A DNA stretch of 64,000 nt from Euglena gracilis (Eukaryota): contig CP154954.1 in the NCBI GenBank assembly GCA_039621445.1, positions 22,394,954 to 22,458,953 on the forward strand. Direction: 5' to 3'. The translations under genes and the position numbers were made by a program. The notes under the pieces were generated by a model, which was given only the letters and a program-made list of their open reading frames with translations, had not been told where the DNA came from and did no database searches. The first letter of the stretch is position 1, and every line of letters starts with the position of its first letter. This document shows positions 1 through 64,000 of this stretch, in pieces.

Positions 1-214
1 TGGCTCACATCGGTTTCTCATTTTGAGACCCAAAGCAACTTATTTTAATCCTGGATGGTTTTATTTATTTTTGTTCTGAAGCAATGCAAGGTCCCCACGT
101 TGGGTGGTTTTTTTATGTATAAATTGTCAGGCTTTTCTTTTTAGAGAACTGATTTCACTTACAGACACGAATGGAGACAAAGAAAGGAGGTTAAAGAACG
201 ATGGCACTGGGATC

Positions 215-571
215 ATTTCCCCCAATACACCGCCTTTGCCCTTCCAGTCTGGGTTGACTGGGGATGATGGGTCCCCCGCCGGGGAAGGGGACTGTTGTCA
301 GTACTGTATCCTTTCAGAGTCCTGTCCTGGCATTTTCCTGGGGGGATTCCATTGGGCCGGCAATTTCCACCCCTTGAAGCAGAACTTATGAAGTGCAACG
401 GGGCAGGCGGTTGCCCCCCCTCCCTGTGCTCCGGCAGTCGGCTGGCCGGGGGCGTAAAGGGTCAATGGGCCTAGTTGATGCCATCCATCCTTGCGTTATT
501 TGCCACGCTGGTGGCCGATCAGTGCCGGCCGGCGCGGTTTTGACCTGGTTGTCCGCGCCACAGTTTGCGAG
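215..571 (+). CDS. Probable upstream exon(s) of host gene A (Pro-rich protein, unknown function); internal boundaries unresolved
   Basis: CTG-ggatc|A nonconventional-type 3' end at 214/215 opens ISPNTPPLPFQSGLTGDDGSPAG. Donor GCGAG|gtgagg at 571/572 is in phase with the exon at 1162. Confidence 0.35.
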
Positions 572-620
572 GTGAGGATTTATGGCACCCCCCCCCCCCT
601 GGCATTTCTTTTCACGCACC

Positions 621-1030
621 ACCCGGACCAGGCATTTGCTTAAGGGATTGCAGTACCCCCCCGGGGGGAGGCTGGACTGCAGCTAGTCCAAATTTGGCTA
701 GTGGGATTTCTAGCAGACCCCCCCCCCCCTGGGGGAGGTCTGCTAGCAGGGCTAGCTAGCGGAAAAAAAATTTCCAGTGACCGGCGCAAGGCGCCGATTT
801 TTTTTGGGACCCCCAAAATGGCCAAAAATGCCCGTTTTTGGCCATTTTTGGAACAAAATCAGCCAAAGACCTATTAAAAACCTCATTTTTCCAGTTCGGG
901 GGACCCCCAGACCCCCCTCCCCCCCGGGGGGGGGAGGGGGGTGTAGCTAGTCCATTTTTTCCAGTGTCTAGCCGATTGGCTAGCCAGTACCCCCCCCCCG
1001 GGGGTCCTTAAGCAAATGCCTGACCCGGAC
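621..1030. mobile_element. hAT-like MITE (629-1022) with 8-bp TSD, inside GT-AG intron 572-1161
   Basis: Perfect 17-bp TIR caggcatttgcttaagg/ccttaagcaaatgcctg. TSD acccggac at 621-628 and 1023-1030. Internal sequence recurs inverted at about 52080-53175. Confidence 0.9.
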
Positions 1031-1161
1031 ACTGAGACACCGGGAATCGCCAATTGATTCACAGAAAGGGGGGGGCACTCATCCAGCTGTTCAATATCTT
1101 CCCCAGGTCTGGGGAATATCTTTGGAGTCAATGCCCTGATTTTTGGCCACATGCCCCCCAG

Positions 1162-1563
1162 GGCGCATGGAAACGAAGAAGTGGTCGAAGGCACGGACCT
1201 CATCCTTGTAATTCCGTCAGCCCGCCCCGGAGACTTTTTGCCTGTCGACCCCCCTCCCGATGGGGAAGCGAACCTTGCTGGATGCCTGCCACCCGAAGTG
1301 GCCCCGAACCCCCTGCCCATCCTCGGCTGGCCGACCCGCCCTGCCCCCGGGCTCTCCTGCGGCTGCCTGGCGTGGGCCGTGGACTCCGCCCGCCGCCCGA
1401 CGTACCGCGCGGCGGCCCACCTCAAGCCCACCGGGCCGTCGTACAACACGTTCGGGGACGACGGCGCCGCCTCCGCCGGCTACCGCAGCGCCGCTGGCAG
1501 CGAGACGGCGACGGCGGGCCCGGGGGAGTCTGTGGCGACCTGTGGGGGGCGGTGCCTGCTCGG
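1162..1563 (+). CDS. Host gene A exon
   Basis: Acceptor ccccag|G, open frame (AHGNEEVV...DSARRPTYRAAAHLKPTGPSYNTFGDD...), very high GC3, phase-compatible with both neighbours. Confidence 0.65.
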
Positions 1564-1881
1564 AGGCAGTGGGTTGGCGGATGTGGACCGTGCGCCGAAT
1601 GCGGACCGTGCGCCGAATGCGGACCAGTGAATGACCCCCGTCCGCGGCGTTTGAGGCTTTGTGGACGGTTGGGCCGTGGCTCGAAACAGTGTGGCTTCAG
1701 TGCCAAGGCCAGCCTCATTTTCCAATTCAAGCGCAGCTGCGTGCAAATGCTGAAGCTACCAGATCGCTTCGGAGTCAATGCAACTGTCAGTGAGTTTTTG
1801 GCCGACAATCTCGACAAAGATACTCACTGCGAAACCGCAAGTACGACAATTTTTCAGGTGGATGCCAGACAGACTGCCAAG

Positions 1882-2064
1882 TTTGCCATCCTTACCACCA
1901 ACACCTGATGCAGGTACGCCGATTCTGGATACACACAACGTCGTTCTGACCACCGTGGCTGGCCGCAAACAAACCCATTCTTTTCGTTCGGAACCCAGGG
2001 CACCGCCTCCGACCTGCCTGTCCGGGGATCCAATGTCAATACTGGTGTCCTCTAATGGACCCTC
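1882..2064 (+). CDS. Host gene A exon
   Basis: Flanked by introns 1564-1881 (aggCAG...CTGccaag) and 2065-2340 (ggcCAGggcctccca...tgggggccCTGccggc). Frame continuous (LPSLPPTPDAG...SSNGPS). Confidence 0.55.
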
Positions 2065-2340
2065 GGCCAGGGCCTCCCACTGTCCATCATTCAGTCATCC
2101 CTTCCAAAAGCTAATTGTCGGTATTGTTGCTAATTCTTGGAAGTATGGGTGAATCCCCCACCCCTGTGCTTGACGACCACCACCAGTCTCTTGGCTGTTG
2201 GCCGCATGTCTCTCTTTTCTTGTGGGCAGCCCAGCCCCCCCCCCCTTTCCCACCCCCCTCGACCCAAAGCCAACGCTCTCCCCACCCCTTCCTCAAATCG
2301 CATGGGGCTCATGACTGGTTATCCTGGGGGCCCTGCCGGC

Positions 2341-2511
2341 GCTGGCGGACGGCCCCCACCCTGAGCCGGAGCCGGAGCCGGAGCCCCTTCCCCCATCCCC
2401 GCCCACCTCCCCCGCCGCCGGCGTGCCCGACGCCGAGTCTGCCCTCTCCAGCCCCCCGCTGCCGGCCAGCGCCGCCGCGTCCCCATCCGAGACGGCATCG
2501 CCGTTCGCCCC
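2341..2511 (+). CDS. Host gene A exon (LADGPHPEPEPEPEPLPPSPP...)
   Basis: High GC3, with nonconventional intron borders on both sides in correct phase. Confidence 0.7.
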
Positions 2512-2594
2512 GCCCAGCTGATGGCTTGCTGCTGGCCCCCTGACCACCCTGACAGTGCCAGAGACTGGCGAATGAAGTGACGGGGTCCATGGCT

Positions 2595-2937
2595 TACCCC
2601 CCCCCCCCTATGTCCAATGACCACCCCCCCGGTCAGAGGACACCTTTTCGGAGGTTTGGCCAAATTTTTGGTCCCGGCGTGAAGCGACGGGACGAAAAAT
2701 TTTGCCCAAAAATTGGCTAAAAATTTGTCCAAAATGCCATTTTTGACTTTTTTGGACAAAAATTTGTCAAAATTGCCCAAAATTTTCGGCGCGAAGCGCC
2801 CGAAGGGAAAATTTGGGCATTTTTGGATGGGTAGGGACCCGGGTACCCACCAACTTTCTTTTGACCCCATGTCCAACGACCACCCCCCCGGTCAGAGAAC
2901 AGAGGTTACCGGTCATTGGACATAGGGGGGGGGGGTA
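2595..2937. mobile_element. MITE with TA-flanked TIRs (Tc1/mariner-like) inside intron 2512-3179
   Basis: TIRs TA-C(n)-tatgtccaatgacc (2595-2622) and ggtcattggacata-G(n)-TA (2911-2937). Confidence 0.7.
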
Positions 2938-3179
2938 GTGCGATGCGGGTGAACAGATGCCAGTGCAGGGAACTCAATTCACCGCACTCACATTATTGTG
3001 TGTACCCGCCTGGATTTGTTGGTTTACTGGCCTTTCTCTCGCCACCAATGCCAAGACACAGCACGTGGAAAAGAACCTGCCAGTGACACTTGCATGCACA
3101 CGCGCGTTCAAGTGCCAGTGTTCCAGTGCCCTCAATACTTGCCGGAAGAGCTCGACTGACACAAGTGCCGGCTGCCCCC

Positions 3180-3300
3180 GCCCGCCCCGTCCAGTGAGGC
3201 CCTGGCGGCGGTGGACCCGATGGACCTCCTCTCCCCCCCCTACCCCGCCTCCCAAACGTCCGGGGAGAGGGAGCCCTTCCCCTCCACCGTGTCCTCTGCC
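3180..3300 (+). CDS. Host gene A exon (PAPSSEALAAVDPMDLLSPPY...)
   Basis: Borders CTGccccc|G and C|gctCAG. Frame continuous with the flanking exons. Confidence 0.7.
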
Positions 3301-3581
3301 GCTCAGGCCCACCCCCTCCCTGGGGCAAGGGGTTTTTTTTAGTCTTGGACCCCCGGGGGGGAGGGTGGGTGGGTCTGGCCGAGCCCCCCCCCCCCCCCCG
3401 GGGTGTCCCCCTAGAGGGGGGTGGGATAAACTTTTTGGCGCCGAAGGTGACGAAAATTTTGAAAAGGTGCTGTTTTTTTTAGCATTTTTTTTTGCCATTT
3501 TCGGGGAAAAGTTAGTGGGTCCCCCTCCCCAAAATGGCCTCTCCGGTCCCAGGTCGTTGGGGTTCGGTGCGGCCTGGTCCT

Positions 3582-3662
3582 AACGCCACCCCGCGGCTTC
3601 AGCCTCCGCCCGACGAGCCGCCGTCCCCGCCGTTCCCTGGCCGCCCACCATTGACTAATGCT
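3582..3662 (+). CDS. Host gene A exon (NATPRLQPPPDEPPSPPFPG...)
   Basis: Borders CTGgtcct|A and T|ggaCAG. Downstream exons at 3.8-4.05 kb are ambiguous. Confidence 0.6.
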
Positions 3663-5879
3663 GGACAGCCCCCCGAGCCCCCCTCCCCTCCAGCCTGACA
3701 GTGCCGCGAGTGTCCAATGAGTCGAGGCCAGACTTTGTTTGGGGTGGCCGTGGCTGATTGGTCGATGGTGTTTCGTGTCTTTCCAAAAGTGCGGGGGGGG
3801 GGCTGAGGAGGACGTTTGGTCTGCAGCCCATTGCGGTGTGGACAGTATTGGGGGCCCCTTAATCGCCCCGAAGGTCCCCCAGATTGCCAATCCATCTGCC
3901 CTTTTATTGTCGTCGCACGGCTCGGGATGGCTTGTGCGGCGGTCCTGCCAGCCCCGACACATTCGGCGTTCGCCACACCAGAAGGTGGCACCAATCCGCC
4001 CTCCCCCCCATGTACTCCACTGTCCCCTCCTGTCGGGGCGAGCTGATCCTCTTTACACTTACTTGAATTTCTTGTGCTACATTTTCTTTTGCTTGGCCGA
4101 GAAAGTGTCGTCGGGCCGTTGGGACACATTTTGTTGTTTGGTGCACTTGGAGAGTTTTGCCTGGGGAACCTGGTGCATTCCATTTCGGAGAGAAGTCTGC
4201 CTTTGGCACATCAATGCCAAACGGTGCCAATCAGTACCAACGCCAGAGCAAGTTATTTCCCCCAGGTCCGATTTTCAGCACCAAAAATATGGAAGAATAA
4301 TAAAAAAAATCCATGACACATTTCCAGAATTTTTTTCCAAAATTTTTTTTGTCAGAAAAGAAAACTGAAAAAGAGGGTAGTGGTTGAGTAATTTTTGACG
4401 CCAATTTTGCTCAAACAATCAGCATCCACGGACTGGGAGCCCGGGCTCGCACTCCCTCGAGGAAAGCCGACCAGGGAGGAAGGGACACCGAGGGCGAAGC
4501 ACAAAGACATTGTGAGGCCATGCCTTGCTCGCCGGCGGTCTGTTGTGATTGTTTTGGTGCGCTGTTAGGAGGTACAGCTTAGTGCCGCCTCTCCCCTCTC
4601 CCGAGTTGGCTTCATTGTCTCCGACGTGGCGAGCATGGCGCTGTTTCTGTGCCTGGGGGGGTCCCTGGGGTAATCGAGGGCGATTGAAGACAAATTTTCT
4701 TTCTGCCGACCGAGGGCATTTGAGCACAATTTTGCTTTTACGGGTGGGGGGGGGTCGGGCTCAAAATGTCTTTGTGCTTCGCCCTCGGTGTCCCTTCCTC
4801 CCTGGTCGGCTTTCCTCGAGGGAGAACGAGACACCCCAGGCTCCGCACTTTTTGCCTGTGAGGCCAGATTTTGCACCGAAAAAAGGGGGGCCAGGGCATT
4901 CCCCAAAGCACCTTTGGGCACAAATCTTTGATAGTGGGCTTTGAAAGCCTCCACGCCCTTCCGCTGACCAATTTCAAAAACTTCTTGGGCAGAAAGGCCC
5001 ATTTTTTTGAGTAAACCAACCCCTTCCCCTCTGGTGGAGTGGGGTCCCCACACCTGGGGGGGATACCAAATGCTTGGCCAAAAAGTTTGGTTATAGAAGC
5101 AATGGCATCAACCTTAATATTTTCATGGGGGGGTTTTAATGAAATCAGAAGGCCCCCAGGTTTCACAAAGAAACGTGGTGCTTCAACATAAGACATCATC
5201 AAATGACAGGGACTGATTTGGGGGCACTGGGGAATAGAGACAACTCTCTCTCCCACTTGTGAATTTTTTGACCTTTACGTTTGATTTTGATGTAGGGTGC
5301 CCCCCCCCAACATGCTGGTGATTCTTTGGACCGGTGCCAAGTCAGACGATCGATATAAACAGAGGATTTTCGGACTCCCACGACAGAGGAAGGGGGAGGA
5401 AGGGACCAAGAGGGCGAAGCACAAGAAGATGGTGAGGTCCTGCTTTCCTTGCTGGCTGTTCTGTTCTGTGTTTGTGCGTGCGCGGGGGGTGCTTCTTACT
5501 GCGCCTTTGTTGCCGGAGTTGGCGATGATGAGGCCTCCTCCGACACCTTGGCGAAGCTGAACCGTCGTGGCCCCGCCCCCCCCCCCCCCCCTCTCCCCCA
5601 TGGTCGCTTGGTGGCCCCCCCCCCCCTCGATGAGGATGGTTGTCTCTTTCTGGTGTGTTCCTGGGTGGGTGGTTGGGGCTTCTTGGTTGGGGGTCCCCTT
5701 TCTGGTTGGGATGTCTTTCTTTTTCTGCTGATTTTTTGGGTGGGAGGGTTGGGCTCACCGTCTTCTTGTGCTTCGCCCTCTTGGTCCCTTCCTCCCCCTT
5801 CCTCTGTCGTGGGAGTCCGAGACCATTCGGGCTCCGCACTGCGAGATGGTGAGGTACTGTGCACCCCCCTTTGGGCCAT

Positions 5880-6830
5880 AATATTTTGAATTTTTGATAC
5901 GACCCCAAGCAAATAATGGGCTTGGAAGGCCCAAAAATTTTTCCACTGACCCAGCTGCTGGACTTCTTCCACTTGCAAACCAGCATTTTTCCACCATAAA
6001 ACCCCAGCCCCTCTGGTGGTGTGGGGTTTCCAGTGGGTGGTGTCCACCCCCCCCCTCTTGCAGAATTTCTCTGGTAAGGGAATTCACCCTTTCTGATGTC
6101 AAAGGTCTTTTACCATCCAAAGACCATAACAAATTATTTTTGTTCCCAATCATGTGTGCTGTCCTTTCCACATATTCTTTCAATAAATGCCAGGGGCTGA
6201 TGAGGGGGGTGTGTGGCAAATTCAAAATCTCCTCCCATCTTGGGAATTGCCTCCCTTTCCTTTGCAATAAAATGAAAATTTTTTCTCCCACGAAACTGAT
6301 TTTCCGCTGTGTCCTGGCTAAATCAACCCCCCTGTGGAGGGCCAACAGCCTCCAACAGATGATGAGTCTGTTTCTGAGCTCTTTCACAGACAGGTCTGAG
6401 AGGGGTTTGGATTTCCTGATGATGTTTTCTAAGAAATCAGTGGGGTCCCAGAAATGGGCATACTTGCAGACATTGGAATTCCACTTCCTTTTCAATGGAG
6501 ACAAAAGAGGGGAAAACCTCAATGACCCAAACCCTGGGAGTAATAAAACTGCTGCATATGCATTTCGTGCAGTGTTGAGGCTGTGGGCAGCCAGATCAAG
6601 GATGGCCTCGGCCATCTTGTGGACTGTGCAGTCCTGCAGGGGCACCCCTTTGTGCAGCAATTGGCCCATCAAAGTCCTGAAGGCTGAGTCATATCTTTTG
6701 ACATTTCCCAGATTTTTTATGTAAGTATCGATACTGGACATCGAAACTTTCTGGGATTGTAATATTTGCCTGACACAATCAAGCAGGCCAAATTCCACCT
6801 TGGGGGGGGCATCTCCTCCCCCCAGCAGTT
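5880..6830 (-). CDS. Tyrosine recombinase of DIRS element A (frameshift in a C/G run near 6050)
   Basis: Catalytic set LHRGVDL ... PHTTRG ... GQWK ... HYL. Confidence 0.85.
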
Positions 6831-9748
6831 GGTGAACAGACCCCACTGGGGGGGGGGGTACTAGCAAAACCTTGCTGCCTGCCTGCCTGATTGACATTAA
6901 TTGGCGCCACCATGATGTCGAAGCCCAGGGGGGTACGATCAACAGACAAATTTGGTCTGGGTTTAACATTAATCTCTGAACCCATTGGGGAATGATGCTC
7001 CAGGGGGGGGTTTGCATAAACTGGGGGGAGGCCCCTCAAATCTGCCTTCAAGGCATCCACCAGCAAAGCCCCTTGGTGGGGGTATCGACAAACAAACTTG
7101 GGGAATTTTTTGTTGCTGGGTGTGCAAAACATGTCCACCTCTGGGGTGATTTCCTTTCTGAAAAACTGAAGAATTTGGTTGTTCTTTTGCTCCCTGGTCA
7201 GGGAGTCTGCCAATTGCTCCTTTGTGGGAACCCAAACCACCTGCAAATTGATTTGCTTTTCTTGGCAATGATACAGCAGGGGTTTTAAGATGGAATTTAG
7301 GTATGGTTTTTTGCCTCCCCATTTTGTTAAATAACTTACAGCCACCTGGCTGTCAACGTGGGGCACAATTGTTTGTTTTGGTTTGGCTAGTGCCTTTACT
7401 GTTTCCACTGCAGCCTGCAACTCTTTTTGATTGATATGAAGGACATGCAGGTCCCTCCAAAAATCCTGCACTTTTTTGCCTGAAGCTTTGTCCATCCCCC
7501 CCCACTGCCAGGTGCTGCTGTCCGAAAAGAGCTCCTGAGAGGCCTGGGACTGAAATGCCCTGCCCACACCTGGCTGTAAAAAGGCTTTTAACTCCACAAT
7601 TTGATCTTTGACCCCCTGGGGAATGGTCAGGGTGTGGTCCCAACCCCACTTTGTGTGCAAATCCACCATTTTGCAAAGTTGATCTGTCAGAATTCTGAGA
7701 AATGGCATTGAAACTAAATAGCTTCTGACTTGTCCCACAATAGAACTGAGTTTTCTGCAGCTCATTTTCTGTGCTGTGAGCACTTTGCCCAGATCCTTTC
7801 CTAAGGATTTTAGTTTTTCCTGAGGAATTTCCAATTGGCCTTTTTTCAAATTGATCCATTGGCCCAAATGTTTTATTTCCTGTGTGGGTTCCAGACAGGA
7901 TTTGGGGAGGTTTAATCTGAAACCTGCCAGTAAAAGGTCTGTTTTTACTTCTGCCAAATGTTGGGCTGCTGTCTTTTTGCTGGGGGCTAACAGCAAAATG
8001 TCGTCCAGGTAGATGAAAACTACCTTGCCTTCCTTTCTCCATTTTCTTTCCCAGACTCTCATAAGAGTCATAAATTTTTGTGGCAGGCTGCTTATACCAA
8101 AGCATGCAGCTTGAAATTGCCACTGGGCCCCCCGCACCTGCATGCACACATGTTTTTCCAGACTGCTGTGCAGTTTTAAGTGGAAATATGCATCTTTCAG
8201 GTCTATTTTTCCACAGAACCAACCTTTTCTTAGATATGGGAAGATGTTTCCCATGTGTTCCAATCTGAATTTCTGGGGGGTGAAATGGAGATTTAACTGT
8301 CGACAATCTGAAATCAGTCTTTCCTTGGTCTTTTCCCCTTCCTTTTTGGAAATGATAAAATAAGGGACAAAATGTTTTGCCTCCTGTGGGGTGATTTGCC
8401 TGGTTTCCCCTGCACATTCGTATTCTCTCAGAATTTTCTGGGCAGTCCTTATTTCTTGGGGAGTTTTGAAGGGAACTTTTAAGGACATCTGAGGGGGGAG
8501 GGGAAGATCTGCCCTGACCCCTTCCCTTATCAGGTTTAATACCTCTGTGCTGGCTCCTGCCTCGACCCAATGGGGGATGCTGGCCTGCAGGGCCCTGTAG
8601 GGGGGCACCCCTGGGTATAATGTGTCTGGGGATTCCACAGGCCCCATCACTGGGGTCCTTTCCCCTGGCTGCCCCATCACTGGGGTCCATTCCCCTGGCT
8701 GCCCCATCACTGGGGTTGCCTCTGTCCCTGCCATAGGGCTGCTCAAAGACAGGCTTTCCCACTGTTTTTGAAAGATGCGGGAAGGTCTGTGGTGAGGTAC
8801 ATATAATGCTGGGGGGTGAGGGCTGATTACCTTCTGGGGGGGCCCTGGTGTAGCCAATCTTGGGCTTCCCCCCCAAGGGCTGGTATCTTGAATGTATTGG
8901 CCTTCAGTGGCCATCTGAATTTGCTTGAAATGGCCTCCATTGGCCTTGATATCTTGATTGTAATGGCCTCCATTGGCCTTCAGGGCCATCTGGCCTTCTT
9001 GGTCTCCATTGACCTTCTCTCCAGCACTTTTCTTGTGTCTTCTTTTTCCCTCTTGGTTCCCCAGATAAGCCACCATGGCTGAATTTCCCTGAGGGGTTTG
9101 ATGCCACCTGTCTTGGCTGTGGCTTGCTTCCCCTGGGGTGAATGATTTTGAGGGTTCTGGGGGGATAGTTGGACATACCTCTCCCCACTGGGGTCCCCTG
9201 CTGGGATTCTGGGTTCTGTGTCCTTGAGAATGGGCACCATGCCCTTTTGAATGATGGCTGCCATAGCCTTGGGCCCCAGGCCCTGTGGATAGATGGCCGC
9301 CATGGCCATTTTGAGGAGGGTTTCCACCTTCCTGACTTGAACCCTTTGAACTTGTCATATTTCCCCTGCCATAGGGGTGGGGATGAGAAGGGGGATGGGT
9401 AGTCTGCCAGACCTGTTTTTCCCGCTCCTGACAATGTTTCCTTGATTGATGACTGTGATGGGTCCCCATTACCCAATGGGCCTTGCCCTGGATGGCTCCT
9501 CTGACGCTTTGCTCTGACCACGAGTGTCCAGGGTCCATGGCCGTCACAAAAGCTTTGTTGAAAACAGGAAATTTCTGACGAACTGGTGGGCGGAAGGGTT
9601 GCGACGGCCACGGACGGACGTGTTGGCCCTGCTCCATCAGGTACTCCAGCGCCTGCAGTTCCTCGGTGTTTTCCAGCTTCGGCTGTCTGTCTTGAACGTC
9701 CTTGTGCTCCCACTTCCTCTTGACAGCTTGAAATTTTTTCCAGCACAT
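6779..9748 (-). CDS. DIRS pol: reverse transcriptase, RNase H, N6-adenine MTase-like (MT) domain
   Basis: KIDLKDAYFH, FQAACFG, YLDD. RNase H FSDSS/HINQKEL/DSQVA/ADSLTR. MT VDMF...YANPP, with two +1 shifts in G runs at about 7005 and 6850. Confidence 0.93.
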   Translation of the reverse strand: MCWKKFQAVKRKWEHKDVQDRQPKLENTEELQALEYLMEQGQHVRPWPSQPFRPPVRQKFPVFNKAFVTAMDPGHSWSEQSVRGAIQGKAHWVMGTHHSHQSRKHCQEREKQVWQTTHPPSHPHPYGRGNMTSSKGSSQEGGNPPQNGHGGHLSTGPGAQGYGSHHSKGHGAHSQGHRTQNPSRGPQWGEVCPTIPPEPSKSFTPGEASHSQDRWHQTPQGNSAMVAYLGNQEGKRRHKKSAGEKVNGDQEGQMALKANGGHYNQDIKANGGHFKQIQMATEGQYIQDTSPWGGSPRLATPGPPQKVISPHPPALYVPHHRPSRIFQKQWESLSLSSPMAGTEATPVMGQPGEWTPVMGQPGERTPVMGPVESPDTLYPGVPPYRALQASIPHWVEAGASTEVLNLIREGVRADLPLPPQMSLKVPFKTPQEIRTAQKILREYECAGETRQITPQEAKHFVPYFIISKKEGEKTKERLISDCRQLNLHFTPQKFRLEHMGNIFPYLRKGWFCGKIDLKDAYFHLKLHSSLEKHVCMQVRGAQWQFQAACFGISSLPQKFMTLMRVWERKWRKEGKVVFIYLDDILLLAPSKKTAAQHLAEVKTDLLLAGFRLNLPKSCLEPTQEIKHLGQWINLKKGQLEIPQEKLKSLGKDLGKVLTAQKMSCRKLSSIVGQVRSYLVSMPFLRILTDQLCKMVDLHTKWGWDHTLTIPQGVKDQIVELKAFLQPGVGRAFQSQASQELFSDSSTWQWGGMDKASGKKVQDFWRDLHVLHINQKELQAAVETVKALAKPKQTIVPHVDSQVAVSYLTKWGGKKPYLNSILKPLLYHCQEKQINLQVVWVPTKEQLADSLTREQKNNQILQFFRKEITPEVDMFCTPSNKKFPKFVCRYPHQGALLVDALKADLRGLPPVYANPPLEHHSPMGSEINVKPRPNLSVDRTPLGFDIMVAPINVNQAGRQQGFASTPPPSGVCSPTAGGRRCPPQGGIWPA

Positions 9749-9755
9749 CTTTCAT
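8904..9755 (-). CDS. DIRS gag-like ORF1 of element A
   Basis: First ORF after the left ITR (MKDVLEK...). GHGPW/WPWRP motifs are shared with the gag regions at 13.3-13.9 kb and 39.8-40.4 kb. Confidence 0.65.
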   Translation of the reverse strand: MKDVLEKISSCQEEVGAQGRSRQTAEAGKHRGTAGAGVPDGAGPTRPSVAVATLPPTSSSEISCFQQSFCDGHGPWTLVVRAKRQRSHPGQGPLGNGDPSQSSIKETLSGAGKTGLADYPSPFSSPPLWQGKYDKFKGFKSGRWKPSSKWPWRPSIHRAWGPRLWQPSFKRAWCPFSRTQNPESQQGTPVGRGMSNYPPRTLKIIHPRGSKPQPRQVASNPSGKFSHGGLSGEPRGKKKTQEKCWREGQWRPRRPDGPEGQWRPLQSRYQGQWRPFQANSDGH

Positions 9756-11404
9756 TGAATTCCGTTGAACACGTGTTTGATTTTTGAATGTCTTTGTCTT
9801 CAGTATTGACCGCACTCGTAGTGTTGAAATTCTTTCTCCTTGGGGTGGAAGGGCAGAAATAGGAATCAGCCAACTCCGGCAACAAAAAGCAGTAAGAGGC
9901 ACCCCACGCGCACGCACAAACACAGAACAGAACAGCCGGCAAGGAAAGCAGGACCTCACCATCTCGCAGTGCGGAGCCCGAATGGTCGTGAACAGAAAAT
10001 AAGTTGTGTACGCAATGTACACATATAAGAGGGCAGGGAGGATTGCGCCAGCTCCAGAAGGATTGGGAGGGGATCCCAGAGTGCACCATATTTCTCCAAA
10101 TTTTGGTTCCAAATGCTTTTATAGGGTGCCAACATGGCATGGAACCTCAGGTCACCAAAGCCATGGTCAAAAGCATAGCACTGTATGCATTGCGTGCTTG
10201 GCCCTTTGAAAATTGAAACAGTTGAATTATGTGTCAACCACTTGGTAAGTTGTGGCTTCAGGGAGGGGGGCACCCCCTTTTGTCCAAAATCACCCATAAA
10301 AGTGTAAAGGCGCTTTGAATTGGGGTTTCTTCCAAGGAAATCGTTAATGGTTGTATTTTGTATTTGTTTGCCCCCAAGAACTTGACCGAGCAAATCATGC
10401 AAAGCAGGGGCCACCTTGGGGGTGACATCCCCCCCGAAATTGGTGAACATACCCATGTTAGAGGTGGTTTTCAGGCAGGGGGTCCATGGTACTTTCATTT
10501 TTATTAACTGGGACACCATGTGGCTTAATACCAGTAGGGGTGATCCAAAAACGTTGGCCCGTGGAAGCATTTTTAATCTGGGGAGAAATTTTTTGATTAC
10601 AGACCAGGGGGGTTTGCATAAAGATCCCCCATGTTGTCCAGTGGACATTGTAATGCATCTACAGCTGTTGCCCCCCAGTGGGGACACCTGGCCACAAATT
10701 GTGGCAGTTTTTTGTTGCCTGGTGAGGCAAAAAGGCCTGTTTTTAGGCTTATATATTTTTGAACTGCTGCCTCAGTTATTGAAAAGATGAGGGTCCATGG
10801 AAATAACCCCACCTGTCAATTTCCCACCTGCTTATGGGGTCTGCCAGGCATTCCCTTGAAGGGACCCACTTTACTTGCAGGTTTACGTTGTGCTCCATGC
10901 ACCATTTGAAAAAGGGTCTTAGAACGGAATTGAAGGGGTCTTTTCTGCCCCCCCCCCTTTGCTAAGTAAGAGTAAATCAATTGATTGTCCACTGACAGGG
11001 ACGCAGTTTCTCCTGGTTGGCTGAGACTTTGTACTGTGCTTATTGCTTCACTTAATTCTTTAACGTTCATCTGCAAAATGGAGTGTTCCCTCCAAAATAC
11101 CTGCACAATTTTGCCTGTTCGAATGTCCAGCCCCCCCCCCCCCAGGAATTGGTGCTGTCGTCTGAGTGCAAATCACTGGTTGCACTTTTGAGGAAGGGCC
11201 TGCCACCCCAGCTGTCCAGCAGCTTTTTTATTTCTCATAATTGGTCCTTTATCCATTGGGAAATGGGGAGTTTTGAGTCCCAGGGGGCTGTGGAACTTTC
11301 CAACAAAAAAATTACCAGGGATTTCTTAAAGGCCCTTAGAAAGGGCAGGCAAATTAGAATGCATCTTATTTGGCCCAAAATGGGAGCCAGTTGCCTTTTT
11401 GACG

Positions 11405-12335
11405 TGTAATAATTATATAAATATTTATATATTATATTATATTAATTTATTATATTATATTATATTATATTATATTATATTATATTTATTATTATTATTT
11501 ATATTATATTATATTATATTATATTATATTATTTGTATTATCTTATATATTATATTGTACTATGTTATTCTATCTCTTCTCTTCTCTTCTCTTCTCTTCT
11601 CTTCTATTCTCTTCTCTATTTATTTCTCTTATTTTCTTCTCTTCTCTTCTCTTTATTATCCCTTGTCTTCTGTTCTTTCTCTTCTCTTGTATTCTCTTCT
11701 CTTCTCTTCTCTTCTCTTCTCTTCTTCTCTTCTCTTCTCTTCTCTTCTCTTCTCTTCTATTCTCTTTTCTCTTTTGTCTTCTCTTCTCTTCTCTTCTGTT
11801 GTCTTCTCTTCTCTTCTCTTCTTTCTCTTCTATTCTCTTCCCTTCTCTTCTGTTTTCTTCTCTCTCTTCTTCTCTTCTCTTCTATTCCTTCTCTTCTCTT
11901 CTCTTCTCTTTCTCTCTTCTCTCTCTCTCTTCTCTTCTCTTCTCTTCTCTTCTCTTCTCTTCTCTTCTCTTCTCTCCTCTTCTCTTCTCTTGTCTTCTGT
12001 TTTCTTCTCTTCTCTTCTCTCTTCTCTTCTCTTCTCTTCTCTTCCTTCTCTTTCTTCTCTTCTCTTCTCTTCTCTTCTCTTCTCTTCTCTTCTCTTCCCT
12101 TCTCTTCTCTTCTCTTCTCTTATATTCTCTTCTCTTCTCTTCTCTTCCCTTCTCTTCTCTTGTCTTGTCTTCTCTTCTCTCTATTCTCTTCTCTTCTCTT
12201 CTCTTCTCTTCTCTCTCTTCTCTTCTCTTCTCTCTCTCTCTCTTCTCTTCTCTTCTCTTTTCTCTTTGTTCTCTTCTTTCTCTTCTCTTTCTTCCTTCCC
12301 TTCTCCTCTTCTCTTCTCTTCTTCTTTTTTCCCCC
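11405..12335. repeat. Compound pentanucleotide microsatellite, (ATATT)n then (CTCTT)n
   Basis: Directly visible. Splits the RT of element B. Confidence 0.97.
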
Positions 12336-14379
12336 TTTTCCCCGCTCCTTTTTTCCTGCTCTGGGGGGGACCTGTAATTTTCCCTCTTGGAAGTTTAGTT
12401 GAAATACAAGATGGTTTACGATTTGGGTGGGGCAGGGTGAACTTTTTTACATTTATTTTGAATCCTGATTTTGAGAAAATACCTGACCACTGTGTTCAGG
12501 TGATTTTGTAAGGTGTTTTGTGTTGGGGCCACCAGTAAAGTGTGGTCCAGGTCAATAAATACTTGGATGCCCCTTTTCCTCCACAGCTTTTCGAATTTCT
12601 TCATTACTGACAGAAAAATTTGGGGCATTCCGTTGAGGCCAAAACAGCCTGCCTGGAATTCCCAGGTCTGCCCACCCACCTGATTTCTTAGAAAAGGCCT
12701 TAGGGCCTGGCTCACTGGGATGTGGAAGTAAACATCCTTTAGGTCTCTTTTTGTCTCCCAGTCGCTTTTTTCAAATACTGGAAAAGTGGGGTGGGGGTGT
12801 TGGACATTGCACCCCTAGGTCCCCTGGCTCTTGGGCACTTGGAAAAATAAATTTTTCCTGGGGGGATGCGCATGCACTCTCTCCCTCTCTGCTCACCTCT
12901 CTTGAGGATCTTGTTGTTGGAAGACATACCACAGGGCTTAATGCCCCTGTTTTGGCTATCAAGTCTTCTTCATGTTGATGTGGTTGGTTGACATACCATA
13001 GGAGGGCCTCTGTGGGTCCCCCCGTGATTGAACAATTAGGACTTGAGAAATTGATGTTGGAGGGGTTGCTGCAACTCCATCCAAAAGGGCCTCTGTGGGT
13101 CCCTTTTCCTCCTGGGGCTGGGTGCTTGAAAGGGCCACTGTGGGTCCATTCCCCCCCCCCATTTTTGGCAGAGGGCCTCTGTGGGTCCCTCGGGGTATTT
13201 GTCTAGCAGCTTGGGAATGATGTCATTTAGCTTCTTGGTGTCCACTGTGGGTCCACCCTGCTGGCCTCCAAGACCTCAATGTATAAAGCCTTTTCCATCT
13301 GTTGGCCTTCCAGGCCTTGAGTTCTTCTTGGCCTGCAACACCACTGGAAAACTGGGGGGGGGTGGCTGCTGTGCCCCCCCCCCCCTTTTCCCCTGAGAGG
13401 GGCAGTTGTGTAAGATAAATTGGGGGTGTCTGACAGGCCTTTTCTGCCCCTTCCTGAGGGGATAGGCTTGTAAAACTGGCCTCCATTGCCCTTGTAGTGG
13501 TGACCTCCTTGGCCTTGATTCCATATCTCCAGCCTTTGGCCAATTTGTGCACAGGCTACTGGGCGCCTTTGGGAGAAATGCCCCTGATATGTGGGCTTTG
13601 GATATCCAGTACCGCAGCATTTTGGGCCTCCATGGCCAATTCTTTGCCAACCAAGGGCTGGGGCTGACTTCTGTTTTCTGGGGACAGTGGTCCACGGACC
13701 GTGGCCGTCTCTGGGGGGGTGGGTTTGGGCGGGAAAATTTCTGGGGTGGCGGTCTGGGTGGGAAGAACGGCCACAGTTTGCCACGTGTCGACCGAGGCTC
13801 CCAATTCTCCAGCTGCTGCTTCCAATGCTCCAGGACGTCCGCGGCCATGTAATTCCTTTTCCCTTTCCATTGCATTTCTCATTGAAGTCAAATTTGAAAT
13901 TTGATGCTTTAAATTTTAGTTGATATTCGTCTGGTTCTTGTCCTTCTGGATATTTAATTGATATTGGCTTCTTTTCTTGGTTCTTCTTCGTTCGTGAACT
14001 CTTTTCCTTTCTCCTGGGTTTTCGAAGGGCAATTTAAGAAGCAGCCAACTCCGGCGAAAAGGCACTAAGCGGGACCTTCTAACCCAGCACACCAAAAAAA
14101 TCACAGCAAACCGCCGGCGAGCAAGGCATGGCATCACAATGACAAAGTGCGAAGCCCGAGGTGCTTCAGGAGGAAGTGGACATGAAGGCAAGAGAGCAAA
14201 CACAGAGAGAACTGCGAGACATTTTTTTTTTCGTCCAAATGCTCGTCATGTGTTTTGTGTTCCCTTCCTTCTGTTGAAGACCTTTGGCTCCTTGGAGCTG
14301 CTGTTAATGTTCATGGACTGGGGTGGCGCAGCCCTTCGCTACTGACCAAAGACGGCACTAAGGGCTCTCCAAAGTAAGG

Positions 14380-16474
14380 CCGCACGTCGTTTGCCCTTTT
14401 TTCAGGGCGAATGTGTTCAGGAAATTTTTGATTAGGTCCTTCAGAGCTTGCCCAGGATGCTCTAATCTTTGCCCTTGTGAGACCGTGCCTTGGTCGCTGC
14501 CGGCGCTGTTTGGATTGCTTTGGCGCGCCAGGCTAAGACATCCGGCTTGGTGCCTTTTTCGCCGCAGTTAGCTGACTCTAATTTTACCATTTGATGACAA
14601 AAAAAAAGGAACAGTAATGCCAGCATGAGAAGCGCGTGCGGAACTTCAAGTCAGAAATTGGTAATTTTTTTGAAGTATCTCAATGAAAGAATAAATTTCC
14701 AAGACGAACAGCCCCGGAAATCTTCAAGAGGGAGCAGCAATAGCAGCTGCCTACCTGGCGGCGCGACTGCGGCGAACCTTGGCTCCCCATTCCCCCAAAA
14801 AATTGTCACCAAAACAAAAATCGACAACCCAAACCTCGCAATGGACCCCGGCGGACAATGGTCAGAAGACCCCGAAAGGGTCCGTGGTGACATCTCGGGC
14901 TCCGCACTTTGCCCGTGTCAGGCCCTGCCTTGTTCACCGGCGGTGTTGTGTGATTGTTGCTGTGCGAATGTCAATTGAAAAGCTTACAGTTTGAATTTCT
15001 CACAATCCCACAAGGACTTTGTTTATTGGCGTTCAATGTCCATTCCTACCCTGCCTGTTTTCCTCTAGAAAGTACGAAACAGCCAGCAGGCCACTGCGGC
15101 CTGTGGATTCAGAGCCACGGAGGGCAACGTTTCCTAACACAACATACATCCAAGCGGGGCAATGCCAGCCAAGTCTGCATAGGCAATGACGTAAAAAAAA
15201 TCCGCGACGGCACGCCACCTAGGGCTCCACACTTCCTTTATGTGAGGTCATGCCTCTTTGCCGGCTGTCTTTCTGTTTGATGTTGTTGGGCTTCTCCTCC
15301 TTAGTGCCTTTTTTTTGCCCGTGCTGGCGGTTCCTAATTGTCCTTCGACATGGAGAAGATCACTTTATTTTGACAAGCGGAGATGACACGGCAGTCCAAC
15401 TGATGTGGATCGTGCTATTCTTATCGCCAGAAGTCGCCGTGGATGTGGCGGTGAGTTTAATCAACAACGCGCACAACTGCGAGATACCACAACGTGCACA
15501 GTCAGCATTGAGCGCCTCACTGGCGCCGCCATGGTGGCAGCGTTTCTGCAGGATTATTTTAAGTGCACCATGTACTCCATCGCCCTTGATTGCAAGGCGG
15601 ACCCCGGCACGCACTTCGAGGTGACGGACTGCCAAGCGGAAGTGGAGTTTGAACTGTGCTGGGTGTGGAGAGCGGCAGCTGGACGAGCTCTACCGCCAGC
15701 AGCCGCTGCAGAAGTTGTAGCGGCGGCGGCGGACCGACGAATGCCGTCTGGCGCGGCAGCGACCGCAATTGACGAAGAGTTTTATTCCGCAGAAGACGAG
15801 GAATATGGCCCGCTGGCAGGGGTTCCAGCGGATGTGCCTCTGCCGGCCGACCTGGCGGCCGAATATCATCGTTTGTCCGAAGGTCTGTCGCAAGTTGATG
15901 CCAGAGCTCTCTTGGAGTGAAGGGCAAGGTGAAGCTAAATAACCATTGCCAAGACGGCACTAGCCAGGCAGACATGGTGTCACGTCAAGTGAAACGGAAG
16001 TTTCTGTGGTTGCAGCGGGTTTATGTGTACGAGGCGTATGCTCTCTGCCCTTCTGATTGCAATTTTGAAATTTCTCTGATATTGTTGGCCAACTTCTTTC
16101 AAATAATTCCAACAGTACTCCAGTTTGGTGAAGACATGTTTCAGGTTGTCCTCATCAAACTGAGGCACTTTGTTCGCCGCAGTCGCACAATCTGCAATGC
16201 ATTGTTGCACATGGTTGAACTGCCTCACAAGGTGGTGATCCCCTGGAAGCCGAGCAACGATATATTGCCCATCTTCTGCAGTGAAGGGCTTCCCAGTCCC
16301 CTTCCCTTGGCCATCCATGGTTTGGGATGTGAGTGCGGAAGCGGCCTCTGAAGCCAATGACGTGGAGGGCTCATCGCCGCCCGCTGTCAATGATGACAAG
16401 TGTTTCCATCTTGACAATTGAATCAATTCTGCTTCATCAGCATGGGAACTGAAAGCGCTTTTACCTAAAAGCAT
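14380..16474. mobile_element. DIRS debris: three + strand left-ITR copies (about 14470, 14890, 15215) and gag-like fragments
   Basis: Recurring ctcgggctccgcact...gaggccatgcc...gccgg motif. KVKLNNHCQDG at about 15925 matches KAEENNHRQDG in the gag at 41.5 kb. Confidence 0.65.
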
Positions 16475-16793
16475 CTACTCTCCAGTTTTTTGGTCAATGT
16501 CTTGCAAGGATACCTGTAATAACACATTGTTGAATTGAGAGTTGGGGCTGCGCTTCGCTTCTTTCTGACAGCAAAAGCAGCAAAACCACACAAAAATAGG
16601 CAGTTTTGCGGCACCAGAGGGGTTGTAACGCTGAATACCGTAAAGAACCATCAGGAGCCTGCTCGTCTGCTTGGAGGGCGGCTAGAAGCCGGGGCTGACG
16701 TTGCAACCGTGTAATAACAGTGCAGGGGGCCCTCTGCTCCCAGTCAACCACAGAGAATTCTGTCTGTAAAGTTTGTGTAGGATCGCGACCTAA

Positions 16794-16803
16794 TCTGCAA
16801 CCA
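16794..16803 (-). promoter_or_regulatory. Probable tRNA-iMet primer-binding site of a Gypsy fragment
   Basis: gacgtaCA-ct-TGGTTGCAGA, in the same context as the sites at 30337 and 32249. Confidence 0.5.
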
Positions 16804-16999
16804 AGTGTACGTCTGATCTTCCCTTTTCCCCAAAAAGCCTTCGCTTTCACCTTGTCGCACCTACTTGGGGTCTGAAAATCAGAGTTACGGGTTTTGAGAA
16901 TTCCCCACACGGTAAGAAGCAAAGCACAGGGAAGGAAAACAAAAGGAGAAACAGGGTTGGAAGTTTATAATGAAATGTAGGAAAGAATACCACCTGTGG

Positions 17000-18036
17000 A
17001 GAGAGAAAGGTGGAGCGAGAAGATCCTAATAGGATCTGGTCTCATGCCGGATACATCGCGGCCTCGCCGCATTCTCCCCCGTATAGGAGAGACTGGCAAC
17101 GAACGAAAATTCGATGAAACGGGAAAAGAGTCCAACATATCGTCGGCTGCGTCACATCGACGTGCAAATTCATCAGCCTCTTAGCTTCCATGAAAGGTGG
17201 CATCACCTTCATCCGGGTTACCGGGGTAATGCCAGAGTGCTCGACTGAGCGGGTCTGCTACTTTTTGTGTATGGCCAGTGGTATATACAACCACTAGGTT
17301 GAACTGGCTCAAAAATTCATGCCATCGGCATCTTCGGCCTACGGATGACATGGCTTTGTTCAGATCCTCGGTATACCAGTGTTGAAGACTCTCATGGTCC
17401 GTCAACACCAGTATTTGTACCAAGGAACTGGCGACCCAGCTACGGAATTTTTGCAAAATAAGTACGATTGCGTACGTTTCCTTCTCACGGATACTCCATT
17501 TGACTTGGCCTCTGCCATCTTCACCTTGTAGCTTTCTACTGAAGAATGCTACATGGCGTAACTCGTTAGCCGCGTTATGCTGGCTTAGAACTCCACCTAC
17601 AGCATAATCGCTGCTATCGACTTCTAGCACATAAGGCTTGTAGGGATCCGCGATTTCCAGTACGACATTTTCAAGCATTAGCTTTTTAATGCTCTAGAGA
17701 TTCACACATATCTGCGTCCCATTTGATTTTGGTATTTTCGGGTGCGCGATTTTTGAGTTGTCTCGTCAGAGGTACCGCGATTTTCGCGAAATCTTTCATG
17801 TAAATCGCATAATATTGGGCTAATCCCAAAAATCTTTTCAAATTGGTGATGGTATTAATGACCTCAGGTGTCCATTTCTTAATGGCCTCTAGTTTGCTAG
17901 GCGCCGCTCGGCGTTGGCCATTATTAAGAATGTTTCCGCAAAACTTTATCTTTTCACGAAATAAGCGCATTTTAGCACCTTTGACAAAAAGTCTGTGTTT
18001 GAGAAATGCGGCTAACACCGCGCGAACATCACGATA
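17000..18036 (-). pseudogene. Ty3/Gypsy RT thumb/connection and RNase H
   Basis: LKRFLGLAQYY, VDSSDYAVGGVLSQ, AFFSRKL, EKETYAI, TDHESL, VADPLSR. Contains stops. Confidence 0.9.
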
Positions 18037-19382
18037 TGATGCGGGATATAAATATTGTACACCCCGTGACTTGGTTGATGAAGTACTTTTGTGTTATCAC
18101 AACCAAGGTCAGCCTGGGGCCCCCAAACTTCTTTCTTTGGTGGGTCGCACGTACTGTACAACCCTGAAAGAAAAAGATTTACATTCGCGCTGCTTGCAAA
18201 TTTCGCAACGGTGCCAAATTTATTAAGCGGTGAAACCGCGCAGATGTACCTCCCCTGGTACGCTTGACTTTTTCCCCGTACCTCCTGACATTTTTACGTC
18301 CCTCTGCATGGATTTCTGGAATTAGAACCTTGCAAAGGATCAGACGGCAAAATTTACATTACGTTTTTGTTGTCGTCTGTAGGCTGAGTGGTTACATAGT
18401 AGCTATTCCATGCCAAAAGGCAGGGTTGATCGCACAAATTTTAGCAGAGATATTTATGGAGAAGTGTATCTGCCTAATGGGCTTACCAAATGAGATTGTC
18501 AGTGATCAAGATCATTTGATCTCCTCTCGATTCTTCACAACCCTATGTGGTTTACTGGGAATCGAACAGCATTTTTCCATTATATATCGCCCGAAGGGCA
18601 ATGGCCGCGCCGAGGCAGAAGTGAAAGCTGTTGTAAATGTGCTCCGTCTTTCACTGGCTGACTCGCACCAGGCCTGGGTCCAGGTTTTGCCATGGTCCCT
18701 CTTTTGTATAAACACCCTACCGGGTTTAGCTTTACCGCAATCCCCATCTAAAATTGTTTTTGGGCGAGACCCCCCAGCAATTGGTGATATACCATCAAAG
18801 AGACCAGCTCGAAGTAGCGTAACCTGTGAGACATGGTTCTCTGAGGTAGAGTCTCTCAGAACTACTGTTCAGAAACGTATTACTGATATCCATTCTCAAA
18901 AGAGAAATAAATTTTTACAAGAATTCAAATCACCTGGCTATAGTGCTGGAGATCGCGTATGGGTTCGAAATAGCCGAATCCGTATGCAGGCTGCCAAGCT
19001 AGACCCCCTCTTGCTCGGGCCATGTGAAATTCTCGAGCGCGTTTGTAACAGTGGCCGCTAAAGGGTGGCACTACCCAACGGGATCGAGGATGTTCACATG
19101 GATGATTTCAAGCCATATCTTTCCCCGCCTAATAGCAAAGCACTACCGTGCCTTTATTTCAAGCCCCGTTCCAAGTTACCCGAAACGGATGACTTTGTGG
19201 TGGACAAAAATCTCGATCACAAAATTGATCGAGGAGTTCATTACTGGAAGGTCAGGTGGAAAGGCTATGGGCTAGAGGAGGACACCTGGGAGCCAGCCTC
19301 CAGTTTTATTGGTTATGTCCAACAGGACTGGAAGCTGTGGAATAAAATAAATAACATAGACATTTCTGTGACTAACTTTTGA
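18037..19382 (+). pseudogene. Ty3/Gypsy integrase with C-terminal chromodomain, opposite orientation to the adjacent RT/RH
   Basis: Zn-finger remnant, IVSDQD, NGRAE, GPCEI, chromodomain FVVDK...YWKVRWKGYGLEEDTWEP. Contains frameshifts and stops. Confidence 0.9.
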
Positions 19383-19519
19383 AATCGGCCTATAGGCCTT
19401 TTCCTCCCCTCTCTGTGTTTTTCTCCCGAACCCAATTCATTTCTCTCTTCAGCTCATCAAAGCTATTTTTTTGTTGCTTTCGGTCCCCGGACCAATGCAA
19501 GACCCAGGGCGCGGTTCAG

Positions 19520-20110
19520 GACCGCCCCCTATACAGTATGCTATCCCTCCCTACCCCCCCCCACGCCTATGCGGCGGCACCCCCAGCCCAAGGGGCGCCC
19601 CCATATGCGGTATATCAACCCCCTCCAGCCGCTTATGCGGCTCAGGCACAAATGCCACCCCCCCCCCCTCAAATGGTTCAGGCACAAATGCCATACCCCT
19701 CTCAGTCACATATGTCCGCCTCCTCTCAGGCACAAATGCCGCCCCCCTCTCAGGCACAAATGCCGCCCCCCTCTCAGGCACAACTGCCGCCCCCATCTCA
19801 GGCGCAACCGCCACCTGTCGCTTATGCGGCCCCTGTGCAAATGGGAGCTGCATACGCGGCACAGCCTCAACAGGCATATCAAGTTCCAATGGAGCAGTCA
19901 CAACCCCAGCAGGTACACCAGGTTCCAATGGAACAACAACACCAGTATGCGAGGCAGGGACAGGCACCTCCAATGGAGCAGGCGCATTACGCCATGCCTG
20001 GCCCCTCACCTCCCATCCTGTATTCCCCACAGTACGTTACATCTCAGCAACCCCAAACCCAACCCCAATCTCAACCCGTACAGGGTACCCCGCATCAAGT
20101 ACTCCTGAGG
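19520..20110 (+). CDS. Pro/Gln/Ala-rich repeat ORF downstream of the integrase
   Basis: 24-bp tandem units encoding SQAQMPPP, open frame 19379-20176. Confidence 0.4.
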
Positions 20111-21199
20111 ATGTTTCTCGTCTGCACCAATCGGTGGACACACAGAGGTGGCAGCCGAAGGGGCCGGGTAGACTGATCGTCCCCCTGCCACTCACGAGGC
20201 GGAGACATAGCGTATTTCCGTTCCATTCAGAGGCGGCGGCACATCCTCCAAAATGGTGACGGGGGAGTGCTTTTCGCGTTCCTCTCGCTGCAGAATATCG
20301 GTGGTGGAAGCGACTGACGTCTCAAGTCTCCTCAGGGCATCCGGGGCGATGTAGGCGCACAAATCCTCGAGCGATCGAGGATTTTTGGGGTGCCATAGGC
20401 ATCCCTGAGGACCTGCCTGACTGTAAAAGGTGAGCGTATTGTTGCTGGTGCTGTTGGGAAAGGGTGGCAGCCATGATGGTCGCACCCATTCGGGGCGATG
20501 ATGGTTGCCCCCAGACAACTACAATCTGAATATGGCCGGGCATTACACAGTACAGCAGTTAATCATAAGACAAAGAGAGAATCAAATTTGAGATCAAAAG
20601 CTTAATAAACTAAGTGGTTCCTAATTCAAGGTTGCAGGGTTTCGTCCCTTTGCAATTCTGTTTTAGAATTCGTGGGCGATGTCCTATTTTAATAAAAGAT
20701 TTTTTTCCTTCTTTGACAAAGCTCGAAGGAGCAAAAAGTACTTTCATACAAGGGACTGCGGTCCCAACAATTCTCTGTGTCTTTGTGCTTTGCAATGAAA
20801 TGGGGAAAGGTAATCAAATTTTATTGTTAATCCCTCCTCTGGCCTTTTTCAGGTGGAAAGGATGAGTAGAAAAGCGAGGGCGGGACTTACACCATAAATA
20901 CAGTTGACGTAGGCCTTCAGCCTTCGAGCCAACACACGCTGGTCTCAGAATCCCAAGCATGCATGCACCAGGAGTCATGTTTTGAAAACGCCACTCCGTG
21001 ACATTTGCCGCATCTTCAGCAATTTACACCGCATAATTGTGTTGTGAAACCTGCTGTTGGTTGGACAAATTGTCCAAACTCACAGACAAATCATGCACAC
21101 TTTGTTCCAAATGCTCAGCTGGAGGTGGCCGCAAACACGGTCAACCTCCTGCTCCAAAGCGCGAATATGCTTGCGGTAACGGAAAAATAATCCCAATGC

Positions 21200-22070
21200 G
21201 TAATCCTTTCAGAAATTTTGGAGACATTTTGAACGAGTTTCCTGTGAGACTCATCTAACAATTGGACTTGTCCCGTCAACGCTCTCACGGCATTTGAGAG
21301 AATCTTCAAACCATACCTTGGTTGGTGTGGTGGTGGGTGCAACCGGTTCAGGGTTTTTCGACAACGATTTTGTAGTACCCACGGGTAAAATTCCCGGTTT
21401 TGGCTTATCCAACAACACGAAAATTCGAAATTCAAAATTCGGAATTCGCTGGAGTTCCCCAATAGCAGTTTGAATACCGCTAATGTCAGGAACTCGGTGT
21501 GAAAGTGCGGAATAGCTCTGTTGCAAACCCGCAATGGCTCTGTTAATACCGCCAATGTCGGATTGCAAATGCAACTGCAGGGAATCCTGCCATTGTGATA
21601 CCTCCGCCACATTCACGCTCAGATTGGATAATCCAACCCAATTTGCGTCACAATAGCAGGGTTTCAGGAATATGTTCCTCCAACTGCTGCACATGCGAGC
21701 GTGGAACGAAATACTCGTTGGAATGTGACTGAAACTGCCGAAAATTTTCCGTTTTATCGCACAACTGCACGATGCGGTGTTGCGACTCGTGGAAAGTTGC
21801 GGATAGGGTGGTGAAATGGGTCATAGGCACAAATCTACCAACAGTGGTTGTTGTCTCGTGCATGCAACTGTTGCTGCAAATGCAACAACATGGATTAACA
21901 TGACTCCATTTGTCCCGGTAACTGCTGTAGTGAGTCATGCAAGTGCGGAAACTTGGAGTTATTCCGTATTTCCACTTCATGCATGCATCCACTAATTTTC
22001 TTTTATTTTTTGCCGGAGTTGTTTGAAAATTTTGTCGCAGTTTTTATGAAATTTTGCAAGCTCAATACCA
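21200..22070 (-). pseudogene. Degenerate copy of the Gypsy-associated coiled-coil ORF
   Basis: FVPRSHVQQLEE...PDISGIQTAIGELQ, similar to 28356-29045. Confidence 0.6.
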
Positions 22071-22209
22071 CACCTGGTCCCCGTCGCATTACGCGATCTG
22101 AATCTCCTTCCCCCCTCTTCTTTCGCAAATGGGATTATTCCCATGACCCTGTATATAGCACGATAGTGCACAGACTGCGCAATGGCGAGGTTGTACATAA
22201 TTATTCACT

Positions 22210-23286
22210 TCCCCCTTTTAGCATGTTTTTACACTTCAAAAATGTTTGAAATTTTATCATTTTTTGTGCGAAATTTAATCATTTTTTGGTTTTTTTGGTA
22301 ACTTTTCAAGTAAAATTATCACCACCTTCGGTGCTTCGGGTCAGGGGGATCTTATTTTTTCGGGGTCTGGATTTTTGCTTGATCGGCCCAGGGGGGGGGG
22401 TCTTATTTTGGGGGGGGTTAATGTCCCATGGTGTAGCGCACACTGGCAATGGTCTAGCAACTGTATGGCCTGGGACGATGTGGCTGGCGTGGGGCAGCAG
22501 TCGGGGTTCGGCCCAGTTCTGCGGGACATGCACCGCAGCGGAGGTGGGTGGCCTCTGCTGGGGCACTGGGGGGGGGGGGTCCCGTGGCGGGTGTACTGCC
22601 ACCACCACACAAACTGGGCCAGAAGTGAAGTTGGCGCTGGCCATAAGCAGACAAGAATGCTTTGTAACTGGGGGGAGGGGCACTGCTTACCCGTCCCAAG
22701 TGTAACTCAGCCAGAGTCAGGAAGAAACCCTGTGCCCAGGGTCCAGAAAGCACAGCGCAATCGGTCATAGGAATACACGATGTCCACAAGTGACAGTTTT
22801 GACACTTCTCACAATTTCTAATGGTACGTTCTTTCAGGCTCGGCATACGATGGATGCATATGATCAAAGATGCTGCATAATTTAATTGAACAAAGAGGGG
22901 GAAAGAACAGCGCAACGTCAGATGGAGTGAAGTTTGGCCATTCCGTCCACACTCAAATCACCATATTTCAATACTTCAATAACCTCCCAAGGCGTGCCAA
23001 AAGAAAACCAGCAAAGGGGGCCCAAAAACTTAGACACTTAGAGACTCAATCAGAGAGGTAATTCCCAGGGTTTATGGCAGCAAAGCCCACAGCAGCAACC
23101 TTGGCGAAGGCGAACGGGAGGTCGCGGCACCTCTTGGTGCGGTGGAGCCCTGGCTGCGCAGGGAGGACAAAAGAGACGGCTTTCCGCTGCTCCTTTGGAG
23201 GAGGGGGACCCTGGGTCGCCGGGGAATGGATCCTCTCCTCCTCCTGGCCCACCAGGCGGAGGTTGATGGGGCAGGCAGCCGTGCAG
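22210..23286 (-). other. Host-like fragment (two GC3-rich exon-like blocks at about 22470-22560 and 23100-23280) embedded in the Gypsy RT
   Basis: Exon-like codon usage (CPINLRLVGQEEERIHSP...; PPTSAAVHVPQNWAEPRLLP), with intron-like poly-T/poly-G sequence around it. Confidence 0.4.
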
Positions 23287-23860
23287 TGATGTCGAGAATA
23301 TTCTCGTGTGTATTCGCTGAAGGAGGGGGGGGGTACCAACCAATCATCAATGTATACCAGCGCAAACGGTAAATCCCGTAAGACCCATTGGATCATGCGC
23401 TGAAACATTGCTGGTCCATTCTTAACACCCATTGGTAAAACCGTCCATTGGTAAACACCTTTGGATGTTACAAAAGCCGTATAGGCTTGCGAATCGGGAT
23501 CCAGATGCATTTGGTGGAAACCATCCTCCAGGTCGAAAATTGACCACAAGCGGTTATCCGCTTGTTTTGTGATGAGGTCCTCTATTAGAGGTAATGTGAA
23601 TGGGTCATCCTTAGTCTGTAAATTTAAGTACCGATAATCCAGTACTAGCCTCCACTTTTTCTGAACTGATGGGTCTGGGGGCTTAGGAACCACAAAAGCT
23701 TGGGAGGTCCATTCACTATTGGAAGGGATGATCCACTTCCGCTCTATGAGCTTTTCAATCATTTCATTGAGAGCTATATCTCTTTCTCCTGAACAACGTA
23801 AAAATTTTCCGATGCATTGGATTTGCGCCTTCCTTAAGCTCGATTTTACAAACTCCAAAA
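23287..23860 (-). pseudogene. Ty3/Gypsy reverse transcriptase, N-terminal and core part
   Basis: WRLVLDYRYLN, FDLEDGFHQ, TAF, LPMGVKNGPAMFQ, YIDD. Confidence 0.93.
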
Positions 23861-24139
23861 GGTCCGCGGATAGCGGGATCTATATCGCAAGCGTAAACAG
23901 GATTTTCCAAAACACCAGAAAATTCGCGACTGATGCGCATACAAAATTCTGCTGAATTGGGGTGCTGTCCTGCACTTTCATTGACAGCGAAACCTGTTTA
24001 TGGGTCATATCAACCAGAGGGGTTTCCGAACGGTGATGCCTATCGGCATTATGGACAAAAACCGTATCGGCTCCCACATTGTCGGTATGATCCAACACAC
24101 TAACCTTCAGGGGTGGAGATTGAGAAACATGGAAATCAT

Positions 24140-24560
24140 CAAAGAAACAAACACGGAAAATGATTTCTTGGATAGGTGGTAATACCACTCCACGTAAATC
24201 CTGGAATAGAGGGACATCGTTTGGTAGGTCCCACCAATAAAATGTGACATAAGTCAAATTCTGAAACCATTCCGCTTCGGGATTCACAGGAACAAGTAAT
24301 GTGCCTCGCGCTTGATCCTTGAAAATCTTATCTACAACAAGCGGGATAAGTTTTAGGGGGGGATGCATCCATATGATAGTGCCTCCCCAAAACTTATCAG
24401 AAGCATTAGAATGTTGCGACCAATGTCGCGGTAATCGCGAATGCGCGTTGGAAAAGAATGCATCAATTTGCAAGGTCAAGCCAGAAGAATCCGCCATATC
24501 AGCGATTTTTGAAAACCAATGTTTCAAAATTCGATATTGACCAAATTGATAAGCATTCCA
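24140..24560 (-). CDS. Dam-like N6-adenine DNA methyltransferase domain inside Gypsy pol
   Basis: IDAF...N..LPRHWS...W...WMHPP...VVDKI......LLVP......WF pattern, matching the DIRS MT domains in this window. Confidence 0.75.
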
Positions 24561-25599
24561 GATATCCTTGGTGTACTTGGAGATCTGCTCAACACCCTGA
24601 AGGGGGGGAACACGCTGTAATACAGAACAACGTAATTGTGAATCATCCAAACATACGTCCATAGGACTCAATCCAGGTGGCGCATGGGTGGGTTGGGCAT
24701 ATACCCAGTCATCGGTGATGCGCGATAGCGCGGAATGCGCGATATGCGCAGGATTCGCACTATGTGCGGCAAGCTCGATATGCGCGGGATTCGCACTATG
24801 TGCGGCAAGCACGATATGCGCGGTGGTGTTGGAGAGCGCCATAGGCGCCTAAGGAGCGCTATGCGCAAATCCGAAGAGGGAGGCTATGCCTTTGCACTGT
24901 AGTGCTTGATTCACTTTCGCGAATTGCGAAAAACTGCCAAGTGGATTTGTGAGCTGTGAATAATTACCAAGTGTACTGATGGGTGTATCACCCATGGTAC
25001 CAAGGCTGTGTACCTTTTGGTTATCTATTAAATCCGTACCAAGTGTAGAGGTACCACTACCAGGTGTAGGGGGCGAAAAATTCCCGGTTGCGGGATCCAA
25101 TCGGATTAGTTTGGAAACTTCAACTACACATCCACAATCAAAATCATGGTAAGTGGAAATTCTCCGACAGTGAGCGCATTGGTAGGAGGGTTGGTGCATG
25201 TGGTGCGCGTTTGTGTGGGTTTCAGTGCATAAGTTGGTGTCGGTTGGGGTAGCTGCTGGGGGGTGTACAGGGGTGTCTGGTGTCGAGACACCTGGTGGAA
25301 AACGAAAAATTTGTGCAGCTGGGCAGCTACTCGACACCGTAATTACTTCAGGCCTTTGCGCTTTCGCCTGGGAACCCAGCGAAACGTGCGGGGTTAAGCT
25401 ACTGGCTTTCCCTACCGCATGGGAAACGAGCGGTAAAAGTGCGGTGGGTAGGGGGGCAGCTTTCTCTTTACCCCTAGGGTAGGAAACGGTGTTTTCGGTT
25501 GTGGAAAACGTTGTGGAAATGCGGGGGGACATCCTGGGGGATGTCCCGGGGAACAAGTTCGGGGGTGTGGTGTGTGTGCGGGGGGTGGTGCGCAAACCG

Positions 25600-26021
25600 T
25601 GCGAAGGACAATCCACCACCAATCGGTTTTTCCGGAGGAACAGAAAACCGAGTATGACATCTGACCTGGCGATATTCGCCTGGAATGCCCAAGTACCCAG
25701 AAAATTTTGAAATTGTGGGGTGTGTGTGTGGTGCTTCTAATAAATGGGGAGGACTATGTCCAAAATGCATCCCAAGTCACCACCGCACATGGGGCTGTTG
25801 TCAGCGGTCATAATTTTGATGGGATTCTTGGCATGAACCAAGAGGGGGGTGGGCATAAGTCCTTTGCGGAAAAGAAGGGGGATTCGACACCCTGTGTCGA
25901 CTAAAATTTTGGCTTGTGCACAGAAATTTTGAGTTTTGATTTTCGCTTGGACCAAACGTTCCATGGGGGGTACGCAAAGCGAAGGGTCGGGTGTAAAATT
26001 GTTGTTGCGCCAACTGTCCAT
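25600..26021 (-). pseudogene. Retroviral-type aspartic protease
   Basis: ILVDTGC and downstream DVILG. Confidence 0.85.
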
Positions 26022-26352
26022 GACACTTGGCTTACTTTGCTCAACATTCCAAAAAAAAATCTGGCGCGGGGAGTGGGGGACCCGAACATTTTCCGGGTAC
26101 CGACCAAAAAGACCGATGGGCAGGGGGGGCAGGGGTGATCAGTTCCTACCTCCATCTGTTCATCAGCCCAGAGGTCCGTGCCCTCAGACCGCCGGCTCCC
26201 CTACTCCATATCGGAGTCGGCCTTTTGGCCTATGGTGGACTTCCTAGAATAAATTGCGCGTATCGCGCGAATGGCATTCCTGTCTTCCACCAGCTCATCC
26301 TCGGTGCTCTCATCCCCCTCCCTGCCCGAAGCCAGGTCTTTTTCCTCTGGTC

Positions 26353-27378
26353 ATTGGTCATTGGCAAGCACATTTCTTTTGAAGAATTGGTTCAGCAATA
26401 TGCTTCCTCATGCTCCAGTTTGGTTTCCAGAATCAGTCTGGAAAACAAATGGCGTCAATTCACCCCCCCGGACCGCAAATGGAAGTCGATAGACTTGTGG
26501 TACTCTAAGTGGCTTGCATTAGCAGACGAGGTTGATGAGTTAGGGGAAAAGCAAATCAAAGAACAATTTGATGCGGTATTACTGCGCTACATCCCGAAAC
26601 TCATCAAGGAAATTCACCGCGAGGAACTCGCGGGACACATTTTGACTCTCGATGAGAGATGGAATTATATTTCAAAACAAATGAAGTTATCACAACTTCT
26701 GGGACAGTTTGAAGCGGCATATCACCACTACCCTACCGCGGGTGCACCCACCGGTTCAGTCCATGCACTCCAAAGGACTACCTCCCCAAAATCACCAAAA
26801 TCACCATCGAGTGATTCCAAAACGCGCTATCCGCGCTCAAACCCCAAATCCCTGACACGGGAATCCGAATCGCGCTATTCCCGCCCTTCTGACCAAGTTT
26901 CGGACAAAGTGTGCTTTTTGTGTAATCAACCAGGACATATGTCTCGCGAATGTCCGAACCCCCAAGCGCGAAAGCGCAGTAAGAGTCCCCGAGGATCCCT
27001 CTCTTCCTGGAGTTCGCGTTCCTCACGATCTGCGCATTCGCAGCGGTCGCGATACCGATCGTGTGATGGAAGAGCGCGTTCCCGTTCACCCCACCGCAAT
27101 AGCGGACGTGGTTTTGTACCGCGTGGTCGGTCCCCCCGCCCCCTACCGGCAATCGGGATGCGAATCGCGTTTCTTCGCGATCGCGGTCGCGAAGTTGATC
27201 ATCATCTTCGCGATCCGACCGCGGCCGACCGGATAACCGCTCCCCGCGTCGGTATGATGCCAAAAGGCAATCGCATTCGCGAAACAGTTGTTCCCTTTGT
27301 GGGTCTAAATACCACCATTCATCCAAGTGCCCCCGTTCCTCCTCTCCCCGCCCTAGCAATGGTCGTCGCGATTCCAAT
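26353..27378 (+). pseudogene. Gypsy gag C-terminal part with CCHC knuckle and RS-rich tail (internally inverted)
   Basis: CFLCNQPGHMSREC. Flanked on both sides by - strand gag/pol. Confidence 0.85.
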
Positions 27379-27727
27379 CGATGGCGCGTTCTTTTTCATC
27401 CCTGGGGAGGCAATCAATGAATTCCATCTTGATTACCTCAGGGTTGTCATCTTGGGTGGGTCCCTTCAAATCCCAATAATAGTCCCAATCGCGGAAAAAT
27501 TGTTTCCATGTGGTGGGGCCACCGTCCCATTGGGGCTTCACCTTGTTCGCTATCGCGATGGTGCCTTTGAAATCTTTCTGAGAAACCCGTGGGCCTTCGG
27601 TGGTATTCCAGGGGTGCGGGCCCGGGCGCGAAATCGCACCACGTGCAGGTACTCCGGTGGTTGCACCAAGGGTATTGTTCGGGTTATTTTGCAAGTCTGG
27701 TTTTCGCTTGAAAACCCGACTCATCAT
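27374..27727 (-). pseudogene. Gypsy gag N-terminal part
   Basis: PQWDGGPTTWKQFFRDW capsid-like motif, ending at the inversion breakpoint. Confidence 0.7.
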
Positions 27728-27879
27728 CCGAAAACTCGTGCATTGGGACTGGTAATGCTAGTGGTGGAACCACCGCATGAGCAGAAACGCGATTTGGCGG
27801 GAATGTGCACGCGAATAGCGCTTTTCGAGCTGGAAGATGCGGCAAGTATGCCTAACATACCCGACTGCGGGTTTTGGTG

Positions 27880-29260
27880 GATGGAACACATTTGTGCGTA
27901 AATTTGGTCCAAATTTGTTGCAAATTTATGCACACTTTGCTCCAAATGGTCAACAACCTGCCAATTGTCGGTTATCCGACTCACATCCTCCTGCAAACGC
28001 TTAATCCACCTACGGTGTGAGGATAGCTCATCCAAAAGCGGGATTTTGTCACAAATTGACTGAAAATCGTGCGTAATTGCACCAAACCCAGAGTCCAGTT
28101 CCTGTACTCTTGTCACCAAAGTGCAAATCGCACTGGAAATGGCCTCCAATTGTGGAGATGGCTTGGTGTGTTGGTCCGAATGCGGACTTTTGACTTTTCA
28201 GCCATTGGCTGTTCCATCAAAACAGAAACTTGCGCGGATAGCGCGGTAATGTCATATTGCAGTTTTGTGACATCCTGCTTCACCGTTTTCGCAGTGTTCA
28301 TGAGACTGTCACAAAATCCTTGCATGATTTGGTGATTTTCCGCGCGCATTTCAGCTCAAACCTTGTCCAAGTGTGTTTTTGGGAGTGTGGGGGTAGGTGT
28401 TGGTAACGGCAATGTGCCTTGGGGTGGTGATTGCACCTGAAGCATTTTTGTGCTCGTTTCTTGCATGCGTTTGTGCAAATCCGCTATCGCGGTGTGCATG
28501 CCGGTAACATCCGGGATCCTACCAGCTACTTCCGCATAGCGGGTGTGCAACTTAGCCAATGAGGCTTCAATGTTACCAACATCCTGTTGTAACTGCTTGT
28601 GCAAATCAGACATGGTGGCCTTGAGTCCACTAATATCCGGTGTTGATGCACGGGTTGCCGCATTGCGGTTTTGCAGATCCGCAATTGCGGTTCGGAATTC
28701 CATTGTGTCACTCTGCCACTGTAGTTGCAAATTGTCAATCCTACTCGCGATATTCGCGATTTGGGTGTGAAAACTTGCAATTTCAGCGGGAATCTCACCA
28801 CAATGGCAAGATTTCTGCTCCAATCGAGAAAGGTTTTCCTTCAATTGTTGCACATACGTGCGGGGGGCAAAACTTTCGTTGGCTTGGGCAGAAAAGTGGT
28901 TAAAATTCGCGGAATCACCGCTCAACTGGAAAATGCGCTGTTGCGATTCCTGAAATGCGGTTGCAAGTGTGGAGAATTGCTCCATTGTAATGAATTGTCC
29001 CAGATCAGGATTTTTGATAGGGGTTTCATGCGATTTTTGCTGCAATTGTGGGAAAATTGCCGTGATTGGCTACAATTGATGGGACAAAGCTTGCAAAATA
29101 TGTTGCATGTTGGAGAAAATCGCATCATTGCGGGATTGTGTTTCACACATGGCTTCACTCACCTTTTGGAAGTGTTGTGACAAATATGCCTGCAAATGTG
29201 TGTCCAAACCTTGACGCAAAGTTGCGAGGTCCACATTGGTGGATTGAAAATTTGTTTGGA
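27880..29260 (-). CDS. Coiled-coil-like ORF upstream of Gypsy gag
   Basis: 229-aa ORF 28356-29045 with heptad-like L/I/Q/E pattern, plus frameshifted continuations. Paralogous copies at 21.2-22.1 kb and 32.8-33.8 kb. Confidence 0.55.
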
Positions 29261-30336
29261 ATAAGAAGGCGAGGCCTCTCGCTTACCCCTGGTATCAGGA
29301 GCAGGTGGCGCTGCAGCAGACGTTTGCCGTCTGTGTTAAATTGGCCTAGTGACCGCTGGATCACACATGACACTCCGAGGAGTCGACAAGGGTTCTAGGG
29401 GCCCCCATGCCGGCCGTTGCCATTCAGGTTTACCCTGCCCGGCTTGGCGCGGTGCTGTGGTCCTGTTGCTTCCACGTGCGCTGGAACTCCCATAAACTCA
29501 GCCATCGTTCTCGGTACTCCAAGGATCCTGCTTGGTGTCCGTGGTCATGGAGGTACTTCCTCCACTTCCACCTCGACATCTGGTCTAGAAGGTTAATCAA
29601 TCGCGACTGCTGGCGCAGGTGCTACGAAAGGTTGCTCCTCCGTTGTAGCCGGTACCACAGATATCTCTGTCGGCTGAGGTTCATCCACTGATGGTAGTTG
29701 CACTGCTGCCAGAGGCTGGGGTGTTGGGACACCGGCATCTGGCGCCTCCACGACCTCAGCGGAGGAGCTTGATCCTGCGCCTCCACTTCGCGGCGTTAGT
29801 GTAGCGGCCGCGGAAGAAATGCCTGAGCCCACGGCGCCGAGCACACGGCCTCGTAATGAGGGACGTGCTGTGAGACTGGCAGGTTCCTCGAGGGTAGCCT
29901 CGACGACCATAACAGCCACATCGGCTTGGGGTTCAGTGTACCAGGCACAATCCCAGTTCTGTGGTTCGCCATAGAACCGCTCATCCACAATCTGAATGCT
30001 GAGCATAGTCTCAGAATTAGGACTGTGGCAGAGCTTAGAGATAATCGTGATCACGATCACACGTGATCACATGACCTCCTCTCTGCACCTGGTATTTTTT
30101 TCTACTTTCAATTTTTTTCAAGTTTGATTTCACCAAACAAGTCCTGAAAGGACTGCCAGATACTTGGCATCTTTTGTCGTAGCCCATAGGGCTTCTCCCC
30201 CTGTCTTGTGCTCTGCCTCTTAATTGGGGAAAAGGGCAAAACAACTTGTATATTTATTTCATATTTTTCTTGTTACTCTTACCTATATCCTTTTCTGCGC
30301 ACCAAAGGGCGAAAGCGATAAGTTAGGACGTACACT

Positions 30337-30345
30337 TGGTAGCAG
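30337..30345 (+). promoter_or_regulatory. tRNA-iMet-type PBS after an LTR-like CA end
   Basis: ggacgtaCA-ct-TGGTAGCAG. Confidence 0.6.
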
Positions 30346-31032
30346 TTTAGGTTTTTCGAACCTTTTGACCGCAGACGGTCGTGTGGTGCCCCGCCTATAG
30401 GTGAACACAAGCACTACAAGCCGTTTCCGGCCAAAGCCGTACGCACGGACACGTCCTCTGACGGTTCGCAGTATACGCTGCTTCAAACCTCAGAGTTCGG
30501 GTCACTGATCCCCTCTTTTTGCACTTGTTCCTGCACTTTACACCACAATTTACACTTTGTTTTTTGTGTTTTTTGCCTTAAAAATGCAGAGCGCAACTCC
30601 CATCGACTACGCTGCATTGATTGGTTCACTTCGTGGACTTGAACATGCAGCACCATTGATCAGCTCCATTGAGCATTCACAACCCCATAGGCTGACTGCC
30701 ATTAGGCAGCAGAAAGGGTCACTGAATCGATAGATTCAGCAACTCTTCGTCAAAAGAGGGCCCTTCCACTATGCCCAGGAACAATACCTGGACATTCTGG
30801 AACAGGCGCTCACCCCAAGTTCTGGCACAGTACTTCGGCGAAGACCGCGTGTTAGATTTGCAGCACGGCACGTCCTTGGCCTGGACGTGCACAGTGTACC
30901 ACCCTGTGAGGAACCACCAACCGCTTGTGCATTTGTGCACATTTGTGTTCTTCTTTTTTCGTGAGCTCGTTGTCCTTTCTTCCGGGTGTCGAAAGGCATG
31001 TCGATAATCAGCCAACTCCGGCAAAAAAGGCA

Positions 31033-31830
31033 CGACACCTCCGGCTCCGCACTTTGCCCTTGTTAGGCCATGCTTGCTCGCCGGCGATCTGTTGTTTGAT
31101 TGTGACGTGTTGCGTTAGGCGTCCCTGCTTAGTGCCTTTTTTTCGCCGGAGTTGGTGATTCCTAAATTGCTATTCGACACCCAGAAGAAAGGAGAATACC
31201 TCAACTCAAGGCAACGAATTCACCAAAGGAATTCAAATTTAAATATCCGAACGAGAAGAACCAGCTGAATATCAAACTTTAAAAGAATAGAAAAAAATTA
31301 AATATCTGCCTTCAATGAAAGATGAATTGGCGAAGACATTGGTATTACGACGAGAAGCAGCAGTAGCCGCAGCAGCTGGAGAACCCAGAGATGCGGAAAA
31401 GCCGTGGCAGGCTGTGGTCACCCCTTCCCCACCGCTCTCAGAAATTGTGCCACAGCCAAACCGCCCCAGTGACCAGCCAGGAATTCAGGTCAAAGGGCCA
31501 GAGCCCACATGGGCAGATGGAACCAAGTCCAAGGGGGAGAACATCACAGAGGCCACGGAGGCCAGTATTTCAAGTCAACCCCCACTGGGAGAGGTCAACC
31601 AGAAGGTCTGCCAAAAACTTCTTTTCATAAAGTCTTTTCCACATTCCACACAAAGAGGCAGATACCTCAATGCCCAACAAGTTTCAATTGGGCATGGGAG
31701 CAGAAAGATTACCAATACCCAAGGGGGGTCAAGACCATTCAACAAGGGCAGGGGACCCTTTCAAAGCAGGGCCATGGCGGCCATGATCTGCTGGTCAACG
31801 ACGGCATTTTCCAGGCCATGAAGTCAACAT
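31033..31830 (+). mobile_element. DIRS 5' fragment (left ITR plus gag), abutting an opposite-strand ITR fragment
   Basis: gacacctccggctccgcactttgcc start. MKDELAK... gag. Confidence 0.7.
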
Positions 31831-32149
31831 TGTGTACCAGGCAGCATGAACACCATCACACTGTGCCAAGCAGCAATCTGCAGAATGTGCAGTGGCATGC
31901 CGGATAGTACTATTCATGGTTCTGCAATACTAATTGCAGAATCATGAGTAGCCTATCCTATCTCGGATCTGCCCCTCCCTTCACAGGTGGTATTAATTTG
32001 TTTCATGCTTCATTAGCGCAAAAGGGCAAACCGCGATTTGAAGATTTGAACTTAGACAGGAGAGCACTACTGGAACTGAAGTTTCCAAAATCACACCTGG
32101 TTTGTCTTGTGCTCTGCATAAGCTCAGGGCAATAAAAACTAATAGTTAA

Positions 32150-33780
32150 GTGAAAGACGTACTTTTTTTTTGCTCTCCTTGTTCTGTTCCCACGGGAGGG
32201 TGTAAGTAGGCCGACAGGCAGTGGGAATAGAGTCAGGGGACGTAGACTTGGTAGCAGATTAGGTTTCATTCCTACGCCCATAACCCCCCCTTCCACAACA
32301 GCTGACTTCAAACGGTCAGTGGTGACGAACCAATAGGCCACAAAGCCACCACAAGCTGTTTGGAGCCAACTTGTACGTAACGGTTCAGGCTTGTGGAGGC
32401 TCTGGGCAGTATACGCTGCCACAACCTTCTAAGTTTGTTCCTTTGCTAGCCTTTTGGGGTTTGCTTTTTTTGTTTTCTGCAACTAAAAATGTGCAGAGCT
32501 CAACCACCAACACACTCATGGATTACAACGCATTGATTGGTGCTTTGAGAAGAAATTGTTATACATAATTACAGGAGGAGTATAGGCTCCTACAAGCTTT
32601 TTCACTCCTAATGGGGACACCTCAAGCTCTATTGAGCATTACCACACCTAAGGTGTGCCACACTCCGTTGTTCCCTTCCCCAGCTCTGTCGAGCATCCGT
32701 CCACACAAATGCCAAGCTCTATTGGTCATGATCAACCGCAACGGGGTCCACGCCTAACGGTGACTCAAGCACCCCCCGATACGGGTTCTTTTCCTGCATT
32801 GCCTTGTATGGATTTGGCTAAGTTGCGCCAACGTTTTGAGACACATTTGCAGGCACAATTGCCACAAAATTCCAAAACGTTAGTGAGACAGAGTGGGAAA
32901 TACAATCACGCAATGATGCGAAGTTTTCCCACTTGCAACATTGTTTGCAGGCTTTGTCTAATCAACTGGAGCCAATTATGGCAATTTTTCCACAATTGCA
33001 GCAAAAGTTGCATGATCCTCTCACCAAATATCCCGATTTGGAAAATTTTATACACTGGAGCACTTTTCCACCGTTGAAACTGCTTTTCAGGAAGCGCAAC
33101 GGCGCATTTTCCAACTGAGCGGTGATTCCGTGATTTTTTCCCACTGTTCTGCCCAAGCAAGCGAAAGTTTTGCCCCCCGCACTTATGTACAAGAATTGGA
33201 GGAAAGTTTTTATCGCTTGGTGCAGAAACCTTGCCATTGCAGTGAAGTTCCCAGTAAAATTGCACGTTCTCACACCCAGATTGCGAATATTGCGGTTAGG
33301 GTTGAGGATTTGCAACAACGGCGGCAAAAAGATATGGTAGAAATTAAATCCGATTCGTCAAAGGGTTGTGCCCTCATATGCGGAAGTGACCGGCAAAATC
33401 ACGGATATGACCGGAATTCAAACCGCGATAGCGGATTTACAGAGATACTTGCAAGAATTAAGCACAATATTGCTTCAGGTGCAATCACTAACCCCAGACA
33501 CGTTGCCTTCGACCACACCCGTATCCACACTCACATCCCTACACTTGGAGCAGTTTTGTGCCGCTGAAAATCACCACGTTATTGAAGGAATTTGTGACAG
33601 TCTAATGAATACCGGGAAAATGGTGAAAGAGGATGTCACAAAAATGCAAAATGACCTTATCGCGGTATCTGCGCAAGTTTTGGTCTTGGTGGGCAGCCTA
33701 TGACTGACAAAGTCAATAACTCTGCATTCGGACCAACCATTTCCACAATTGGAGGCCATTTCCAGCCGTGATTTGAAGCC
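32150..33780 (+). mobile_element. Gypsy 5' fragment: LTR end, PBS (32249-32258), coiled-coil ORF remnant
   Basis: TGGTAGCAGA. Similar to 30250-30650 and 28100-29260. Confidence 0.65.
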
Positions 33781-34082
33781 ATGCTTCGCTGTCCCTTTGG
33801 GACTGTTCATGACACCGAAAACGGTGATGCTCAAAACAAAATGTTTGTTGTCAAGCATGCTGTGGTAACTATCCACTGAACACCAACAGTGTTTCCGACA
33901 TTTTCACACATCAGAACCGCGGGTGACGTCTGACACGACCATCACATTTCTCCCAGGTCCCTCTTATTGTGTTAATGTTTTGAACTTCTGGCGGAACGAC
34001 TTTGGTCAAATATCAACTCTATCGTCTTTCAAATTTGGGGAAAAAGGACCACACAAGGACGAAACAAAGAAAAGCCTTCAAG

Positions 34083-36910
34083 TGGTAGCAGGTTAGCCTT
34101 CAACAAGACTACAGAGACATCAGAAGCCCATTCTCCTTGGAAGTTGGCAGAAGTGAGATCCCGACTCCCAGATCTGAAGGTATCAGTGGATAGAGGATCG
34201 GATCCTGCAGCTGTGACCGCCGCGGCAAGCTGCGAGCATCGCTGCGTACAGAAGTGAAACTCAGGAGCACGGCCGTGGAGTCAAGAATTGCCTGTGTTCA
34301 GCGATCTACGTGTAGGCCATCTGGTGCACTATCTCTACCACTTCTACAGCTGTGAACGTCTGGTGCCGGCTGGTACAGTGTTTTACTTCCAAGAGGCTAT
34401 CTGGCAAGCATCTGGCCGTGCTGCAGAACACCTGCGTTCAAGTACGACTTCTCGAAAGTGGTTCTGTGGCTATCTGCTCCTGGGACGACCGCCAGTTCAA
34501 CTCTCCGGTCCTATTCAAGTGCTGTAAGCCTTATCTGGCTGGTGGATACCGCTGGAAGGTTCGCCAAAGCTTAATCTTCAAGTACAACCACTTGGAGTGT
34601 GGAGAATTTGTTCAAGGGGTTTGCGGAGCCTCAAGCACCTCACATCCTACTTCCTCCAGTCTCTCAAGCCCAGACGACCATTTGGGAGACCTTCTACAGC
34701 CAGAAACACCAAGAACGTTACCAAGGAGGTGATAACCACACCAACGCCACCTTCACGATCGTGGGTACGTTTGCGGCATCATCGACATTGCTGTTCGTGG
34801 AGTTTCGACGTGGAGAGGATAGGACCTCTTCCTGACATCTCCCAGCACCACCATTTTGCAAGGCTCGAGGTTCCCTGTCCCATTCTCTTCCGTTTTGGGT
34901 TTTCCATCAATCTCCCAAACGGACCTCCATTTGGCATTACATTCTCGATCCGGTTTACATCATGATTGTGCGTTTTGGCCTTTGGAACCCCAAATATGAA
35001 GAGTAAGCCTCGAATTCGCCCAAAGACACCTGGAAAGTTGAGACAAACAAGAGGGAGACCGAAAATTTTGTCGAGGGAAAGCTCATTTTCAAGCGAAAGT
35101 TACATCATGGGGGAGGGTTCCCCATTTGCCCCCCGAGTTGACAAAGTGGTGACACAGTTTTCAAGTTTACAGGAACGTTCCAAGGCTTTTGTTTTGAAGT
35201 TGCCACCACAAGAACTTCCCAAATTCAATGGGAGTGATCTTTCAACTTTCATCAAACGATTTTCAAGGTGGACGAGATTGTCTGGTGCAAAATGTTTGCG
35301 AAACAACCAAAAATTGGGTTGGCTTTTACAGGCTCTCGAACCCAACGTTTTTTCCAAGTGTGGGGTCATTGGTTGACAAAGGGTTGCCTTTTGATGGAGA
35401 AACTATGGCCATGGTATGAAAGTGATTTGACGTTGCGTTTTAATGTCGAGAATGTCAACACCTTCCATACAACGCGAAGCCGAGTGAAGTTCAACGCCAT
35501 TTGAACGAGATGTAGTCCATTTTTTGCCAAAGTGTCACCCGAATAAATGGGTTTGTAAGAAAAGTTTTTGGTCTTCACGAGAAAGGTGTATCCGAAGTTT
35601 TGGAATGAAATCCGATCCGACCATTTCTTTAAAAGAAACAGCGAAACGTTTTCGAATTTGAAATAGATACTCATGGAAAAGTCGAAAGAGGATTGGATGG
35701 AAAAGCAAATTTCGGGAAACACGAGTCATTAGAAGGCAGAATTGCACGCTTTGGATACAACCGAACCCCCACAATAGGTTTCGAATGTTGAAAAGGGGAA
35801 AGGCAATGGATCCAAAGGCAAAGGCAAAGGGAAAGGCAAAGGAAAGGAGTAGGCACATGGAAAAGGTGGGAGGGGCCAACCCCCAGCCAAAGCACCCCCC
35901 AACGAAAGATTTAAAACGACTGTTTGGTGCAATTTTTTGCAAAAAGACAGGACATTGTGAAAGCGAATGTTTTGCAAAGTTCCCCGAGTTACGTCCAAAA
36001 AGAAAGATTTTTCGAAAACATATCCCCAAGAAGCTGTGAGTGATCCCCAAGCAATTCCAAAAAAAAGGCGGATGTGCTTCTTTTTCTCAACAACGCCTTT
36101 TGGAGGGATGCACTGGTGAATGGTCATCCAGTGAGAGCCATCATCGACACCGGAGCCACTACAAGCGTGATTTTGAGTTCATTTGTTTCGGAAAAGAATT
36201 TGCAAAGGGGAAACACAATTCTGATTCAAGTTGCGTCCCGGAAAACTCTCTTGTCTTTGGGATAGGCAAACATCACCTTGAATTTTGGAAACAAAGAAGT
36301 CAGTTTGGTTTTGGACACCCAAGCGTTTGAAGCGGTGTTGGGTTTGGATTTTATCGGAACGAATACATGTGGAGGAATTCTTACACACCCAAGACCATGT
36401 CGCCTCATTTTTCGACAAACGCGGTACCATTTGAACGAGGGAAACCAGAAAGCGGGTGTGTATCAAGTGCAAAGAACTTTCTAGAATGAATCGTACACAT
36501 TGGAAGGAAGCTTGAGGTGTGATGCATTCAAATTTTTGGGTGTGAAGCAAGATGATGTTATTTTGGACCTTTTTGCGAGCCGCTTTAATCACGCGGAAGA
36601 AAAGTACATGACGTGGCAAAACTACGCTTTTAAATACAACTGGGGAAGTTTGGTAGCTACCTTTGGGCAAATCCACCCTTTTCACAAATGGATCGGGTTG
36701 TGACAAAAGCGATCATGGAAAAGTGTCAAATGATCCTTGCCACGCCAAATTGGCCGAACACGTATTGGCCAAGGCTTTGAAAAAAGTCACAGTAAAAAGC
36801 AAAACGATTCCCCAAGGAACACCGTTGTACCTTGGAGATTGGGAAGAAACCCCTTCCATCACATCCATGGAAAACCAAATTTTTTTTGGTGGATGCCAAA
36901 GAAATTGAAG
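34083..36910 (+). mobile_element. Truncated LTR retroelement: PBS, gag, Zn knuckle, protease, Dam-like MTase
   Basis: CA-ag-TGGTAGCAG; LPKFNGSDLSTFIKRF; FCKKTGHCESEC; IIDTGA, LGLDF; LDLFAS...WANPPF (36664-36681)...TPNWP. Contains frameshifts. Confidence 0.8.
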
Positions 36911-36989
36911 TTGACACTTCGGAATTGGATCTCGCATTGGTTTCATGGGCGACAAGGAACTCCAAGGGATGGCTGGAGAGAAGATTGGA

Positions 36990-37940
36990 ACGGTGAAACG
37001 AACACCGCCAGCGAGCAAGGTATTGAACGGCGAAACGAACACCGCCAGCGAGCAAGGTATGGCCTGACAAGGTCTTTGTGATTCGCTGTGTGGTTCGTGA
37101 AGGTGTCCCTTCCTCCTTTGTGGTTTGTCCTCGAGGGAGTACAAGGTCCATAATTGTGAACATTGCAATCAATCCAACTACCAATAGAAGATGGACGTGG
37201 AGAAAACTCTCGTTTCCAAGCTCACCGAGGAAAGACCGCTGTTCGAACAATCGTGGACCGAGTTCATTTTCAACTTGGATCAACTAAGGATGCTACACGA
37301 CCTGGAGAAGACCGTCGTCATCGCCATCTTTCAGGCTGTATTGAAGTTTACTGGAACGGGTTGGTCGACAGGAAAAGCATCAAAGCGGCTGTTCCAGATC
37401 AGCGGAATGTAATTACTGAAGGCCGAATTTGCCCCTTGCAGAGACTCTTGGCTCATGGCCATCGCACTCCTGCACGAGATCGAGCTCCATCGAAGTGGCA
37501 CCCGAGGTAGCAAAGGACGCCTTCGCCATTGCGAAGGCCGTGGAAGCCGCCGACTCGGAGGAGTCACCTGAGGAGAACACCCAGGCGAAGGACGAAGAGC
37601 CAGAGAAGGCCAAGTTCACGTGGGACGAGGTGGAGGTCCAAGCACCTCGAGAACTTCTGGAGCTGTGGAGCAGGGCGGCAGGCGGCAATCACAGCATTCT
37701 GAGCAAAATATAAGCTATGTACGCAATGTACATGTGCTTGCGACACATCTTTCAGGACTTTGTCGCTGCGAGCTGGGATACCCTGCAGCCTGGGGTTGGC
37801 CTCGAGGAGAGAAACCCTCTGTTTATTCAGATCCTCAGACTTGGCACAAGTAAAACGAACCCGAGTGTGCTGGGTAGGGCCCCCTACATCGAGATAAAAC
37901 ACAAAGGCCAGAAACTCCACAAGTGAGAAAGAGTTGTGCC
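36990..37940. mobile_element. DIRS debris: right ITR/extension with a 39-bp duplication, gag and YR fragments
   Basis: aacaccgccagcgagcaagg x2, cctcgagggag end, LCLFRSSDLAQ fragment. Confidence 0.6.
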
Positions 37941-38077
37941 AATACCCCAATTTCCACAAAAAAGCTCCGGAAAAAGGGGGACAGGGTGGGCAGAGCAGGG
38001 AGACCCTCCGAAGGAGAAAGTGAACGCGTCACCGCCGTCACGTCGGAGGCACATTGTCAGCCAAATCCAGCGAGGCG

Positions 38078-38139
38078 GCATATATATACATATATATGTC
38101 TATACATACATGTAGGCGTCTATATGTATATATATATAG

Positions 38140-38178
<39 letters not shown>

Positions 38179-38291
38179 ATATATATATATATATACATAT
38201 ATATACATAAATATATATGTATATATATATATACATATATACATATATATGTATATATATATATGTGTGTGTGTGTATATATATATGTATA

Positions 38292-38327
<36 letters not shown>

Positions 38328-38338
38328 TGTATGTATAT
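38078..38338. repeat. (TA)n/(TATG)n microsatellite
   Basis: Directly visible. Abuts the broken RT of DIRS element C. Confidence 0.97.
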
Positions 38339-40666
38339 GGCAGGGAATCTGTAAAGGCCCTTAAAAAGAGCAGGGCCATTATTTTGCATCTGATCTGCCA
38401 CAAAATGGCACCCAGTTGCCTTTTTGACATGGCATGTTTTTTCACAATTCTGCCCAGGTCCCTTTTTATGGTCTTGACTTTTTTGGTTGGTACCTGCAAC
38501 TTTCCATCCTGTAAATTGAGTTGAAAACCAAAATGACTCACTATCTAGGGGGGCTGCAGGTTGGACGTTTTTATGTTTGTTTTTGAATCCTGATTTTATT
38601 GAACCCTGACCACAGAGTTGAGACGATTTTTAAGAATGTTTTTGGTTGTGACCACCAGTAAAATTTCGTCCAGGTAAATAAAAACCTGTATGTCCCTTTT
38701 TCTCCACAGTTTTTCGAATGTTTTTATCACACTCATGAAAATTTGTGGCGTTACGTTCAACTCAAAGCAGCCCGCCTGGAATTCCCAGGTCTTCCATCTC
38801 ACTTGATGCCTTAAAGATGGGCTTGATGCCTGGCTCACCGGGATGTAAGAAATAGGCATCATTTAAATCTATTTCTGCTGCCCAGTGGCCTTTTTCCAAA
38901 ACAGGGGAAAATGCCAGATGTGAAAATGTGCCGAATGCTTGAACTGTTTTACTTGAAAGTGCTGATTTATTTCTCTGCAGTCGCTGATTATTCTCCATTT
39001 GGTTGTTCCCCCTTCTGGTTTTGAAATTAAAAACCATGGGATGAAATGCTGGGTTTCTGAATCCCAAACTCGTTTCACTGACCCAGTTTTTTTCGTAATC
39101 CAGCAGAATTTTTTCTGCCTGGTTCAGGTCCAAGTTGGCTCTGGGTTTTGGGTAGGTGGAAAATTTTGTTGGATTTATCCAGGAGGGCTGAATTCCATCT
39201 TTGATCAATTGACATGTTGCTGGGGGTGGGGGGGCATGTTTTGACCACCATTTTAGACTTTTCCGAAGCCTCTGGTTCAGTGGGGTGTCTCCCTATTGTC
39301 CTCCATGGAATTTATATGTCCAATCAGGTGATTTTCTGGTTGCTTGGTGGGGGGTGTTGGACATTTCCTTGACATGACCTTGGTGCCCCTAGGGATTGAG
39401 CATTCTGCAAGGGTTGCTGGGGTGTGTGCATGCTCTTCTCACAGGCTCTCTGATCCTCCACTTTGGCGTTTGTGTTGTCGTCTGACATACCATAGGGACC
39501 CCTTTTTGGGTATCCCCCTTGTTTTGACTTGCCCCTTCCATGGGCATTAACGAAGAAGTGTGAGGGGCCGTTGCCCCCTTGTCCTCCAATGCCCCTGTGG
39601 GGGAATCCTTCTCGGGCTGCTTCAGTTGATTTATATAAAGTTTGCACCTTAGCTTCTGGGAGACCTTTTCTGGTCCACCCCTTTGCCCCCATGGCCTTGG
39701 TGATGCATTTGGCCACCTGGCCTGATAAATTCTGGCCGCCATGGCCTTGTGAAACTGGCCTCCATGGCCCTTCACTTGTTGGCCTCCATGGTCGTGCACC
39801 TGAAATTTACCAAAATTCTGGTCCATATGGCCTTGGTCTCCCCACCATGGGGCTGTTCTTTACCTTGGTCCCCAGCTCCACTGGAAATCTGGGGGGGCTG
39901 TTGTGCCCCCCCCCCCCTTCTTCCCCTTGGGAGGGGTTGTTGTGTTAGGAAAATTGGGGGGATTTGGCAGACCTTTTGTTCCCCTTCCTGTGGGGAGTTG
40001 CTTGTGGAATTGGCCTCCATGGCCACCACATTGTCCTTGATTCCATCCTCCACACATTTGCCTCTGGAATCCTTTGGGTTTCTTTTGTCCCATCTGGCTT
40101 GCCTTTTGGACCCCAATTCCCAGGTGTTTCTGCCCGTATTGGGCTACGGTTTTTCCCTTCCTCGTTCTGGCCTTTCTAACCACTGTGGTCCACAGTCCGT
40201 GGCCATCACTGGGTCGGTTTTTTTTCTGGGAAACTGTCAGTTTAAGGGATATGGGGGGAAGGCACGGCACGGTTCGCAACGTTTTGTCCACACCTCCAGT
40301 TTATCCAGCTGCTGCGGCGTCTGCTGTTCAAGGTAGTTCACGTCGACTCTTTGATGCCAATTTATTCTCCACAGCATTGTTCATTGAAGTCAGATTTGAG
40401 ATGTTATAGTTGGCTTTTGAGTTTATATTCGTCTGGTTCTTGTCCTTCTGGACTTTGAATTGATATTGACTTCTTTTCTTGGTTCTTCTTCGTCATTGAA
40501 CTCTGTTGCTTTCTTCTGGGTGTCGAAGGGTAAATTAAGAATCAGCCAACTCTGGCGACAAAAGGCGGCACTAAGCAGGGACTCATAACCCAACGCAATG
40601 AACAGTCACACAACACCGCCGGCGAGCAAGGCATGGCCTCGCAAGGGCAAAGTGCGGAGCCCGAGG
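38339..40666 (-). mobile_element. 3'-truncated DIRS element 'C' (left ITR, gag, RT), close relative of B
   Basis: ITR 40540-40666, WRIISDCR, IDLNDAY, FQAGCF, YLDE. Confidence 0.85.
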
Positions 40667-43252
40667 CGTATTGTTGGTACTTGTTGATCTTGCTTGCTTT
40701 GTTGTGCGACAGCTTGTGATAGATTTCCTTTGTTGCAGGGCTACGTCAGCCAACTGTTGGCACGAAAAGCAGTAAGTAGAAGACGCAAGGCAAGAAAAAA
40801 AAGACATCTCCGGCTCCGCACAAGACCCCAGTGCGGTCCTGCTCTTCTTTTCGGCTGTAGTTTTTGTGCTTTGGTGTTGGTTGTGGTGCTTCTTACTGCT
40901 TTTCTTTGCCGGAGTAGGCGGATGATTATCGTCCTTTTGGCACGGAGCTGCAAACAATTGTTCAAGCTGATCATGCAATTTACACACCTGCAAGACGAGA
41001 CCGACAAAGATGCCTTCGAAGCGGCGTGGAGCAGCCTTTTCTAACAACAATCGCTTATAACAGCCTTCTTACGAGATGCGGACGCTACCACCGTGGAGGC
41101 CACGATTGGGTCGGTCAGAAGCGAACTGGGGCCGGTTGGGATACAACCCGCTGTGCCCTTGCAGTACGAAAGCTCACTGGAGTGGCTGTGGTGGAGTCTA
41201 CACTGCAACCTTACTTAGCAGCATACCTTTACAGCTTGGCCCTTACGAAGAACGTCTCGATATCGTCACTGGAGCTGAGCGACAAGGTGTCGGACGTGGA
41301 CTTCAAGCTGTACGAGAAGTGGACAACGGCGACGACGACGACAAAGAAGGAGATGGATCGCGACGAGCAGGCAGCGCGCGCGGAAGAGGAAGCCCAGGAC
41401 TTCCCCTGGCAAACGGCCGAGGAGGCACTGCTGGGGGACCTGGAGAGGATATGGACACAGGTACAGTCTGGGGACTTACGTTTGGAAGTTCGAAGTTTAC
41501 TGGAACAAATACGAACCTGGAAGACCCTGAAGTCCAAGGCGGAAGAAAATAACCACCGTCAAGATGGTAAGAGTGGGTATGACCGCACTCTGCGTGCAGT
41601 ACAGCAGAAGCTCTTGAATATCTTACGTATCTTCGCAGCGCTGCACTGCACCTTGCAAGGAGCCCCTGAGGATGTATTGGGTTTGAGACAACAGCTATTT
41701 GCATATGTGGCGGCCTGTGAGGGGGACATTGCCAAGGAGAGGAAGAGGAGGAGCATCCCTCAAACCATACAACCAGGAAATGGCCTATTCACCCCTGACG
41801 ACATCAAAATTGTCCAAGCTCAAGCTGGCATCAACAAAGAGGGTTTCAGCCACCCCTTCATGGGTGAGTTCCCCACGTGGCATTTTCCAACCACCACAGG
41901 TGGAAAATGCTTGAAATTCAAGCAATTTCCGACAGCTTGGCAAGCGACACCATGGAGGTCTAACCCCAAAGGGAAAGGCAAGCCCAAAGGAGGAAAATGG
42001 TTCGCCCACCACCTTGCCAGGAAGCATTGCTCCTTCCTTTTAACATCAGAACTCCTAAAATTCAAAAAGGACATTGTATCCTCCAGAGTTGGGCATTGTG
42101 CCAGAAACTCAACCATCCTTGAGGGGCAGAAGCCAAGACATTTGCACGCTGTGGGAAGCTGCATGCTTGATATCTGTGGTGATCACCGAGGTGCTGCTGC
42201 TGACAGAGGAACACTTTTAGGGAGTGCCACTGTTTCAGAGACTTCAGACCCAGTCGTCATTGTGGCAAGAAGGTTGCCCCCCCCCAAGGGTGTTGCAACT
42301 CATCACACAGGGGTAAACCCCCCCTTGGGACACACCCCCCTCCCTCAGCACATTTTCTATACAAAAATCAGAGGTGGAAACTCAAAAGGCAAAGATTTTT
42401 TAAGACTATTTCCAGGCAGGAGCCATAAGACCAGTCCCCTGGGAGGGTACCCAACACATCATCCCTTGGTTTGTAATCTCTAAAAAGGCGCCTCATGGAT
42501 AAAAACATCGTTTAATAAGCGATTGTCGCCAACTAAACCAGCACTTCCCCCCGACCCTTTCAAACTGGACAACATCCAGGTCATCTTCAGGCACCTAAAG
42601 AAAGGACAGTGGGGAGCGAAAGTAGACTTAAAGGACGCCTATTTTCATTTAATGTTGAACCCAACCTTGAGACCCTACGTGATGATTACTCTGGAGGAAA
42701 GATGCTGATAATTCCAGGGAGCTTGTTTTGGTTTAAATGTGCTGCCAGAAAAATTCATGCGCCTCATGAAGTGCCTGGAATAAACGTTGGATGGCCAAAG
42801 ACCTTTTATGATTTGTGTACCTGGACAACATCCTCCTGCTGGGGGACAGCCAGAAGCAAGTCAGCAACCACCTGGCCATCATGCTGGCAGATTTACTGCA
42901 GGGGGGTTTCAAAATTAACAGCAAGAAATCGGTCTTTCAACCCAGACAAAATCTCCCACATTTGGGGTTCCACATCAACCTGGCAGAGGGAAAGTTACAG
43001 TTGGGGGCATAAAAACTAAAACTGGTCCGGAGGGAACTGGGAAAATTGGTCACACACCAGTCCCTCAGTTGCAGAAAGATGACCTCAATTTTGGGGTGCA
43101 TAAGAAGTTTCCTGGTGGGGGCTGCCCTTCCTCAGGGCATTTACAGACACTTTGGTAGGTTTTTTCCACCTACAACATGGGATCATGAAGTTCCAACCTC
43201 AGAGGAGGTGAAATCTCAACTGAGAGATGTACGAGAAATTCTGCAGACCTGG

Positions 43253-46200
43253 TGTCGGCTGCCGCTGGCGTCGGCAGCCAAAAATTTCCCAGAAAATTCC
43301 CAAAAACCCCCGGTAGGAACCACCAGAGCAAGTCAACCGCCACGCGAGTTGAATTGGAACCCCAGCAAATTTCAAGAAGAATTTGAGAATTCGATTTAAG
43401 AATCAGAAAAGAAGAAAAGTCAATTGAGAATTGAAGAATCAAAAGAATCAATTCAATTATTCCAAGAAATCAAGGCATTGCTTTCCAACTTGTCCCTACC
43501 CACCAACAGCAGGTGAACACAAGGTACCTGCCCATCCTCTCAGCAAGGTTTGTTTTGTGCTGCTGGTTTGCTCACCTAAGTAGGTGGGTTGGTTTGTCTT
43601 TGTTGCTTCAGCTTGCTTTCAGTTGCAAAGTTCAAGTTGGAAAATGGGGAAAAACCAACAATGGTGGCAAAAAAAGATCCTACGCGGGGCAACTGAGGAC
43701 CCCGGGTCGGGGGGGCACACCTCACCCCCTTTACCGCCTGTTGACATGTTCGAAAATGGGGCTCAATTTACCAAGGGCCCTGGCCTGAGCCCACCAGGGC
43801 CGGAAAAGGGAAGTGGCGGCCCCAGCGAAAACGGCAGCCCCCCCGAGCGACAAGGGTCCTTAACCCCCAACATGGTACGCAGAGGTGGCTTCACTGACTC
43901 TGTCAGTGAAGAATTTTCAGATTCCGTTGATGAAAAGGAAATCAAAGAATACTGTGACCAATTCAAATTGTTGGGAATTGAATTCAGTGACACCCAAACA
44001 GAGGAACAAAGAAAAAGGGATGCTGAATATCTGGCGTCTCAAAGGGAATTTTGGAGGCTCAGATGTGAAGCAGCCATTGGACATTCTCACGGCCCTGACT
44101 CATCTTGTCCATGTCGATATCGTAAAACGTCAGGGGTAAGCCCAACAAGTTCACTGCCAGGAGAACCTGAAGTTAAACCAGAAAGTTTTGACCCTTGTCC
44201 AAATGTTTTGCACAAAAGGGGTGTGGAGTGTGAAACTGAATCAGGACAGGTGAGTGTGAAATCAGACAGTGTGGAAACCTCAGAGGTCACAAAACCTGAA
44301 ACTTTTTATGACCCTTTGTGGTCAGTGGTGGCAAAAAGTTGAGGCAGGTATCACAGAATTGTTTTCAAACACTTTTTCTCTGAACGAGAGACTGACGAAA
44401 CTGGAGAAAGTGCCCAGCCAAAGTGAGTCCAGCCACTTGGAGGGACGGATGGCTGAAATTGAAATCTGTCTGAGAAATTTGGCAGATGGTTTTCATGACC
44501 TTTTGACACGAACTTGCAGTGAAATTGAAAATCGGTTTTCTGAAAGTATCCAGTCCCTGTGTGAGAAGGGCGAGGCTCTGTCAAAACGGCTGGAGAGTGA
44601 AGAAAAGATTCTGGAGGAACGGCTGAAAATGTTTGAACTACAAATCGCTGAAAAGTTGCAGCCCAGTGAAATGAAATTACCAAGTCCAGAAAATTTTGTG
44701 TCTGTGAATCTGAATTCTGGACATGTTACAAATTTGCAGCCGTCATCAGTGTCTTCTGAAAAATCTTCCTCGGATTTTGCCACGCAGCCAAGGAAATTCA
44801 GACAGACAAAAAAATTCTGGAGGCCTGCCAAACACAGTTGGAATGACTTTCAATTTTTGAGACCAAGTTGGTTTCAGGATTGGTGGGGTTGGGACTGGTA
44901 CACAAATCCCTGGAACAGCTGGGGGTGGTTTGCACCGTATCAGTGGTGGTAGTGATTTTTTCCAGCAGGTCTAACCACTGACTGGCACCGCACAACACTT
45001 TACAGTGATCAGTATGTTTTTGTGATTTGTTTGTGGCTTTGTGATTTTTGTTTCATGCTTCTCATGGTGATCTGGTGTTGGAGGCAGATGCGCAATCAGC
45101 CAGAATTTAAATCTGAATTTTCAGTTCACAGAGTTTGGCTTATGGAAAAACAGCCAAGTCAAACATTTTGAATCTGGTTTCTGGGGTACATGTTTTTTCC
45201 CCAGTTGCTTTCCACTCAAATGGAGACGCCCAGCCACGATGCTTGGGAATTTCTCCTAGTGTTCAGGCAGCCAGATCAATGGTTTTCAGTTTCAGAGTTT
45301 TCAGTTGTTTGTCCCGAATGTCATTTGGGGTGGGGCAAGGTGTTGGCATGTGTCACCATCCCAGACGGGGACAAATCAGTCATCTCAGGTGGGATATTCG
45401 TTTGTGTTTCTGCTGGTCCCTTTTGTCACGGGACAGTTTTTCCAGAGAGAAACTTCACCCCCGGACAGGGACATATTTTGGAGAATCGGCACAGTTTTTG
45501 GGATTTTTCAGTCCAGCTTCATAGTGGTTTTCGAGTGTGGCAGCCCAGCAGTCCTGTGGCAGGTTTTATCTGGGTTTTTGCCAAATCCTGAGGAAAGGGA
45601 GAAACCTCTGAGGGGACCACTCGAACCAAAAAGTTTTTTGGAAAGCGCGCAAAGAGGGGTTCCGAGGGTGGGGCTAGACCCAGGCCAGGAATAAACACCC
45701 CTGTGGCCACCCATCTAAGGGCTCAGGAAACAGTTTTCAATTTTCAGTCCAAGTGGGAACCAAGGTGGATTAACCCAGGAGGAAAAGACACCCTGAGGAA
45801 AGTTCATTTTTGGGCCTATCAGGGGCATCATCATCATTTGGTTCAGTTTTCAGTGAAAAAATCTGTTGATCTGTGGGTGGCACTTTCTGTAGCATTTTTC
45901 CGGCTGTGGGAGTTTGCTTAAGGGAGAAAATCACAGAAGTGGGGGACGCCTCACAATGCAAGACTCCTAAGGGCAATTTTTTCAGTTCGAGGCTTGCTTA
46001 CACAGTTTTCGTGTGACCCATTTGATGGATCAAGATCAGATTTTAAGTGCCGTTTTGGTTCAGAGTTCAGTGGTTTTTCAGTGTGGAAATTCAGAAATCT
46101 GCCTTGTGTGGTGCTAGTGGTGAATGTGTGTGTGTGTGTGTGTGTATTCCCTCGTCATGCAGGTTTTCGAAGCAGCGAAGCAGTAAAATTATCAAGGATT

Positions 46201-48949
46201 TTGATTGAATTCAAGATTTCAACAATTTGCAAGAATCAACACAACGGATTTTGAGAATTTCAAGTTGGTGACTTGTTCAAAAAAGTTCAGAGATTTGTTG
46301 AATGATTTTGATGAGACATCGACATTTGATGACATGTCAAGTTGAATCATCACCGTGGATACATCATTTGGAAGCGTAAGAGCTGACCTCCATCGAGCCT
46401 TGGGCCCAATTGCCCAAACAATAGGCAAGACCTGATTCAAACTGGTCAGCTCCCATGGTGCCAGGGGCTGAGTGTCAGTTTTCTTGTTTCCAAGTGGTTG
46501 GACTGGGTTTGCTTTCCCTCTTCCTGTGTAGTCAGAGGGGGGGGGCTGTGTGGAGCCCTGTTTTTTTGTTGGTGTGGATCAAAATCAGTTTTGGCTTTGT
46601 GGTTGGAATTTTTGACTCAGAATTGGATACCCCTGTGAGACGTTTGGGTGGGGACAGGATTGCATCAAATGGTGACCGTGATTGCTTTGGTCATACCCCA
46701 GATATGGCGGGGTTTGATGAAATTTCCATTTTTCTCATTTTTTTCGTCAAATGGGGATTCCAGTTTTGCAGGCAGGAATTTTTAACCAGTGGCCTCCCCT
46801 GGTTGATGGTGGGGGGGGGGGGGGCATTGTGAAGGCCCGTCCTTTGACATGTGTGAGATTTCAGCCGGTTTGGATATTACGGCCCAGGTTTGTGAATTTC
46901 TTTTTTGTTTGGAGGCTGAAGCCAGGTTGTGCCCTCCGGCCTCAGGGGGGGGGGGCAGCGAGAAATCGCTTTGGCTGAGAAAATTGGATTTGAATTTTCA
47001 GTTTTTGAGTTTGCCATGTCATTTGACCCCCAATGCCCCGTGTGATTGGGGGGGGGCAGTGAATTTTAATTGGCAAGCCGAATTGGTTGGTTTCGGCTGT
47101 GAATTGATTGTGCCCAGGGTTGGGCTGGAATGGCCTGGCCCCTATGCCTCGGTATGCTGCTGGACAGTTGCTTCTGTTGGGTTGGTTGCTGTCGGTTGGA
47201 TTTTGTTTGTTCGATGTGGAGGGCTTTTGTAGGCCCTGGGTTGGACTCAGATTTTTTGATTTTTTTGCGGATTTTTTGTTTCTGGAGGATTTTTACACAA
47301 AGGGTTTGAAAAAACCTGGGATTTGATGATTTTTTTTGGTGGACGACAAAACGAGTTGGGATTTTAGAACTCAGTTTTTTGATTCGGTTTGGATTATGAC
47401 TATTGGTCAAAGGCATTTTTTTCATGGAACACAGCTTGGAGGCATCCGAACTCAGGGGGGGGGGGGGACCCTGGACCGGAGATGACCCCTCCTCCGTCCA
47501 AAGGCCCTGGTGTGGGCCAATGAAAAAAAAAACCAGCCATGTGGGCACTAAAGCCCTGTGATATAGTGGCTGAGGGCCATTGTGAAGCCCTGTTCTCTTT
47601 GCATTCAAAAAAAAAAAGTCGCCAGTCATTTTCGGTTGGAAGGCATGACAAGGAAGTGAGCGTGCATACACACAAAACACACAACCACACACGCACACGA
47701 ACCCGCACACCCATTGTACACTATTCCCGCCTTATAACCGCTTGCCCCCTCGTCTCATCACTTTTGCTCACCGTTTGCCTTTTCCTTACCCTTTCTGTCC
47801 CGAATTGGAAAGGAATGCCTGGGTTTCTCTTTTTCTTTCCCCACACAAGTCGTTTTCTGAGGCACTGTTGGCCAAAGTCCCTGATTTTTTTTAAAAAAAG
47901 TCGAAATCGAATGAAGTCTCACACAATGAAAGCTGCCAAAAAAAAAAGAAAGGATTTTGACCAAGGGGGGCAGCGTGGGACTTAGGCCTTGGGGTGGAGT
48001 GCCCAGAGTTTGTTTCGTTTGGAATCGTTTTTCAGATTTTGTGTTCAAAGACCCGTTCCCCATGCTTGTCGGAGGAAAGGGGTGGGGGGGCTTCCCCCGA
48101 AGACCTGATTTTTCAGAGTCCCCCAAGGTGCCCGATATTAGTGCTGGGGGGGGGGGTCCAACTCGTAACGCAGATTTTCAAAAAAAAAAGCGACAGGACC
48201 CGTTACAAAAAAAAAACACAGAATTTTCGCCCCCCACAAAAAAATTAAAAAAAACAGAATTTTCTCTCCCCGTTTTTGCACGGGGGGGGGGGGGAAGAAA
48301 AACGGGTCCGACTAACGTCGCAAGGGAGGGGGTGTCGGCTGCCGCTGGCGTCGGCAGCCAAAAATTTCCCAGAAAATTCCCAAAAACCCCCGGTAGGAAC
48401 CACCAGAGCAAGTCAACCGCCACGCGAGTTGAATTGGAACCCCAGCAAATTTCAAGAAGAATTTGAGAATTCGATTTGAGAATCAGAAAAGAAGAAAAGT
48501 CAATTGAGAATTGAAGAATCAAAAGAATCAATTCAATTATTCCAAGAAATCAAGGCATTGCTTTCCAACTTGTCCCTACCCACCAACAGCAGGTGAACAC
48601 AAGGTACCTGCCCATCCTCTCAGCGAGGTTTGTTTTGTGCTGCTGGTTTGCTCACCTAAGTAGGTGGGTTGGTTTGTCTTTGTTGCTTCAGCTTGCTTTC
48701 AGTTGCAAATTTCAAGTTGGAAAATGGGGAAAAACCAACAATGGTGGCAAAAAAAGATCCTACGCGGGGCAACTGAGGACCCTGGGTCGGGGGGGCACAC
48801 CTCACCCCCTTTACCGCCGGTTGGCATGTTCGAAAATGGGGCCCACTTTCACAAAGGCCCTGGCCTGAGCCCTCCAGGGCCAGAAAAGGGAAGTTGTGGC
48901 CCCAGCCAAAGCAGCCCCCCCGGGCGAGCGGGGTCCCCAACCCCCAACA
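43253..48949 (+). mobile_element. Non-autonomous LTR retroelement (5.7 kb)
   Basis: TG...CA LTRs 43253-43872 and 48333-48949, 4-bp TSD CTGG, PBS-like tggtacgcagagg at 43873, PPT 48322-48332. No RT or IN motifs recognised. Confidence 0.9.
43644..44952 (+). CDS. Frameshifted ORF of the LTR element (acidic, then coiled-coil-like), starting inside the 5' LTR
   Basis: ORFs 43584-44342 and 44269-44952 overlap. First ATG MGKNQQWW. Confidence 0.45.
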
Positions 48950-50974
48950 CTGGGTGGGAGACCATTCCCAAGCCCAGTAAACAGACACGTGAGACACCTG
49001 GAGTCAGACAGTTCAACTTTTGGTTGGGGGGACATAGACCTACAAGCTGGCACCCAGTTGCAAGAGTTTTGGCGAAAAGATTCTCAATTACATATAAATG
49101 TAAAAGAATTGATCGCAGCCATGTCCACTGTAAGGTCTTTGGCCAGAAAGAGGGACACAGTGTCCAACAAAGTGGACACAGTAGACAACAAAGTTTCCTA
49201 CAACTTTCTCCTCAAAGGGGGGGGAAGACTGCCCCACCTGAACAAACTCATCAGACCTTTTCTGAAGTGGTGTGTGGAAATGGACATCACCCTCCAAGTT
49301 CACTGGGCTCCCTCCCAAACCATGAAAAGCGACGCCATCAGTAGATGGCACTTCGACCCAGGGTACTACAGTTTAAACCCTTTCATTTTCAAAAAAGTCG
49401 TGCACATTTTTCAGCTAACCCTAACCCTCTGGACATGTTCTCAGAAATTTATGCACACCCTCCTTGGTCTGTGCTGAGCCAATGGCTCCTGAGATTAAAA
49501 GAACGCAGACATCTAAGATGCCTTCTGATTTGCCCCCTGTGCCTTTCAGCTGTGTGGTGGCGCCTGTTATTAAAGCTACACATTTCACACACACACCAGC
49601 CCTGAGAATTCTGTCTTGCCACCACATGTTCGAGAATTGTCATGGGCAGCCCATCAAAAGGCCAAGGTGGCACCTGGCCTTCATTTTATTGTCAGGAAGT
49701 TGTTACAGAAGCAACAGACCCCCCCCTCAGTAGTTGACAATTTCTTAAGTCACAATCTTTCCTTGGCGAGATATGACTCTGCCTTCAGGCTCCTGGGGGA
49801 TTTTTGACCATGTCCCAGCTGGACCTCAACACCATAAGCCCAGAATTAGTCTCTTCTGGCATCATAAAAATTTTCACCTTCAGTGTGGCCCAGGCCAAGA
49901 ATGCTTATAGTGCTGTGGTCCAGCTTCCTGGTTTTCTGTTAAGGCGTTTACCCCTGTTGCCCCCTACAAACGACAATGGAACACATCCACCCCCAGGTAT
50001 CCTTCTTTTTAGAATCCTGAACCATTACTTCAGAAGTTGGCAGCAGCACCTCCCCCAGAGTGCCTCAGTGATCTGAGGGACAAAGTCATTTTAAGTTTCA
50101 GACTCATCTGTTTTCATCGCTAAGTGGACTTGAGCCGAACCTTCAGGACAGTGTCCCAGGTTGTTGGCAAGATCTTTGTCTAGGCCAGAAGAAAGGGTTG
50201 GAGACAGACTCAGTGGGAGGAAATTCCCCAAATTCCTTCATGCCCCTATATTTGCCCCTGTTTCAAAATGAAGAAATATGTCAGTTTGACTCACTGTGCC
50301 CCCCCGGGGGACATTTATTATTAAGTTTAAAACCTTCATTTACCCCCCTGTCCGCAAAAACCATTGGGAGTTTGAAAAAACGTTTTTGGACACACTCGGG
50401 GTACCCCCCAAGTGGACCCCCCACTCCACAAGGGGGGCAGGAGTGTGCATGTATAAACTGGCAGGTTTGTCCTCTGAGGAAGTGTGCCAAATTGGAAAAT
50501 GGACAAATGTGCAGGCCTTTTCTTCCCATTATTTGCGGTTGGAAGGGGGAAAAATGCGGGGTTGCTGTCCAAAAAATGGTGCACAAATCCTCCCTGGGGC
50601 CTTGTGTGGAGCCGGAGCTGTCTCTGACTCCGGTCAAGAATGATCCAGGAGGAAGAAACGGCGAAGGCGGAGCGCAAGACCACAGTGAGCCCGCCCGGAA
50701 GAGAGCAAAAAAGTCGGCCAGGCCCCCCCCCAAAGAAATTTCAATTCACCCACAGACAGGCCAACCCACCGACGCCAGCCACCGAGAAGTCCGACAGCAT
50801 CTCCGAGTTCACCTACTCCGACCTCCCATCGCACTAAGAAACGCAACAGCCAACACCAAAACGCAAAAAACAACAGCCGGAAAGAAGAGCAGGACCTCAC
50901 TGCTGTCTTGTGCTCCGCCTTCGCTGTCCCTTCCTCCTTGATCATTCTTCCCCGGAGTCCGAAAGACGTGTGTA

Positions 50975-51055
50975 CTCACAAGGTCTTTGTGCTGCGCCCT
51001 CCGTGTCCCTTCCTCCCTTGTCGGTTTTCCTCGAGGGAGTGCGAAAACCCCGGGC
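50975..51055 (+). repeat. DIRS right-end extension, inverted copy of 4440-4515
   Basis: ctcacaaggtctttgtgctgcgccctccgtgtcccttcctccc...cctcgagggagtgcga. Confidence 0.8.
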
Positions 51056-52074
51056 AACAAACAGCATTCGGTCACCGCCCGGAAGTATGACCGGGGGGTC
51101 TCGGTTCAGGTTCAAGGCGGGAAAAAGAGCACAGCAGCAAAAGCGGAGCCCGTGATCAACCAAACAAAACGGAAAACACAAAGCAGGATTTCACCCCCCG
51201 TGTGCCATGCTTTCCGGAAGGAGTGGGTAGTGAGTGGCCTTGCTGTCTTCGCTATAAAATCTCCCAATAAAATACACCAAGCATACCACGACAGTTGATG
51301 TGTGCATGAGGATGGCAAGAACACCACGGACATGAAAACATGGGTGGGAGGGAGGAAAGGCAGGAGGGAGGAGAGATCGCCCACAAATGGCGGCACGACT
51401 GACGGTCACCGGTGACAAAAGCAAGTGCTGGCAAAAACAAATGCCAGGGGGAAGTCAGGGAAGGAAAGGGCATAAAGATACGCCCATACTGTCGTTTGGT
51501 GCGTTCTGGTCCGTGATGACCCTTGTGCGGAGTTGACATTGCAGCGACACCCGAAAAGACAATTGCACACATTGTAATTTCTCTGCGACTGCCTCATGAA
51601 TATGGGATGATGCTGGAAAGATTTGAGGAGGTGTGCCCAAGCCGATACCCAAAACTCACACATATAAACATATATTGCTGTGTTGCATCTTCCCACACAA
51701 AACGGGGTTTTTTTGGGAGCTGGCACCGAAGGCTGTGGAGCAACTGTTTCTGTGTGTCAAGATGGAGAATTTTGATGCAGATATTTTGAAGCTTGTTTCA
51801 TGGGCGATCCAACGCACAAAGTTTCAGAGCCCGACCCCTCAGGGTTCTGGGTTTGTGGGCTATTTATTTCCGGATTTGTGGCTATGTGGATTTGTGGATA
51901 TTTATTAACACCATTCCAAAATCCATGTTTTCCAAAATTGTGGCTTGTCGCGTGTGGAGCACTTTTGAGGGGCTTATATCTCAGGAGGAGGGGGAATTGA
52001 AGGAAATGAGTGGAGACCTTTTTTGATGGGTATTTCACAGGCTTCAATATGGCACATGTCCGGCCCACGCTTTT

Positions 52075-53175
52075 GCGGACCCCGGGGGGGGTACTGGCTA
52101 GCCAATCGGCTAGACACTGGCAAAAATGGACTAGCTAGGACCCCCCCTCCCCCCCGGGCAGTCACCTATGGTCACTTCCCATTTGGTGTTCTGGTCGGCC
52201 CTGGTCGGCCCTGGTCGGCCCTGGTCGGCAAATAGTCGGCCATAGGTGGGGGTATCCTTCACAGAAAAAATGGATGCAATGATTTTCTGAATTGTCTCGC
52301 CAAGATCAAAAGGAAGTGCCCCATGAGGCCTCCATTGGCTCCCCAAAAGCAACCAAAATGACCTAAAATGGCTTGAAATAACCAAAAATTACCCAAAAAC
52401 GCCAACAAAATCCACAAAAGATTGTGAAAAGTGACCCAAAATTACCAAAAGGGCGCAAAATGGCCAAAATGCCATAAAAAAATGCTCAGATTGACCCAAA
52501 GTAGTACAATATTTGCCAAATCAGTGACAAATAGCCCCCAAATTAGCAAAAACTGATCCATAACGGCCAAAATGGGTGTAAAACTGCAGATTTGTGAGAA
52601 AATTTTCCAAAAATGGGTTAGTTCTTCAAAATATACAAAAAAAATGCCAGCATCACCCTGCATCGCCCAGCATCATCAGAGGTGCTTGTTCCAGAGGGAA
52701 AGCTGCCGAATTCCTTCATCCATTCCCCTTCGGTCGGCCAACCACATGCAAGTCGGCCCTGGTCGGCCCTGGTCGGCCCTGGTCAGCCCTGGTCAGAACC
52801 CCCACCTACGGGGGTTCTGAAAATCATAGTCGGCCCTGGTCCGCCCTGGTCGGCCCTGGTCGGCCGCAGGTGCCTGCCCCCGGGGGGGGGGGGGGGTCCG
52901 GGGGCCCCCCCCAACTGGAAAAAAAAATTTCCTCCGGCGCTGCGCGCCAAGGTAAAATGAGGTTTTTAAGAGGGTTTTGGCTGATTTTGTTCCAAAAATT
53001 CCCAAAAAATGGCCAAAAACGGGCAATATTAGAAGTATTTGGGGGTCTCAAAATAAATTTCCGGCGCTTTGCGCCGGTCACTGGAAATTTTTTTCCACTA
53101 GATAGCCCTGCTAGCAGACCCCCCCCCCCCCGGGTCTGCTAGAAATCCCACTGGCCAAATTTGGACTAGCTGCAA
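52075..53175 (-). mobile_element. Relative of the 629-1022 MITE, split by a nested MITE
   Basis: 52081-52158 and 52877-53172 are reverse complements of about 670-1005. Confidence 0.8.
52151..52884. mobile_element. hAT-like MITE (52159-52876) with 8-bp TSD
   Basis: cagtcacct.../...aggtgcctg ends, TSD cccccggg x2, subterminal (ggtcggccct)n repeats. Confidence 0.85.
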
Positions 53176-53209
53176 CAGGGGGGGAAATGCGCTGGATGGC
53201 CCTCGGAAA

Positions 53210-53698
53210 AAATGCGCAAAAATGCGCAAAAAAATGCGCAAAAAATGCGCTGAGTTTGTGACATTCCTAAGGGAAAAAGGACTTAGACAAATTTCCAACA
53301 GTAAACCCAAAATTAAACCAAAATCACCAAAAAGAGCTGAAATGAAGGCATTTTGGCCCAAAAAAAATGTGAAAATGGGTTCGTTGGTTACAGAAATGGG
53401 TCAGTTGAGCGTGGGCAAAATTCGGTGAGCATGTGATTTGGGTGGAAAATGTGCAAAAATGGCAAAATGTGCAAAATTGGGCAAAAAAGGCGCAAAAAAG
53501 GCGCAAAAATTGAAAATGTGCAAAATTGGGCCAAAAATGTGCAAAAAAGGCGCAAAAATTGAAAATGTGCAAAATTGGGCAAAAAATGGGCAAAAAAATG
53601 CGCAAAAAATGGACAATGTGCAAAAATGGGGGGGAAATTGCAAAGACAGATAGACAGACAGACAGATAGACAGATAGACAGACAGACAGACAGACAGA
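53210..53698. repeat. aaaatg(t/c)gcaaaa-type repeats followed by (GACA/GATA)n
   Basis: Directly visible. Confidence 0.8.
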
Positions 53699-53712
53699 GT
53701 TGCCCTGTTCGA

Positions 53713-53870
53713 AGACGCTTCAGGACGTTGTTATCCCTCAAGGGCGGCGAGTGGCGCCGCCAACGGTCCCTCGGGGCGCCGGCCCCCACGAGGGCCCCCA
53801 CGCACCGCTGCACCCGCCGTGCCAGCGCCAGCGTCTCGCCCTCCCGCCGCGCCACGCCGATCACCCATAG
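53713..53870 (+). CDS. Candidate terminal exon of a + strand host gene (possibly gene A)
   Basis: GC3-rich TLQDVVIPQGRRVAPPTVP...HADHP*, preceded by CTGttcga|. Strand and frame uncertain. Confidence 0.35.
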
Positions 53871-54201
53871 CTCACTTTTTGCCCTCCTTTTTCTACTTCA
53901 AAAGATTTCAGGAGTACAACCCCCCAAATAACACCGTCCCTTGGGCCAGGACTTCGGGCGAAAAATGACACCCGGGACCACCCCACAAAAAACCAACACT
54001 TGAACTTGTCATTTCCATGTAATTGGTTCGAACTGCAGATTCTTTGGGAGATGGTCTCCAGAAGTTGGTCACTACCTGACAACGCAAATGATGGCCAAAT
54101 GAAACAGCAACTGCCCAGCCATCCCCAAAACCCAAGTGCCTCCGGAAATGCTGGGGGTGTGACTGCTGTCACTCACGATGTTGCGCGCTCCGCAGCCGCC
54201 G

Positions 54202-54406
54202 TCAGGGCTCGCCCCTCTCCTCCGCGGCCCTCCCCACGGGGGTCCGGCCCCGCGCCTCCAGCTGGATGGCGGCGGCCAGCTGGTGCTTCCGCACGCGCAG
54301 GTCGCTGTCCAGCAGCCGCTGCCGCATGTGGCCCTCCGCATAGCCCTTCGACCACTGCGTGAAGGCGTCGAGCCGGGTCACCATCAGGCGCTCCGCGAAG
54401 GACGGC
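54202..54406 (-). CDS. rbcX: RbcX Rubisco assembly chaperone, last exon
   Basis: cgcag|G PSFAERLMVTRLDAFTQWSK..., matching the plant RbcX pattern LAERVMITRLHL..W. TGA at 54202. Confidence 0.88.
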
Positions 54407-54656
54407 CTGCGGAGGTAAGGACGTCACACACACAGCCCGGGGGCGTGGGGCTGGGTGGAGCGTCCGCCTCGTGGCGGGATTGCGACACAGTGACGAAGCA
54501 GAACGACGCCGCCAAGAGCACTCGTGCTAACGCAAAATAGACCTCGACTCTTCGAGTTCGCATCATTACAAAAAATTGATGACCACCACAACAAAAGGCA
54601 TGATGTTTCAGCCGGTGAGCACTTTGGCCAATCTCATGTTTCCCATTTTCCTTCTC

Positions 54657-55287
54657 CTGGGGAGCAGGCACCTATGGTCAGGGCCAAATTTTTTTCCGCG
54701 GTCGGCTGCGGTCGGCAGCGGGTTGGCTGCGGTCAGCACTTATTTGCCCACTCTTGGATGACAAAACCACCGATGACAAAAGAAAAGAACACGTGGTTAC
54801 TCCCAAAATGCAATACCATGAGGGACAACACAATCTTCTCCGGCGTCCGACCACCGGTCAGGCGCTAACGTTGTAGAGACGCCGATTCATTTTCACAAAC
54901 AAAAGGGCGTCAAGGGTGCCATTAGACATGTTGAGACAGTCATCAGTTTGGATGATTTCGCGCCATCGCTTGTCAAAGAGAACACAGAACAAAGAACTAG
55001 CAATAAACTCCTTAATGGCAATCCGCATCTGCAATGCCATGAAAGACTGAAACATCAAACCTCTCAAAGGAGAAAATCCAATCATTGTGTGGCAATGCTT
55101 GCCCAGAAAAGCATCAACTTCACAAGCCCTTGCATAAAAAACAATCCACTTACTCATTGTCATGTGACAATAAATGTGGACTTGGGGGAAAAAATCTGCG
55201 GTCGGCTGCGGCACCCTACCTATGACAGTCACCAAAGCCGCGGTCGGCTGCGGTCGGCTGCGGTCGGCATAGGTGCTTGCTGGGGAG
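54657..55287. mobile_element. hAT-like MITE (54665-55279) with 8-bp TSD, in an rbcX intron
   Basis: TIR caggcacctatg/cataggtgcttg, TSD ctggggag x2, (gcggtcggct)n subterminal repeats. Confidence 0.88.
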
Positions 55288-55414
55288 TATCAGGAAGCCG
55301 ACTGGAACTTCTGGTCGCGCGATCCATCCCAAGGAGCTGACACAAGCACTGGGAAGAGAACGGGACAGCATCGAGATGACTTTTGGGATGATTGCCGCTC
55401 AAGGGGAAAGCCAC

Positions 55415-55546
55415 CGGGTGGTGCTCAGCTTCTTCAGGAAACCCTCGGAGTCGGTCATGGAGTTCTCGAGGCAGAAGTGCCGGAACCACATGTAGTCCGC
55501 CTTCATGGGGCTGAGGTCCGTTTCCACCAGCTGGGTCAGCACGATC
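55415..55546 (-). CDS. rbcX: RbcX exon (IVLTQLVET...YMWFRHF...DSEGFLKKL)
   Basis: AG/GT borders in phase. RbcX core helices. Confidence 0.9.
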
Positions 55547-55621
55547 CTGGGGACCCACACCATGGGTGCCGACCGAACCCGACTCGGCAACAACCCCCTT
55601 CCCCCCCAATCAAATCACACA

Positions 55622-55691
55622 TTTTGGGTTCAATACCCAAACCCCAACGATCAACCCAATGATCGTTGGGGTTTGGGTATTGAACCCAAAA
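55622..55691. repeat. Perfect 32-bp-stem hairpin
   Basis: 55622-55653 is the exact reverse complement of 55660-55691. Confidence 0.95.
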
Positions 55692-56149
55692 AAGGGGGAC
55701 TCGCCTCAGAAAGGGTCCGGCATCCCGGTTAAACCCCAAAGATGGGGCGACGGCACTGCTGAGCGACCAGCTGCAGAAGGCCCAACGTGCAAGGGTCTGA
55801 GAAAGACCTCCCTGGTGCCTTTCGGGAACAGAAAGGAACAGAAAGCATTTGCAGAAAGGGCGGGGGGATCTGAAGCACCCTCAACCCTCAACGGCGATAT
55901 TATTCCTGTCCTGCATCGTGCCACGGGGGCATCAAGGCGCTTTCTGAGGTTGGGCCGAGGGAGGGGTAGATCAAATTGGTTCCAACAAAATTGGTGGCTG
56001 AAAAAAGGACAAAATCCTTTAAAAAGCCCCAAACTTTTGGCGAGTTCCTAAACTTCCAATGAACTACTTCTTCAGAAAGATTCATGAAAATACCCGTATA
56101 TGACGTCTTTTGCTGGAAACCAACATCCTTTGCATGGAGATCTGAATTA

Positions 56150-56670
56150 CTTGTACCCGCCCCCCCCCCCCCTTGTCGTACGACCGGGTTCCTGCAACCT
56201 GCGACCGGGAGGGGTGGTCGTAACACCCCCATAACCTGCAACCTGCGACCTGAAGAGTGGCCATGTAGGTTTTACTCCTGGGTGGGGGTTATTATTTGGA
56301 TTGTTGCGTTGAACCACCTTATGGAAATTCTTTTTCTGTTAAATGACCTTCTTCGCCCGCTTTCGGTTAAGCTGAATATTTTCCATTTTCCTTCATATCA
56401 AAATCAATTATTTTTGTGAATTTGTGGAGCTTCTTTAGTAAATATGAGAAGCTTAGGTAAGCTTCGTGAAATTTAGATAGTGAAATTGTGAAGTTTTTGT
56501 AGTAGTGGACATGATGATCATGCTGATGGCTACCTTACCTGCCCCCCCCCCCCTGTCGTACGGACCACCCTTCATTTACGACCCCCCCCGGTTGCAGGTT
56601 GCAGGTTGCGAAAATTCTAACACCACCTTACCTACGACCGCCCCCTCATTTACGACCCCCCCCCCCCGGA
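56150..56670. repeat. Intronic MITE-like repeat (gtcgtacg / caacctgc motifs, direct and inverted)
   Basis: Internal direct and inverted repeats. No clear TSD. Confidence 0.45.
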
Positions 56671-56708
56671 GTCTCATCAATATGGGGATATTGTTGCCGT
56701 GTCCGCAC

Positions 56709-56817
56709 CTTGCTGCCTTGTAGGTCAGGTAATTCATCAGGTGGTTCTCCACGTCTGTGCAATCCTGATCACTCATCCGCTTTGGCGGGGCCTCACTCCC
56801 AGACCTCTCCTTCTCAG
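56709..56817 (-). CDS. rbcX: RbcX exon (...DVENHLMNYLTYKAAR)
   Basis: YLTYKA signature, donor AG|gtgcgg. Confidence 0.88.
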
Positions 56818-57172
56818 CTGATAGGACAGAGAATACAACTGGTCACCAGGCACCTGTAGGTTCAGTGTCAACACCCGTATGACTGAAATATATTTGCATT
56901 CGAAAATTTGAACCTGGGGTGAATTGGGGGGGGGGTACTTTGCTCGAGCCTCAAACGGCCGGAAAAAACGGGAAATAAAGGCCAAGATTGCAAGGTAGGG
57001 TAGGAGGTCATTATGTTCGATGTGAGAGCCAAATCATGCAACGCATCAAACTCGCCACGAGAACAAGAGGCTGTAATCCCTTGGATCAGGTGCAAAAAAT
57101 GAACGTTGGAAACGTCCGCTTCCCAAAAGGCGGCGGTAACCTCCAACGGTGCTGTGAGGAAGGGGCACACAC

Positions 57173-57287
57173 GGTAGCCCGACGTGCTGGCCATCGCCAT
57201 GGGGGCAGGCAGTGGGGCGAGGTCCCGCCCCTTTGGGCCCACCACGAGGCGGAGCGCGGCCAGCAGGCCCATCGCCACCACCACGGC
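57173..57287 (-). CDS. rbcX: RbcX presequence exon (stop-transfer end and AMASTSG)
   Basis: Polypyrimidine-cag|GCC, donor C|gtgtgt, in phase. Confidence 0.8.
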
Positions 57288-58429
57288 CTGCGAAAGGAAG
57301 AGGGAGGGTGGCTGCGTGGAGGCGCCCCTCCGCACTGAGATTGGACGGGAAAGCCTGGTTGGGAATTGCTCGCAGCGAGGGAATTCCTTGAGCACCCCCT
57401 GGGGGGTCCAGACAGCCGGCGGGGGAAAAGTTCCGGTTGGATGAAGGGTGATGGGTGGACCCCCCCCTTCGGGGAGGGGGTCCAGGGGGTGGGTCCTACT
57501 CGGCTGCTGGGCTGGACCTGACTGGAACCTGAAAGCAGGAAGAAGCCCAGATCCAGCCGGGATACATTTTTGACAGCCAAGCTTTTGGGGTAACCCCCCC
57601 AAACCCTCAAAAAGGCCATTTTTGGCACCACTTTTGAACTTTTTTTTTTGCGAAATTCTCGGCGCTTTGTGCCGAAAAATCTTTCGGCTCAGCCCAGCAA
57701 AGCAGGGCTGTGAAAACTTTATTACCACTGGACCCCTGGGGGGTTCCACAGCCCAGTTGGGAGCTGCTGGAGAAAAAGTGTTGGCTGGCTGGCTGGAACC
57801 CCCCCACAGGCAGGGCGTTATGTGAGTGGGGGGGGGGGTGGCCTGGACCCCCCTCCCCCCGAGCAAAAAATCGTCGGTGTGAAGCGCCAGAAAAATTTTC
57901 GTGCCTTGAAAGGCGCCAAAGTTGCGTTTTTGCACGCCTTTTGAAAAATCGGCCAAAACATTCACCAAAAGTTTCATCCATTCCGGCACCAAACGCCGGA
58001 GAATTTTTTGATTTCCAGGGGGGGGGGTCCAGAGGTCCTCCGTCGGAAGGGGGGAGGGGGTGTGGTCTGACCCCCTACTCCCCCCTGTCTACCACCGATT
58101 TCTGTGAAGTTGAATTATCCCATCATTAAATTTTCCAAAAAAGAATTTTTCCCATCATTTTTCCCCGTCAATTTTTTCCCTATCATTTTATTTTGTGTTA
58201 TTTGTCCGTGCTGTACTCATCCAAACTATCTGCCATATGCAACTTTGAAGAAAAATATCCCACCGTCGTCCATGGAACATGAAAAGGTATGAAACATGGA
58301 AATGGTTTACCACATCGGCGCCTCCGAAAAAATAGGAAGGGGTGAGGGGCAGACACCACAATGTCAAAATGCGAAAACCGCGACCACTCCCAAACTTTGA
58401 ATGTGACGACGGCAGTCGGGATGGCGCAC

Positions 58430-58505
58430 CAAGGAGAAAGAGCCAAGGCGGTAGGTGATGTCCGCGAAGAAAGCATGGGCGGGGGAACCGGTGCCGTCCC
58501 CAGTG
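58430..58505 (-). CDS. rbcX: RbcX presequence exon
   Basis: tgcag|C ... TTG|gtgcg, in phase on both sides. Confidence 0.7.
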
Positions 58506-59351
58506 CTGCAGAGGCAGAAAAGGGTGAGGCTTCCACCGTGTGCATCAGAATGGTGGAGATGGGTGTAAAGGAGTCTGGGCATTGCACAGATGGACACCGT
58601 CCCATCATTGCAATGACAAACGGTGAAAACATGGTGGGATGGCCCCCCAATGGCATTAAATTACAGGTTAGACATACCTTGCAATGTGCAGGGCCTCATT
58701 ATGCCGCTGGGCTTTTGAAAATGAATTCAATTGACTGCGATTCTGGCCAGTTAAATGAAGCACATTATGCATGGCGTGAAATATCATAAAGCAATAAAGA
58801 AAGATAATACCACACGCAGAAAAAGCTTGCGCTGGGGAAAAAAAGCTGTCACAAATAATCCCTCAATAATGCAGATGCAGAAATTTGTGAAAATACATTG
58901 TTTCAGAACGCCAGGGATGCACACTTATTAAGGACACACCAAAGGTCCTCGAAATGGGCGTTTTACAAGCTTTTTTCACTGGAAAAAAATTAGTCTATCT
59001 ATGGCAAAAAAGCAATCAACAGCTTCATTTTTTTTAAAAAAGTCTCTCCCGATGGATTTTTGGCCTAGGGGGGTCACTCATCAAAGCCATGATTTTGGCT
59101 GCTCTGGAGGTGCACAATCACTTGAGCACCAGATATGTGCACTGGTTGGGGGGGGGACGATTGCAAGTTAATCCAAACCAACGCCACAGAGGGGATAAAA
59201 CCTGGACAAAACTGATGTGCTTTGATGGGGAGGCCTTTTCACTGACAGCATGTAACAATATGACTGATATGGAGGAGTGGATGACACCACTGGGATCTCT
59301 CTCGTGTGTAAAAAAACAACACCGCATTTGCGCCAGTTTGAAGACAAACAC

Positions 59352-59491
59352 CTGGGGCTGCCATAGCGGCCGGAGTGGTGGTTCACTGTGTTAAACACAT
59401 TGTTTGCCGCCTGGCTGTGGGCCATCCGCACCACCACACGGCTGGCAACCGCACGCATCTGCTGGCCGTCCTGTGCGCCGGCGTGGATCGC
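59352..59491 (-). CDS. rbcX: RbcX presequence exon (transit-peptide-like)
   Basis: ttgcag|GCG ... AG|gtgttt, in phase. Confidence 0.72.
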
Positions 59492-59929
59492 CTGCAAGTC
59501 CCCATCTTTCAGAAATTTATTGGGTGTGTGGTTTGCCAAAATATTGCCAAAATATTGCAAAATTATTATTTTTTGGCCCAAAGCCTTTATATGGTTGGTG
59601 TAAAAAAAACCACCTGTCTGCCTGTTCATCCCTGCCTTTTCTGCTCATTTTCCCAAAAAATAAACATTTGTCCTGTGTTGAGAAAATGGGTGGCAAATTA
59701 ATGGTCTGTGTGGGCGTTTGTGTGTCTCTCCCGTTGCGGTGTGGGTGGATTTGAACGTGGTCGTGAGGTGGGGGCTGCACAGGGATGTATGGGAAACCCT
59801 ATGAAGGTCAGACTCCCCCTTCCTCGAAACCGACGAGGTTTTAAGATATTTTTTTTGGTTCGGGAAACGGCCGAGGGTGAAGACACCGGTGAACAATTGT
59901 TGAAAGAACCCTGAATTTTTCGAAGATAA

Positions 59930-61030
59930 TGTCAAAAATTTTCATTCTTCACCTTCACCACATTATGAACCAAAGAAAATACCCGAAATTCCCAAAATAC
60001 AAAAAGAAATCCTGAATTCAAAAAAAATGCACACAAAACTTTGTTCCAATATTTTTTTATACATTTTTCTAAATTTTATTGCATTTTATCACCGTTGCGT
60101 CATAAAAGTATGGGAATTCTCGAATGCTTCAGCACAAGACAAAAAAAAACAAACGGATCAATCTGAAAACATAAATCAATGAAAATTCAGCATTTGAAAA
60201 AATATTTTTTTTAACGTTCTTAAAAACAACAAAACAATACCAGAAATAAATTATTCTTGATAAAAATACTTGTGAGTAAAGAACTCAAAAGATATAAGAG
60301 ACAAGAGACCTTTGTAATTTTAATTGGTTTTTGAGGGGGGGGGGGATGAGATTTGTTGTGTCTTTTTTTGTATTCAGGAAGAACATTTATTTAAATTTTT
60401 TCAATTTTTTTTTAAGTATGCAGGAAAATAATTTTCTGCAGTTTGAATGTTTTATGAGACTAATAGGAGACAAAAAGACATTAACGGATATCAAAAATTA
60501 ATGATTTCAAATACCACAAATCCACCACAATTATTCTTTATTTTCCCTTAAAAAATTGAGAGGTGGGGAAAAAACAAAAAAAAGACTGCAAAAACAAAAA
60601 AAATCAATCGAAAATGGATTAGAAAAGAAAATGGTTTAGAGGCTTGAAGGATTGATGGAAAAGAGGATTGATGAGGGAAAAACACAAATTAAACATACAC
60701 AAATACTTTGAAATTCAAATTAAATTCTGAAGTCATGTAAAAAATTAATGTCAAGGAAAAAAATTCAAGCCTTCACATTTGTTTTCAGCAAACTACCGCC
60801 CCCAAGGAAACTCTGGGAGAACTCGCGAACAATTAAAAAAAAATGTTTTTGAAATGTGAATTTTTCTGAAAAAAATGAACCTTTCAGAAAAAACAAAAAA
60901 TGCAAAAAAAAGAAACATCAAGAAATGATCAAAAAGGTGAGAAATCACCAAAACATAAAAGTGCTGAAGAGTGCTAAAAAATATTAAAAAGAAAGCTAAA
61001 AATTCAAAAAAAATCCGCGAAAATGCAATT
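59930..61030. other. AT-rich low-complexity intronic tract
   Basis: Poly-A-rich, no credible ORF. Confidence 0.6.
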
Positions 61031-61214
61031 ATTTTCCACCTCCGGAACGAAGCGCCAGAAGGAAAATCTTGAAACTTTGGCTGGCAGCCAGGTTTGGGTC
61101 CTGGACCCCCTCCCAACATCTTGGGGTGGTCCAGACCCCCCCCACCACATTGACCCGCCCCTCCCCCACCACCTACCTCAACACCCGAGGTCGTCCCACA
61201 GGTCCCAGGGGCGA

Positions 61215-61346
61215 CATGACGTGACAGCATGACGCGACGGCATGGCGTGACGGCATGACGTGACGTGGTGGCATGACATGGCGGCATGCTGTGACGGCAT
61301 GACATGACGGCATGCCGTGATGTGGTTGCATGACATGCGGCATGAC
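61215..61346. repeat. Degenerate tandem repeat (gcatgacgtgacg-like)
   Basis: Directly visible. Confidence 0.85.
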
Positions 61347-61354
61347 GCAGGGGC

Positions 61355-61481
61355 CTCCGGCCGGTCCAAGCGGGGGCTTGGCCGCCACGCTGACGCAGCC
61401 GCAGCCCAAGGCGGCGCCGACCACGACGCCGCACCACAAGGCCGCGGCCCGCGGCCCCTGTGGGTCCGTCGCGGCGGGCAT
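61355..61481 (-). CDS. rbcX: RbcX first exon (signal peptide); 3' border tentative
   Basis: MPAATDPQGPRAAALWCGVVVGAALGCGCVSVAAK, with ccccag 5 nt upstream of the ATG. Confidence 0.65.
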
Positions 61482-61501
61482 TGGTGCTGGGGACGGGGGA
61501 G

Positions 61502-61783
61502 CAAAGATGGATATTGGATATCGGCCCAAATCGGCCTTATTGACGACCTTGAATTTATCGGGCCGAAAAAAATATTGTGAAATATTGGCTCTATTGGGGG
61601 GGACGTAGTTTTTGTTGTTGTTTTTTTCTGGGCGGCTTTGGGATTCTCCAAATCACAAAAATGAGGATATTGGGGCACAAAATGATCAAATCGGTTTATC
61701 GACTTTTATCGAGGATATCAGTGTGTCAATCTATCCAAATGTATCGGGACCCCCCCTAAACCCAATATCAATATCCATCCTTG
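61502..61783. mobile_element. MITE immediately upstream of rbcX
   Basis: TIR caaagatggatattg / caatatccatccttg, flanks cgggggag / gggggggg (6/8). Confidence 0.65.
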
Positions 61784-63035
61784 GGGGGGGGGACGGCTGA
61801 CGTCGCCCCTCCCCCCCGCTTCTTATGCGCCGGGCTGCACTGAAAGGGGGATTGAGTCACTCAGCGGTCAAAGGGGTATACTGGATTCATGCAGGTGACC
61901 CAGGGAAAGGGCAGTGCAGGAAAGCGGGGGTTCATATGCGTCGTCCCACGTCTGACATGTGGGGGTACAGTCGGCTGGCAGCTGGACCTGGATACCCTAA
62001 AAACAAGCAAATACGCCCAAATCCAGCAAGGTTGGACTTTTTCAGCCAAACTTTGGACATGAAAACCCAAAGCTTCAAAACCTCAAAAATGACACTTTTG
62101 TCATTTTACACCCTTTCCACCTATTTTTTTTCGGCGCTTTGCTGGGCTGATGCAAACTTTATTTCCACAGACCGGCTGGGAGATGTCTGTCTGGGCTGGG
62201 ATGGCTGTCCAGCTGGGAGACTGTCTGGAAGAAAGGTGCTGGCTGGCAGGACCCCCTGAGGGCAGCATCCCCTCGCCTTGAGAAAACACCTGCTCCTGAG
62301 ACCACCCTAATCACCCACCCCGGATTTGCCTTCCCCTGAAAGCAAACCCGCTAAAATTAAAAAGCAATTTTGCACTTGGGATGGTTTCTTTGGACAAAAA
62401 AAAACAATTTTGACTTCACACCCTTGCCCGTCCAGAGTGCTTTTGCCCTCAACTGAGTGGTGGTTGGCCCTTTAGCCCAAGCCCGCTGCGCAACCCACAG
62501 AAAGTGCCCAGGTGGGGCGTTGCAGGTCGAGTCAAGGGGGAGAGAGGCAGAGCTGTACACCGCATAACGTTCCTGGGCACTTGCAAAGCAGGTGCCCAAC
62601 AGAGACGGGGATTGAGCAGGGCTGTATGGGACGGTCTGGGGGGTTGGCTGTCCCATCCAGAGGAGGAGGGTCACTTCAAAAACCAGTCAGTCACTTCCTA
62701 CACCCCCTCACGGGGGGGGGGGGTTGGCCACTTTGGCTCCAACAAACTTTCCGGTGCCCTCGGCGCTGGGTGGCCACTTTTAGCCAATCCTGGCCAACCC
62801 CACCCCCGGGGGTGGGTTGGAGCCAAAAACCAAAACCAGTCAGTCATTCCAAAAATAACAACAACCAGTCAGTCACCCCCCGAGAGGGGGTGGGGTTGGA
62901 CACACCTCAAGCAATGGTGTGGGCCGGACCGGCGGAAGACACCGTTACTGTAAAATCGGTGCCCCTGCAAAACGGGAAGGGGGTGGTGGGGTCGGACCTC
63001 CACCACCACCACCTGTTGGTTTCCGGGATTCCCAT

Positions 63036-63102
63036 TCAGCCCTGGAGAAGGAGGAGGGGGACGGCGGGGACGTGAGGCTTTACGCGGGGCGGCTTTCCCG
63101 GC
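63036..63102 (-). CDS. Candidate last exon of host gene C
   Basis: Follows nonconventional-type intron 63103-63465 (gagCAGggtcgg...ccgccCTGcctcc). PGKPPRVKPHVPAVPLLLLQG*. Confidence 0.4.
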
Positions 63103-63465
63103 GGAGGCAGGGCGGCGCCACCCTGGCACTGCCACCCACCACGGAGGGTTTTATTTTTGCACCTCCCATCACACCATCAGCATAATGTCTCAACCTTGTG
63201 CATTTTCAACGCAACAACAGAATCTGATGTGCCACTGGGGGTGCACCGCCCTGCTTGGAGCCTTGGAGGCGTGGGCTTGCAGGGCAGGGACACAGACAGG
63301 GTGGAGGGAGCCCTGCCTGAACCTCATGGGTCTTCCTCTGATACGCCTATAGGCTGCCAACCAATTGGGGGGCACATTAGGAAATGCCCCCCAACAGGCC
63401 CTTGCTCCCCACCCCCGAAAAAGCCCCATCTGGGGGTGTGCTGGGCTTCTGCCCCGACCCTGCTC

Positions 63466-63679
63466 GCAATGATGCGGCTGTCCCATTCGGGGCGGGGGGT
63501 CTGGGGCGGGGACCGGAGGCGCGGCGTGCGGTCACCACCGCGCGGCGTGCGGTGGACGGCCGACGCTGCGGCAGCCGCGAGGGCGGCGGCCGCCAGCGCA
63601 GCGGTGGTGGCGGCGGCCACGACAGTGGGGACGTCGGGGTCGCCGGACGGGTGCAGGACGACGAAGGACCCCAGGAAAC
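63466..63679 (-). CDS. Exon of host gene C (Ala-rich, unknown function)
   Basis: High GC3 VLHPSGDPDVPTVVAAATTAALAAAAL...EWDSRII. Confidence 0.5.
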
Positions 63680-64000
63680 CTGGAGCAAAGGATGCGGGCT
63701 GGCTCACACCAGAGGCAGGCTGGCTGCCAGGCAACCTGTGCCCCCCCTCCTGTGCCTGCCTAGGCCCTGGGGGTGACAGGGATATGGCACAAAGCAGTCT
63801 CGGCAGGGAAGAGCCCTGTGCCACACGGTCACACGTGACATATGTGACATGGCTTGATGCGGGAAAAACGCCGGGCGAAACGTCACCAGACCAGGGCAGT
63901 GGTGGTGGCCAGAACGCCCCATTACGCCGGTTGCATCTTCTTTGACCTCTGTTCCTGCTTTCGTCGCAGTCGGTCGCCGCTGGTTGCCACAGCCAAAACA

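Follow-up and report, generated by a model that had tools for sequence, protein, structure and literature searches.

Retrotransposons that combine LTR-type Pol with a Dam-like (DAM) domain have been defined as DAM-LTRs, with five lineages that include chromodomain-bearing chlorophyte and Euglena groups (Fernandez-Moreno 2026, bioRxiv 10.64898/2026.05.21.726589). According to this preprint, the NPP motif is kept in almost all DAMs, the DAM-LTRs of Euglena gracilis carry more N6-methyladenine (6mA) than other LTRs, and representative DAMs from transposable elements showed no activity in dam- E. coli. The carriers named in its text are Gypsy-like and DIRS elements only, and the DAM-LTR model assumes that elements gain permissive chromatin through 6mA written by these domains. 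For DIRS1-type elements, the available text of Iyer et al. (2016, PMC4738411) places the methyltransferase (MT) domain in the PCIF1 clade and judges it likely inactive; the same text gives the amino-methyltransferase consensus as [DNSH]PP[YFW], the aromatic residue of which stacks on the target base. We analyzed a stretch of 64,000 nucleotides from E. gracilis (GCA_039621445.1, contig CP154954.1, positions 22,394,954 to 22,458,953, hereafter the window) and identified a chromodomain Ty3/Gypsy retrotransposon with a Dam/PCIF1-fold domain between protease (PR) and reverse transcriptase (RT), the window copy of which is dead and rearranged. The novelty implied for such an element in a preliminary description of the sequence was overtaken by the May 2026 preprint. 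The kind is already known, the present family may be among the 6mA-enriched E. gracilis elements, and as the discovery of a kind this locus adds little.

The motifs that define the element lie on the minus strand. These are VDTG of the protease (25890-25901), IDAF (24456-24467), WMHPPL (24354-24371, with HPPL at 24354-24365), LLVP (24288-24299) and EAEWF (24264-24278) of the Dam-like domain (24126-24587), and YIDD of the RT (23343-23354). At the 5' end, a coiled-coil ORF piece (28356-29069, minus strand) is, from its position, probably the N-terminal part of gag; its Pfam matches are weak and to coiled coils only. An ORF at 27353-27757 (minus strand) had no match in the Pfam scan and is a probable gag capsid piece, as it adjoins an inverted gag segment (26353-27382, plus strand) with a CCHC zinc knuckle at about 26909-26959 (zf-CCHC, E 1.9e-7). 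The aspartic protease (25626-25970, minus strand) matches Peptidase_A3 weakly (E 0.064) and is 36-46% identical to the PR region of P0005, P0007, P0009 and P0152. The spacer that follows holds a CxxC-x10-CxC motif (25128-25178, minus strand) and, in a variable part, a tandem repeat detected with TRF (24740-24823, minus strand). Downstream of the Dam-like domain, the N-terminal two thirds of the RT (23286-23931, minus strand; RVT_1, E 4e-21) contain a frameshift near 23805, end just past YIDD and are 89-93% identical to residues 20-236 of P0163. The preliminary description had read gag, protease, spacer, methyltransferase and RT in this order on the minus strand, which holds for the protease, Cys, methyltransferase and RT motifs but only in part for gag, as about 26353-27382 is inverted. 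It had also seen a Cys motif (CxxC..H..C) in the spacer, which is present but has the form CxxC-x10-CxC, and the His is not conserved; the supposed 13-residue repeats have a unit of 36 bp (12 amino acids) in 2.3 copies and do not align in the relative P0001.

The remaining pol sequence is fragmented, distributed over the two strands at a distance of 1-6 kb. The C-terminal part of the RT with RNase H is displaced to 17040-18036 (minus strand; RT_RNaseH, E 1e-23) and is 91-92% identical to P0163 residues 236-569. A displaced and inverted piece of the linker between RNase H and integrase lies at 22070-22225 (plus strand; 90% identity to residues 563-614). The integrase (zinc-binding part, core and SH3) and the chromodomain are inverted at 18032-19382 (plus strand; rve, E 4e-7; Chromo, E 7e-8), interrupted by stops and one frameshift and 76-94% identical to residues 617-1066. 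The Pfam domains matched are RVT_1, RT_RNaseH, rve, Integrase_H2C2 and SH3_Tf2-1. Directly 3' of the chromodomain stop is a Pro/Gln-rich ORF with 24-bp repeats and without a Pfam match (19376-20259, plus strand), which might belong to the element as a 3' ORF because its coverage is of the same order as that of the integrase (runs X1 and X13).

By coordinate, the motifs of PR, DAM and RT fall in a single frame, but this frame is not open in the window copy. In-frame stops occur at about 25737, within the protease, and at about 24849 and 23880; compensating frameshifts are present in the linker between the Dam-like domain and the RT, and the RT is broken off just after YIDD. P0163, which runs from RT to chromodomain in one ORF, maps at 76-94% identity to four separate places in the window (23286-23931 and 17022-18036 on the minus strand, 22070-22225 and 18032-19379 on the plus strand), and in both P0163 and P0213 the scattered window pieces are matched within one ORF. 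Contigs from 4 runs join 23289 to 18036, as well as 17058 to 22070 on opposite strands; contigs from run X1 only join 22204 back to 18036, and a joint between 26353 and 27382 on opposite strands occurs in all 4 runs. Because these joints restore the normal pol order, other copies have that order. Together with the mapping of P0163, the joints assign the chromodomain integrase to the same family as the Dam-like domain, a pairing that the preliminary description had rightly proposed. The window copy is most simply described by three inversions plus approximately 1 kb of other DNA with breakpoints inside genes, arising from real rearrangement or from mis-assembly. A search of this rearranged copy for an LTR pair between 29000-33000 and 15500-23300 found none. 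The copy is dead and makes nothing.

The window domain matches the Pfam Dam HMM (PF05869) weakly, with 17.5 bits (E 0.0035) against a cut-off of 28.1, and the PHROG 111 DNA methyltransferase with E 1e-4. It has a Rossmann/N6-methyltransferase fold with PCIF1 as the top fold match in the PDB. A Dam-like N6-methyltransferase fold between PR and RT had been proposed from the motifs, with profile and fold searches as the check, and the motifs, the fold match and the PHROG match bear it out. Among cluster representatives, 293 relatives were found at E<=0.001; the listing gave 150 of them. Dam was matched at E<=0.01 by 38 of 43 relatives, and P0156 had no Dam match in Pfam at E 0.01. As the Pfam Dam scores of these domains are only 17-27 bits, the screen in the preprint at E<1e-5 may have missed many of them.

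Relatives with intact reading frames showed that the domain is a regular part of the polyprotein. P0001 encodes spacer, DAM, RT, RNase H and the integrase zinc domain in a single ORF of 1208 amino acids and has the same HPPL motif. A query for DAM and RT yielded 59 long proteins among 3224 candidates, and in the 18 proteins in which both domains could be placed, the DAM precedes the RT in 16 and follows it in 2. Six of the closest proteins (P0156-P0160 and P0162; 1643-1805 amino acids) contain PR, DAM, RT, integrase and chromodomain in one chain, and the one-ORF architecture is also found in P0213 and P0153; a chromodomain was found in P0156, P0158, P0163 and P0213. The domain is thus heritable across the clade, and all 11 RT-clade members spanning the region retain it. 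Neither outcome that the preliminary description had named as refuting, a missing methyltransferase fold or other copies lacking the domain, was observed. The window copy and P0001 are 71% identical in the DAM and 90% identical in the RT, compared with 26% in the spacer half next to the DAM, and four further relatives are 39-44% identical in the DAM, comparable to the 36-46% of the protease. As these identities are well above that of the adjacent spacer and comparable to that of the protease, the Dam-like domain is under purifying selection. Domain traits of Ty3/Gypsy chromovirus-like elements are present, with a one-ORF PR-RT-RNase H-integrase order, a Gypsy-type RNase H, a DDE integrase and a C-terminal chromodomain; this placement rests on the domains, as the RT tree contained no reference RTs. 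UniRef entries from Eutreptiella gymnastica group with one protein of the wider PR-DAM-RT clade, and the lineage is probably euglenid. No cytosine DNMT was found in the Pfam scan of the window ORFs or in P0156, P0158, P0163 and P0213, all of which end at the chromodomain, and the window element is therefore not an EpiLTR (DAM, DNMT and chromodomain).

Of 15 subclade proteins, 11 contain the spacer motif CxxC-x10-CxC, which is absent from all 18 other DAM-LTR proteins tested. It is a putative zinc ribbon gained by this subclade.

The motif IV pocket is altered in this branch. In the window HPPL, the first three residues fit the consensus and the Leu at the fourth position does not. Whereas the preliminary description had pointed to His in place of Asn as a variant or inactivating change, the His lies within the consensus; the motif is indeed altered, but the loss is at the fourth residue and clade-wide. 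In the RT tree (62 rows), the clade of the window copy (support 0.95) has no canonical motif in any of the 11 members covering the domain (HPPA in three, HPPL in two, NPPI in two, and HPPS, NPHY, NPSL and NPPL), and the sister and neighbor clades have mostly NPPF. A further close member, P0213, has HPPP, and the fourth position is free to vary among the closest copies (HPPL, HPPL and HPPP). In a wider, hand-picked subclade the motif is canonical in 1 of 21 members. Compared with 65 canonical relatives, this subclade has lost N46, F75, W99 and W138 (profile numbering), while S54, H56 and F25 have become invariant and the polar residues D39, R19, S43, S54, H56, K62 and K84 are 95-100% conserved. 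For wider counts, the domain was located in 196 of 208 proteins; 150 of them had sufficient length, and de-duplication at 90% left 136. Loss of the aromatic residue and loss of W99 are concordant in 118 of these 136 domains, and the Asp of the DAF (SAM-loop) motif is retained in 41 of 46 non-aromatic domains; these covariation counts are phylogenetically non-independent. Other intact lineages are also degenerate, with HCPR, HPPD/N and CPPQ motifs. The HCPR cluster (P0190) has 2833 members, a size that suggests that degenerate elements spread well. P0189 and P0194, abundant and strongly degenerate relatives with HCPR, are polyproteins that combine DAM and RT with PF00692; we take this family to be dUTPase, in agreement with the label of a cluster member.

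With a little better than even confidence, we interpret the Dam-like domain of this branch as a retained pseudo-methyltransferase that would bind its ligands without efficient adenine methylation. This reading draws on the clade-wide loss of the aromatic residue and W99, the kept DAF loop, the constraint on the domain, the judgment of Iyer et al. that DIRS methyltransferases are likely inactive and the lack of heterologous activity reported in the preprint. An ancestor in a probably euglenid lineage would have captured a DIRS-type DAM. The domain would be made with Pol and packed into the particle, and the protease may trim it free, alone or with the zinc motif. Judging from its motifs, it might then bind SAM and the RNA or RNA:DNA intermediate of the element, and, transferring methyl groups inefficiently at best, could act as an accessory of reverse transcription or as a decoy. 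Counting against a pseudo-enzyme are that His is an allowed first residue, that this family may be among the E. gracilis DAM-LTRs with raised 6mA, and that the newly invariant S54, H56 and F25 could serve catalysis and are as compatible with a new substrate as with loss of enzymatic function.

A domain that is still an enzyme with a changed chemistry or substrate (RNA, an RNA:DNA hybrid or another base), its pocket remodeled with His for Asn, is a credible if unlikely alternative. By parsimony, N-to-H arose approximately 8 times and N-to-C 3 times, compared with 0 origins of N-to-D and 1 of N-to-S even though Asp and Ser are transition neighbors. The aromatic residue is absent in 21 of 26 His domains and in 20 of 91 Asn domains, and the closest solved fold is that of an RNA enzyme, PCIF1, all of which, with the new invariant residues, would suit a remodeled pocket. 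However, the DAM tree has weak inner support and 3 apparent H-to-N reversals. In addition, the fourth position is unfixed (L, I, V, A, S, P or H) and the first flips between N and H within the subclade (N in 57%), an appearance of relaxed constraint. We put forward very tentatively a broader version, in which euglenid Gypsy elements repeatedly rebuilt the captured Dam/PCIF1-type pocket (N-to-H, with loss of the stacking aromatic residue and W99) into a new activity. Coupled here to the gained zinc ribbon, this could be a SAM-sensing or RNA- or hybrid-modifying module within the particle, distinct from 6mA writing.

Adenine methylation by this lineage is doubtful. An active 6mA DNA methyltransferase, as envisaged in the preliminary description and in the preprint, would mark the cDNA of the element, which, in the preprint model, host AMT1 would then keep permissive. 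The intact fold and DAF loop agree with this proposal, but we consider it improbable given the clade-wide loss of the stacking aromatic residue and W99 and the inactivity of representative TE DAMs in E. coli. Rated lower still is a vestigial domain, kept only for stable folding inside the polyprotein and with no function of its own. The conserved positions are often hydrophobic core or Pro/Gly, and 571 bp of the domain are deleted in one run X1 contig, but the depth of that contig is 535 compared with summed depths near 6e5, and the near-complete conservation of polar residues in the subclade and the retention of the domain throughout the RT clade also argue against it. A chance insertion of a DIRS fragment into this one copy has a negligible probability. 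Dam-like pieces are also present in several DIRS-type elements of the window, but on the family profile these pieces reach only 10-18 bits, compared with 172 bits for the Gypsy domain, and the relatives with DAM before RT in one chain or one ORF refute it.

Several further elements were observed. A second decayed element in the window (34966-36990, plus strand) has a gag-like ORF, a protease (IDTG) and a Dam-like domain with canonical NPPF (36485-36990, in three pieces), which is 26-28% identical to the HPPL domain; DIRS-like sequence truncates this element ahead of any RT. The 5' part of a second element at 32823-33326 is an 80% nucleotide match to the probable gag piece at 28356-29069. DIRS-type elements with their own MT pieces lie at 5755-9751 (minus strand), at about 37000-42500 and at 48869-49730 (plus strand), and the piece at 49345-49602 reads HPPW, which shows that in this genome DIRS-type domains can carry His as well. 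Short repeats starting with CAGGG at 11316-11406 and 38341-38431 are 79% alike, each adjoins a microsatellite run, and they are possibly MITEs. Outside the window, the Gypsy-type polyproteins P0081 and P0155 have a DAM (NPPW) that follows RNase H and precedes the integrase. This is a second insertion site and possibly the Chloro-Ochrophyta type of the preprint. In P0121, a JGI protein of 522 amino acids from one short contig only, a Copia-type RT (RVT_2, E 2e-65) comes immediately after a Dam domain (NPPF, E 6e-11) within a single chain; a literature search found no published case of a Copia element with Dam.

That whole clades with intact polyproteins keep the domain without its base-stacking residues suggests that it is retained for more than catalysis, or mainly for something other than catalysis. 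The NPPF, HPPL, HCPR and HPPD families of related elements are natural controls, with an NPPF and an HPPL family in this one window, and because such families coexist, nanopore data already at hand could be used to contrast 6mA between them.

Among known systems, the window element resembles the DAM-LTRs, many of which have a chromodomain and for which Euglena is a named host, in its Ty3/Gypsy-type pol and PF05869-like DAM, but its clade differs in having [NH]PP followed by a non-aromatic residue and in the loss of W99. The text of the preprint names neither the PR-DAM-RT position, which its figure may show, nor the zinc motif, and a literature search found no published description of a degenerate, zinc-motif-bearing subclade, although the preprint supplements may hold one. 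With the DIRS1-type MT, placed in the PCIF1 clade in the text available, the window domain shares its family and its top fold match, PCIF1. In DIRS elements, however, the MT follows RT and RNase H and is accompanied by a tyrosine recombinase, an order also seen in the window DIRS ORF at 6779-9751 and in P0102, whereas in the window family the DAM precedes the RT with a DDE integrase in the same ORF. Compared with the cap-specific m6A methyltransferase PCIF1/CAPAM (PDB 6IRV, 6IRX) and the phage Dam-like enzymes (PF05869, PHROG 111), the domain is approximately 10-19% identical, lacks the helical and WW domains and has HPPL for NPPF. Like KnitGypsy-Dnmt3 and SymbioDIRS-Dnmt3, as described in the available text of de Mendoza et al. 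(2018, PMC5890265), it is a methyltransferase domain that a retrotransposon Pol has acquired and that selection maintains, but those are C5-cytosine DNMTs of an unrelated enzyme class with conserved catalytic residues.
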